This document shows positions 1 to 64,000 of a stretch of 64,000 nucleotides of DNA, piece by piece. Where the stretch lies: the NCBI GenBank assembly GCA_964016885.1, contig OZ024744.1, positions 5,828,001 through 5,892,000 on the forward strand, written 5' to 3'. How positions within the stretch are numbered: the first letter of the stretch is position 1; each line of letters starts with the position of its first letter. Source of the stretch: Eledone cirrhosa (lineage: Eukaryota). A model generated the notes under the pieces. That model was not told where the DNA came from, searched no databases, and saw nothing but the letters and a program-made list of their open reading frames with translations. Made by a program: the position numbers and the translations under genes.

Positions 1-3000
1 GGTAGTAGTAATGTTGGTGGTAGTAGTAATGTTGGTGGTAGTAGTAATGTTGGTGGTAGTAGTAATGTTGGTGGTAGTAGTAATGTTGGTGGTAGTAGTA
101 ATGTTGGTAGTAGTAGTAATGTTGGTAGTAGTAATGTTGGTGGTAGTAGTAATGTTGGTGGTAGTAGTAATGTTGGTGGTAGTAGTAATGTTGGTGGTAG
201 TAGTAATGTTGGTGGTAGTAGTAATCTTGGTGGTAGTAGTAATGTTGGTGGTAGTAGTAATGTTGGTAGTAGTAATGTTGGTAGTAGTAGTAATGTTGGT
301 GGTAGTAGTAATGTTGGTGGTAGTAGTAATGTTGGTGGTAGTAGTAATGTTGGTGGTAGTAGTAATGTTGGTGGTAGTAGTAATGTTGGTGGTAGTAGTA
401 ATGTTGGTAGTAGTAGTAATGTTGGTGGTAGTAGTAATGTTGGTGGTAGTAGTAATGTTGGTGGTAGTAGTAATGTTGGTAGTAGTAATAATGTTGGTGG
501 TAGTAGTAATGTTGGTGGTAATAGTAATGTTGGTGGTAGTAGTAATGTTGGTGGTAGTAGTAATGTTGGTGGTAATAGTAATGTTGGTGGTAGTAGTAAT
601 GTTGGTGGTAATAGTAATGTTGGTGGTAGTAGTAATGTTGGTAGTAATAGTAATGTTGGTGGTAGTAGTAATGTTGGTGGTAGTAGTAATGTTGGTGGTA
701 GTAGTGATGTTGGTAGTAATAGTAATGTTGGTGGTAGTAGTAATGTTGGTAGTAATAGTAATGTTGGTGGTAGTAGTAATGTTGGTAGTAATAGTAATGT
801 TGGTGGTAGTAGTAATGTTGGTGGTAGTAGTAATGTTGGTGGTAGTAGTGATGTTGGTAGTAATAGTAATGTTGGTGGTAGTAGTAATGTTGGTAGTAGT
901 AATGTTGGTGGTAGTAGTAATGTTGGTAGTAGTAGTAATGTTGGTAGTAGTAGTAATGTTGGTGGTAGTAGTAATGTTGGTGGTATTAGTAATGTTGGTA
1001 GTAGTAGTAATGTTGGTGGTAGTAGTAATGTTGGTGGTAGTAGTAATGTTGGTGGTAGTAGTAATGTTGGTGGTAGTAGTAATGTTGGTAGTAGTAGTAA
1101 TGTTGGTGGTAGTAGTAATGTTGGTGGTAGTAGTAATGTTGGTAGTAGTAGTAATGTTGGTAGTAGTAATGTTGGTGGTAGTAGTAATGTTGGTGGTAGT
1201 AGTAATGTTGGTGGTAATAGTAATGTTGGTGGTAGTAGTAATGTTGGTGGTAGTAGTAATGTTGGTAGTAATAGTAATGTTGGTGGTAGTAGTAATGTTG
1301 GTGGTAGTAGTAATGTTGGTGGTAGTAGTAATGTTGGTGGTAGTAGTAATGTTGGTGGTAGTAGTGATGTTGGTAGTAGTAGTAATGTTGGTAGTAGTAG
1401 TAATGTTGGTAGTAGTAGTAATGTTGGTGGTAGTAGTAATGTTGGTGGTAGTAGTAATCTTGGTGGTAGTAGTAATGTTGGTGGTAGTAGTAATGTTGGT
1501 GGTAGTAGTAATGTTGGTAGTAATAGTAATGTTGGTGGTAGTAGTAATGTTGGTGGTAGTAGTAATGTTGGTGGTAGTAGTAATGTTGGTGGTAGTAGTA
1601 ATGTTGGTGGTAGTAGTAATGTTGGTGGTAGTTAGTAATGTTGGTGGTAGTAGTAATGTTGGTAGTAGTAATGTTGGTGGTAGTAGTAATGTTGGTAGTA
1701 GTAGTAATGTTGGTGGTAGTAGTAATGTTGGTAGTAATAGTAATGTTGGTGGTAATAGTAATGTTGGTGGTAGTAGTAATGTTGGTGGTAGTAGTAATGT
1801 TGGTGGTAGTAGTAATGTTGGTGGTAGTAGTAATGTTGGTGTTAGTAGTAATGTTGGTGGTAGTAGTAATGTTCGTAGTAATAGTAATGTTGGTGGTAGT
1901 AGTAATGTTGGTAGAAGTAGTAATGTTGGTGGTAGTTAGTAATGTTGGTGGTAGTAGTAATGTTGGTGGTAGTAGTAATGTTGGTAGTAGTAGTAATGTT
2001 GGTAGTAGTAGTAATGTTGGTGGTAGTAGTAATGTTGGTGGTAGTAGTAATGTTGGTGGTAGTAGTAATGTTGGTAGTAGTAATGTTGGTGGTAGTCGTA
2101 ATGTTGGTAGTAATAGTAATGTTGGTGGTAGTAGTAATGTTGGTAGTAGTAGTAATGTTGGTAGTAGTAGTAATGTTGGTGGTAGTAGTAATGTTGGTAG
2201 TAATAGTAATGTTGGTGGTAGTAGTAATGTTGGTGGTAGTTAGTAATGTTTGTGGTAGTAGTAATGTTGGTGGTAGTAGTAATGTTGGTGGTAGTAGTAA
2301 TGTTGGTGGTAGTAGTAATGTTGGTGGTAGTAGTAATGTTGGTGGTAATAGTAATGTTGGTGGTAATAGTAATGTTGGTGGTAGTAGTAATGTTGGTGGT
2401 AGTCGTAATGTTGGTAGTAATAGTAATGTTGGTGGTAGTAGTAATGTTGGTAGTAGTAGTAATGTTGGTAGTAGTAGTAATGTTGGTGGTAGTAGTAATG
2501 TTGGTAGTAATAGTAATGTTGGTGGTAGTAGTAATGTTGGTGGTAGTTAGTAATGTTGGTGGTAGTAGTAATGTTGGTAGTAGTAGTAATGTTGGTAGTA
2601 ATAGTAATGTTGGTGGTAGTAGTAATGTTGGTGGTAGTTAGTAATGTTGGTGGTAGTAGTAATGTTGGTAGTAGTAGTAATGTTGGTAGTAGTAGTAATG
2701 TTGGTGGTAGTTAGTAATGTTGGTGGTAGTTAGTAATGTTGGTGGTAGTAGTAATGTTGGTAGTAGTAATGTTGGTGGTAGTAGTAATGTTGGTAGTAGT
2801 AGTAATGTTGGTGGTAGTAGTAATGTTGGTAGTAATAGTAATGTTGGTGGTAGTAGTAATGTTGGTGGTAGTAGTAATGTTGGTGGTAGTAGTAATGTTG
2901 GTGGTAGTAGTAATGTTCGTAGTAATAGTAATGTTGGTGGTAGTAGTAATGTTGGTAGTAGTAATGTTGGTAGTAGTAGTAATGTTGGTGGTAGTAGTAA

Positions 3001-6000
3001 TTTTGGTGGTAGTAGTAATGTTGGTGGTAGTAGTAATGTTGGTGGTAGTAGTAATGTTGGTGGTAGTAGTAATGTTGGTAGTAGTAGTAATGTTGGTGGT
3101 AGTAGTAATGTTGGTGGTAGTAGTAATGTTGGTGGTAGTAGTAATGTTGGTGGTAGTAGTAATTTGGTGGTAGTAGTAATGTTGGTAGTAGTAGTAATGT
3201 TGGTGGTAGTAGTAATGTTGGTAGTAGTAATGTTGGTAGTAGTAGTAATGTTGGTGGTAGTAGTAATTTTGGTGGTAGTAGTAATGTTGGTGGTAGTAGT
3301 AATGTTGGTGGTAGTAGTAATGTTGGTGGTAGTAGTAATGTTGGTGGTAGTAGTAATGTTGGTGGTAGTAGTAATGTTGGTGGTAGTAGTAATGTTGGTA
3401 GTAGTAGTAATGTTGGTGGTAGTAGTAATGTTGGTGGTAGTAGTAATGTTGGTGGTAGTAGTAATGTTGGTGGTAGTAGTAATGTTGGTGGTAGTAGTAA
3501 TGTTGGTGGTAGTAGTAATGTTGGTGGTAGTAGTAATGTTGGTGGTAGTAGTAATGTTGGTGGTAGTAGTAATGTTGGTGGTAGTAGTAATGTTGGTGGT
3601 AATAGTAATGTTGGTAGTAGTAATAATGTTGGTGGTAGTAGTAATGTTGGTGGTAATAGTAATGTTGGTAGTAGTAGTAATGTTGGTGGTAGTAGTAATG
3701 TTGGTAGTAGTTGTAATGTTGGTGGTAGTAATAATGTTGGTAGTAGTAGTAATGTTGGTGGTAGTAGTAATGTTGGTAGTAGTAGTAATGTTGGTAGTAG
3801 TAGTAATGTTGGTGGTAGTAGTAATGTTGGTGGTAGTAATAATGTTGGTAGTAGTAGTAATGTTGGTGGTAGTAGTAATGTTGGTATTAGTAGTAGTAAT
3901 GTTGGTGGTAGTAGTAATGTTGGTGGTAGTAGTAATGTTGGTGGTAGTAGTAATGTTGGTAGTAGTAGTAATGTTGGTAGTAGTAATGTTGGTGGTAGTA
4001 GTAATGTTGGTGGTAGTAGTAATGTTGGTGGTAGTAGTAATGTTGGTGGTAGTAGTAATGTTGGTGGTAGTAGTAATGTTGGTGGTAGTAGTAATGTTGG
4101 TGGTAGTAGTAATGTTGGTGGTAGTAGTAATGTTGGTAGTAGTAATGTTGGTGGTAGTAGTAATGTTGGTGGTAGTAGTAATCTTGGTGGTATTAGTAAT
4201 GTTGGTAGTAGTAGTAATGTTGGTGGTAGTAGTAATGTTGGTGGTAGTAGTAATGTTGGTGGTAGTAGTAATGTTGGTGGTAGTAGTAATGTTGGTGGTA
4301 GTAGTAATGTTGGTAGTAGTAGTAATGTTGGTGGTAGTAGTAATGTTGGTGGTAGTAGTAATGTTGGTGGTAGTAGTAATGTTGGTAGTAGTAATAATGT
4401 TGGTGGTAGTAGTAATGTGGGTGGTAATAGTAATGTTGGTGGTAGTAGTAATGTTGGTGGTAGTAGTAATGTTGGTGGTAATAGTAATGTTGGTGGTAGT
4501 AGTAATGTTGGTGGTAGTAGTAATGTTGGTGGTAATAGTAATGTTGGTAGTAGTAGTAATGTTGGTGGTAGTAGTAATGTTGGTGGTAATAGTAATGTTG
4601 GTGGTAGTAGTAATGTTGGTGGTAGTAGTAATGTTAGTGGTAGTAGTAATGTTGGTGGTAGTAGTAATGTTGGTAGTAGTAGTAATGTTGGTGGTGGTAG
4701 TAATGTTGGTGGTAGTAGTAATGTTGGTGGTAGTAGTAATGTTGGTGGTAGTAGTAATGTTGGTAGTAATAGTAATGTTGGTGGTAGTAGTAATGTTGGT
4801 AGTAATAGTAATGTTGGTGGTAGTAGTAATGTTGGTAGTAATAGTAATGTTGGTGGTAGTAGTAATGTTGGTGGTAGTAGTAATGTTGGTAGTAGTAGTA
4901 ATGTTAGTGGTAGTAGTAATGTTGGTGGTAGTAGTAATGTTGGTAGTAGTAGTAATGTTAGTGGTAGTAGTAATGTTGGTGGTAGTAGTAATGTTGGTGG
5001 TAGTAGTAATGTTGGTGGTAGTAGTAATGTTGGTAGTAATAGTAATGTTGGTGGTAGTAGTAATGTTGGTAGTAATAGTAATGTTGGTGGTAGTAGTAAT
5101 GTTGGTGGTAGTTAGTAATGTTGGTGGTAGTAGTAATGTTGGTAGTAGTAGTAATGTTGGTAGTAGTAGTAATGTTGGTGGTAGTTAGTAATGTTGGTGG
5201 TAGTTAGTAATGTTGGTGGTAGTAGTAATGTTGGTAGTAGTAATGTTGGTGGTAGTAGTAATGTTGGTAGTAGTAGTAATGTTGGTGGTAGTAGTAATGT
5301 TGGTAGTAATAGTAATGTTGGTGGTAATAGTAATGTTGGTGGTAGTAGTAATGTTGGTGGTAGTAGTAATGTTGGTGGTAGTAGTAATGTTGGTGGTAGT
5401 AGTAATGTTGGTGTTAGTAGTAATGTTGGTGGTAGTAGTAATGTTCGTAGTAATAGTAATGTTGGTGGTAGTAGTAATGTTGGTAGAAGTAGTAATGTTG
5501 GTGGTAGTTAGTAATGTTGGTGGTAGTTAGTAATGTTGGTGGTAGTAGTAATGTTGGTGGTAGTAGTAATGTTGGTAGTAGTAGTAATGTTGGTAGTAGT
5601 AGTAATGTTGGTGGTAGTAGTAATGTTGGTGGTAGTAGTAATGTTGGTGGTAGTAGTAATGTTGGTAGTAGTAATGTTGGTGGTAGTCGTAATGTTGGTA
5701 GTAATAGTAATGTTGGTGGTAGTAGTAATGTTGGTAGTAGTAGTAATGTTGGTAGTAGTAGTAATGTTGGTGGTAGTAGTAATGTTGGTAGTAATAGTAA
5801 TGTTGGTGGTAGTAGTAATGTTGGTGGTAGTAGTAATGTTGGTGGTAGTAGTAATGTTGGTGGTAGTAGTAATGTTGGTGGTAGTAGTAATGTTGGTGGT
5901 AATAGTAATGTTGGTGGTAATAGTAATGTTGGTGGTAGTAGTAATGTTGGTGGTAGTAGTAATGTTGGTGGTAGTAATGTTGGTGGTAGTAGTAATGTTG

Positions 6001-9000
6001 GTGGTAGTAGTAATGTTAGTGGTAGTAGTAATGTTGGTGGTAGTAGTAATGTTGGTAGTAATAGTAATGTTGGTGGTAGTAGTAATGTTGGTGGTAGTAG
6101 TAATGTTGGTGGTAGTAGTAATGTTGGTGGTAGTAGTAATGTTAGTGGTAGTAGTAATGTTGGTAGTAATAGTAATGTTGGTAGTAGTATTAATGTGGGT
6201 GGTAGTAGTAATGTTGGTGGTAGTAGTAATGTTGGTGGTAGTAGTAATGTTAGTGGTAGTAGTAATGTTGGTAGTAATAGTAATGTTGGTGGTAGTAGTA
6301 ATGTTGGTAGTAATAGTAATGTTGGTGGTAGTAGTAATGTTGGTAGTAATAGTAATGTTGGTAGTAATAGTAATGTTGGTAGTAGTAATGTTGGTGGTAG
6401 TAGTAATGTTGGTGGTAGTAGTAATGTTAGTGGTAGTAGTAATGTTGGTGGTAGTAGTAATGTTGGTAGTAATAGTAATGTTGGTGGTAGTAGTAATGTT
6501 GGTAGTAATAGTAATGTTGGTGGTAGTAGTAATGTTGGTAGTAATAGTAATGTTGGTGGTAGTAGTAATGTTGGTGGTAGTTAGTAATGTTGGTGGTAGT
6601 AGTAATGTTGGTAGTAGTAGTAATGTTGGTAGTAGTAGTAATGTTGGTGGTAGTTAGTAATGTTGGTGGTAGTTAGTAATGTTGGTGGTAGTAGTAATGT
6701 TGGTAGTAGTAATGTTGGTGGTAGTAGTAATGTTCGTAGTAATAGTAATGTTGGTGGTAGTAGTAATGTTGGTAGAAGTAGTAATGTTGGTGGTAGTTAG
6801 TAATGTTGGTGGTAGTTAGTAATGTTGGTGGTAGTAGTAATGTTGGTGGTAGTAGTAATGTTGGTAGTAGTAGTAATGTTGGTAGTAGTAGTAATGTTGG
6901 TGGTAGTAGTAATGTTGGTGGTAGTAGTAATGTTGGTGGTAGTAGTAATGTTGGTAGTAGTAATGTTGGTGGTAGTAGTAATGTTGGTAGTAATAGTAAT
7001 GTTGGTGGTAGTAGTAATGTTGGTAGTAGTAGTAATGTTGGTAGTAGTAGTAATGTTGGTGGTAGTAGTAATGTTGGTGGTAGTAGTAATGTTGGTAGTA
7101 GTAGTAATGTCGGTGGTAGTAGTAATGTTTGTGGTAGTAGTAATGTTGGTGGTAGTAGTAATGTTGGTGGTAGTAGTAATGTTGGTGGTAGTAGTAATGT
7201 TGGTGGTAGTAGTAATGTTGGTGGTAGTTAGTAATGTTGGTGGTAGTAGTAATGTTGGTGGTAGTAGTAATGTTGGTGGTAGTAGTAATGTTGGTGGTAG
7301 TAGTAATGTTGGTAGTAGTAATGTTGGTGGTAGTAGTAATGTTGGTAGTAATAGTAATGTTGGTGGTAATAGTAATGTTGGTGGTAGTAGTAATGTTGGT
7401 GGTAGTTAGTAATGTTGGTGGTAGTAGTAATGTTGGTAGTAGTAGTAATGTTGGTGGTAGTAGTGATGTTGGTGGTAGTAGTAATGTTGGTGGTAGTAGT
7501 AATGTTGGTGGTAGTAGTAATGTTGGTGGTAGTAGTAATGTTGGTGGTAGTAGTAATGTTGGTGGTAGTAGTAATGTTGGTGGTAGTAGTGATGTTGGTA
7601 GTAGTAATGTTGGTAGTAGTAGTAATGTTGGTAGTAGTCATGTTGGTGGTAGTAGTAATGTTGGTGGTAATAGTAATGTTGGTGGTAGTAGTAATGTTGG
7701 TAGTAATAGTAATGTTGGTGGTAGTAGTAATGTTGGTGGTAGTAGTAATGTTGGTGGTAGTAGTAATGTTGGTGGTAGTAGTAATGTTGGTGGTAATAGT
7801 AATGTTGGTGGTAGTAGTAATGTTGGTGGTAATAGTAATCTTGGTGGTAGTAGTAATGTTGGTGGTAGTAGTAATGTTGGTGGTAGTAGTAATGTTGGTG
7901 GTAGTAGTAATGTTGGTGGTAGTAGTGATGTTGGTAGTAGTAGTGATGTTGGTGGTAGTAGTAATGTTGGTGGTAGTAGTAATGTTGGTGGTAGTAGTAA
8001 TGTAGGTGGTAGTAGTAATGTTGGTGGTAGTAGTGATGTTGGTAGTAGTAGTGATGTTGGTGGTAGTAGTAATGTTGGTGGTAGTAGTAATGTTGGTGGT
8101 AGTAGTAATGTAGGTGGTAGTAGTAATGTTGGTGGTAGTAGTAATGTTGGTGGTAATAGTAATGTTGGTGGTAGTAGTAATGTTGGTGGTAGTAATCTTG
8201 GTGGTAGTAGTAATGTTGGTAGTAGTAGTAATGTTGGTGGTAGTAGTAATGTTGGTAGTAGTAGTAATGTTGGTGGTAGTAGTAATGTTGGTAGTAATAG
8301 TAATGTTGGTGGTAGTAGTAATGTTGGTGGTAGTAGTAATGTTGGTGGTAGTAATAATGTTGGTGGTAGTAGTAATGTTGGTGGTAGCAGTAATGTTGGT
8401 GGTAGTAGTAATGTTGGTGGTAGTAGTAATGTTGGTAATAGTAATGTTGGTGGTAGTAGTAATGTTGGTAGTAGTAGTAATGTTGGTGGTAATAGTAATG
8501 TTGGTGGTAGTAGGAATGTTGGTGGTAGTAGTAATGTTGGTGGTAGTAGTAATGTTGGTGGTAGTAGTAATGTTGGTAGTAGTAGTAATGTTGGTAGTAG
8601 TCATGTTGGTGGTAGTAGTAATGTTGGTAATAGTAATGTTGGTGGTAGTAGTAATGTTGGTAGTAGTAGTAATGTTGGTGGTAATAGTAATGTTGGTGGT
8701 AGTAGGAATGTTGGTGGTAGTAGTAATGTTGGTGGTAGTAGTAATGTTGGTGGTAGTAGTAATGTTGGTGGTAATAGTAATGTTGGTGGTAGTAGTGATG
8801 TTGGTAGTAGTAGTAATGTTGGTGGTAGTAGTAATGTTGGTGGTAGTAGTAATGTTGGTGGTAGTAGTAATGTTGGTGGTAGTAGTAATGTTGGTAATAG
8901 TAATGTTGGTGGTAGTAGTAATGTTGGTAGTAGTAGTAATGTTGGTGGTAGTAGTAATGTTGGTGGTAGTAGTAATGTTGGTGGTAGTAGTAATGTTGGT

Positions 9001-12000
9001 GGTAGTAGTAATGTTGGTAATAGTAATGTTGGTGGTAGTAGTAATGTTGGTAGTAGTAGTAATGTTGGTAGTAGTCATGTTGGTGGTAGTAGTAATGTTG
9101 GTGGCAGTAGTAATGTTGGTGGTAATAGTAATGTTGGTGGTAGTAGTAATGTTGGTGGTAGTAGTAATGTTGGTGGTAGTAGTAATGTTGGTGGTAGTAG
9201 TAATGTTGGTGGTAGTAGTAATGTTGGTGGTAGTAGTAATGTTGGTGGTAGTAGTAATGTTGGTAATAGTAATGTTGGTGGTAGTAGTAATGTTGGTAGT
9301 AGTAGTAATGTTGGTAGTAGTCATGTTGGTGGTAGTAGTAATGTTGGTGGCAGTAGTAATGTTGGTGGTATAGTAATGTTGGTGGTAGTAGTAATGTTGG
9401 TGGTAGTAGTAATGTTGGTGGTAGTAGTAATGTTGGTGGTAGTAGTAATGTTGGTGGTAGTAGTAATGTTGGTAGTAGTAGTAATGTTGGTGGTAATAGT
9501 AATGTTGGTGGTATTAGTAATGTTGGTGGTAGTAGTAATGTTGGTGGTAGTAGTAATGTTGGTGGTAGTTGTAATGTTGGTGGTAGTAGTAATGTTGGTG
9601 GTAGTAGTAATGTTGGTAGTAGTAATGTTGGTGGTAGTAGTAATGTTGGTGGTAATAGTAATGTTGGTGGTAATAGTAATGTTGGTGGTAGTTGTAATGT
9701 TGGTGGTAGTAGTAATGTTGGTGGTAGTAGTAATGTTGGTGGTATTAGTAATGTTGGTGGTAGTAGTAATGTTGGTGGTAGTTAGTAATGTTGGTGGTAG
9801 TAGTAATGTTGGTGGTAGTAGTAATGTTGGTGGTAGTAGTAATGTTGGTGGTAGTAGTAATGTTGGTGGTAGTAGTAATGTTGGTGGTAATAGTAATGTT
9901 GGTGGTAGTAGTAATGTTGGTGGTAGTAGTAATGTTGGTGGTAATAGTAATGTTGGTGGTAGTAGTAATGTAGGTGGTAGTAGTAATGTTGGTGGTAGTA
10001 GTAATGTTGGTAGTAGTAATGTTGGTGGTAATAGTAATGTTGGTGGTAGTAGTAATGTTGGTGGTAGTAGTAATGTTGGTGGTAGTAGTAATGTTGGTGG
10101 TAGTAGTAATGTTGGTGGTAGTAGTAATGTTGGTGGTAGTAGTAATGTTGGTAGTAGTAATCTTGGTGGTAGTAGTAATGTTGGTGGTAGTAGTAATGTT
10201 GGTGGTAGTAGTAATGTTGGTGGTAGTAGTAATGTTGGTGGTAGTAGTAATGTTGGTGGTAGTAGTAATGTTGGTGGTAATAGTAATGTTGGTGGTAGTA
10301 GTAATGTTGGTAGTAGTAGTAGTATGTTGGTGGTAGTAGTAATGTTGGTAGTAGTAATCTTGGTGGTAGTAGTAATGTTGGTGGTAGTAGTAATGTTGGT
10401 GGTAGTAGTAATGTTGGTGGTAATAGTAATGTTGGTGGTAGTAGTAATGTTGGTGGTAATAGTAATGTGGGTAGTAGTAATCTTGGTGGTAGTAGTAATG
10501 TTGGTGGTAATAGTAATGTTGGTGGTAGTAGTAATGTTGGTGGTAATAGTAATGTTGGTGGTAATAGTAATGTTGGTGGTAGTAGTAATGTTGGTGGTAG
10601 TAGTAATGTTGGTGGTATTAGTAATGTTGGTAGTAGTAGTAATGTTGGTGGTAGTAGTAATGTTGGTGGTAATAGTAATGTTGGTGGTAGTAGTAATGTT
10701 GGTGGTAGTAGTAATGTTGGTGGTAGTAGTAATGTTGGTGGTAGTAGTAATGTTGGTGGTAGTAGTAATGTTGGTGGTAGTAGTAATGTTGGTGGTAGTA
10801 GTAATGTTGGTGGTAATAGTAATGTTGGTGGTAGTAGTAATGTTGGTAGTAGTAGTAGTAATGTTGGTGGTAGTAGTAATGTTGGTAGTAGTAATCTTGG
10901 TGGTAGTAGTAATGTTGGTGGTAGTAGTAATGTTGGTGGTAGTAGTAATGTTGGTGGTAATAGTAATGTTGGTGGTAGTAGTAATGTTGGTGGTAATAGT
11001 AATGTTGGTAGTAGTAATCTTGGTGGTAGTAGTAATGTTGGTGGTAGTAGTAATGTTGGTGGTAGTAGTAATGTTGGTGGTAGTAGTAATGTTGGTGGTA
11101 GTAGTAATGTTGGTAGTAATAGTAATGTTGGTGGTAGTAGTAATGTTGGTTGTAGTAGTAACGTTGGTGGTAGTTAGTAATGTTGGTGGTAGTTAGTAAT
11201 GTTGGTGGTAATAGTAATGTTGGTGGTAGTAGTAATGTTGGTGGTAGTAGTAATGTTGGTAATAGTAATGTTGGTGGTAATAGTAATGTTGGTGGTAGTA
11301 GTAATGTTGGTAGAAGTAGTAATGTTGGTAATAGTAATGTTGGTGGTAATAGTAATGTTGGTGGTAGTAGTAATGTTGGTAGTAGTTAGTAATGTTGGTA
11401 ATAGTAATGTTGGTGGTAGTAGTAATGTTGGTGGTAGTAGTAATGTTGGTAGTAATAGTAATGTTGGTGGTTAGTAGTAATGTTGGTAGTAGTAATGTTG
11501 GTAGTAGTAGTAATGTTGGTGGTAGTAGTAATGTTGGTGGTAGTAGTAATGTTGGTAGTAGTAATGTTGGTGGTAGTAGTAATGTTGGTAGTAGTAGTAA
11601 TGTTGGTGGTAGTAGTAATGTTGGTGGTAGTAGTAATGTTGGTGGTAGTAGTAATGTTGGTAGTAATAGTAATGTTGGTGGTAGTAGTAATGTTGGTGGT
11701 AGTAGTAATGTTGGTGGTAGTAGTAATGTTGGTGGTAGTAGTAATGTTGGTGGTAGTAGTAATGTTGGTGGTAGTAGTAATGTTGGTGGTAGTAGTAATG
11801 TTGGTGGTAGTAGTAATGTTGGTGGTAGTAGTAATGTTGGTGGTAGTAGTAATGTTGGTGGTATTAGTAATGTTGGTGGTAGTAGTAATGTTGATGGTAG
11901 TTAGTAATGTTGGTGGTAGTAATCTTGGTGGTAGTAGTAATGTTGGTGGTAATAGTAATGTTGGTGGTAGTAGTAATGTTGGTGGTAATAGTAATGTTGG

Positions 12001-15000
12001 TGGTAATAGTAATGTTGGTGGTAGTAGTAATGTTGGTGGTAGTAGTAATGTTGGTGGTATTAGTAATGTTGGTAGTAGTAGTAATGTTGGTGGTAGTAGT
12101 AATGTTGGTGGTAATAGTAATGTTGGTGGTAGTAGTAATGTTGGTGGTAGTAGTAATGTTGGTGGTAGTAGTAATGTTGGTGGTAGTAGTAATGTTGGTG
12201 GTAGTAGTAATGTTGGTGGTAGTAGTAATGTTGGTGGTAGTAGTAATGTTGGTGGTAATAGTAATGTTGGTGGTAGTAGTAATGTTGGTAGTAGTAGTAG
12301 TAATGTTGGTGGTAGTAGTAATGTTGGTAGTAGTAATCTTGGTGGTAGTAGTAATGTTGGTGGTAGTAGTAATCTTGGTGGTAGTAGTAATCTTGGTGGT
12401 AGTAGTAATGTTGGTGGTAGTAGTAATGTTGGTGGTAGTAGTAATGTTGGTGGTAATAGTAATGTTGGTGGTAGTAGTAATGTTGGTGGTAATAGTAATG
12501 TTGGTAGTAGTAATCTTGGTGGTAGTAGTAATGTTGGTGGTAGTAGTAATGTTGGTGGTAGTAGTAATGTTGGTGGTAGTAGTAATGTTGGTGGTAGTAG
12601 TAATGTTGGTAGTAGTAGTAATGTTGGTGGTAGTAGTAATGTTGGTGGTAGTAGTAATGTTGGTGGTAGTAGTAATGTTGGTAGTAGTAGTAATGTTGGT
12701 GGTAGTAGTAATGTTGGTGGTAGTAGTAATGTTGGTGGTAGTAGTAATGTTGGTAGTAGTAGTAATGTTGGTGGTAGTAGTAATGTTGGTGGTAGTAGTA
12801 ATGTTGGTGGTAGTAGTAATGTTGGTGGTAGTAGTAATGTTGGTGGTAGTAGTAATGTTGGTGGTAGTAGTAATGTTGGTAGTAATAGTAATGTTGGTGG
12901 TAGTAGTAATGTTGGTAGTAGTAATGTTGGTGGTACTAGTAATGTTGGTGGTAGTAGTAATGTTGGTGGTAGTAGTAATGTTGGTGGTAGTAGTGATGTT
13001 GGTAGTAGTAGTAATGTTGGTGGTAGTAGTAATGTTGGTGGTAGTAGTAATGTTGGTGGTAATAGTAATGTTGGTGGTAGTAATGTTGGTGGTAGTAGTA
13101 ATGTTGGTGGTAGTAGTAATGTTGGTGGTAGTAGTAATGTTGGTTGTAGTAGTAATGTTGGTAGTAGTAGTAATGTTGGTGGTAGTAGTAATGTTGGTTG
13201 TAGTAGTAATGTTGGTAGTAGTAGTAATGTTGGTGGTAGTAGTAATGTTGGTGGTAGAAGTAATGTTGGTGGTAATAGTAATGTTGGTAGTAGTATTAAT
13301 GTGGGTGGTAGTAGTAATGTTGGTGGTAGTAGTAATGTTGGTGGTAGTAGTAATGTTGTTGGTAGTAGTAATGTTGGTGGTAGTAGTAATGTTGGTGGTA
13401 GTAGTAATGTTGGTGGTAGTTAGTAATGTTGGTGGTAGTAGTAATGTTGGTGGTAGTAGTAATGTTGGTGGTAGTAGTAATGTTGGTGGTAGTAGTAATG
13501 TTGGTGGTAGTAGTAATGTTGGTAGTAGTAGTAATGTTGGTAGTAGTAGTAATGTTGGTAGTAGTAGTAATGTTGGTGGTAGTAGTAATGTTGGCAGTAG
13601 TAATGTTGGTGGTAGTAGTAATGTTGGTGTAGTAGTAATGTTGGTAGTATAGTAATGTTGGTGGTAGTAGTAATGTTGGTGGTAGTAGTAATGTTGGTGG
13701 TAGTAGTAATGTTGGTAGTAGTAATGTTGGTGTTAGTAGTAATGTTGGTGGTAGTAGTAATGTTGGTGGTAGTAGTAATGTTGGTGGTAATAGTAATGTT
13801 GGTAGTAGTAGTAATGTTGGTGGTAGTAGTAATGTTGGTTGTAGTAGTAATGTTGGTGGTAGTAGTAATGTTGGTAGTAGTAGTAATGTTGGTAGTAGTA
13901 GTAATGTTGGTTGTAGTAGTAATGTTGGTGGTAGTAATGTTGGTAGTAGTAGTAATGTTGGTAGTAATAGTAATGTTGGTGGTAGTAGTAATGTTGGTGG
14001 TAGTAGTAATGTTGGTAGTAGTAGTAATGTTGGTAGTAGTAGTAATGTTTGTGGTAGTAGTAATGTTGGTGGTAGTAGTAATGTTGGTGGTAGTAGTATG
14101 TTGGTGGTAGTAGTAATGTTGGTGGTAGTAGTAATGTTGGTGGTAGTAGTAATGTTGGTGGTAGTAGTAATGTTGGTAGTAGTAGTAATGTTGGTAGTAG
14201 TAGTAATGTTGGTAGTAGTAGTAATGTTGGTGGTAGTAGTAATGTTGGCAGTAGTAATGTTGGTGGTAGTAGTAATGTTGGTAGTAGTAGTAATGTTGTG
14301 GTAGTAGTAATGTTGGTGGTAGTAGTAATGTTGGTGGTAGTAGTAATGTTGGTGGTAGTAGTAATGTTGGTGGTAGTAGTAATGTTGGTGGTAGTAGTAA
14401 TGTTGGTGGTAGTAGTAATGTTGGTGGTATTAGTAATGTTGGTAGTAGTAGTAATGTTGGTGGTAGTAGTAATGTTGGTAGTAGTAGTAATGTTGGTGGT
14501 AGTAGTAATGTTGGTGGTAGTAGTAATGTTGTAGTAATAGTAATGTTGGTGGTAGTAATGTTGGTAGTAGTAATGTTGGTAGTAGTAGTAATGTTGGTGG
14601 TAGTAGTAATGTTGGTGGTATAGTAATGTTGGTGGTAGTAATGTTGGTGGTAGTAGTAATGTTGGTGGTAGTAGTAATGTTGGTGGTAGTAATGTTGGTG
14701 GTAGGAGTAATGTGGTGGTAGTAGTAATGTTGGTGGTAGTAGTAATGTTGGTGGTAGTAGTAATGTTGGTGGTAGTAGTAATGTTGGTGGTAGTAGTAAT
14801 GTCGGTGGTAGTAGTAATGTTGGTAGTAGTAGTAATGTTGGTAGTAGTAGTAATTGTGGTGGTAGTAGTAATGTTGGTAGTAGTAGTACATGTTGGTAGT
14901 AGTAGTAATGTCGGTGGTAGTAGTAATGTTGGTAGTAGTAGTAATGTTGGTAGTAGTAGTAATGTTGGTGGTAGTAGTAATGTTGGTAGTAGTAGTAATG

Positions 15001-18000
15001 TTGGTGGTAGTAGTAATGATGGTAGTAGTAGTAATGTTGGTAGTAGTAGTAATGTTGGTGGTAGTAGTAATGTTGGTGGTAGTAGTAATGTTGGTGGTAG
15101 TAGTAATGTTGGTGGTAATAGTAATGTTGGTGGTAGTAATGTTGGTGGTAGTAGTAATGTTGGTGTAGTAGTAATGTTGGTGGTAGTTGTAATGTTGGTG
15201 GTAGTAGTAATGTTGGTGGTAGTAGTAATGTTGGTGGTAGTAGTAATGTTGGTGGTAGTAGTAATGTTGGTAGTAGTAGTAATGTTGGTGGTAGTAGTAA
15301 TGTTGGTGGTAGTAGTAATGTTGGTGGTAGTAGTAATGTTGGTGGTAGTAGTAATGTTGGTGGTAGTAGTAATGTTGGTGGTAGTAGTAATGTTGGTGGT
15401 AGTAGTAATGTTGGTGGTAGTAGTAATGTTGGTGGTAGTAGTAATGTTGGTAGTAGTAATGTGGTGGTAGTAGTAATCTTGGTAGTAGTAGTAATGTTGG
15501 TGGTAGTAGTAATGTTGGTGGTAGTAGTAATGTTGGTTGTAGTAGTAATGTTGGTAGTAGTATTAATGTGGGTGGTAGTAGTAATGTTGGTGGTAGTAGT
15601 AATGTTGGTGGTAGTAGTAAATGTTGTTGGTAGTAGTAATGTTGGTGGTAGTAGTAATGTTGGTGGTAGTAGTAATGTTGGTGGTAGTAGTAATGTTGGT
15701 GGTAGTAGTAATGTTGGTGGTAGTAGTAATGTTGGTGGTAGTAGTAATGTTTGTGGTAGTAGTAATGTTGGTAGTAGTAGTAATGTTGGTGGTAGTAGTA
15801 ATGTTGTTGGTAGTAGTAATGTTGGTGGTAGTAGTAATGTTGGTGGTAGTAGTAATGTTGGTGGTAGTAGTAATGTTGGTGGTAGTAGTAATGTTGGTGG
15901 TAGTAGTAATGTTGGTTGTAGTAGTAATGTTGGTAGTAGTAGTAATGTTGGTAGTAGTAGTAATGTTGGTGGTAATAGTAATGTTGGTGGTAGTAGTAAT
16001 GTTGGTGGTAGTAGTAATGTTGGTGGTAGTAGTAATGTTGGTGGTAGTAGTAATGTTGGTGGTAGTAGTAATGTTGGTGGTAATAGTAATGTTGGTGGTA
16101 GTAGTAATGTTGGTGGTAGTAGTAATGTTGGTGGTAGTAGTAATGTTGGTGGTAGTAGTAATGTTGGTGGTAGTAGTAATGTTGGTGGTAGTAGTAATGT
16201 TGGTGGTAGTAGTAATGTTTGTGGTAGTAGTAATGTTGGTGGTAATAGTAAAGTTGGTAGTAGTAGTAATGTTGGTGGTAGTAGTAATGTTGGTGGTAGT
16301 AGTAATGTTGGTAGTAGTAATGTTGGTGGTATTAGTAATGTTGGTGGTAGTAGTAATGTTGGTGGTAGTAGTAATGTTGGTAGTAGTAGTAATGTTGGTA
16401 GTAGTAGTAATGTTGGTGGTAGTAGTAATGTTGGTGGTAGTAGTAATGTTGGTGGTAGTAGTAATGTTGGTGGTAGTAGTAATGTTGGTGGTAGTAGTAA
16501 TGTTGGTGGTAGTAGTAATGTTGGTAGTAGTAGTAATGTTGGTGGTAGTAGTAATGTTGGTGGTAATAGTAATGTTGGTGGTAGTAGTAATGTTGGTGGT
16601 AGTAGTAATGTTGGTGGTAGTAGTAATGTTGGTGGTAATAGTAATGTTGGTGGTAGTAGTAATGTTGGTGGTAGTAGTAATGTTGGTGGTAGTAGTAATG
16701 TTGGTAGTAGTAGTAATTGTGGTGGTAGTAGTAATGTTGGTGGTAGTAGTAATGTTGGTAGTAGTAGTAATGTTGGTGGTAGTAGTAATGTTGGTGGTAA
16801 TAGTAATGTTGGTGGTAGTAGTAATGTTGGTGGTAGTAGTAATGTTGATGGTAGTAGTAATGCTGGTGGTAATAGTAATGTTGGTGGTAGTAGTAATGTT
16901 GGTGGTAGTAGTAATGTTGGTGGTAGTAGTAATGTTGGTGGTAGTAGTAATGTTGGTAGTAGTAATGTTGGGGCAGTAGTAATGTTGGTAGTAGTAGTAA
17001 TGTTGGTGGTAATAGTAATGTTGGTAGTAGTAGTAATGTTGGTAGTAGTAGTAATGTTGGTGGTAGTAGTAATGTTGGTGGTAGTAGTAATGTTGGTGGT
17101 AGTAGTTATGTTGGTGGTAGTAGTAATGTTGGTGGTAGTAGTAATGTTGGTGGTAGTAGTAATGTTGGTAGTAGTAGTAATGTTGGTGGTAATAGTAATG
17201 TTGGTGGTAGTAGTAATGTTGGTGGTAGTAGTAATGTTGGTGGTAGTAGTAATGTTGGTAGTAGTAGTAATGTTGGTGATAATAGTAATCTTGGTGGTAG
17301 TAGTAATGTTGGTGGTAATAGTAATGTTGGTAGTAGTATTAATGTTGGTGGTAGTAGTAATGTTGGTGGTAGTAGTAATGTTGGTAGTAGTAGTAATGTT
17401 GGTAGTAGTAGTAATGTTGGTGGTAGTAGTAATGTTGGTGGTAGTAGTAATGTTGGTAGTAGTAGTAATGTTGGTAGTAATAGTAATCTTGGTGGTAGTA
17501 GTAATCTTGGTGGTAGTAGTAATGTTGGTGGTAGTAGTAATGTTGGTGGTAGTAGTAATGTTGGTGGTAGTAGTAATGTTGGTAGTAGTAGTAATGTTGG
17601 TAGTAGTAGTAATGTTTGTGGTAGTAGTAATGTTGGTGGTAGTAGTAATGTTGGTGGTAGTAGTAATGTTGGTGGTAGTAGTAATGTTGGTGGTAGTAGT
17701 AATGTTGGTGGTAGTAGTAATGTTGGTGGTAGTAGTAATGTTGGTGGTAGTAGTAATGTTGGTGGTAGTAGTAATGTTGGTGGTATTAGTAATGTTGGTA
17801 GTAGTAGTAATGTTGGTGGTAGTAGTAATGTTGGTAGTAGTAGTAATGTTGGTGGTAGTAGTAATGTTGGTGGTAGTAGTAATGTTGGTGGTAGTAGTAA
17901 TGTTGGTGGTAATAGTAATGTTGGTGGTAGTAATGTTGGTGGTAGTAGTAATGTTGGTGGTAGTAGTAATGTTGGTGGTAGTAGTAATGTTGGTGGTAGT

Positions 18001-21000
18001 AGTAATGTTGGTGGTAGTAGTAATGTTGGTAGTAGTAATGTTGGTGGTAGTAGTAATGTTGGTAGTAATAGTAATGTTGGTGGTAGTAGTAATGTTGGTA
18101 GTAGTAGTAATGTTGGTAGTAGTAGTAATGTTGGTGGTAGTAGTAATGTTGGTGGTAGTAGTAATGTTGGTAGTAGTAGTAATGTCGGTGGTAGTAGTAA
18201 TGTTTGTGGTAGTAGTAATGTTGGTGGGAGTAGTAATGTTGGTGGTAGTAGTAATGTTGGTAGTAGTAGTAATGTTGGTGGTAGTAGTAATGTTGGTGGT
18301 AGTAGTAATGTTGGTAGTAGTAGTAATGTTGGTGGTAGTAGTAATGTTGGTGGTAGTAGTAATGTTGGTGGTAGTAGGAATGTTGGTGGTAGTAGTAATG
18401 TTGGTGGTAGTAGTAATGTTGGTGGTAGTAGTAATGTTGGTAGTAGTAGTAATGTTGGTGGTAGTAGTAATGTTGGTGGTAGTAGTAATGTTGGTGGTAA
18501 TAGTAATCTTGGTGGTAGTAGTAATGTTGGTAGTAGTAGTAATGTTGGTGTAGTAGTAATGTTGGTGGTAGTAGTAATGTTGGTAGTAGTAATGTTGGTG
18601 GTAGTAGTAATGTTGGTAGTAATAGTAATGTTGGTGGTAGTAGTAATGTTGGTGGTAGTAGTAATGTTGGTAGTAGTAGTAATGTTGGTAGTAGTAGTAA
18701 TGTTGGTGGTAGTAGTAATGTTGGTGGTAGTAGTAATGTTGGTAGTAGTAGTAATGTTGGTAGTAGTCATGTTGGTGGTAGTAGTAATGTTGGTGGTAGT
18801 AGTAATGTTGGTGGTAATAGTAATGTTGGTGGTAGTAGTGATGTTGGTAGTAGTAATGTTGGTAGTAGTAGTAATGTTGGTAGTAGTCATGTTGGTGGTA
18901 GTAGTAATGTTGGTGGTAGTAGTAATGTTGGTGGTAATAGTAATGTTGGTGGTAGTAGTAATGTTGGTGGTAATAGTAATGTTGGTGGTAGTAGTAATGT
19001 TGGTGGTAGTAGTAATGTTGGTGGTAGTAGTAATGTTGGTGTAGTAGTAATGTTGGTGGTAATAGTAATGTTGGTGGTAGTAGTAATGTTGGTGGTAGTA
19101 GTAATGTTGGTGGTAGTAGTAATGTTGGTGGTAGTAGTAATGTTGGTGGTAATAGTAATGTTGGTGGTAGTAGTAATGTTGGTGGTAGTAGTAATGTTGG
19201 TGGTAGTAGTAATGTTGGTGGTAGTAGTAATGTTGGTGGTAGTTGTAATGTTGGTGGTAGTAGTAATGTTGGTGGTAGTAGTAATGTTGGTGGTAGTTGT
19301 AATGTTGGTAGTAGTAGTAATGTTGGTGGTAGTAGTAATGTTGGTAGTAGTAATGTTGGTGGTAGTAGTAATGTTGGTGGTAATAGTAATGTTGGTGGTA
19401 ATAGTAATGTTGGTGGTAGTTGTAATGTTGGTGGTAGTAGTAATGTTGGTGGTAGTAGTAATGTTGGTGGTATTAGTAATGTTGGTGGTAGTAGTAATGT
19501 TGGTGGTAGTAGTAATGTTGGTAGTAATAGTAATGTTGGTGGTAGTAGTAATGTTGGTGGTAGTAGTAATGTTGGTGGTAGTAGTAATGTTGTTGGTAGT
19601 AGTAATGTTGGTGGTAGTAGTAATGTTGGTGGTAGTAGTAATGTTGGTGGTAGTAGTAATGTTGGTGGTAGTTAGTAATGTTGGTGGTAGTAGTAATGTT
19701 GGTGGTAGTAGTAATGTTGGTGGTAGTAGTAATGTTGGTGGTAGTAGTAATGTTGGTGGTAATAGTAATGTTGGTGGTAGTAGTAATGTTGGTGGTAATA
19801 GTAATGTTGGTGGTAGTAGTAATGTTGGTGGTAGTAGTAATGTTGGTGGTAGTAGTAATGTTGGTGGTAGTAGTAATGTTGGTGGTAGTAGTAATGTTGG
19901 TGGTAATAGTAATGTTGGTGGTAGTAGTAATGTTGGTGGTAATAGTAATGTTGGTGGTAGTAGTAATGTTGGTGGTAGTAGTAATGTTGGTGGTAGTAGT
20001 AATGTTGGTGGTAATAGTAATGTTGGTGGTATTAGTAATGTTGGTGGTAGTAGTAATGTTGGTGGTAGTAGTAATGTTGGTGGTAATAGTAATGTTGGTG
20101 GTAGTAGTAATGTTGGTGGTAGTAGTAATGTTGGTGGTAGTAGTAATGTTGGTGGTAGTAGTAATGTTGGTGGTAATAGTAATGTTGGTGGTAGTAGTAA
20201 TGTTGGTGGTAGTAGTAATGTTGGTGGTAGTAGTAATGTTGGTGGTAATAGTAATGTTGGTGGTATTAGTAATGTTGGTGGTAGTAGTAATGTTGGTGGT
20301 AGTAGTAATGTTGGTGGTAGTAGTAATGTTGGTGGTAATAGTAATGTTGGTGGTAGTAGTAATGTTGGTAGTAGTAGTAGTAATGTTGGTGGTAGTAGTA
20401 ATGTTGGTAGTAGTAATCTTGGTGGTAGTAGTAATGTTGGTGGTAGTAGTAATGTTGGTGGTAGTAGTAATGTTGGTGGTAATAGTAATGTTGGTGGTAG
20501 TAGTAATGTTGGTGGTAATAGTAATGTTGGTAGTAGTAATCTTGTTGGTAGTAGTAATGTTGGTGGTAATAGTAATGTTGGTGGTAGTAGTAATGTTGGT
20601 GGTAATAGTAATGTTGGTGGTAATAGTAATGTTGGTGGTAGTATTAATGTTGGTGGTAGTAGTAATGTTGGTGGTAGTAGTAATGTTGGTGGTAGTAGTA
20701 ATGTTGGTGGTAGTAGTAATGTTGGTGGTAGTAGTAATGTTGGTGGTAATAGTAATGTTGGTGGTAGTAGTAATGTTGGTGGTAATAGTAATGTTGGTGG
20801 TAATAGTAATGTTGGTGGTAGTAGTAATGTTGGTGGTAGTAGTAATGTTGGTGGTAGTAGTAATGTTGGTGGTAGTAGTAATGTTGGTGGTAGTAGTAAT
20901 GTTGGTGGTAGTAGTAATGTTGGTGGTAATAGTAATGTTGGTGGTAGTAGTAATGTTGGTAGTAGTAGTAGTAATGTTGGTGGTAGTAGTAATGTTGGTA

Positions 21001-24000
21001 GTAGTAATCTTGGTGGTAGTAGTAATGTTGGTGGTAGTAGTAATGTTGGTGGTAGTAGTAATGTTGGTGGTAATAGTAATGTTGGTGGTAGTAGTAATGT
21101 TGGTGGTAATAGTAATGTTGGTAGTAGTAATCTTGGTGGTAGTAGTAATGTTGGTGGTAGTAGTAATGTTGGTGGTAGTAGTAATGTTGGTGGTAGTAGT
21201 AATGTTGGTGGTAGTAGTAATGTTGGTAGTAATAGTAATGTTGGTGGTAGTAGTAATGTTGGTTGTAGTAGTAACGTTGGTGGTAGTTAGTAATGTTGGT
21301 GGTAGTTAGTAATGTTGGTGGTAATAGTAATGTTGGTGGTAGTAGTAATGTTGGTGGTAGTAGTAATGTTGGTAATAGTAGTAATGTTGGTAGTAGTAGT
21401 AATGTTGGTGGTAGTAGTAATGTTGGTGGTAGTAGTAATGTTGGTAGTAGTAGTAATGTTGGTGGTAGTAGTAATGTTAGTGGTAGTAGTAATGTTGGTG
21501 GTAGTAGTAATGTTGGTGGTAATAGTAATGTTGGTGGTAGTAGTAATGTTGGTGGTAGTAGTAATGTTGGTAGTAGTAGTAATGTTGGTGGTAGTAGTAA
21601 TGTTAGTGGTAGTAGTAATGTTGGTGGTAGTAGTAATGTTGGTGGTAGTAGTAATGTTGGTGGTAGTAGTAATGTTGGTGGTAGTAGTAATGTTGGTGGT
21701 AATAGTAATGTTGGTGGTAGTAGTAATGTTGGTAGAAGTAGTAATGTTGGTAATAGTAATGTTGGTGGTAATAGTAATGTTGGTGGTAGTAGTAATGTTG
21801 GTAGTAGTTAGTAATGTTGGTAATAGTAATGTTGGTGGTAGTAGTAATGTTGGTGGTAGTAGTAATGTTGGTAGTAATAGTAATGTTGGTGGTAGTAGTA
21901 ATGTTGGTAGTAGTAATGTTGGTAGTAGTAGTAATGTTGGTGGTAGTAGTAATGTTGGTGGTAGTAGTAATGTTGGTAGTAGTAATGTTGGTGGTAGTAG
22001 TAATGTTGGTAGTAGTAGTAATGTTGGTGGTAGTAGTAATGTTGGTGGTAGTAGTAATGTTGGTGGTAGTAGTAATGTTGGTAGTAATAGTAATGTTGGT
22101 GGTAGTAGTAATGTTGGTGGTAGTAGTAATGTTGGTGGTAGTAGTAATGTTGGTGGTAGTAGTAATGTTGGTGGTAGTAGTAATGTTGGTGGTAGTAGTA
22201 ATGTTGGTGGTAGTAGTAATGTTGGTGGTAGTAGTAATGTTGGTGGTAGTAGTAATGTTGGTAGTAATAGTAATGTTGGTGGTAGTAGTAATGTTGGTAG
22301 TAGTAATGTTGGTGGTACTAGTAATGTTGGTGGTAGTACTAATGTTGGTGGTAGTAGTAATGTTGGTGGCAGTAGTGATGTTGGTAGTAGTAGTAATGTT
22401 GGTGGTAGTAGTAATGTTGGTGGTAGTAGTAATGTTGGTGGTAATAGTAATGTTGGTGGTAGTAATGTTGGTGGTAGTAGTAATGTTGGTGGTAATAGTA
22501 ATGTTGGTGGTAGTAATGTTGGTGGTAGTAGTAATGTTGGTGGTAATAGTAATGTTGGTGGTAGTAATGTTGGTGGTAGTAGTAATGTTGGTGGTAGTAG
22601 TAATGTTGGTGGTAGTTGTAATGTTGGTGGTAGTAGTAATGTAGGTGGTAGTAGTAATGTTGGTGGTAGTAGTAATGTTGGTGGTAGTAGTAATGTTGGT
22701 GGTAGTAGTAATGTTGGTGGTAGTAGTAATGTTGGTTGTAGTAGTAATGTTGGTGGTAGTAGTGATGTTGGTAATAGTAGTAATGTTGGTGGTAGTAGTA
22801 ATGTTGGTGGTAGTAGTAATGTTGGTGGTAATAGTAATGTTGGTGGTAGTAATGTTGGTGGTAGTAGTAATGTTGGTGGTAATAGTAATGTTGGTGGTAG
22901 TAATGTTGGTGGTAGTAGTAATGTTGGTGGTAATAGTAATGTTGGTGGTAGTAATGTTGGTGGTAGTAGTAATGTTGGTGGTAGTAGTAATGTTGGTGGT
23001 AGTTGTAATGTTGGTGGTAGTAGTAATGTAGGTGGTAGTAGTAATGTTGGTGGTAGTAGTAATGTTGGTGGTAGTAGTAATGTTGGTGGTAGTAGTAATG
23101 TTGGTGGTAGTAGTAATGTTGGTTGTAGTAGTAATGTTGGTAGTAGTAGTAATGTTGGTGGTAGTAGTAATGTTGGTTGTAGTAGTAATGTTGGTAGTAG
23201 TAGTAATGTTGGTGGTAGTAGTAATGTTGGTGGTAGAAGTAATGTTGGTGGTAATAGTAATGTTGGTAGTAGTATTAATGTGGGTGGTAGTAGTAATGTT
23301 GGTGGTAGTAGTAATGTTGGTGGTAGTAGTAATGTTGGTGGTAGTAGTAATGTTGGTGGTAGTAGTACTGTTGGTAGTAATAGTAATGTTGGTGGTGGTA
23401 GTAATGTTGGTGGTAGTAGTAATGTTGGTGGTAGTAGTAATGTTGGTAGTAGTAGTAATGTTGGTAGTAGTAGTAATGTTGGTAGTAGTAGTAATGTTGG
23501 TGGTAGTAGTAATGTTGGCAGTAGTAATGTTGGTGGTAGTAGTAATGTTGGTAGTAGTAGTAATGTTGGTAGTGATAGTAATGTTGGTGGTAGTAGTAAT
23601 GTTGGTGGTAGTAGTAATGTTGGTGGTAGTAGTAATGTTGGTAGTAGTAATGTTGGTGTTAGTAGTAATGTTGGTGGTAGTAGTAATGTTGGTGGTAGTA
23701 GTAATGTTGGTGGTAATAGTAATGTTGGTAGTAGTAGTAATGTTGGTGGTAGTAGTAATGTTGGTTGTAGTAGTAATGTTGGTGGTAGTAGTAATGTTGG
23801 TAGTAGTAGTAATGTTGGTAGTAGTAGTAATGTTGGTTGTAGTAGTAATGTTGGTGGTAGTAGTAATGTTGGTAGTAGTAGTAATGTTGGTAGTAGTAGT
23901 AATGTTGGTGGTAGTAGTAATGTTGGTGGTAGTAGTAATGTTGGTAGTAGTAGTAATGTTGGTAGTAGTAGTAATGTTTGTGGTAGTAGTAATGTTGGTG

Positions 24001-27000
24001 GTAGTAGTAATGTTGGTGGTATTAGTAATGTTGGTAGTAGTAGTAATGTTGGTGGTAGTAGTAATGTTGGTGGTAGTAGTAATGTTGGTGGTAGTAGTAA
24101 TGTTGGTGGTAGTAGTAATGTTGGTGGTAGTAGTAATGTTGGTGGTAGTAGTAATGTTGGTGGTAGTAGTAATGTTGGTGGTAGTAGTAATGTTGGTGGT
24201 AGTAGTAATGTTGGTGGTAGTAGTAATGTTGGTGGTAGTAGTAATGTTGGTGGTAGTAGTAATGTTGGTGGTAGTAGTAATGTTGGTGGTAGTAGTAATG
24301 TTGGTGGTAGTAGTAATGTTGGTGGTAGTAGTAATGTTGGTGGTAGTAGTAATGTTGGTGGTAGTAGTAATGTTGGTGGTAGTAGTAATGTTGGTGGTAG
24401 TAGTAATGTTGGTAGTAGTAGTAATGTTGGTGGTAGTAGTAATGTTGGTAGTAGTAGTAATGTTGGTGGTAGTAGTAATGTTGGTGGTAGTAGTAATGTT
24501 GGTGGTAGTAGTAATGTTGGTGGTAGTAGTAATGTTGGTGGTAGTAGTAATGTTGGTGGTAGTAGTAATGTTGGTGGTAGTAGTAATGTTGGTGGTAGTA
24601 GTAATGTTGGTAGTAGTAGTAATGTTGGTGGTAGTAGTAATGTTGGTGGTAGTAGTAATGTTGGTGGTAGTAGTAATGTTGGTGGTAGTAGTAATGTTGG
24701 TAGTAGTAGTAATGTTGGTGGTAGTAGTAATGTTGGTAGTAGTAGTAATGTTGGTGGTAGTAGTAATGTTGGTGGTAGTAGTAATGTTGGTGGTAGTAGT
24801 AATGTTGGTGGTAGTAGTAATGTTGGTGGTAGTAGTAATGTTGGTGGTAGTAGTAATGTTGGTGGTAGTAGTAATGTTGGTGGTATTAGTAATGTTGGTA
24901 GTAGTAGTAATGTTGGTGGTAGTAGTAATGTTGGTAGTAGTAGTAATGTTGGTGGTAGTAGTAATGTTGGTGGTAGTAGTAATGTTGGTGGTAGTAGTAA
25001 TGTTGGTGGTAGTAGTAATGTTGGTGGTAATAGTANNNNNNNNNNNNNNNNNNNNNNNNNNNNNNNNNNNNNNNNNNNNNNNNNNNNNNNNNNNNNNNNN
25101 NNNNNNNNNNNNNNNNNNNNNNNNNNNNNNNNNNNNNNNNNNNNNNNNNNNNNNNNNNNNNNNNNNNNNNNNNNNNNNNNNNNNNNNNNNNNNNNNNNNN
25201 NNNNNNNNNNNNNNNNNNNNNNNNNNNNNNNNNNNGTTGGTGGTAGTAGGAATGTTGGTGGTAGTAGTAATGTTGGTGGTAGTAGTAATGTTGGTGGTAG
25301 TAGTAATGTTGGTGGTAGTAGTAATGTTGGTGGTAGTAGTAATATTGGTGGTAGTAGTAATGTTGGTGGTAGTAGTAATGTTGGTGGTAGTAGTAATGTT
25401 GGTGGTAGTAGTAATGTTGGTAGTAGTAGTAATGTTGGTGGTAGTAGTAATGTTGGTAGTAGTAGTAATGTTGGTGGTAGTAGTAATGTTGGTGGTAGTA
25501 GTAATGTTGGTGGTAGTAGTAATGTTGGTGGTAGTAGTAATGTTGGTGGTAGTAGTAATGTTGGTGGTAGTAGTAATGTTGGTGGTAGTAGTAATGTTGG
25601 TGGTAGTAGTAATGTTGGTGGTAGTAGTAATGTTGGTGGTAGTAGTAATGTTGGTGGTAGTAGTAATGTTGGTGGTAGTAGTAATGTTGGTGGTAGTAGT
25701 AATGTTGGTGGTAGTAGTAATGTTGGTGGTAGTAGTAATGTTGGTGGTAGTAGTAATGTTGGTGGTAGTAGTAATGTTGGTGGTAGTAGTAATGTTGGTA
25801 GTAGTAGTAATGTTGGTGGTAGTAGTAATGTTGGTGGTAGTAGTAATGTTGGTGGTAGTAGTAATGTTGGTAGTAGTAATGTTGGTGGTAGTAGTAATGT
25901 TGGTGGTAATAGTAATGTTGGTGGTAGTAATGTTGGTGGTAGTAGTAATGTTGGTGGTAGTAGTAATGTTGGTGGTAGTAGTAATGTTGGTAGTAATGTT
26001 GGTGGTAGTAGTAATGTGGTGGTAGTAGTAATGTTGGTGGTAGTAATGTTGGTGGTAGTAGTAATGTTGGTGGTAGTAGTAATGTTGGTGGTAGTAGTAA
26101 TGTTGGTGGTAGTAGTAATGTTGGTGGTAGTAGTAATGTTGGTGGTAGTAGTAATGTTGGTAGTAGTAGTAATGTTGGTGGTAGTAGTAATGTTGGTGGT
26201 AGTAGTAATGTTGGTGGTAGTAGTAATGTTGGTGGTAGTAGTAATGTTGGTAGTAGTAATGTTGGTGGTAGTAGTAATCTTGGTAGTAGTAGTAATGTTG
26301 GTGGTAGTAGTAATGTTGGTGGTAGTAGTAATGTTGGTTGTAGTAGTAATGTTGGTAGTAGTATTAATGTGGGTGGTAGTAGTAATGTTGGTGGTAGTAG
26401 TAATGTTGGTGGTAGTAGTAATGTTGTTGGTAGTAGTAATGTTGGTGGTAGTAGTAATGTTGGTGGTAGTAGTAATGTTGGTGGTAGTTAGTAATGTTGG
26501 TGGTAGTAGTAATGTTGGTGGTAGTAGTAATGTTGGTGGTAGTAGTAATGTTGGTGGTAGTAGTAATGTTGGTGGTAGTAGTAATGTTGGTAGTAGTAGT
26601 AATGTTGGTGGTAGTAGTAATGTTGCTGTAGTAATCTTGGTGGTAGTAGTAATGTTGGTAGTAGTAGTAATGTTGGTGGTAGTAGTAATGTTGGTGGTAG
26701 TAGTAATGTTGGTAGTAGTAGTAATGTTGGTAGTAGTAGTAATGTTGGTGGTAGTAGTAATGTTGCTGGTAGTAATCTTGGTGGTAGTAGTAATGTTGGT
26801 AGTAGTAGTAATGTTGGTGGTAGTAGTAATGTTGGTGGTAGTAGTAATGTTGGTGGTAGTAGTAATGTTGGTAGTAGTAGTAATGTTGGTGGTAGTAGTA
26901 ATGTTGCTGGTAGTAATCTTGGTGGTAGTAGTAATGTTGGTAGTAGTAGTAATGTTGGTGGTAGTAGTAATGTTGGTGGTAGTAGTAATGTTGGTGGTAG

Positions 27001-30000
27001 TAGTAATGTTGGTGGTAGTAGTAATGTTGGTGGTAGTAGTAATGTTTGTGGTAGTAGTAATGTTGGTGGTAATAGTAAAGTTGGTAGTAGTAGTAATGTT
27101 GGTGGTAGTAGTAATGTTGGTGGTAGTAGTAATGTTGGTAGTAGTAATGTTGGTGGTATTAGTAATGTTGGTGGTAGTAGTAATGTTGGTGGTAGTTAGT
27201 AATGTTGGTAGTAGTAGTAATGTTGGTAGTAGTAGTAATGTTGGTGGTAGTAGTAATGTTGGTGGTAGTAGTAATGTTGGTGGTAGTAGTAATGTTGGTG
27301 GTAGTAGTAATGTTGGTGGTAGTAGTAATGTTGGTGGTAGTAGTAATGTTGGTAGTAGTAGTAATGTTGGTGGTAGTAGTAATGTTGGTGGTAATAGTAA
27401 TGTTGGTGGTAGTAGTAATGTTGGTGGTAGTAGTAATGTTGGTGGTAGTAGTAATGTTGGTGGTAATAGTAATGTTGGTGGTAGTAGTAATGTTGGTGGT
27501 AGTAGTAATGTTGGTGGTAGTAGTAATGTTGGTGGTAGTAGTAATGTTGGTGGTAGTAGTAATGTTGGTAGTAGTAGTAATGTTGGTAGTAGTAGTAATT
27601 GTGGTGGTAGTAGTAATGTTGGTGGTAGTAGTAATGTTGGTAGTAGTAGTAATGTTGGTGGTAGTAGTAATGTTGGTGGTAATAGTAATGTTGGTGGTAG
27701 TAGTAATGTTGGTGGTAATAGTAATGTTGGCAGTAATAGTAATGTTGAAGGTAGTAGTAATGCTGGTGGTAATAGTAATGTTGGTGGTAGTAGTAATGTT
27801 GGTGGTAGTAGTAATGTTGGTGGTAGTAGTAATGTTGGTGGTAGTAGTAATGTTGGTAGTAGTAATGTTGGGGGCAGTAGTAATGTTGGTAGTAGTAGTA
27901 ATGTTGGTGGTAATAGTAATGTTGGTAGTAGTAGTAATGTTGGTAGTAGTAGTAATGTTGGTGGTAGTAGTAATGTTGGTAGTAATAGTAATGTTGGTAG
28001 TAGTAGTAATGTTGGTGGTAGTAGTAATGTTGGTGGTAGTAGTAATGTTGGTGGTAGTAGTAATGTTGGTGGTAGTAGTAATGTTGGTGGTAGTAGTAAT
28101 GTTGGTGGTAGTAGTAATGTTGGTGGTAGTAGTAATGTTGGTGGTAGTAGTAATGTTGGTGGTAGTAGTAATGTTGGTGGTAGTAGTAATGTTGGTGGTA
28201 GTAGTAATGTTGGTGGTAGTAGTAATGTTGGTGGTAGTAGTAATGTTGGTGGTAGTAGTAATGTTGGTGGTAGTAGTAATGTTGGTGGTAGTAGTAATGT
28301 TGGTGGTAGTAGTAATGTTGGTGGTAGTAGTAATGTTGGTGGTAGTAGTAATGTTGGTGGTAGTAGTAATGTTGGTAGTAGTAGTAATGTTGGTGGTAGT
28401 AGTAATGTTGGTGGTAGTAGTAATGTTGGTGGTAGTAGTAATGTTGGTGGTAGTAGTAATGTTGGTGGTAGTAGTAATGTTGGTGGTATTAGTAATGTTG
28501 GTAGTAGTAGTAATGTTGGTGGTAGTAGTAATGTTGGTAGTAGTAGTAATGTTGGTGGTAGTAGTAATGTTGGTGGTAGTAGTAATGTTGGTGGTAGTAG
28601 TAATGTTGGTGGTAATAGTAATGTTGGTGGTAGTAATGTTGGTGGTAGTAGTAATGTTGGTGGTAGTAGTAATGTTGGTGGTAGTAATGTTGGTGGTAGT
28701 AGTAATGTTGGTGGTAGTAGTAATGTTGGTGGTAGTAGTAATGTTGGTGGTAGTAGTAATGTTGGTGGTAGTAGTAATGTTGGTGGTAGTAGTAATGTTG
28801 GTAGTAGTAGTAATGTTGGTGGTAGTAGTAATGTTGGTGGTAGTAGTAATGTTGGTGGTAGTAGTAATGTTGGTGGTAGTAGTAATGTTGGTGGTAGTAG
28901 TAATGTTGGTGGTAGTAGTAATGTTGGTGGTAGTAGTAATGTTGGTGGTAGTAGTAATGTTGGTGGTAGTAGTAATGTTGGTAGTAGTAATGTTGGTGGT
29001 AGTAGTAATCTTGGTAGTAGTAGTAATGTTGGTGGTAGTAGTAATGTTGGTGGTAGTAGTAATGTTGGTTGTAGTAGTAATGTTGGTAGTAGTATTAATG
29101 TGGGTGGTAGTAGTAATGTTGGTGGTAGTAGTAATGTTGGTGGTAGTAGTAATGTTGTTGGTAGTAGTAATGTTGGTGGTAGTAGTAATGTTGGTGGTAG
29201 TAGTAATGTTGGTGGTAGTTAGTAATGTTGGTGGTAGTAGTAATGTTGGTGGTAGTAGTAATGTTGGTGGTAGTAGTAATGTTGGTGGTAGTAGTAATGT
29301 TGGTGGTAGTAGTAATGTTGGTAGTAGTAGTAATGTTGGTAGTAGTAGTAATGTTGGTAGTAGTAGTAATGTTGGTGGTAGTAGTAATGTTGCTGGTAGT
29401 AATCTTGGTGGTAGTAGTAATGTTGGTAGTAGTAGTAATGTTGGTGGTAGTAGTAATGTTGGTGGTAGTAGTAATGTTGGTGGTAGTAGTAATGTTGGTG
29501 GTAGTAGTAATGTTGGTGGTAGTAGTAATGTTTGTGGTAGTAGTAATGTTGGTGGTAATAGTAAAGTTGGTAGTAGTAGTAATGTTGGTGGTAGTAGTAA
29601 TGTTGGTGGTAGTAGTAATGTTGGTAGTAGTAATGTTGGTGGTATTAGTAATGTTGGTGGTAGTAGTAATGTTGGTGGTAGTTAGTAATGTTGGTAGTAG
29701 TAGTAATGTTGGTAGTAGTAGTAATGTTGGTGGTAGTAGTAATGTTGGTGGTAGTAGTAATGTTGGTGGTAGTAGTAATGTTGGTGGTAGTAGTAATGTT
29801 GGTGGTAGTAGTAATGTTGGTGGTAGTAGTAATGTTGGTAGTAGTAGTAATGTTGGTGGTAGTAGTAATGTTGGTGGTAATAGTAATGTTGGTGGTAGTA
29901 GTAATGTTGGTGGTAGTAGTAATGTTGGTGGTAGTAGTAATGTTGGTGGTAATAGTAATGTTGGTGGTAGTAGTAATGTTGGTGGTAGTAGTAATGTTGG

Positions 30001-33000
30001 TGGTAGTAGTAATGTTGGTGGTAGTAGTAATGTTGGTGGTAGTAGTAATGTTGGTAGTAGTAGTAATGTTGGTAGTAGTAGTAATTGTGGTGGTAGTAGT
30101 AATGTTGGTGGTAGTAGTAATGTTGGTAGTAGTAGTAATGTTGGTGGTAGTAGTAATGTTGGTGGTAATAGTAATGTTGGTGGTAGTAGTAATGTTGGTG
30201 GTAGTAGTAATGTTGAAGGTAGTAGTAATGCTGGTGGTAATAGTAATGTTGGTGGTAGTAGTAATGTTGGTGGTAGTAGTAATGTTGGTGGTAGTAGTAA
30301 TGTTGGTGGTAGTAGTAATGTTGTTAGTAGTAATGTTGGGGGCAGTAGTAATGTTGGTAGTAGTAGTAATGTTGGTGGTAGTAGTAATGTTGGTAGTAGT
30401 AGTAATGTTGGTGGTAGTAGTAATGTTGGTGGTAATAGTAATGTTGGTAGTAGTAGTAATGTTGGTAGTAGTAGTAATGTTGGTGGTAGTAGTAATGTTG
30501 GTAGTAATAGTAATGTTGGTAGTAGTAGTAATGTTGGTGGTAGTAGTAATGTTGGTGGTAGTAGTAATGTTGGTGGTAGTAGTAATGTTGGTAGTAGTAG
30601 TAATGTTGGTAGTAGTAGTAATGTTTGTGGTAGTAGTAATGTTTGTGGTAATAGTAATGTTGGTAGTAGTAGTAATGTTGGTGGTAGTAGTAATGTTGGT
30701 GGTAGTAGTAATGTTGGTAGTAGTAATGTTGGTGGTATTAGTAATGTTGGTGGTAGTAGTAATGTTGATGGTAGTTAGTAATGTTGGTAGTAGTAGTAAT
30801 GTTGGTAGTAGTAGTAATGTTGGTGGTAGTAGTAATGTTGGTGGTAGTAGTAATGTAGGTGGTAGTAGTAATGTTGGTGGTAGTAGTAATGTTGGTGGTA
30901 GTAGTAATGTTGGTAGTAGTAGTAATGTTGGTGGTAGTAGTAATGTTGGTGGTAGTAGTAATGTTGGTGGTAGTAGTAATGTTGGTGGTAGTAGTAATGT
31001 TGGTAGTAGTAGTAATGTTGGTGGTAGTAGTAATGTTGGTGGTAGTAGTAATGTTGGTGGTAGTAGTAATGTTGGTGGTAGTAGTAATGTTGGTGGTAGT
31101 AGTAATGTTGGTGGTAATAGTAATGTTGGTGGTAGTAGTAATGTTGGTGGTAGTAGTAATGTTGGTGGTAGTAGTAATGTTGGTAGTAGTAGTAATGTTG
31201 GTGGTAGTAGTAATGTTGGTGGTAGTAGTAATGTTGGTGGTAGTAGTAATGTTGGTGGTAGTAGTAATGTTGGTGGTAGTAGTAATGTTGGTAGTAGTAG
31301 TAATGTTGGTGGTAATAGTAATGTTGGTGGTAGTAGTAATGTTGGTGGTAGTAGTAATGTTGGTGGTAGTAGTAATGTTGGTAGTAGTAGTAATGTTGGT
31401 GATAATAGTAATCTTGGTGGTAGTAGTAATGTTGGTGGTAATAGTAATGTTGGTAGTAGTATTAATGTTGGTGGTAGTAGTAATGTTGGTGGTAGTAGTA
31501 ATGTTGGTAGTAGTATTAATGTTGGTGGTAGTAGTAATGTTGGTGGTAGTAGTAATGTTGGTGGTAGTAGTAATGTTGGTGGTAGTAGTAATGTTGGTGG
31601 TAGTAGTAATGTTGGTGGTAGTAGTAATGTTGGTGGTAGTAGTAATGTTGGTGGTAGTAGTAATCTTGGTGGTAGTAGTAATGTTGGTGGTAGTAGTAAT
31701 GTTGGTAGTAGTAGTAATGTTGGTGGTAGTAGTAATGTTGGTGGTAGTAGTAATGTTGGTGATAATAGTAATCTTGGTGGTAGTAGTAATCTTGGTGGTA
31801 GTAGTAATGTTGGTGGTAGTAGTAATGTTGGTGGTAGTAGTAATGTTGGTGGTAGTAGTAATGTTGGTAGTAGTAGTAATGTTGGTAGTAGTAGTAATGT
31901 TTGTGGTAGTAGTAATGTTGGTGGTAGTAATGTTGGTGGTAGTAGTAATGTTGGTGGTAGTAGTAATGTTGGTGGTAGTAGTAATGTTGGTGGTAGTAGT
32001 AATGTTGGTGGTAGTAGTAATGTTGGTGGTAGTAGTAATGTTGGTGGTATTAGTAATGTTGGTAGTAGTAGTAATGTTGGTGGTAGTAGTAATGTTGGTA
32101 GTAGTAGTAATGTTGGTGGTAGTAGTAATGTTGGTGGTAGTAGTAATGTTGGTGGTAGTAGTAATGTTGGTGGTAATAGTAATGTTGGTGGTAGTAATGT
32201 TGGTGGTAGTAGTAATGTTGGTGGTAGTAGTAATGTTGGTGGTAGTAATGTTGGTGGTAGGAGTAATGTTGGTGGTAGTAGTAATGTTGGTGGTAGTAGT
32301 AATGTTGGTGGTAGTTGTAATGTTGATGGTAATAGTAATGTTGGTGGTAGTAGTAATGTTGGTGGTAGTAGTAATGTTGGTAGTAGTAGTAATGTTGGTG
32401 GTAGTAGTAATGTTGGTGGTAATAGTAATGTTGGTGGTAGTAGTAATGTTGGTGGTAGTAGTAATGTTGATGGTAGTAGTAATGCTGGTGGTAATAGTAA
32501 TGTTGGTGGTAGTAGTAATGTTGGTGGTAGTAGTAATGTTGGTGGTAGTAGTAATGTTGGTGGTAGTAGTAATGTTGGTAGTAGTAATGTTGGGGGCAGT
32601 AGTAATGTTGGTAGTAGTAGTAATGTTGGTGGTAATAGTAATGTTGGTAGTAGTAGTAATGTTGGTAGTAGTAGTAATGTTTGTGGTAGTAGTAATGTTG
32701 GTAGTAATAGTAATGTTGGTAGTAGTAGTAATGTTGGTGGTAGTAGTAATGTTGGTGGTAGTAGTAATGTTGGTGGTAGTAGTAATGTTGGTAGTAGTAG
32801 TAATGTTGGTAGTAGTAGTAATGTTTGTGGTAGTAGTAATGTTTGTGGTAATAGTAATGTTGGTAGTAGTAGTAATGTTGGTGGTAGTAGTAATGTTGGT
32901 GGTAGTAGTAATGTTGGTGGTAGTAGTAATGTTGGTGGTAATAATGTTGGTGGTAGTAGTAATGTTGGTGGTAGTAGTAATGTTGGTAGTAGTAATGTTG

Positions 33001-35203
33001 GTGGTATTAGTAATGTTGGTGGTAGTAGTAATGTTGGTGGTAGTTAGTAATGTTGGTAGTAGTAGTAATGTTGGTAGTAGTAGTAATGTTGGTGGTAGTA
33101 GTAATGTTGGTGGTAGTAGTAATGTTGGTGGTAGTAGTAATGTTGGTGGTAGTAGTAATGTTGGTGGTAATAGTAATCTTGGTGGTAGTAGTAATGTTGG
33201 TGGTAGTAGTAATGTTGGTAGTAGTAATGTTGGTAGTAGTAATGTTGGTGGTAGTAGTAATGTTGGTAGTAGTAGTAATGTTGGTGGTAGTAGTAATGTT
33301 GGTGGTAGTAGTAATGTTGGTGGTAATAGTAATCTTGGTGGTAGTAGTAATGTTGGTGGTAGTAGTAATGTTGGTAGTAGTAATGTTGGTAGTAGTAATG
33401 TTGGTGGTAGTAGTAATGTTGGTAGTAGTAGTAATGTTTGTGGTAGTAGTAATGTTGGTAGTAATAGTAATGTTGGTAGTAGTAGTAATGTTGGTAGTAG
33501 TAGTAATGTTGGTGGTAGTAGTAATGTTGGTGGTAGTTGTAATGTTGGTGGTAGTAGTAATGTTGGTGGTAGTAGTAATGTTGGTGGTAATAGTAATGTT
33601 GGTGGTAGTAGTAATGTTGGTGGTAGTAGTAATGTTGGTGGTAGTAGTAATGTTGGTGGTAGTAGTAATGTTGGTGGTAGTAGTAATGTTGGTGGTAGTA
33701 GTAATGTTGGTAGTAGTAATGTTGGTGGTAGTAGTAATGTTGGTGGTAGTAGTAATGTTGGTGGTAGTAGTAATGTTGGTGATAATAGTAATCTTGGTGG
33801 TAGTAGTAATGTTGGTGGTAATAGTAATCTTGGTGGTAGTAGTAATGTTGGTGGTAGTAGTAATGTTGGTGGTAGTAGTAATGTTGGTGATAATAGTAAT
33901 CTTGGTGGTAGTAGTAATGTTGGTGATAATAGTAATCTTGGTGGTAGTAGTAATGTTGGTGATAATAGTAATCTTGGTGGTAGTAGTAATGTTGGTGGTA
34001 GTAGTAATGTTGGTGGTAGTAGTAATGTTGGTGGTAGTAGTAATGTTGGTAGTAGTAGTAATGTTGGTGGTAGTAGTAATGTTGGTGGTAGTAGTAATGT
34101 TGGTGGTAGTAGTAATGTTGGTGGTAGTAGTAATGTTGGTGGTAGTAGTAATGTTGGTAGTAGTAGTAATGTTGGTGGTAATAGTAATGTTGGTGGTAGT
34201 AGTAATGTTGGTGGTAGTAGTAATGTTGGTGGTAGTAGTAATGTTGGTAGTAGTAGTAATGTTGGTGATAATAGTAATCTTGGTGGTAGTAGTAATGTTG
34301 GTGGTAATAGTAATGTTGGTAGTAGTATTAATGTTGGTGGTAGTAGTAATGTTGGTGGTAGTAGTAATGTTGGTGGTAGTAGTAATGTTGGTGGTAGTAG
34401 TAATGTTGGTAGTAGTAGTAATGTTGGTGGTAGTAGTAATGTTGGTAGTAGTATTAATGTTGGTGGTAGTAGTAATGTTGGTGGTAGTAGTAATGTTGGT
34501 GGTAATAGTAATCTTGGTGGTAGTAGTAATGTTGGTGGTAGTAGTAATGTTGGTAGTAGTAGTAATGTTGGTGGTAGTAGTAATGTTGGTGGTAGTAGTA
34601 ATGTTGGTGATAATAGTAATCTTGGTGGTAGTAGTAATCTTGGTGGTAGTAGTAATGTTGGTGGTAGTAGTAATGTTGGTGGTAGTAGTAATGTTGGTGA
34701 TAATAGTAATCTTGGTGGTAGTAGTAATGTTGGTGATAATAGTAATCTTGGTTGTAGTAGTAATGTTGGTGGTAGTAGTAATGTTGGTGGTAGTAGTAAT
34801 GTTGGTGGTAGTAGTAATGTTGGTGATAATAGTAATCTTGGTGGTAGTAGTAATGTTGGTGGTAGTAGTAATGTTGGTGGTAATAGTAATCTTGGTGGTA
34901 GTAGTAATGTTGGTAGTAGTAGTAATGTTGGTAGTAGTAGTAATGTTGGTGGTAATAGTAATGTTGGTGGTAGTAGTAATGTTGGTGATAATAGTAATCT
35001 TGGTGTTAGTAGTAATCTTGGTGGTAGTAGTAATGTTGGTGGTAGTAGTAATGTTGGTGGTAGTAGTAATGTTGGTGATAATAGTAATCTTGGTGGTAGT
35101 AGTAATGTTGGTGATAATAGTAATCTTGGTGGTAGTAGTAATGTTGGTGGTAATAGTAATCTTGGTGGTAGTAGTAATGTTGGTGGTAATAGTAATCTTG
35201 GTG
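1..35203. repeat. 18-bp satellite/minisatellite array, consensus AATGTTGGTGGTAGTAGT; left end lies outside the window
   Basis: Continuous tandem repeat with 15-bp (one triplet deleted) and 19-bp (AGTTAGT) variants. It ends abruptly at ...AATCTTGGTG|CTTTCG near 35203. The + strand is almost devoid of C. Confidence 0.98.
25036..25235. other. Assembly gap (200 N)
   Basis: Run of exactly 200 N inside the satellite; the round number suggests a placeholder of unknown true size. Confidence 0.99.
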
Positions 35204-35325
35204 CTTTCGTTAAATCAACCACATCAAGGCTATTAAAAACAAACAAAAACTGCCAGACGCGCGAATGGAAAGTTTTCACTCATATGTTCCATTAGTAGGT
35301 ATGCTTATTCACCGTAATAGCAACT

Positions 35326-35552
35326 CTCTGTCTCGCACCCTACCTCTCTCTCTTTCTCTCTCTTTCTCTCCTTCCCCCTTTCTCTCTCCCTCTCTCTTTC
35401 TCTCTCCCGCCCTTATCTCTCTCTTTCTCTGTATTTCCCCTCTCTCTATCCCCCCTCTCTCCGACCCCATCTGACTCTCTCTCTCACTCTCTCTCTTTAT
35501 CTGTCTCTCTCACTCTCTGTTTCTCCCCTTTCTCTATCTCTCTCTCTCTCTC
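35326..35552. repeat. Degenerate (CT)n polypyrimidine tract
   Basis: CT/CCCT-rich low-complexity sequence. Confidence 0.85.
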
Positions 35553-36400
35553 TAGACACTGTAGTTAGCTGCTTCATTGCGAACATCATTCTCGTTTGTA
35601 GGCATTTGAATTTTAAATGTTGAGTATCCGTCACATCTATCACATCTTTTAAATGTCGAGTACTTGTCAGAGATGCTCTATATGGTATTTCAGATAATCT
35701 TGTCGCTAATCTATCGAAAGCAATTAACAGTCAGTGCTTATGTTATCCTCTTCTCCTCGACACAGATAGTCACTTTCAGCTATGAATAAATGGTAGAAAA
35801 TAAATCAGTATCGAAAATACAGACATGAGAAGACTGAGTGAATTCTATACCGTATTGTCAGATTGATGGATCACAAGTTTGAAAGTCCACAAAATTATGT
35901 AAAAGAAATATATATATGTTATATATTTCCGTAGAAAAGGTAAGGGAAATAAGAGTGCTCTATGTATAGTACAGAGCTATTTAATTACATAATCAACAAC
36001 ACAATATAATTATTCCATTACCCAAGTTTTCCTGAAACTAGACGATTCTAACAGAGACGTCCAGTACGTTCATCAGATGAAATATTTATGTTTTTGATAT
36101 AAGATTTGAAATTAAAATCTATTAAAAATGAAAGTGACACTAAGTTAAATATCAAATTATAACAGAAAAACTCTATCTATCTATCTATGGGATGGACACA
36201 CGCGTATAACTTGCTGAGTAAGTTCTGTTTAAATTTCGATAGAAATTCTTGTCTGATAACTTTAATTTTTGTACCATTTTGTAGAGGGACTGCCAGGTCA
36301 AACTTTGATCTGGTCAGTCTCTCAAAATATTCTACGCCTTTAGGCGAAATAGTTAAACAAAAAAAAGTTTTTTCTTGTTGAAAAGTCAATATTTTTTTAA

Positions 36401-38197
36401 ATGGCCGAAGCTTCTTCACCAAAATTCGAAGGAGGAAAGGGGAAGATGAACTTACAGCTTCCCCCTGCCACTGTCACAGTAGCAGAGGTCAAGAAGAAAG
36501 GTCAGCCAGAGGAAGAATTCTCTCCACCTGTTAACCGACAACTTGACGTTGCCATGGCAACAACCCAAAGAACCAGCAGCAACAGCAACAACAACAACAA
36601 CAATGCGACGGACGAAAACAACACCAATAACAATAACAATAACAACAACAACAAGACCAATAACGGTGACAACAACAACAATGATAACAACAACACCACC
36701 AACGACAACAACAACACAAACAAACAAAATTTCTCCTTCGCCGAGACGACAAGGAAAACCCTCGACTATCTGCCAGTAGATATAACAAAAGCGAAGGAGC
36801 TACTGGCGGATGCGAAAAAATATATAGTGTACGGGGAAAATGGTTCATTCACAATCCATTCCCCCCCGGAACTAAAAAGCCAGAGACTCCTAAACACGGT
36901 CATGTTTAGGACAATCTTGAACAAAAGTAAAAAAACAGCTCAACCATCACAGAGCGAGATAGAGCTGGTTTTAAAAGACGTCATGAAGGACATCACCTTC
37001 ATTCAGAAGGATAGACTCTACGGGAGTCTATCCATTCTCATGAAGGACAGGGACACAGCAGTGAAACTGTCCATCAAACCAATCACATCCACCGCATACA
37101 CCTTCTACCCTACGTACATGGGTAGAAGAACACAAAAAATAAAAATCCACACCATCCTGCCGATTATGGACATATGGTGGGTTTTGACAGGTTTTCTGGA
37201 CCTGGAGGATGACATGCTGGTGTCCATGGGAAAGGCATCGGGTGACGCGTTCAGTGGAACGAGCCTCGAACTTGTAGTTCAAATGAGGCCCGAAAGGATC
37301 GCCCAGATCCCTGAACGCGTCATACTGGATGATCTAACCTTCATCAACATTACCGTTGAGGGTAGACGGCCCTCGTGTTACCTCTGCGGAACCAGAGGTC
37401 ACCTGAGGGCTGTCTGTCCCCAACTTAATAAGAAAACCCCAATCCTGCCTACACCACCAACAACTGCACAACCAACACAATCACCACAACTACCACTACA
37501 AAAACAACCGCCACAGCTCAAACCAAAACAAAACAATGTCCAACCCATCCCCTCCACTCAAAAAACAAAAACAATTTCCAAAACACCCGTACCGCAAACA
37601 AAACCCGAAAATATACCCCTCCCCTCCAACGCGGAAGATGACCCTAGTTCGTCGTCAGACGAGGAGGAGCACTTCCACACAATCAAAAGAAAAAAAAGAA
37701 AACACACCTCAGACACACAAATGAAAAAAACCCCTCCCCAAAACATAACACTGACACCAACACAAAAGAGCTCACAACAACAGCAAACAAAAAACACCAC
37801 ACAAAAACAAAAACATGCATACACATACATAAATACAAGAAACAAAAAACTGTTAAACATTGTGTACAACAACAATCTAATAAAAACACAAGGGCCTAAC
37901 TTCACCCAGGCAGGGGATTTCCCCCACCTCAAAATGATTAAGGCCCCACAGGACACCTATAAAACTTTAAAAAACAATTTTAAAGAAGACGTAGGTCCCC
38001 CCTGCGTCGGGCCCATTAACCGCGTTCTCCTAAAAAACTATCCCACCTCCTCCCCAAACACCCACACAACTCCAAGCTCCCCAACCACACAACACACTGA
38101 TGCCCCCACACTTCCACAAACCACCACCCCACCCAACAACCCATCCCCCACCCTAATGGAAATTGTGCAGCCCGATACCCGGGACGCAGAGAGGTAA
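36401..38197 (+). CDS. LINE ORF1 (gag-like nucleic-acid-binding protein), intact, 598 aa
   Basis: Zinc knuckle CYLCGTRGHLRAVC (CX2CX4HX4C), N-terminal poly-Asn tract, Pro/Thr/Gln-rich linker and basic KRKKRK motif. Homologous to ORF1 of copy B. Confidence 0.88.
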   Translation: MAEASSPKFEGGKGKMNLQLPPATVTVAEVKKKGQPEEEFSPPVNRQLDVAMATTQRTSSNSNNNNNNATDENNTNNNNNNNNNKTNNGDNNNNDNNNTTNDNNNTNKQNFSFAETTRKTLDYLPVDITKAKELLADAKKYIVYGENGSFTIHSPPELKSQRLLNTVMFRTILNKSKKTAQPSQSEIELVLKDVMKDITFIQKDRLYGSLSILMKDRDTAVKLSIKPITSTAYTFYPTYMGRRTQKIKIHTILPIMDIWWVLTGFLDLEDDMLVSMGKASGDAFSGTSLELVVQMRPERIAQIPERVILDDLTFINITVEGRRPSCYLCGTRGHLRAVCPQLNKKTPILPTPPTTAQPTQSPQLPLQKQPPQLKPKQNNVQPIPSTQKTKTISKTPVPQTKPENIPLPSNAEDDPSSSSDEEEHFHTIKRKKRKHTSDTQMKKTPPQNITLTPTQKSSQQQQTKNTTQKQKHAYTYINTRNKKLLNIVYNNNLIKTQGPNFTQAGDFPHLKMIKAPQDTYKTLKNNFKEDVGPPCVGPINRVLLKNYPTSSPNTHTTPSSPTTQHTDAPTLPQTTTPPNNPSPTLMEIVQPDTRDAER

Positions 38198-38221
38198 GTG
38201 CCTTTTCTCTTCACCACCAAC

Positions 38222-41200
38222 ATGGCTATGCTAAGAGTAGGCTGTTTAAATGCGCGTGGCCTGGGCTCAACTTGGAAGCAAGCAATGCTTCTAAATGACC
38301 TCAGGTCACAACGTATAGATGTGATGGTTATTTGCGAGGCCCGGATCAGCAACGTGCGACAGCTGGCCCCCACCTTTGATGACTTTGAGATGCACGCATC
38401 TCTCTGTCAGCCCGGAGGTGGGGGTGGAGTTGTCGTTCTGCTGCAAAAACATCTGGGTCTCGCAACACAGATGGTACATTTGGACCCGGAGGGTCGACTA
38501 GTGGTTCTGGACCTTGGCAGTGGTAAAGGCGGAGCGTTTAGGTTGGTAGCCGCCTACGGCCCTTTCGGGTCAATGCGGCCGAACTTCTTCCATCGTCTGG
38601 AGACTTTTCTAGGGACGTCCCGCTCCTTGCTATTAGTGAGGGACTGGAATGGTATCCTAGATGCACGCTGGGACTACGTAGGGGCCTGCCCCGATAGAGA
38701 GGGGTGTAATAGCCTCAAAGGGTTAATCGGTCGATTTGACCTGGCCGATAGATATCGACTAGATTTTCCGACTGCGCCAAACTGGACTTGGGCAAATCGT
38801 AGCGGATCATCTAGGTCGTACCTAGATAGGTTCTTAGTTAGAATTAAGGATAAGGACTTTTTAAGTTGTCCAAAAATGCGCATGGTTGGCTATTCAGACC
38901 ACAAATTAGTGACCTGCGTGGTCAACCTTGACAGAACTCATAGACAGGGACCCGGTTACTGGAAGCTCAACTTGTCCTTACCGGCAAGTAAGGCTTACAG
39001 GAACCGGATTAGCACTTTAGTTAAGGAGCGGTTGACGGGCGCCATCGTCAACAGCAGGTGGTGGGGATCTCTCAAAAGAGAGATTAGAGTAGTCTCTATA
39101 GAATTTAGTAAGGAGTTAGCCTCAAATAGAAATAGGAAGGAAAGGGAGTTGGTAGATAGTGTAGAAGAGGCAATTAGAAGCGGCGACGTGGCCAGAGTGC
39201 TAGCGCCGAGAACGGCCCTGGGCCAGTTCTTCGACGCGAAACACGAAGGCTGCATCGTCCGAAGCAAAATACGTGCTCTGGGAAACGAGGGCACCAAAGC
39301 TGTTAGCTGATCCCGCGTGACAGAAGCCAAAAGAGGGAGCAGATCCACTATCCGGTCTTTGCAAGACCAGGATGGACGGGTGATCCTTGAACCTAAGCAG
39401 ATGTGCGAAGCTTTTCAAAAGCACTTTGCCGGAATGTTCGGAAGGGGCGGGGGGCCGGTTTGGGACGTGGACTTCGGTCCATACCTCGACGGCCTGCCGC
39501 ATCTCTCGGACAGGGAGGCGAAGTCCTGCGAGGAGCCGATTTCAGCCGCTGAGATAGAGGACGTGCTGAGCCAATGCGGCAAACGCAAATCCCCGGGTCT
39601 CGATGGTCTTCCATACGAACTATATCTAGCTATGCCGGACTTGTTCCCCGAACTCCTCGAGGCGGTCTACTGCAACTGGCAACAGAACGGGAGAATTCCC
39701 TGTGCTGTGACCAAGGGCGTAGTCACGCTAGTGAGGAAGGACGAGAACAAGGGGGATGATATAAATAATTTCAGGCCCATAATTCTGCTAAATACAGAGT
39801 TACAGATTTTGGCCAAGGTGCTAGCAAAGAGGTTGGCGCTTGTCGTGGGCAACCTGGTGGGAGATGCGCAGACATGTGCTATCCCGTCCAGGTCCATCCA
39901 CGATAACCTCCACCTCATGAGATACATCATAGAGAGGGTTGGGAACGAACCCGGCTTTGGTGGGGCCCTGATCAACTTGGATCAATCTAAGGCATTCGAT
40001 AGGGTCGACCATGGTTACCTGGATGCGGTGCTAGCGGCGGCAGGCTTTGGACCCGTTATCAGGGGCTGGATCAATGCCATGCACAGCAGCCGCATCTGCT
40101 CTAGGGTCAAGGTGAACGGCTACCTCTCGGAGCCGTTCGAAATCGCGCGGTCCATCCGACAGGGGTGCCCTCTCTCCTCCCTTCTGTATGTAATGACTCT
40201 AGAGCCACTGCTGCGGAAGTTGGAGTTGTTGCAGGGCATCCCGTTGGAACCGGGATTGCGGAAAGCGGTGTCAGCCTACGCCGATGACGTAACAGTAATG
40301 GTGTCGACGGCCTCGGAAATCAGGGCGATCGGCACCTTACTGGAGGAGTACGAAAGGTTTACAGGGGCTAAGCTGAACCGGGACAAGTCGATCGGTCTGC
40401 AACTCGGCACGTGGAGGGGCAGATCGATGCCCTCCGATGGCGTCGTCGGGCGCTGGACGGAGGGCCCGGTGAAGTTACTCGGGGTCTGGTTCGGACCAGA
40501 CCTCCAGGTGGAGAAGAACTGGGGTGAGGTGACGAACAGGGTGTTTGCACTGACCCAGAAGTGGGCCGAGTGCAAACTGTCCCTGAAAGGACGGGGGGAG
40601 GTGGCGAACACTTATATAGCGTCCGTCATCTACTACCGCCTGACCGTTGTGCCTTGCCCAAAGGAAACGCTCGCCAAAATTGAGCGCGCACTCTTCCAAT
40701 TCCTTTGGAAGAAGCGGGCTCCTATGGTGAGGAGATCCATCTGCTGTCAACACCCTTCGAAAGGAGGGCTGGGGATGCCGTGGCTAATGATACGTAAACA
40801 CGCATTAAGGCTACGGCACCTCCAGGTATTCCTCTCCGGTCAACCGGTGTGGGCCCCGTTTGTGAGGCGAACCTTTCCCAGACTCGTCTCACTCACCGAG
40901 CTGCAATCCTGGGTCAAGCAAAGACCGAGAAAACTGGGCCCCTGGCACATCGAGTGTGCCCAGGCGCTCACGGCTCTCTGGCAGGCGGACCCGGCTCTCA
41001 GTGGAGAATCCACCTCGTCATTCTATAGAGGGCTGGTGGTTAGCAGGTGCGACGACGCCCTCGGAGAAGCCCTAGCCATGGAGGAAGACAAACTGGCCAA
41101 CCTGTTCGGTAGGACATTCAGCCCGGGACCCATGGATAACTTCCAGAGGTCCCTGGCCTGGCAGTGCTACAGAAGGGCTCTGCCCGTTCGAGAAAGGCTA

Positions 41201-41659
41201 TACAGACACGGGCGCCCGGATAGCGACCCCTCGAAAAAGATCTGTCCCAGATGCGTGTGCGACGAGGAAACCGTTGCACACGCATTGGTATACTGCTCGG
41301 GCATTGCTGATCTGTGGGGCTATGTCGAACAACTGCTGTCAAGGGTGTGACCGATACGGTTGACCACCGAGTCTATTGTAACGATCAAGCCGCCTACCCT
41401 CTTCAAAAACGAAGAAGAGGCGGTGTTTCTGTGCGTAATAGCCATGGCGAAAGAGGTTGTATGGTGGACGCGTCTGAAAGGACTGAGGTCAGACACCTTT
41501 CTCTCTGGCCAACAACTGGTCCGTTTCTTCCGATATCATTTCGGAAGAAGGATCAGGATGGAGAGAGAGGTGCTGCACCCCAGCCGTTTTTATGAAAGAT
41601 GGATGAAAGTGGCGAGAATGGCCCGTGTGAATGGGCCTTCACTCTACATCAGACTATAG
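38222..41659 (+). pseudogene. LINE ORF2 (AP endonuclease, reverse transcriptase, C-terminal Zn finger); one frame with two in-frame TGA stops
   Basis: APE motifs LNARGL, ICE, (G>R)DWN, SYLDR, SDH; RT motifs KSPGLDG, NFRPI, LDQSKAFDRV, IRQGCPLS, YADD; Zn finger CPRC..ETVAHALVYC. ORFs 38198, 39317 and 41360 share a frame, with stops at 39308-39310 and 41348-41350. Confidence 0.92.
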
Positions 41660-42170
41660 GTGAGGAAGATGAAAGACCAAGGGAGCATCCCTTCTCTGTG
41701 CTCCTGAGGAAAACGGTTGCACACTTTTTTCGGGGGTGTGTGCGACCTGCCAAGGCGCCTCCTCTCTATTGAGGATGTTGTTATAAATTTTATTCTGTTA
41801 TATTTTATTTTTATATTTTGTTATTGCCTCCTCCTTATTGAGGACGCCTTGTTTTGTAAACTTCCCCCATTGTACTTGTCCCACTTTTGATGCCCTGGTG
41901 GCAAATAAAAGAAACATATCTATCTATCTATCTATCCATCTATCTCTCTACCAGACGTGTGTAACTACGCGGAGAAGTTTCCGTTAATTTATGTAAGAAA
42001 AAAACGTGAGTTTTCAGTTAATTTTTATATTATTGTGTAACTTGACCCCCCGACTGGACCTTCAGCGGTGGGTCAACTCATTTTCGCCCCTACAGGGGCG
42101 AAATATTCGTCTGAAAAATTTTTTCTCCATCGAATTTTTGCAAAAATTTCGTAAGAAGTTTGATTACGTT

Positions 42171-44077
42171 ATGAACGCTGCGTCCAACGATAATGGTGGT
42201 GGAGAGTCGGTAAGACTACATAGCTCGCAGTCAACATCGTCTTCTTCCCTAGATACTATGGAGATGGAAAGACGAAATGAAAATGTAAAAACAAATTCAT
42301 ATCCAAACAACACAAATGACACCAAACAATACAATGACAACAAAAATAACAACAACACCAATAATGATGATAAAAACAACAATGACAACAACAACAAAGA
42401 AAAAAATAAAGACAACACCAATAACACCAGCATCAAAGACAACAACAACACCAACACCAACACCAAGGAAAATACGAATAATATCAACATCAGTGACAAC
42501 AAGAATAACAACAACAATAACAACAATAATGACAACACCACCAACACGGATAATTCGACAAAGAAACCAAATTTCCTTTGCACAGACAGTTAAAAAAAAG
42601 GAGGAACTGACATATCTCGACATAACAAATGCCGAACAACTTTTAAAGGACGCTAGGAGATATGTCACTCTCGAAAAAAATGGTGCTTTCAGCATCAATT
42701 CTCCGGTAGAAATTCGCAAGGAAACTGCTCTCAAAACGATAGTTTTTAGGACAGTTTCCAATTCTACCCTAAAACCAGTCCAATTGTCACAGAAAGAAAT
42801 TGAACTGGTTTTCAAAAATTCAATGAATGATATTGCATTCATTCAAAGAAGCAAACTTTTTGGGAGTATTTCGGTACTCATGAAGGATCAATTGACGGCC
42901 CAAAATTACACTGTGTCGCCAATTGTATCCAACCTGTATACATTTTTCCCTACATACATGGGAAAAAGGACACAAAAGATTAAAATCACGAGTGTCACGC
43001 CAAAGGTGAACATATGGTGGATACTGTGCGGCTTCATCAATTTTGATGAAGACAGAATAGTGTCAGTAGGAAAGTCCCCCAGAGATGTATTCAATGGGAC
43101 TAGCATTGAAGTTCTGGTGCAAGTGATCCCAGAGCGAATAGCTATGATCCCACAACGTGTACTCCTGGACGGACTCACCTACATAAACTGTTCGGTTGAG
43201 GGTAGGCAGCCTTCATGTTACCATTTCTTTAGCAGGGGTCACCTGAGGGCTTCCTGTCCTAAATTAATGAGTCAAAAAAAGGCTCCTCTGCCGACACCCA
43301 TCAAAACAACACAACCACAACAACAACAACACCAACACACAAAAATAATCACAACAAACACAGTCCCACCCAACCCCACTCCACCTAAAACCACTGCAAA
43401 ATCACACACAGGCACAACAGCTCCCGAAGACATACCCGTCCCCAATCACACAGACGATACAACAGATGAGGCTATCTCGCCATCACCCAGTGAGAACCCC
43501 ATCGCTCGAAAAGAAAGGATAGACATCACAAAAGCAAAAAACCAGCAAACACTAGCACAAACATACAACCACCAACACAAACAACAGAAACATCACAAAC
43601 AAACCCCCACCTCCTGAAAACAAAATACCTACAACAAAACGAAAGCACACACAAGAACTACAGACAAAAACAAACACAACACAAGAAAATTACACTTACA
43701 CTTACATAAACACTGAAAACAAAACACTAATGGAGACCATCACGAACGACCCTTCGGTGAAAACCGAAGGGAAAACTTTCGCCCACTCTATTAAAAATAA
43801 CAAAAAACTGAACCTAAAACTGATTAGGGTCCCTATACAAACTTATAGGTCCCTAAAAGAAACATTTGAAAAGGATGTGGGGAATTCCTGCGTGAAACCA
43901 CTTAACCGCGTCCTTCTCAAATGTCTCCCCACCCCAGACACCCCCATCCCACCAGACCCCACCTCACCAAACATCTCCGTCCCCACCCCGCCGGAAACCA
44001 CCGCCCACCCAGGCAACCCCTCCAATACCTCCATGGAAATCGTGCAGCCTGGTCCCCAGGAGACGAAGGGTGGGTGA
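42171..44077 (+). pseudogene. ORF1 of copy B, frameshifted
   Basis: ATG at 42171, poly-Asn tract, frameshift near 42575 (NFSFA motif), degenerate knuckle CYHFFSRGHLRASC, another break near 43500-43620. C-terminal LNRVLLK...MEIVQP is shared with copy A. Confidence 0.85.
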
Positions 44078-44109
44078 TCTTTTTCCTCTTTTAACTTTTC
44101 AGCACCAAC

Positions 44110-47100
44110 ATGGCCAATATAAGAGTTGGATGTGTGAACGTACGCGGCCTGGGGATGCCCTGGAAACAGGGCAAACTCTTAAACGACCTCAGGTCGCACA
44201 GTATGGATGTGGTAGCCATTTGCGAGTCCAGGATCCACAGCGAGCGACAGCTGGCCCCCATCTTCGACGACTTTGAGATCTACGCATCTCTATGTCAACC
44301 GGGGGGTGGGGGTGGAGGAGTTGCCGTTTTGCTGCGGAAACACCTGGGCCTCGTAACACAGACGTTACATCTGGACCCGGAGGGTCGACTGGTGGTCCTA
44401 GACGCTGACGGTAGTGAAGGTGGAGCCTTCAGGCTGGTGGCTGCATATGCCCCATCCGGGACACCACGGCGAGACTTCTTCAAACGTCTAGAGACTTTTC
44501 TGGGAACGTCCCGCTCCTTGCTTTTAGTGGGGGACTGGAATGGAATCCTAGATGCACGTTGGGACTATGTGGGAGCATGTCCCGATAAAGGGGGGTGTAA
44601 CAGCCTCAAACAGTTAATCGACCGATTTGACCTGGCCGATAGATATCGACTAGATTTTCCGACTGTGCCACTGTGGACGTGGACTAATCGCAGTAGAACA
44701 TCTAGATCGTACCTAGATAGGGTTCTAGTTAGAAATAAGGATAGGGACATGTTAAGCTGTCCACAAATGTTCATGGTTGCCTATTCAGATCACAAACTAG
44801 TGACCTGCATGGCCAACCTTGATAGAACCCATAGACAAAGACCCGGCTACTGGAAGCTGAACTTGTCGTTATCGACAAGCAAAGCCTAGAGTAGACAGAT
44901 TAGCACTTTTGTTAAACAGCACTTGACAGGTGCCATTGTCAACAACAGATGGTGGTACTCTCTCAAGAGGGCAGTTAGATTAGACTCGTTAGTTTTTAGT
45001 AAAGAATTAGCGTTAGATAGAAATAGAACCGAGAAGGAACTGGTAGATAAATTAGAAGAGGCAATTAGAAGTGGCAACGTAGCCAGCGTGCTAGCAACGA
45101 GAACGGCCTTGGACCAGTTCTTCGACGCAAAGAACGAGGGCTGCGTTGTCAGAAGCAAAATATGTGCTCTGGGAAACGAGGGAGCCAAAGCTGTTAGCTG
45201 GGCCCGAGTGACGGAGGCAAAAAGTGGCAACAAGTCCACGATTCGGTCTTTGAAGGACCAAAACGGACGCGTGATACGTGAAACGAAGCAGATGTGTGCA
45301 GTCTTTCAGCGGCACTTTGCTCAACTGTTCGGGCGGTTCGGCGCGCCGGGAGGGGCTATGGATTTCGGTCCATACCTCGACGGCCTACCGCGACTCTCGG
45401 ACAGCGAGGCAAAGTTCTGCGAAAAGCCGATTTCAGCCGCTGAGATAGGGGACGCGCTTAGCCAATGCGGCAAACGCAAATCTCCAGGTCTCGACGGTCT
45501 ACCCTACGAATTTTACGTAGCAATGCCGGACTTATTCTCCGGCCTCCTGGAAGCGGTCTACTGCAACTGGCAACAGAACGGGAGAATTCCCAGTTCTGTA
45601 ACCGGGGGCGTGGTCACACTAGTCAGAAAGGACGAGAATAAGGGGGATGACATAGGCAACTTCCGGCCATAACTCTGCTAAACACAGAGTTACAGATTTT
45701 GGCCAAGGTGTTGGCAAAGAGGCTGGCGCTTGTCGTCGAGAACCTGGTGGGAGAAGCGAAGACATGCGCAATACCGACCAGCTCCATACACGGCAACCTC
45801 CACCTCATGCGATACATCATAGAGAGGGTATGGTGTAAACCCGGCTTCGGTGGGGCCCTGATCAACTTGGATCAGTCTAAGGCTTTCGATAGGGTTGACC
45901 ATCGTTACCTGGATGCGGTGCTCGAGGCGGCAGGCTTGGGACCCGTGTTCAGGGGCTGGATTGCTGCAATGCACAACAGCAACATCTGCTCAAGGGTCAA
46001 GGTGAACGGCTACCTCTCGGAGCCGTTCCATATTACGCGATCCATTCGACAGGGATGCCCTCTCTCCTCCCTTCTGTATGTACTGACTCTCGAGCCACTA
46101 CTGCGGAAGTTGGAGCTATTGCAGGGCATCCCTCTGGAACCGGGACTGCGGAAAGCGGGGTCGGCCTACGCCGACGATGTGACAGTAATGGTGTCGAGCG
46201 CCTGGAAATCGAGGAAGTAGGCACCTTACTGAAGGAATACGAAAGTTTCACAGGAGCGAAGCTGAACCGGGACAAGTCCATCGGTTTGCAACTCGGATCG
46301 TGGAGAGGCAAACCGATGCCTTCCGATGGCGTCGTCGGACGCTGGACGGAAGGACCGGTAAAGCTGCTCGGGGTCTGATTTGGTCCGGACCTCCAGGTGG
46401 AGAAGAACTGGAACGAAGTGACGGCCAAGGTATTTGCACTCACTCAGAAGTTGGCCGAGTGAAAACTATCCTTGAAAGGTCGAGCGGAGGTGGAGAACAC
46501 TTTTATAGCGTCCGCCATCTACTACCGCTTGACCGTCGTGCCTTGTCCAGCCCAAACGCTCTCCAAAATGGAGCGCGCGCTCTTCCAATTCCTTTGGAAG
46601 AGGCGGGCTCCTTTGGTGAGAAGATCCATCTGCTGCCAACATCCTTCTAACGGAGGGCTGGGGTTGCCGTGGTTGACGATGCGCAAACACGCGCTCAGGC
46701 TGCGGCATCTCTACGTATTCCTCACCGGACAACCGGTGTGGGCCCCGTTCGTGAGGCGAGCCTTCCCACGACTGGTCTCACTGACCGACCTGCAGTCCTG
46801 GGTCAAGCAAAGACCGAGGAAAATGGGCGACTGGCACATCGAATGTGCTCAGGCGCTCACAGCCCTCTGGCAGGCGGACCCGGCGATCAGTGGAGACTCC
46901 ACTTCGCCATTCTATAGAGGGTTGTGACGCAGCAAGTGCGACGACGCGCTCGGTGAAACTCTAGGCGTAGAGGAAGATGAACTGACTAGTCTGTTCGGTA
47001 GGACCTTCCGCCCGGGACCAATGGACAACTTCCAAAAGTCCCTGGCCTGGCAGTGCTACCGAGGAGCTCTACCAGTTCGAGAAAAGCTCTACAGACATGG

Positions 47101-47548
47101 GCGCCCTGGCAGGGACCCTGCAAAAAAGATCTGTCCGAGATACGTGCGAGACGAAGAAACCGTCGCGCACGCATTCATACACTGCCCGGGCGTCACTGAC
47201 CTGTGGGGCTATGTAGAACGACTATTGTCGCGGGTGGGACCAATCCAGTTGACCACCGAGTCCATTGTCATGATCAAACCGCCACCCTCCTTCAAAAACG
47301 AAGGAGTGGCGGTTTTCCTTTGTGTGATAGCTATGGCGAAAGAGGTTGTATGGTGAACAAGGTTGAAAGGGCTGAGGTCAGACACCTTTCTCTCCGGCCA
47401 ACAACTGATTCTTTTTTTCAAATACCACTTTGGAAGAAGAATCAGGATGGAGAGAGAGGTGCTGTACCCCAGCAAGTTTTATGAAAGGTGGGTGAAAGTG
47501 GCGAGAATGGCACGAGTGAATGGGCCTTCTCTCTATATCAGCCTGTAG
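44110..47548 (+). pseudogene. ORF2 of copy B (APE, RT, Zn finger), disrupted
   Basis: GDWN, SDH, LDQSKAFDRV, QGCPLS and YADD motifs. Stops at 44887, 46376, 46460, 46925 and 47354; frameshifts near 45670 and 46200. Confidence 0.9.
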
Positions 47549-47788
47549 GTTGAGGAAAAGGAGGAGGAGAGGAAAGGAGTACAAACTCTTCGTACTCCTG
47601 GAGATGAGGGTTGCACATTTTTTCGGGGGTATGTGTTACCCATATGAACTGTCTCCCCCTATTGGGGAAAATCGACTAATTTTTTAAATTGCATTTGTGA
47701 TAACATTTTACACGTTTTTATTGTATGTAAACTTCCCCCTTTGTATTTGTCCCCTTCTTTTGTGCCCCTGTGGCTAATAAAGAAACAT

Positions 47789-47797
47789 ATCTATCTA

Positions 47798-47829
<32 letters not shown>

Positions 47830-48446
47830 CACACAGACACACATACAAATATACATACATGCGCGCATCTATACGTACATCCATATACACTCTTACATTA
47901 GACATATAAGCGCGTCAATCATATATACATACTCATACACATACACACATACATCCACACACACACACACACATATATATATATACATACATACGCATAC
48001 ACATACATACACACAATATGCATACATATACGCATACACACACATATTATGTATATATATATATATATATATCGTAACTCCACCTTCGTGGAGGCCTTCC
48101 GAGTGCTCGTTTCCGCTCGCGCGGATACCACTCGGCAACTGCGATTTTAGGAATACGATTGAGACTATATGGATGAGAAAAGCACGATCCAGAGAGGAAT
48201 GGACGTCGTGCTGTGACCAGCGGTCAAGGTGATCAAGGTGATATATATCTATATATACATACATACATACACGAACGCTCACACACATACACATACATAC
48301 ATAAAAACAAACACATATATATATATGAAAGAAAATATATACACACACTCACGATAAAAACCCACGCAATATATAAAGTAAGAAAGGACATGCATAAGAT
48401 ATATTTAAAAATGCCAAAAATAATAAAAATTATAAAAATTAACAGC

Positions 48447-48503
<57 letters not shown>
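47789..48503. repeat. Compound (ATCT)/(CT)/(TA)/(CA) microsatellite field
   Basis: Alternating dinucleotide runs, interrupted by the RTE fragment at 48071-48242. Confidence 0.85.
48071..48242 (+). mobile_element. 3'-terminal fragment of an RTE-like LINE with inverted 5' portion
   Basis: The minus strand of 48071-48142 reads AVAEWYPRERKRALGRPPRRWSY. The plus strand from 48143 continues DFRNTIETIWMRKARSREEWTSCCDQR, matching the W.P...KR..GRP..RW / W...A..R..W C-terminus typical of RTE ORFs. Tail is (TCAAGGTGA)2. Confidence 0.75.
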
Positions 48504-48504
<1 letters not shown>

Positions 48505-48680
48505 TGAAACAAAATGAAAACGAAATTTCATTTCTCACTCTTAGTATGGCACTTACTTAAATGTAAGTATGCATGTATACGTACATACATATATGTATAC
48601 AGACGTACAGTAGCATGCACATATATATATATATATACATATATACATACATATGCATACAGGTACACATACATATGGGT

Positions 48681-48727
48681 AAACGGTGCTGATGATAGCT
48701 AACAAGCTTGAAACTAGTACATCGTTC
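48681..48727 (+). ncRNA. Minimal type I hammerhead ribozyme, copy 1
   Basis: Stem I AACGGTG/CATCGTT, core CTGATGA, stem II AGC/GCT, then GAAAC-TA-GTA with palindromic ACTAGT stem III. Confidence 0.8.
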
Positions 48728-49154
48728 CTGTGTCAGTGTTGAACAAAGGGGTGACGTGGTTGCCTTAACACCGTGTGGCATAAATTCAGGCTGTTCAGTT
48801 TGTTTACAAACGAACAAAGCGACGTTATAATAAGCGCCGCTAAACTGATACGTGCATATATGTATGTGTACCTGTATGCATATGTATGTATATATGTATA
48901 TATATATATATATATGTGCATGCTACTGTACGTCTGTATACATATATGTATGTACGTATACATGCATACTTACATTTAAGTAAGTGCCATACTAAGAGTG
49001 AGAAATGAAATTTCGTTTTCATTTTGTTTCAAAGTATCGTTTTCGGTATGCCTGACCGATTTAACTCACTCAATATGCAAATTAGGCTGCTCAGCTGTTA
49101 ATTTTCATAAGGAAAGTATATACTTTCGAACGTTCAACTATCTGGCAGATGGGT

Positions 49155-49201
49155 AAACGGTGCTGATGATAGCTAACAAGCTTGAAACTAGTACATCGTT
49201 C
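49155..49201 (+). ncRNA. Minimal type I hammerhead ribozyme, copy 2
   Basis: Same motif as copy 1. Confidence 0.8.
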
Positions 49202-49626
49202 CTGTGTCAGTGTTGAACAAAGGGGTGACGTGGTTGCCTTAACACCGTGTGGCATAAATTCAGGCTGTTCAGTTTGTTTACAAACGAACAAAGCGACGTT
49301 ATAATAAGCGCCGCTAAACTGATACGTGCATATATGTATGTGTACCTGTATGCATATGTATGTATATATGTATATATATATATATATGTGCATGCTACTG
49401 TACGTCTGTATACATATATGTATGTACGTATACATGCATACTTACATTTAAGTAAGTGCCATACTAAGAGTGAGAAATGAAATTTCGTTTTCATTTTGTT
49501 TCAATTTATCGTTTTCGGTATGCCTGACCGATTTAACTCACTCAATATGCAAATTAGGCTGCTCAGCCGTTAATTTTCATAAGGAAAGTATATACTTTCG
49601 AACGTTCAACTATCTGGCAGATGGGT

Positions 49627-49673
49627 AAACGGTGCTGATGATAGCTAACAAGCTTGAAACTAGTACATCGTTC
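49627..49673 (+). ncRNA. Minimal type I hammerhead ribozyme, copy 3
   Basis: Same motif as copy 1. Confidence 0.8.
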
Positions 49674-50509
49674 CTGTGTCAGTGTTGAACAAAGGGGTGA
49701 CGTGGTTGCCTTAACACCGTGTGGCATAAATTCAGGCTGTTCAGTTTGTTTACAAACGAACAAAGCGACGTTATAATAAGCGCCGCTAAACTGATACGTG
49801 CATATATGTATGTGTACCTGTATGCATATGTATGTATATATGTATATATATATATATATGTGCATGCTACTGTACGTCTGTATACATATATGTATGTACG
49901 TATACATGCATACTTACATATATATATATTTATATATATAAATATATATATATATATAAATATGAGGAAACATAATAGTGCCACAGACGTGCGACGAAAG
50001 AACTTTGATAGACTATATATATATCTGTATTTTTAACCGTTGGTCAGTCAATGATAAACATTGATTGCCAAATAAATTAACAGTGGAGATATAAAAGATA
50101 CAGAAAACCAACCAAACAGTGAGTGTGTTCTGTTGTTATTTCTGTAATATCATAACAATATGAACCTCCCCAAGTATAACAATATATATATATATGATAA
50201 GAATAAAGATAAAATAAAAAATATTTTAAAAATGATAAATAAAAGTAAAAAATAAATACATGGATACATTAAGAGAAAGATACAAAACGGGCCAGACAGT
50301 CATACATATATATACATACAAATATGTAAACACGCACATATATGTAAATATACATACACACGCTTATCCGCATATATAAATACATACATACACTCAAACA
50401 TATACATATATATATATACACATATATATATATATATATATGTATATGTCGGTGTAAAGATATATAGAAAAATACAATGTCGACATACAGATTTATACAT
50501 ACATATATA

Positions 50510-50511
<2 letters not shown>

Positions 50512-50578
<67 letters not shown>

Positions 50579-50597
50579 ATTTATATATATATATATT
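50512..50597. repeat. (TC)n followed by (TA)n microsatellite
   Basis: Near-perfect TC run of about 65 bp. Confidence 0.95.
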
Positions 50598-50701
50598 TGT
50601 TCAATGAAAAATAGTTAGTTGATTCAGCATCAGCTGACCTTTATATAACAGATGTAAAGCACTCAACGGTATATGCTTATCCGGAATTTAATCATAATAA
50701 T

Positions 50702-50886
50702 TGTTTCTACTTTAGGCACAAGGCCAGCAATTAACCAGTACATTACTGGTACTTTATTTTATCGACCCCGTAAGGATGAAAGGCAAAGTTAACCTCGGCG
50801 GGATTTGAACTCAGACTGTAAAGGGACGTAACTCTGCTAGAAAGCATGGCGTCCAACCCTCTACCGATACTGCCAATTCAACGCCC
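50702..50886 (-). mobile_element. tRNA-derived SINE (cephalopod-type, Nin/Deu-like central domain)
   Basis: Minus strand has A box TGGCAGTATCGG, B box GAGTTCAAATCC, central GCCTTTCATCCTTACGGGGTCGATAAAATAAAGTACCAG and 3' end GGCCTTGTGCCTAAAGTAGAAAC. Confidence 0.85.
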
Positions 50887-50887
50887 T

Positions 50888-51077
50888 TTGTTTCTATCTT
50901 AGGCACAAGGCCAGCAATTAAAACAGTGTATTACTGGTACTTTATTTTATCGAACCCGTAAGGATGAAAGGCAAAGTTAACCTCGGAGGGATTTGAACTC
51001 AGATCATAAAGGGACGTAACTCTAAGCTTCAAAGCATGGTGTCCGACTCTCTACCGATACTGCCAATCCACCGTCCG
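50888..51077 (-). mobile_element. tRNA-derived SINE, second copy in tandem
   Basis: Same A/B boxes and body. The pair is enclosed by the 15-bp direct repeat TTTAATCATAATAAT (50687-50701, 51078-51092). Confidence 0.85.
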
Positions 51078-51503
51078 TTTAATCATAATAATAAAAAACA
51101 AAAGACAGTTACTTTAGTCCATCCCAATTTATTTTATTATACGTATTTCGAAGATGCAAGGCTTATTGTATAACAAAAGCCAAAATATGTCCTCTTCAGA
51201 TGAAATCCACTGGAGGTGTAAAAATCATTTGATATGCAGGCGGTCAGACGAGCTGTTCAGATCAGTGACCAGAACGCATATGCTTGGAAGAAACGTCAAC
51301 ACGTTAGATATTATATGAGTGGGAGAAATATTACAGTTGGTATTGACGTTTTTGAACTGGCAAGAGTATGATGATACCAGATTGGTAAGAAGAATCAAAA
51401 CAAAAACAAATATTGACCGTTAGTCTATATATTTATAACTTGTGTTAGATTAAATTGGATACTTTACCAAAAAATATATATTCGAAGATGCTAAAGTAAT
51501 AAT

Positions 51504-51621
51504 TGTTTCTACTTTTGGCACAAGGCCAGCAATTAAAACAGTGTATTACTGGTACTTTATTTTATCGACCCCGTAAGGATGAAAGGCAAAGTCAACCTCG
51601 GCGGGATTTGAACTCAGTCCG
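51504..51621 (-). mobile_element. 5'-truncated SINE of the same family
   Basis: Runs from the B box to the 3' end. 18-bp TSD AGATGCTAAA(G/C)TAATAAT at 51486-51503 and 51622-51639. Confidence 0.85.
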
Positions 51622-52906
51622 AGATGCTAAACTAATAATGTAACTATATAATAAAGAAAACAATTTTAAATGCCTAATTTCGTAGACAATTTATCTTATT
51701 TTATGTTTATCAGGATACCGGATTAATAATTTAGTTCAAAGGAAAAATGCGTGTATTATAGCTTAATTTGTCAATTTATATTAAGATTAATTCACTTTTA
51801 TAGTAATTAAAGTTAAAATAAATTTAAATGCTATAAAGAACTATTATAATGTTTATTTGGTCTATTTAGCTTTATTAACGATTTAAAAATAAAAATAAAA
51901 TAGCTTAAAAACAATATAAAGAAATTTTATATTACTTATTTTATAGTCTATCAAGTTTTATTTAAAATTCAATTAAATACCCCATGAAACGTTTTTCTAA
52001 ACTTGTGAAGACAAGAACTGAAGATTTCCGAGCGTTTATTCATAATTAATTGTCTATTATGAATGATGTGGAGAACCTCTGTGGTACAGAGGTCACATCC
52101 CTTAGATATAGATACATTTTCATAAGTCAAAGCACGAGAAAGTTTCTGCCAAGAAAGGGGATATTCGATATTATTATTTTTAAGTGATCAAATCAATTCA
52201 GAGAGGTCCGTGCTAAATCTTTTATCTTTTCTTTTAAACGAGTGGCGATGGTTATACCACCTTTCTTTAAATTTAAAAGAGGCGGCATCAATATAACTAT
52301 AAGACTTATTTAAGATGTTGTTAATTCCGTTAGTAATTCTATGATTTTTATTGTCAGTTATTTCCCTATGTTTAATTCCGAGATTTCTATAGTTAAATTT
52401 TAGCTATATTTTGGGCAATATTTTTAATAGTTGAGTAGAAAAGTTTAATTGTGTCGGTTACAGATTTTACTGTATTTATGTGATCTAGGAAAACATTTAT
52501 CTAATGCATTAAATAAAAGACAAGCTAAGTTCTTAATTCCGATGGATATTGGTGGATTATACCACACAACAGAACGGGATCCAATCCTCTTATGTGACTA
52601 ATTGGTTGTATAAGAGTTATATCCATTCGAAATCTGATTTGATATGATTTTTATCCAATCTTACTTTATCCCTAATTATAGCACCAAAAACTCCCTTACT
52701 TATTTACAAATATAATTAACATATTCATAGATATGTATGAATATGTTTGACTGCTAATATATTTACTTTTTCTATGTATGAACTTAGGTGTGTATATATG
52801 CGGTCATACGTATGTGATTATATTATTTTGTACGTACAGTTTTATGTGTATATATGTATGTTTTGTATACATATATGTATATTAATTATATATATACTGA
52901 TATAAT

Positions 52907-54020
52907 ATGGGTGTATTGCGAAGATGCCTCTCCAGGAAACCCGGGAAATCAACTGACGCGTGCTCCCTCAGAAACTGCCCGATGCGCCATACGAACTGTT
53001 GCCTACGCACATACGTCGTGTATAAGATAGAATGTAACAAGTGCAACCACTACTATATAGGTAGCACAATCCGGCCGCTACACATCCGGATCAAGGAGCA
53101 CATTAACACCAGGGCCTCGTCTTTCCGGAAACACATAACCAAATGCGGAAACAAAGACGGAAGGCCCATTGTCACAATTCTAGCGACAGAGAGAAACCAC
53201 GTCGGCACGTTACGTATCAAGAAAGCACTTTGGATCAAACGCCACAAATAAATAACCGATCCGAGAGAAGCGAAATGAGGTGGTTGGTTTAAGTAAACAA
53301 ACGATGCAGCAACACACGCACACACACACAAGCGAGACAGCAACACACGCACACACACACACACACAGTAGCATTACACCATACGAACATACTACACTGC
53401 TAATACAGACGAACAAGGCAACAACACACGCGCACACACACACATCAAGCGAGACAACAACACACGCACACACACACACACACACACAGTAACATTCACC
53501 AAACAGGCAGAGAATACTATCACAACCACACACTATTCAACAGGGCAGATAATACAATGGACTGACAGCTAGCGCCACCCCACTCCCACAATTGAAAGAA
53601 CTACTTCGGCCGCGCACCTCTGCTTGACCGACCCTATTTCACGTGCACACCCGCTCTGCTGAGTACCTCAGATATTCAAAACAACGAACAGCGGTGGACA
53701 CATTGCGCACCTTTCCGACAGACAACGTCCCCCCCCCCGGAAAACTCCCCCAGTTGATGGATGTGAATCCGAAATATATAGGGACAATTAAATCTCCCCC
53801 AAGGTAACTATATCTCGTGTTATTATTTTTATCCTTTACGCTCTTTCCCACATTCTTCTACACGCTACACATCTCAACCTACATTCACTTACATCTATCT
53901 CTCTACCACCGGATCTTGTTACCCGGAGATTTACCCATCTGCAGTGTTGAGGCTTCCAAAACGACCTCGAGAAATATACCTTATTATTCCACAATGCTTC
54001 AAGCAAACTTCAATACTATC
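52907..54020 (+). mobile_element. 5'-truncated Penelope-like element: GIY-YIG endonuclease remnant plus 3' region
   Basis: ORF 52907-53251 has C..C/CC linker, VVYKIECNKC..YYIGST.R.LH.R.KEH..H (GIY-YIG with the CCHH motif of PLE endonucleases). A (CA)-rich 3' region follows; the 3' boundary is approximate. Confidence 0.75.
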
Positions 54021-54021
54021 T

Positions 54022-54745
<724 letters not shown>

Positions 54746-54961
54746 GGTAACAAATTATTGTTATAGGTAGTCCACTTAAGTGTAGTCCAGTTATGGTACT
54801 CCGGGTAGTGGATGATATCAACACTTGGCTAAGTTTGACTCAACAAGGCGTTTCCATAGTGATGCTGCGAGTACGCTGTAATTGCTATGTTGTAAACACT
54901 TAGAGTAATGATAAATCAGGAAAGAAGAGTGACACGGTTTGTTATACAAAAAGGTTTTTAA

Positions 54962-55082
54962 TCTCATTGCTGACAATTGTTTCTCTGAACTGGTAGGTCT
55001 AGAGATCGCTATCCGCTTATTTTCACGTTATTCGATCACCAATACATAGTTGTAACCAATCAATTCATCGGAGCTTGTGAGA
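54962..55082 (-). ncRNA. Atypical hammerhead-like motif (inverted copy)
   Basis: Reverse complement of 57467-57587; it also carries CCGATGA. Confidence 0.55.
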
Positions 55083-57466
55083 ATGAAAAGAATATACAGG
55101 CATGGCTACTATATATAGTAGTAATGGCATTCAATCAGAACAATAACAACAATGCTAACAATGCTAGCAATAAATTATTTGAAATAATTACAACATCAAT
55201 CTAGGTAGGAAGTATAGTATATCTACGATTTTAACGTGTAAAAATAGCTGACATGAGGCAAATGTATAAAATTAACATGTAAAAGCTGTCATGGTGTGTA
55301 TTATATCTAGTGTAAAGATAAGCCGGTGGCTTTAAACAATGTAGGTCTGGTGGCCGTAAGAATCGTTATTATCTAACAGATGAAGAATTTATCACTGTAG
55401 TGAGGATAGTAATATTTGTGTGGTCTATTAGATGAAAGGGTTGTCTAGCTTTCTCATCATCAATAACATACATGTATAAGACAAAATTAACAGAGTAGCA
55501 ATATAATGGGCAAGTTAATACAGAGGTTAAGGAGGCAATATAAATACATACATGCACACAAACATATATATATATACATACACATATATACATATAAAGA
55601 GAAAACATGCTGACTATAATTATAACAGGAGGAAGGTAAAGTTCTGTTGTAGTAGTATTTTGAAATGTTCTTGGATTTAGGTTCATGTGCTGACAGCAGC
55701 TGAGAAGAGATATGTTTATGGGTTGATGAGGTACTTACAGACATTAGTGTGGTATAGAACTAAGAAGGCTAGAATGTACTTAATGCTTATATTTCTGTGG
55801 TGGTTTGTGCAGTGTAGTGGGTATCCTAGTTGAAAGCTAAGTTACGTCGGTTCGATTGACGGAGGTTTAAATCTTGTGAATTTAGTGGCGATTCTGTGTC
55901 TGCAGAAGATAGATCTTTCTAACTTGTTGTTAAGTAGCCTTACATTTCTATGGATATACAGTAATTCTAGATCACATAGCCTACAGTGGGACATACCGGT
56001 ACTGTAGGTCTTTGCGGCCGACAACCTCGACCGGTTGATACTGTAGTATCAACGGTAAACTTTCTAGATGTGACTCTAAATCTAAATACGGGATTAATAG
56101 AACCTTTCCACAAAAATAATGAAAATCTGGGCTGCATTAGTTATAACTCAAACTACCCCAAATCCATAATCAGATCCATAGCACGTTGTATATCCCTTAG
56201 AATATCCCGCTGATCCTCAAGCCTAGAAATTTTTAGAAGCTGCACGAAATAACACCTCAAACTGTAACTGCCACCTACCGGATAGGTCCCCATTGGCGAA
56301 TAGATGCCTCGATTCGAGCCTAGTGTACATGTTTACGGTCAACTCAGACAACTCCACTTGGTATTATATTTGATCCACCGCGGGTTCTTTTAAAAAAAGA
56401 TGGTATGTGCACAGACACTCGATGAAAAATCGTGCACTTATGGGTTCTACAACCCTCGCCAAAAAATCTGGGAACTTAAGGACAACAACACCAACTACAG
56501 TATCAACTGGTCGAGGTTGTCGGCCGCAAAGACCTACAGTACCAGTATGTCCCACTGTAGGCTATGTGATCTAGAACTACTGTATATCCTTAGAAATGTA
56601 AAAAGGCTACTTAACAACAAGTTAGAAAGATCTATCTTCTGCAGACACAGAATCGCCACTAAATTCACAAGATTTAAACCTCCGTGAATCGAACCGTCGT
56701 AAATTAGCTTTCAACTTAGGATACCCACTACACTGCACGAACCACCACAGAAATATAATCATTAAGTACATTCTAGCCTTCTTAGTTCTATACCAGACTA
56801 ATGTCTGTAAGTACCTCATCAACCCATAAACATATCTCTTCTCAGCTGCTGTCAGCATATGAACCTAAATCCAAGATCATTTCAAAATACTACTACAACA
56901 GAACTTTACCTTCCTCCTGTTATAATTATAGTCAGCATGTTTTCTCTTTATATGTATGTATATATGTGTATGTATATATATATATGTTTGTGTGCATGTA
57001 TGTATATATATTGCCTCCTTAACCTCTGTATTAACTTGCCCATTATATTGCTACTCTGTTAATGTTGTCTTATACATGTATGTTATTGATGATGAGAAAG
57101 CTAGACAGCCCTTTCATCTAATAGACCACACAAATATTACTATCCTCACTACAGTGATAAATTCTTCATCTGTTTGATAATAAAGATTCTTACGGCCACT
57201 AGACCTACATTGTTTAAAGCCACCGGCTTATCTTTACACTAGATATAATACACACCATGACAGCTTTTACATGTCAATTTTATAGATCTGCCTAATGTCA
57301 GCTATTTTTACACGCTAAAATCGTAGATATACTATACTTCCTACCTAGATTGATGTTGTGATTATTTCAAATAATTTATTGCTAGCATTGTTAGTATTGT
57401 TGTTATTGTTCTGATTGAATGCCATTAATACTATATATAGTAGCCATGCCTGTATATTCTTTTCAT

Positions 57467-57587
57467 TCTCACAAGCTCCGATGAATTGACTGGTTATAAC
57501 TTTGTATTGGTGATCGAATAACGTGAAAATAAGCGGGTAACGATCTCTAGACCTACCAGTTCAGAGAAACAATTGTCAGCAATGAGA
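57467..57587 (+). ncRNA. Atypical type I hammerhead-like motif (CCGAUGA core, ~80-nt stem II)
   Basis: Stem I TCTCA..GCT/AGC..TGAGA, core CCGATGA, stem II TGA-CTGG/CCAG-TCA, then GAAAC-AATT-GTC with palindromic ACAATTGT. It sits at the 3' end of a PLE. Confidence 0.58.
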
Positions 57588-57636
57588 TTAAAAACCTTTT
57601 TTGTATAGCAAACCGTGTTACTCTTCTTTCCTGATT

Positions 57637-57696
<60 letters not shown>

Positions 57697-57865
57697 GTGT
57701 GTACGTAGGTATTCTATATTCTGTGTGTATATATACGTGTATATATGTGTTTTTAGTTATTTATATTTTATATGTGTGTATATGTGCGTGAATGTGTGTA
57801 TTATGTACATGTGTATGTATGTGTAAGAGTTTGTATATATATATATGTGTGTGTGTATATATGTA

Positions 57866-60600
57866 TAGTTCTTTATAAATGAACTGGTTAACTTATACCA
57901 TATAACCAGTTCATTTATAAAGAACTAAGGAAGAACTATAAGAAAACCAGTAGTACAGCACTCACCTCTATAAACAATAAATCACACACCATAGTAAAGG
58001 AACTCAACATCGAAGATAGAACCGAACCTTTCCCACCAGAAAATCCACACTTTAATCTGAAAGATCATAAATCTAACTTCAACTCGAACCCATCGATTAG
58101 ACTCATATGCCCCTCTAAGTCGGACATTGGAGTAATAAGCAAGAAGATTCTTGGTAACATTATTCCACAACTAAGGAAACATATAAAACTGCCGCTATGG
58201 GAAAACACTTCCCAAGTTATCAATTGGTTCACCAACATCAAAAATAAGCCCTCAGCTTCATTTCTCCAATTCGACATCGATGCATACTATTCATCAATAT
58301 TCCCCATACTACTGAACAAAGCATTAATTTTTGCCAAAAATAGATCGGACTTAACTATGAATGAAATTAAGATCATCACACACGCTAGACAAACTCAATT
58401 GGACTTCCAAGACGAGTATTGGACTAGAAATACTTATAGTGATTTATATGATATCACTATGGGCTCGAAGGATTCCGCCCATTTACGGACCTTGTGGGCC
58501 TATTCCTCCTACATAATTTAAATTCCTCTTTTCCCCACCTTAATGGTGGTCTATATTGCGATGACTGTCTTCTTCTAGCTAATAATCTTAGTCTCTCAGC
58601 AATTGAGAGAAATAAAAAGCATATTAGAAAATTCCGCAAAAACTACTATAATCTTACGGTTACTTTTGAAAATAACACTAAAATGGTCAATTTCCTCGAC
58701 ATCAATTTAGACCTATCAACAGGCAGTTACCAACCCTACCATAAACCAAACCAAAACGTCCATTATATGTACTCACTATCTAACCACCCTAGTTCCATAC
58801 TAAACAATCTAGTGTACAATATCTCACTCAGACTATCTAAATTATCATCTAGTGAATAAATATTCTACAAAAATGCGCCTTATTATAATGAGGTTTTAAC
58901 TAGAAGTGGCTACAAAGATAAAATATTTTACATACCTAACACGATGAATACCCCCTAGCATACAGCCAACCATAAACAACAAACACCGTAGAAAACACCA
59001 AAAAGTTAGTGCCAGCAATGAAACACCGAAAAACCTAGATCCTACCATTACTCCCAATATCCACATTAACACGAATGACACAAATTCTCTAAAAATCATC
59101 AATCCTAACGATTCTGAATATTTCTATAACCTACCTAATATTATTACTACAGACCATACGAAAACACCTAACTCCACTACACTTAAAAAATGCAGTTAAT
59201 AATAACACCTTATATCTTAATTCTCACAATAAACCTAATGATATATCACCTATCAAATCGAACCTTCAACATAACCCAAATACATCCTTGCAATCCCCAA
59301 ATCTAGGGAAACATGTCTGAACTACCGTATATAACAGGAATGATACCGAAATTCCAGGTCCTATCAATAATGCTCCATTAACAAAACTCACAATATACTC
59401 TAAAAATCAAACAAAAAGCAATAATTCAAAAACTAATACAATTCAAAAATCTACTAAACAATTAGTTCACACCATAATAACAATCACAATATTATAATTT
59501 CATCTGATAACAGTATCTACCCTCAAACTTCTATACATACCCAATATCTTAAGAGGAAACCTTTTAGAAACCATAAAAGAAATGTAATATGGTATAACGC
59601 TCCATTCAACTTGCAATCTATGGGCCAAATCCCTAAAAAATGTTTTACAATTCTCGATAAGCATTTCCCACCTAACCACAAATACCATTAAATCTTAAAC
59701 AGAAATACAGTAAAATTTTCTTACTCCATATCGAGCAATATACAACAAAAAATAAGTGCATATAACATCTATAAATGTAAAAAAAGCTCCATCTATACCA
59801 CACACAAGATAACTATGGTAATACTACAACGCCTAACCAGAATATTACTGCATACCCACCTGATAGATCCGCTCACTCACCTCACCAGCACAATATAGCA
59901 GACTACAACCAACTACCATCTTCCTCATCCTTAATAGGGACTAAGATTTACATACCCAATCTAATTAATAGCGTCCAAAACAACCATGATTCCATAAACG
60001 CTATATCAAGTATAATTTCACCTACTAGCAACAATTCGGACCGCAGCCACCCTACCGTAAACCCTTCTCTCCCAAATAAAAAGGTAAACACAAATACTAG
60101 CACTATTATTGTGAATATGGATAGCACATCTGAAACCCTATATGCAAACGGTTGTAATTGTAGAATAAAAGATAATTGCCCCTTAAATGGAAATTGCTTA
60201 ATTAATAATATAGTATATAAATGTGTAATCACCACTAAGGACTCTAATCAATCCTATATTGGATCCACTTCTAATCCATTTAAATCGAGATTCTATGCAC
60301 ACACCCACAGTTTCCGAAACACAAAATTAGCAAATATCACTTCTTTAGCAGAAGCATTTAATAATTGTAAAAAGAGGAATATTAAATATAACCTAACTTG
60401 GAAGATTCTTAAGAGAGCTATTTCTTATCAGGGTAATAGAAGGGAGTGCGGACTATGTTCCCAAGAAATCTTTGAAATTACCAAATCGAAGGACACTCTA
60501 TTAAATAAAAGACGAGAATTAATTTTAGTATGTAACTATAAAATTAGAAGGACATTCAAATATTATAAACACAACTAAACAAATATAGAAAATGATATAG
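57866..60600 (+). mobile_element. 5'-truncated, decayed Penelope-like element (RT + C-terminal GIY-YIG; possibly Hydra-type)
   Basis: From 57901: LKDHKSNF..NPSIRLICPSKSDIG.ISK.IL, FLQFDIDAYYSSI, DITMGS.DSA, GLYCDD, VNFLDINLDL, WYNAPF, CNCRIKDNCPLNGNCL..IVYKC..YIGST..FKSRFYAH. Several stops and frameshifts; final stop at 60578. Confidence 0.9.
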
Positions 60601-60865
60601 GTGAAAAAATGTGTGAGTATATGTGTGTGTGTGTGTGTCAAAATGTATATCTGTGTATGTATATGTATGTATATGCATAAATGTATGCCTATATATAAAC
60701 ATGTGTGAGTGTACATGTATATGTGTGTATGAATATAGTAAGTGTATGTGTGTGTGCATGCATATATATGTGTATATATGTGTGTCAGTATAAGTGTGTA
60801 TATGTATATGTGTGTACATATATGCGTATGTATATCTATGTATACATATATATTTTTGGAAAGCC

Positions 60866-60916
60866 AGATTCCTGATGATTTATAAAGAATGAAACAGTTC
60901 TAGTCCTGTAGAATCT
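60866..60916 (+). ncRNA. Type I hammerhead ribozyme in Penelope pseudo-LTR
   Basis: Stem I AGATTC/GAATCT, core CTGATGA, weak AU-rich stem II, GAAA, stem III ACAG/CTGT and cleavage triplet GTA. Followed by ATTAAAACCTTT, as in the 57.5-kb motif. Confidence 0.75.
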
Positions 60917-61046
60917 CATCTATATTAAAACCTTTATACTCTGCTATGTATTGAGTATCTTACTTACTGTGGTTACCTCCGATTCAACCCGGAATAACGT
61001 ACCTTTTAGCACTCTCTGTACCCCTTATAACCATCACCAAGAAACT

Positions 61047-63187
61047 ATGCTGACCAAACTCGACCTTGATGTCTCCATGAAGAACATCCCCATCCCTCCA
61101 AGGAAACTATACCTAAAAACACTTATCAGACGTACCGACGAGTTCATCAAGCGAATTAGATGGAGAGCCTTCTTCCTCGACAACCCTGATGTAGCATCTA
61201 CCAATGATGAGAAGTTCGGCTTCAAAACGAATAAGGCACCACCCACCAACAGCCTACTTGAACTATTTGAAGAAGACCTCTTCAAGATGATCAAATATAT
61301 CAAATTTAGTAGAGCCCCCACACCATTCCAGGCCTACTTAAATACTGAATTGCGGAATATAAAAAAATCCTCTAATCTTCATGTCCCCTCCGATAAAACC
61401 AAAAACGTTTATGAGGTAGACCCACAGACCTACAATAAACTGGCCAAAAATGCCATCACGACCACCTACAAAAAGGTAATAGAGATGGCATTGACTGAGA
61501 CAAACGTGGCCGGAAAAGAAATCGCCAATTCCCTTAAATTACATGACTGAACTGAACCTTTAAGGGTAAAGATCCCGCACTTTACCCTGAAGGACCATAA
61601 GGGAAACTTCCTCAACAAACCATCAGTCAGACTTATCAACCCCACTCGTTCAGACATCGGCTCTATCAGTAAGAAGATCCTAGATAGTGTTCTACCATCA
61701 TTGTGGGTTGCCTCACCACCCCCACTCTGGAGCATAGCATCTGAGGCAATATCTTGGCTCCAAGAATTACCCGACAAACGCCACACTCGCTTCCTGCAAC
61801 TCGACATAGGAACTACTATGCTTCTATCTCGGAGCCCCTCCTGAAGGACGCAATTACCTTTGCCAGGAATTTTACCACAATAACCGATGCTGAGCAAGTT
61901 GTTATCCTCCACGCCCGTAAGACCTTTCTATACCACGATGGATCTTATTGGATCAACAAGAAGTCTCAGACCCCATTTGAGGTGAGCATGGCAACGAGTG
62001 ACTCGGCTGAAAGTAGCGACTTATACATTTTACATCACCTGAAGAACCTCTTTACTGGCCTAACCGTATGTTTATACCGAGACGACGGCCTCTTCGCCCT
62101 GCACAAGGTTAACCCCAGAACCACCGATGGGTTTCGGAGAAACTTAAGCTCGTTCTTCTGTAATCTAGGATTTAGTATAACTATAGAATCTAATATGACT
62201 AGGGCCAACTTCTTAGATGTCACTCTCGACCTAGATAGTTCCCTCTATTACCCGTACCACATACCTAACGAGTCCCTTAGATATATTAATGTTAATTCTA
62301 ACCACCCCCAAAACATCACTGATAACTTAGTAAAAAGCGTCTCTATTAGAATCTCTGGCCTCTCTGCCAATGAAGATATTTTTAACGCCTCTGCCTCCTA
62401 CTACAATGACGCCCTCGCCCGCAGCGGACTTAAAGAAAAGATAACCTACATAGAAACCACCGCAAGACTGCAGAGGAAGAATAGGCATAGGCAGATTAGC
62501 TGGTACAACCCTCCCTTCAATAGAGAGGTCTCTACACCTATAGCTAGGATTTTCTTCACTTTGCTGAACACACACTTCCCCATACAACATAGGTACTACA
62601 CCATCTTTAATAAGAACACAATAAGACTTTCCTACTCCACCACACTTAACCTAGCTAGGAATATAGCCAATCACAATTCTAAAAAATTAAATAAGCCAAC
62701 CTGTCCCGAACCCAATCCCCGGACTGGGGCCTTGTGTAATTGCTTAAATAAGGAAGCATGCCCACTTGAAAACAAATGCTTGACAAATGATATCGTATAC
62801 AAATGCGATGTCATCTCAGGCACCGATGATTGCAACAACAAAAAGACTTACATCGGCATGACCTCCAATAACTTTAAGACCCATTGGTATGCCCATACCC
62901 ACTCCTTCAGAAGACCGGACAAATCAAACCAGACAACACTCGCCTCCTATGTTTGGGACCTCAAAAGTAACTCCACCCCCTTCGCGCTTAAATGGAAAAT
63001 ACTCCAGAAAGCGCGCTCTTACAACGGAGGACACAAGGGCTGCGACCTTTGTATCTCAGAGAGCTACGACATTTTATTCGCCAAGGGCTCGTTACTGAAC
63101 AAACTCTCTGAACACTGCCCGAACTGCATGCAATAGAACTTTGCAACTTTCAAATACTTTAAGCCAGTGTTAAAGCCCGATGGCTAA
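61047..63187 (+). pseudogene. Near full-length Penelope-like ORF (RT + GIY-YIG endonuclease), disrupted
   Basis: ATG at 61047; SMKNIPIP..Y...LI......IKRIRWRAFF, LKDHKGNF, FLQLDI, LYRDDG (catalytic), NFLDVTLDL, WYNPPF, CNC..CPL..KCL..IVY..YIGMT. TGA at 61548, frameshift near 61808, TAG at 63134. The Hydra-clade assignment is from recalled motif similarity only. Confidence 0.9.
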
Positions 63188-63309
63188 AAACGACTTCCTC
63201 CTTTTAGCCCCTCTACCACCCCACCCCTACCCCTCCTCAACCTGAAACACGGCCACTATGGTTAGGTGAGTACCTCTTACCCATCTGAATTTTCTGCTTG
63301 TAGAGCTGT

Positions 63310-63589
63310 TTTTATGTGCCTGTGTATATGCGTATATTTATGAGTACTTATTTGTATGTATTTCTATGAGTGGCCGTTTGTTTGTATGCATATCGCTGTG
63401 TGTAGGTGCGTTCACGTGTCTTCTTTGTGTGTATATTTATATGTATGTATATATGGTTTTGTGTATGTGTGTGTGTATATATATATATGTGTATATATAT
63501 ATATATGTATATATATGTATATGTGTATGTGTATGTTTATATATATTTTTGTATATATATATACATATGTGTGTATATGTATGTATATG

Positions 63590-63634
<45 letters not shown>
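63310..63634. repeat. (TA)/(TG) compound microsatellite
   Basis: Seen directly in the sequence; a similar field lies at 60610-60853. Confidence 0.9.
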
Positions 63635-63637
<3 letters not shown>

Positions 63638-64000
63638 AAAGTTCTATTTAAAATTATTGAGATACAACAAGTAAATATTTTTATAACTGAGATAAAGCAC
63701 TCGACAAATTTTTGGAGTAGATATACGATATTAATAAATGGAAACTATATTTATAAAACCATATTTATTTCATTATACATATTTCAGGGATACCACATTA
63801 AATTATGGTATGCCTTCATCAGACAAAATACAATATATAACAGTTTTACAAATAGGTTTGACGTACCCTTTAAAATACAACCATTACTTTTGGAGGCTGT
63901 CTGGATAGTGATTTGTTCATATAATAAGTCATAGTGTTAAGCACAATTAGAAAAAGACGGAGAGAAAGAAAGAAAGAGAAAAGAACAAAGACAGAGAGAG

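Follow-up and report, generated by a model that had tools for sequence, protein, structure and literature searches.

What placed two LINEs of different families head to tail between ATCT repeats, and is the repeat the DNA into which they inserted or a tail that they carried with them? In the 64-kb window (the whole stretch of DNA that was analysed), two same-strand elements follow one another, A at 36189-41916 and B at 41950-47787, and the three perfect runs of at least three ATCT units in the window all flank A or B. An earlier note on this DNA had described repeats 5′ of A, between A and B, and after B, together with shared 3′ ends that lack poly(A). Both descriptions were borne out: both elements terminate in AATAAA(A)GAAACA and adjoin TATCT, and all three repeats are present, the one after B comprising just 3 TATC units (47788-47799) followed by (TC)n and (TA)n. 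The features of the array are as follows.

36172..36188, + strand: (TCTA)4 tract, measured as (TCTA)4.2, directly 5′ of A.
36174-36188, + strand: target-site duplication of A, 5′ copy, 15 nt, identical to 41917-41931.
36189..41916, + strand: LINE copy A, near full length, inactive; 39 full-length relatives retrieved.
36401..38197, + strand: ORF1 of A, 598 aa, open, with an Asn-rich N terminus and a single CCHC knuckle.
38222..41659, + strand: ORF2 of A, with APE, RT and zf-RVT; in-frame stops at 39308-39310 and 41348-41350.
41904..41916, + strand: 3′ end of A, AATAAA signal then AGAAACA, without poly(A); the same in 75 distinct A copies.
41917..41949, + strand: ATCT spacer between A and B, 33 nt, (TATC)8.5 at 86% match.
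41950..47787, + strand: LINE copy B, full length, inactive, of a separate family; 20 full-length relatives.
42171..44077, + strand: ORF1 region of B, in several frames.
44110..47548, + strand: ORF2 region of B, with APE and RT, stops and two frameshifts.
47776..47787, + strand: 3′ end of B, AATAAA signal then GAAACA, without poly(A); 58 distinct B ends.
47788..47804, + strand: duplication of B, 3′ copy, matching 41933-41949 at 16/17 nt; (TATC)3 running into (TC)n.

Neither copy is active, A being interrupted by its two ORF2 stops and B by stops and frameshifts, and A is without the 2-nt CT head that most members of its family have. Pfam domains in the window LINEs are APE, RT and zf-RVT. The spacer resolves into the 3′ duplication of A (41917-41931) and the 5′ duplication of B (41933-41949), and the duplications of both elements lie within repeat sequence. 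The DNA of A and B is 82% identical over 3660 nt of the ORF2 region and 65% identical over 962 nt of the ORF1 core (52% at the amino acid level over 235 residues), and blastn found no match between the 5′ UTRs. Because A and B belong to separate high-copy families and each has its own duplication in the window, they are independent insertions, as the earlier note had proposed, and tandem duplication of a single element is ruled out.

At first look, a sequence search of the genome returned 1156 and 1311 candidates for the two ends of A, and 1656 and 804 for those of B. We scored the best 40 of these 804-1656 candidates per search; the loci are mostly young and close to the query. The queries stopped inside the element, so the flanks had no part in choosing matches. 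The ORF2 DNA of A is 92-98% identical to that of its full-length relatives, mostly about 94%. ORF2 is open in 30/39 full-length family A copies and both ORFs are open in 23/39, with intact ORF2 proteins 96-100% identical to one another, mostly >99%. An intact ORF2 was found in none of the 20 full-length family B copies. On one intact family A copy (L114), Pfam recognized Exo_endo_phos, RVT_1 and zf-RVT and gave no match to RNase H. The families have the architecture of the L1 group (ORF1 plus ORF2, an N-terminal APE, RT and a C-terminal zinc motif) and show the 5′ truncations (43 junctions in 58 loci) and variable duplications that target-primed reverse transcription leaves. Elements of the Tx1 clade have an ORF1 with a CCHC zinc knuckle; ORF1 of A has one CX2CX4HX4C motif, which in L114 scored below the Pfam cut-off for zf-CCHC (E=0.051).

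The insertion preference is visible at the 3′ ends. Among 133 distinct A/B ends, 120 run directly into TATCT (69/75 for A and 51/58 for B). Only 5 have TATATATA after the element, even though random DNA contains this word 7 times as often as TATCT. Off-pattern ends (TATAT, TATTT, TGCCT, TTTCT and CATCT) place the junction within one base of the TATCT start. The preference is not strict, because about 4% of ends lie in (TA)n, where they are without any TATCT. A random sample of 60 arbitrary 10-kb stretches held 7 A/B-like ends, 6 of them with ATCT. Cases of (TC)n were scattered only (L148 and L220). A candidate (AATC)n-targeting family, raised by L036, was rejected, as 0/29 other loci end in AATC and most end in the ATCT type. 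The dinucleotide before TATCT (CA, TA or CT) was likewise rejected as part of the target: it tracks subfamily branches and, at L023, differs from the 5′ flank. Among 56 metagenome relative loci, mostly about 20-35% identical and uninformative, ATCT flanks were absent in the 32 inspected.

5′-truncated copies are the more telling class. Excluding 8 internal rearrangements and 1 duplicate from the 43 junctions leaves 34, of which 25 have at least 2 ATCT units within 25 nt upstream; such units are absent in the other 9/34. Background in 600 kb of random genome is 0.23% (545/239,995 25-nt windows with at least 2 units). Even where no LINE tail lies upstream, 16/22 truncated copies still show ATCT units 5′ of the break, which is at odds with ATCT restricted to 3′ ends and random 5′ flanks, the pattern that the earlier note had named as fatal to a target. 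Its proposal of ATCT targeting is supported.

Duplications of 11-20 nt (microhomology included) that extend past the periodic repeat into locus-specific letters occur at 11/34 truncated copies versus 46/1116 mismatched pairs (p 7e-8), and they start at TATCTAT. At L023 the duplication is 19-20 nt long; L089 has an additional duplication of about 90 nt. Several truncated copies (L010, L022) showed no target-site duplication. Six informative loci (L023, L024, L064, L079, L087 and L088) lack any additional repeat unit ahead of the duplication; together with the (TA)n ends that lack TATCT, this establishes the 3′ repeat at these loci as target DNA. Because truncated copies keep upstream ATCT and carry locus-specific duplications, the ATCT repeat is more than a tail and constitutes a target. 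A search for an empty allele of 35560-48300 in two contig sets and one RAD run gave none among the 15 joints shown (of 477) that skips the elements, the matches being swamped by family copies and 5′-flank repeat.

Upstream ATCT is also found at 53/59 full-length copies (36/39 for A, 17/20 for B). Part of it is element-borne: L104 sits in (TA)n and starts with a short ATCT leader nonetheless, and in L100 about 22 additional bases of repeat separate the duplication from the element head. Full-length A copies therefore bear a short ATCT leader of their own. A 5′ repeat on a full-length copy, on which the earlier note relied, is therefore not decisive by itself; proof of a target comes from truncated copies and duplications.

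Three further observations concern the 5′ side. Two full-length A copies (L034 and L048) and a truncated B copy (L071) share upstream sequence, and an ATCT tract inside another repeat family has therefore been hit repeatedly. Some copies at different loci share truncation positions (L008/L021, L071/L080, L070/L086 and L080/L085), mostly where the element starts with letters matching the repeat, which suggests microhomology-guided 5′ joining. The 5′ heads of A, C, D and minor families mostly have GTAAG at about 25-40 nt from the start, with a T-rich stretch after it; the motif looks like a splice donor.

The random stretches also contained elements with the same 3′ UTR design that end in (ATT)n. 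These (ATT)n-flanked elements form two further families:

Families C and D, flanked by (ATT)n: loci L158, L164, L260-L299 and L396-L410.

Their distinct 3′ ends start with ATTATT in 56/61 cases, and there is no crossover of targets, TATCT being found at 0/61 C/D ends and ATTATT at 0/133 A/B ends. Family D is very young: its ORF2 is open in 19/20 copies, which are about 98-99.7% alike, and it forms head-to-tail arrays. ATT lies upstream in all 19 family D copies with parsed heads and in 3/6 truncated ATT copies (internal deletions excluded), and L171 has a locus-specific duplication that starts at ATT behind a T. Families C and D thus likely target ATT, which is less firmly shown than ATCT targeting because truncated ATT copies are few. 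At three loci (L285, L280 and L284), a SINE-like unit of about 170 bp, with (ATT)n tracts on both sides of it, precedes family C copies; it is possible that this unit shares the ATT targeting.

To place the two target classes, we compared their reverse transcriptases and endonucleases. The RT tree is a quick tree of 58 rows, with no curated Tx1L, Kibi, Koshi or vertebrate L1 rows. In it, A and B group with L167 (SH-aLRT 100), their clade is sister to ATT family C (99), and ATT family D falls outside A/B/L167 plus C with a support of 80, so that we draw its placement as open. Target class follows the branching. An ATCT clade sister to C, with D outside at weak support, suggests an ATT-to-ATCT switch in the history of the lineage. 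The lineage joins vertebrate proteins named YTX2 at source (support 82-87), apart from plant and Dictyostelium rows, and the score is 333 bits for a fish relative over residues 1-800 as against 167 bits for human L1 on the whole protein; Tx1 membership is likely on these protein comparisons.

The catalytic residues of the APE are conserved in the family. If the +1 T is RNA-encoded, the ATCT junctions place the nick at 5′-TAGAT/A-3′ on the GATA strand, with a one-base ambiguity, and L171 would place that of the ATT class at 5′-AATAAT/A-3′; both sites appear to fit a T/A step. The human L1 nick, TTTT/AA, is also a T/A step (PMC1950540). In the segment aligned to the L1 specificity hairpin, most ATCT families have NRSG[ST]S where both ATT families have NRIGSS, and a few further APE positions separate the classes. 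These residues are leads that may reflect mere ancestry, because APE identity between the classes is only about 62%. In the part of PMC1950540 available to us, swapping the hairpin-tip residue H198 of human L1 left nicking unchanged. A single-sequence structure prediction of the APE reached a pLDDT of 33 and was set aside.

We consider it probable that the two L1/Tx1-type families from which A and B independently inserted use TATCTAT/(ATCT)n as landing sites, with short duplications and no poly(A), likely through a predicted APE nick of the (GATA)n strand at that T/A step, and we infer from the sequences that the APE itself reads ATCT. The element RNA would extend beyond the AATAAA signal by a few bases, reach the repeat and pair with the nicked primer, and this proposed pairing would account for the absence of poly(A); the first T after the element would possibly come from the RNA. 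Transcripts would begin in the upstream repeat, giving full-length copies their short ATCT leader, and every insertion would duplicate the target, so that mixed-family head-to-tail arrays would grow. The ATCT lineage would have arisen from an ATT-targeting ancestor through changes in the APE.

A rival reading, which we regard as unlikely, moves the choice of target from enzyme to RNA: the APE would be a loose T/A nicker, pairing between DNA and a read-through tail from the last landing site would pick the target, and ATT and ATCT would be self-sustaining states inherited via the RNA. One T/A step suits both classes alike, the hairpin loop differs between them by about one residue (NR[S]GSS versus NR[I]GSS), and the element-borne leaders show that flanking repeat gets transcribed. 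That the RNA reaches into the repeat is further suggested by poly(A) at 0/133 distinct A/B ends and by the near-invariant T at position +1 (99-100%). By contrast, target class tracks the RT tree across at least nine distinct 5′ heads that follow ATCT and at least four that follow ATT, and about 38% of APE sites differ, which is ample for a difference in specificity. The A copies that landed in (TA)n (L104 and L111) lie apart in the family tree and so give no sign of an inherited switch, albeit with a tiny n. Pairing of the RNA with the target may contribute to the choice of site.

Recognition of ATCT by the enzyme also fares better than the possibility that ATCT is an element-made tail and leader, that insertion is random and that arrays arise by slippage or read-through copying, which we judge very improbable. 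CR1/L2 elements have microsatellite tails, the leader is present on full-length A copies even in (TA)n sites (L104), and 6/21 random-DNA ATCT tracts adjoin these LINEs against 3% expected by chance, so elements may help to build tracts. Truncated copies cannot carry the leader and have upstream ATCT regardless, locus-specific duplications open with TATCTAT on both sides, and (TA)n ends lack TATCT; the element-made tail is largely refuted. Unspecific insertion with survival of copies in microsatellite-rich DNA under weak selection, barely credible even though (AT)n makes up 3.5% of the random sample, is refuted by phase, orientation and controls, in that ATCT is 0.135% of the sample, 26-fold less than (AT)n, and still takes 120/133 ends in fixed phase and orientation, control tracts adjoin these LINEs at chance ((ATAC)n 1/51, (AC)n 3/127, (AT)n 6/230), and family A includes copies whose ORF2 proteins are 99.2-100% identical, an age that leaves little time for sorting.

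Sequence related to these LINEs amounts to a rough 6.4% of the random sample (38,674/600,000 bases). Among 21 sampled ATCT tracts, a script flagged 8 as near these LINEs, of which 6 proved on inspection to be genuine junctions, the other 2 being part of a different repeat; 5/36 ATT tracts adjoin them. The association of ATCT tracts with LINEs fits either target saturation or growth of tracts by the elements. Another dispersed repeat starts directly after (TATC)n in 4/21 random ATCT tracts (L150:6626 and 7574, L155:5662, L330:4992), and may travel with these LINEs or have the same target. A large unnamed sister group (P0004-P0076) has ORF2 proteins 38-55% identical, some in clusters of hundreds of members. 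Tentatively, and with more doubt than confidence, one can picture a single LINE radiation, young, intact and amounting to about 6% of the DNA sampled, that split into ATT- and GATA-targeting lineages by a few APE changes, such as Ser/Ile at the hairpin tip, with the GATA lineage making its own landing pads and, through its duplications and ATCT leaders, being a main source of the genome's GATA microsatellites. If so, a target switch has been caught with both enzymes still intact.

Microsatellite-targeting Tx1 elements are already known. Their targets include TC, TTC, TTCC and TTTC (PMC4494074), and the available part of a review lists ACAY, AC, TC, TTC and TAA, without GATA (PMC3812793); TG was added by PMC4640811. 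Kibi in (TC)n and Koshi in (TTC)n of teleosts, and crocodilian Tx1 families in (TTCC)n/(TTTC)n (PMC4494074, PMC3812793), resemble the present families as two-ORF, APE-type L1/Tx1 LINEs, each confined to one microsatellite type, with related families holding different units. They differ from the families described here in target, (ATCT)n/(GATA)n with (ATT)n sisters, and in host, an octopod-like mollusc. PMC4494074 calls a family target-specific when one repeat type occurs in >20% of flanks; for ATCT the corresponding values are 120/133 3′ ends, 25/34 truncated 5′ ends and 53/59 full-length 5′ ends. The targets of Kibi and Koshi proper are rare at these ends (TATCTCT at 1/133, TTC at 0/133), with (TC)n upstream of 3/20 full-length B copies. 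No named Kibi or Koshi protein was among the 111 and 120 matches listed. The fish relatives found have an ORF2 of about 1300-1340 aa, versus about 1145 aa here, and the best fish protein among the matches listed is 31% identical; the closest named protein listed, from Argonauta hians, is 67% identical over 41% of the query.

Dong shares its (TAA)n target (PMC3812793) with the ATT sister families, and in Octopus vulgaris Dong-R4 is an abundant element with recent activity (PMC13282606). It differs from them in belonging to the R4 clade, with a restriction-like endonuclease (as labelled in PMC13282606, and PMC4640811), whereas the ATT sisters encode an APE; PMC3812793 places Dong among APE elements. 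Human L1 ORF2p (PDB 8sxt), the best PDB match (E 5e-48), has the same APE-RT architecture and catalytic residues. Human L1 is promiscuous and needs poly(A), unlike the elements here, which do without poly(A) and use one repeat. An expansion of L1-Tx1 in coleoids has been noted (PMC8967140), and the Octopus vulgaris annotation counts 80 L1-Tx1 consensus families, 56 Mb in all, with 13 recently active (PMC13282606); A/B-type families are probably among these or their orthologues. The word 'target' occurs 0 times in the available text and supplement of PMC13282606, which report no insertion preference. No GATA- or ATCT-targeting LINE was found in the literature searched; Repbase and Dfam, outside its scope, may list one. 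Within that literature, as far as the sources were available, the GATA target is new, and the preference itself is real and well supported.

How target sequences of APE retrotransposons are gained and switched is described as poorly understood in the accessible part of PMC3812793. Here, two lineages in one genome, with ORF2 68% identical between D and A and many intact copies of each, use different microsatellites. The A/D pair suits swap tests of guidance by enzyme versus RNA and makes the basis of a target switch testable, and such elements are a possible source of repeat-targeted insertion tools. For octopus genetics, the flanks of GATA markers may often be repetitive, because 6/21 sampled GATA tracts adjoin multicopy elements.

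The remainder of the window holds other repeats. An 18-bp satellite, repeated about 1972 times at 93% match and containing one assembly gap, fills 1-35203, and the long ORFs within it are translations of the repeat. A 472-bp unit is present in 2.6 copies at 99% (48675-49919), and a 188-bp unit in 1.9 copies (50701-51067), which we take to resemble an octopus SINE. Broken ORFs at 60117-63136, with weak GIY-YIG matches (E 0.003-0.06), are likely Penelope-like elements.

Follow-up and report, generated by a model that had tools for sequence, protein, structure and literature searches.

A dispersed hammerhead retrozyme family in Eledone cirrhosa with insertions like those of Penelope-like elements

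The window analysed here, a stretch of 64,000 nucleotides from Eledone cirrhosa, holds a non-coding tandem repeat which is confirmed as one insertion of a young, dispersed family of non-LTR retrozymes. As far as its sequence defines it, the element has the testable defining features of that class, yet inserts like a Penelope-like element (PLE). Mobilisation of the family by PLEs is very likely, and we favour, with a probability of roughly 0.68, the reading that its arrays are made by a Penelope-like (probably Hydra-type) RT-endonuclease copying a circular RNA of the unit repeatedly; the circularity of the template itself stands at about two in three. The retrozyme class and the PLE hypothesis are both already in print: mobilisation of animal retrozymes by PLEs via circular RNA was proposed in 2020 (PMC7229834) and gained support in 2026 from co-occurrence and from the phylogeny of pseudo-LTRs (10.64898/2026.07.22.740005), the mechanism being left open in the main texts of both papers. 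A two-site pairing rule and periodic edited units, as described below, were not found in the main texts searched. The present family offers such footprints at the level of single insertions: a pair of start sites, strictly paired ends, edited units that recur periodically, and a scar at the junction. They define substrate, start positions and products for testing in vitro with intact-looking candidate enzymes from the same genome. If the favoured reading is true, A-to-I edits become heritable through a retroelement, and the system would be a natural circle-to-genome writer.

The locus and its hammerhead motif

The features of the insertion are as follows, unit position 1 being the C after GTA at the predicted cut.

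48450..48503, no strand: (TA)n target, left side (sequence inspection and TRF)
48499..48676, minus strand: inverted arm, unit positions 139-316, 99% (sequence alignment)
48499..48560, minus strand: "tail" of ~60 nt, unit 255-316, on the inverted arm only
48675..48676, no strand: join of the back-to-back arms, 2-nt microhomology (junction analysis)
48675..49919, plus strand: direct arm, unit 428-472, two full units, then 1-254
48677..48729, plus strand: type I hammerhead 1, core CTGATGA at 48689, predicted cut after 48719
48720..49193, plus strand: unit 1, 474 nt, predicted monomer
48748/48749/48775 and 49222/49223/49249, plus strand: A>G marks, as at 49694, 49695 and 49721, in the other units
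49151..49203, plus strand: type I hammerhead 2, core CTGATGA at 49163, predicted cut after 49193
49194..49665, plus strand: unit 2, 472 nt, predicted monomer, folding z-score -6.8
49321..49451, plus strand: long AU/GU-rich hairpin inside the unit, positions 128-258
49623..49675, plus strand: type I hammerhead 3, core CTGATGA at 49635, predicted cut after 49665
49694, 49695, 49721, plus strand: A>G marks at unit 29, 30 and 56, unit of hammerhead 3
49920..49963, no strand: (TA)n target, right side

Read from left to right, the insertion thus runs from (TA)n through an inverted segment (316 to 139), a 2-nt overlap, direct segments 428-472, 1-472, 1-472 and 1-254, and into (TA)n again. An earlier sequence-only reading had described three hammerheads spaced 474 and 472 bp in near-identical units, an inverted partial unit at the 5' end, (TA)n at both ends and no remnant of RT or endonuclease, and each of these points was borne out: the three cores lie at the expected spacing, units 1 and 2 differ by three substitutions and one TA, and tblastn with eight PLE and LINE peptides of the window gave no match inside the units of the loci examined. 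TRF reports a period of 472 with 2.6 copies at 99%. The 472-nt unit contains no ORF and is non-coding, without LTR organisation. The inverted arm carries no hammerhead; its outer end is the "long" start site defined below, at 48499-48504, where TA homology blurs the exact position, and the direct arm terminates at the "short" one. The ~60-nt tail would correspond to the interval separating these two putative RT start sites. Any target-site duplication would be masked by the (TA)n that flanks both sides. The AU hairpin contributes part of the folding z-score of unit 2.

Three hammerhead-like patterns occur in 35300-64000 of the window, compared to a mean of 0.003 (maximum 1) in 300 shuffles, which is far above chance. 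The motif has an intact core (CUGAUGA, GAAA and GUA), and a type I hammerhead is found in at least two consecutive units, as in retrozymes. Helix I consists of 7 bp, a UA bulge and a further 3 bp, and helix II of a U-U apposition plus 3 bp closed by a 6-nt loop, UAACAA. The earlier description of these motifs as minimal is therefore not sustained, although the motifs themselves are present: they lack the short helices and the absence of a loop 1-loop 2 architecture that mark minimal PLE hammerheads. Helix III was correctly recognised as a palindrome, ACUAGU, which alone forms 1 bp and a tetraloop and between two motifs a 6-bp duplex. The U-U at the base of helix II had been called non-canonical. 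We do not regard it as a defect: an axolotl retrozyme described as active has it (PMC7229834), and in this genome it recurs in a sister family and in the hammerhead of a Hydra-type PLE. The Rfam match to HH9 is weak (18.5 bits against a gathering score of 52, E 0.86). Rfam matches to miRNAs, every one below gathering, were rejected as microsatellite artefacts.

Across 11 variants of the motif, which come from only three families, 11 of 16 helix pairs differ on both sides, compared to 0-3 in slid controls. This covariation supports the predicted fold and is silent on activity. The loop II consensus UAAYAA is conserved, helix I is extended and bulged, and a 469-nt family has G-C at the helix II position where the 472-nt family has U-U.

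The family, its fixed ends and candidate partner enzymes

The 46-nt hammerhead core has 8,271 exact matches in the genome and its reversed control none, and the best 41 DNA matches of the unit are 96-100% identical and spread over many contigs. Like retrozymes, the family is multi-copy and dispersed, with GC below 50% and self-paired RNA. We annotated 48 insertions located by searching for the hammerhead or the DNA, together with 82 at 80 loci chosen by the long end, a sample of ~130 out of at least ~1,000.

Two related hammerhead families, of 310 nt and 469 nt, are present in the genome. The 310-nt sister family (L033:6634-9002 and L241-L300) has 995 exact long ends, terminates at ~130-139 and 165, forms very homogeneous two-armed arrays and shares with the 472-nt family a CATTT..TTYCAAT motif at the long site. 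An older subfamily (L044, L120, L140, L200 and L235-L240), 75-88% identical, has the same long end, implying that the family has been active in several waves. A separate repeated hammerhead-like unit with a long helix II is present in four copies at L117. A metagenome scan recovered 48 loci with the same hammerhead architecture, none of them similar to the unit in sequence; these contigs (L331-L378), mainly from one data set, represent an unrelated dispersed element whose hammerhead likewise has a basal U-U, a UAAUAA loop and a palindromic helix III.

Arms of the 472-nt family terminate at unit ~251-257 (short) or ~311-316 (long) and then run into TA. Exact junctions of end plus TA number 958 (long) and 894 (short) genome-wide for the youngest subfamily, with none in controls. 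Of the 23 two-armed insertions of the discovery set, 19 pair a long end with a short one, as do 55 of 59 of those chosen by the long end; long with long occurs in neither set, and the remaining eight of both sets have one end unclassified. Short with short was absent from the discovery set, the only one able to show it. The 310-nt family follows the same rule (long with short in 47 of 55 two-armed insertions, long with long in none). The family thus presents two fixed 3' ends, an inverted truncated arm and an AT-rich target, as expected of an insertion mobilised by a PLE. Tandem copies accompanied by an inverted, truncated one and by a one-sided tail are reported as marks of PLEs, with TA as the target in the Hydra clade (PMC8557442). 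In vitro, the protein of an anole PLE was found to cut and extend both target strands and to start at two internal RNA sites, the interval between them being the tail (PMC11167929). The long/short pairing of back-to-back arms, 74 cases in all, is this Penelope tail footprint.

The predicted ribozyme cut plays no comparable part in where arms end. The cut junction is traversed by 141 of 194 arms, and 5' arm ends do not accumulate there in the same 194; a nominal pile-up of 14 was set aside, several of them being segment-splitting artefacts, and no enrichment is claimed. The exact 18-nt cut-junction sequence is retained in 418 of 445 junctions, with added bases in none. The earlier proposal that a Penelope-like RT mobilises the retrozyme in trans fits all genomic tests, with the refinement that two internal start sites, and not the ribozyme cut, determine where insertions end. 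Elsewhere, the 5' junctions at L040:~4110-4240 and L175 adjoin palindromic or inverted copies of flanking DNA and possibly reflect fold-back repair.

With regard to the enzyme, stop-free Hydra-type ORFs of ~758 aa with RWR, DKT and CxCX5C are abundant in the genome, and Hydra-type PLEs there have TA targets and two ends; the partner is probably of this type. About ten hammerhead-bearing end families run into TA, the majority at two positions, and the hammerhead of one Hydra family has a similar U-U helix II. No PLE sharing the unit sequence was found in three protein and DNA searches covering 90 loci including L036; at L070 there is one 59-nt match at 78%, covering the segment common to the 469-nt family. 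Junctions between PLEs and retrozymes at L036, L030, L049, L156 and L192 implicate different PLE families. At L036 the long-end arm of another Hydra-like family is joined to a short-end retrozyme arm, and L049 joins long end to long end, so that these hybrids may be nested insertions. Tail length was rejected as a partner identifier, since it is about 60, 30, 67 and 90 nt in different families.

The PLE relics noted earlier near the locus lie at least 3 kb off, carry different hammerheads and are candidate partners. Hydra-type relics occupy 57892-60578, 60872-63136 and 63822 (minus strand). In the hammerhead at 60872, helix II again starts from a U-U at its base, and this hammerhead belongs to a family with 85,852 first-look candidates and many ~758-aa frames. 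A GIY-YIG fragment (PF01541) at 52901-53251 (plus strand) represents an abundant, possibly Naiad-type family without a consistent hammerhead in 30 loci.

Repeated variants and the nature of the template

Counts of variants among the units of an array exclude segments differing by more than 4.5% from the family majority (older subfamilies and misalignments), unit positions 27-32, 84-121 and 296-316, and 6 nt at segment ends, and variants in no more than three insertions are called rare. In 57 insertions with at least four units, 135 rare variants affect a single unit, 22 are fixed in all units (16 of them spanning both arms) and 22 are partial (14 in two alternating arrays). This split suggests that units are made together from one template and mutated separately later. 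Several rare variants recur at two or three loci and may in part mark small lineages.

On the hammerhead strand, repeated variants comprise 32 A>G and 5 T>C, compared to 27 and 47 among single-unit variants. The bias persists without locus L121 (20 to 5, Fisher 0.0004) and without both L121 and the pure TA core (13 to 3, 0.003), and in the validation set alone repeated A>G is 10 to 2. Outside unit 128-258 and without L121 it is not significant (6 to 3, p 0.26), nor is it among rare variants of the 310-nt sister family (6 to 3, p 0.18). Of the 39 sites of repeated A>G across the family, 24 lie in the AU hairpin (unit 128-258). The 39 sites rarely have a G on their 5' side (1/39 vs 15/120), as reported for sites edited by ADAR (PMC5625713), and the downstream-A preference reported for invertebrate ADARs is absent (5/39 vs 30/120). 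L121 consists of an A/B dimer with a period of 948 nt, repeated 4.2 times and carrying 16 distinct repeated changes, all A>G, a pattern that an edited dimer circle read four times would give. Together, repeated A>G and the L121 dimer point to ADAR-edited circles copied by rolling-circle reverse transcription, as far as sequence patterns can tell. At L168, all five junctions lack 7 nt, the deletion ending either at the cut or one base ahead of it, and among 14 deletion matches it is found at no other locus. The window copy has G at unit 29, 30 and 56 in all three units where the family majority has A, and run X1, one of four public runs compared as contigs, shows A at 98-99.97% of depth at 49694, 49695 and 49721; these three changes are rare in the public contigs.

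Haplotypes change midway in the arrays at L122, L132, L130 and L275, which implies that more than one template can be used. At L130:4168-7110, ~4.5 units of the 469-nt family are joined at unit position 84 to the 472-nt family, suggesting a template jump between RNAs. Apparent period-3 or period-2 patterns of haplotype or length at L111, L174 and L033 possibly reflect trimer and dimer circles.

The sequence of events that we propose begins with transcription of tandem copies on the hammerhead strand, as inferred from the strand-biased A>G. The next step is predicted on the model of axolotl retrozymes: the ACUAGU palindromes of adjacent hammerheads likely pair, cleavage follows after GUA, and the monomers, at times dimers or trimers, would be ligated; a lone monomer circle, with only a 1-bp helix III, would resist re-cutting. 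ADAR likely edits some adenosines, chiefly in the AU hairpin. A PLE protein then likely nicks both (TA)n strands and primes twice inside the RNA, at ~254 and ~316, where the end pattern is directly visible and the enzymology is our interpretation. Running back across the cut junction, each cDNA would complete 0-14 laps, and microhomology would join the pair into the back-to-back arms with a one-sided tail that are observed. A more specific version, about which we are evenly divided, treats the arrays as fossil read-outs of single ADAR-edited circles: a dimeric Hydra-type enzyme would prime both TA strands at two obligatory sites, edits and ligation scars would enter the germ line with each lap so that editing becomes a directional mutator acting on a viroid-like family of genome scale, and template jumps would recombine different circles.

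The live rival, although we consider it unlikely, is twin priming by a PLE on an uncut linear multimeric transcript, with circles as by-products or absent and arrays lengthening later by DNA duplication. It stays live because only 1 of 9 Xenopus retrozyme dimers was cleaved in vitro (Li et al. 2026, 10.64898/2026.07.22.740005) and because the anole PLE, for which hammerhead cleavage is dispensable in vitro, mainly used unprocessed RNA (PMC11167929). Homogeneous source arrays would give homogeneous daughters, some variants recur across loci, and haplotype switches within the arrays at L114, L122 and L249 fit as well. However, a new one-unit change fixed in both arms (16 cases) needs a single-unit bottleneck, editing of a multimer would not recur with the exact period of L121, and the predicted ribozyme-dead L168 variant is amplified at one locus only, while later DNA duplication would make blocks of single-unit mutations, in contrast to 135 single-unit and 22 partial variants. 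An improbable variation on this theme takes cut linear monomers as template, with the RT jumping from 5' end to 3' end and no covalent circle. The combination of two families in one array at L130 and the haplotype switch at L275 accord with such jumping, but the exactness of the junctions over 18 nt and the lack of added bases do not, 5' ends show no concentration at the cut, and pooled molecules would mix edits between units; with 141 of the 194 arms extending across the cut junction, a cut linear monomer is not the simple template.

The unit could also be the pseudo-LTR of an unsampled autonomous PLE whose truncated partial tandems are the arrays, which the sequence-only reading had named as the finding that would overturn it and which we consider very improbable. 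The tail, inversion and TA target are as in PLEs (PMC8557442), helix II with its U-U resembles a Hydra-type PLE hammerhead, and PLE coding or UTR sequence lies directly 5' of an arm in L036 and L030. Sampled copies that pass position 316, however, continue to the next hammerhead and not to an ORF, and most of the 29 other copies of the PLE at L036 bear a hammerhead and ends of their own. In 130 sampled insertions (out of at least ~1,000) and 89 PLE loci of three families, no RT plus GIY-YIG ORF was attached to the repeat, and neither a pseudo-LTR arrangement nor a match of the pseudo-LTR type was seen. The last reading is that of an ordinary minisatellite in which the hammerhead is idle and which spread through unequal crossing-over or gene conversion. 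It could account for the tandem structure and internal microsatellite, and satellite birth from a PLE end has been suggested (Li et al. 2026, 10.64898/2026.07.22.740005). This reading is hardly credible and is already contradicted by the end pattern, in which 3' ends lie fixed in TA and 5' ends vary; the strict pairing of long with short, the dispersed copies and the strand bias of A>G stand against it too.

Comparison with known systems and neighbouring features

The closest relatives in organisation are metazoan non-LTR retrozymes, especially axolotl Rtz331/Rtz353, which share non-coding tandem units with one type I hammerhead each (PMC7229834; 10.64898/2026.07.22.740005), low GC, highly self-paired RNA, thousands of copies and co-existing PLEs. 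The weak palindromic helix III is as in axolotl Amex1 and the basal U-U as in Amex2, features that are united in one motif here; dimers of these axolotl motifs with a palindromic tetraloop or a basal U-U are reported to cleave well and circles to form (PMC7229834). The unit of 472 nt is above the range of 150-450 bp given in one account (PMC7229834) and within that of 51-972 bp given in the other (10.64898/2026.07.22.740005). Nothing in the main texts of these two accounts corresponds to the pair of fixed internal ends, the arms set back to back, the targeting of TA or the repeated A>G marks. Retrozyme circles have been demonstrated in coral, mussel and axolotl (PMC7229834; Li et al. 2026); for the present family the circle is a predicted one.

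EN+ PLEs of the Hydra clade (Craig et al. 2021, PMC8557442) and the anole Poseidon PAc (Frangieh et al. 2024, PMC11167929) likewise show partial tandems, an inverted 5'-truncated arm, a tail at one end, a (TA)n or AT-rich target and a hammerhead upstream of two internal RT starts. Unlike them, the present element has no RT/GIY-YIG ORF, forms whole-unit arrays of up to 14 per arm, starts 254 and 316 nt downstream of the cut and has a tail of ~60 nt, where reports usually give 30-40 nt. Chlamys elements of the non-autonomous kind, such as MRC1, are also PLE-mobilised, with multicopy head-to-tail insertions, but as described they share 3' sequence with autonomous families and most are without hammerheads (PMC8557442), in contrast to the present family, for which no shared partner sequence was found.

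Apart from the retrozyme and the PLE relics, the window contains at 1-35203 a 35-kb satellite with an 18-bp unit (about 1,970 copies, 93% matches) and, at 36401-41659 and 42289-47356, a pair of broken LINE copies in which ORF1, endonuclease and RT are recognisable, the former with RVT_1 and zf-RVT matches. A repeated element of ~115-190 bp, which we take to be SINE-like, lies at 50701-51067 and 51503-51617.
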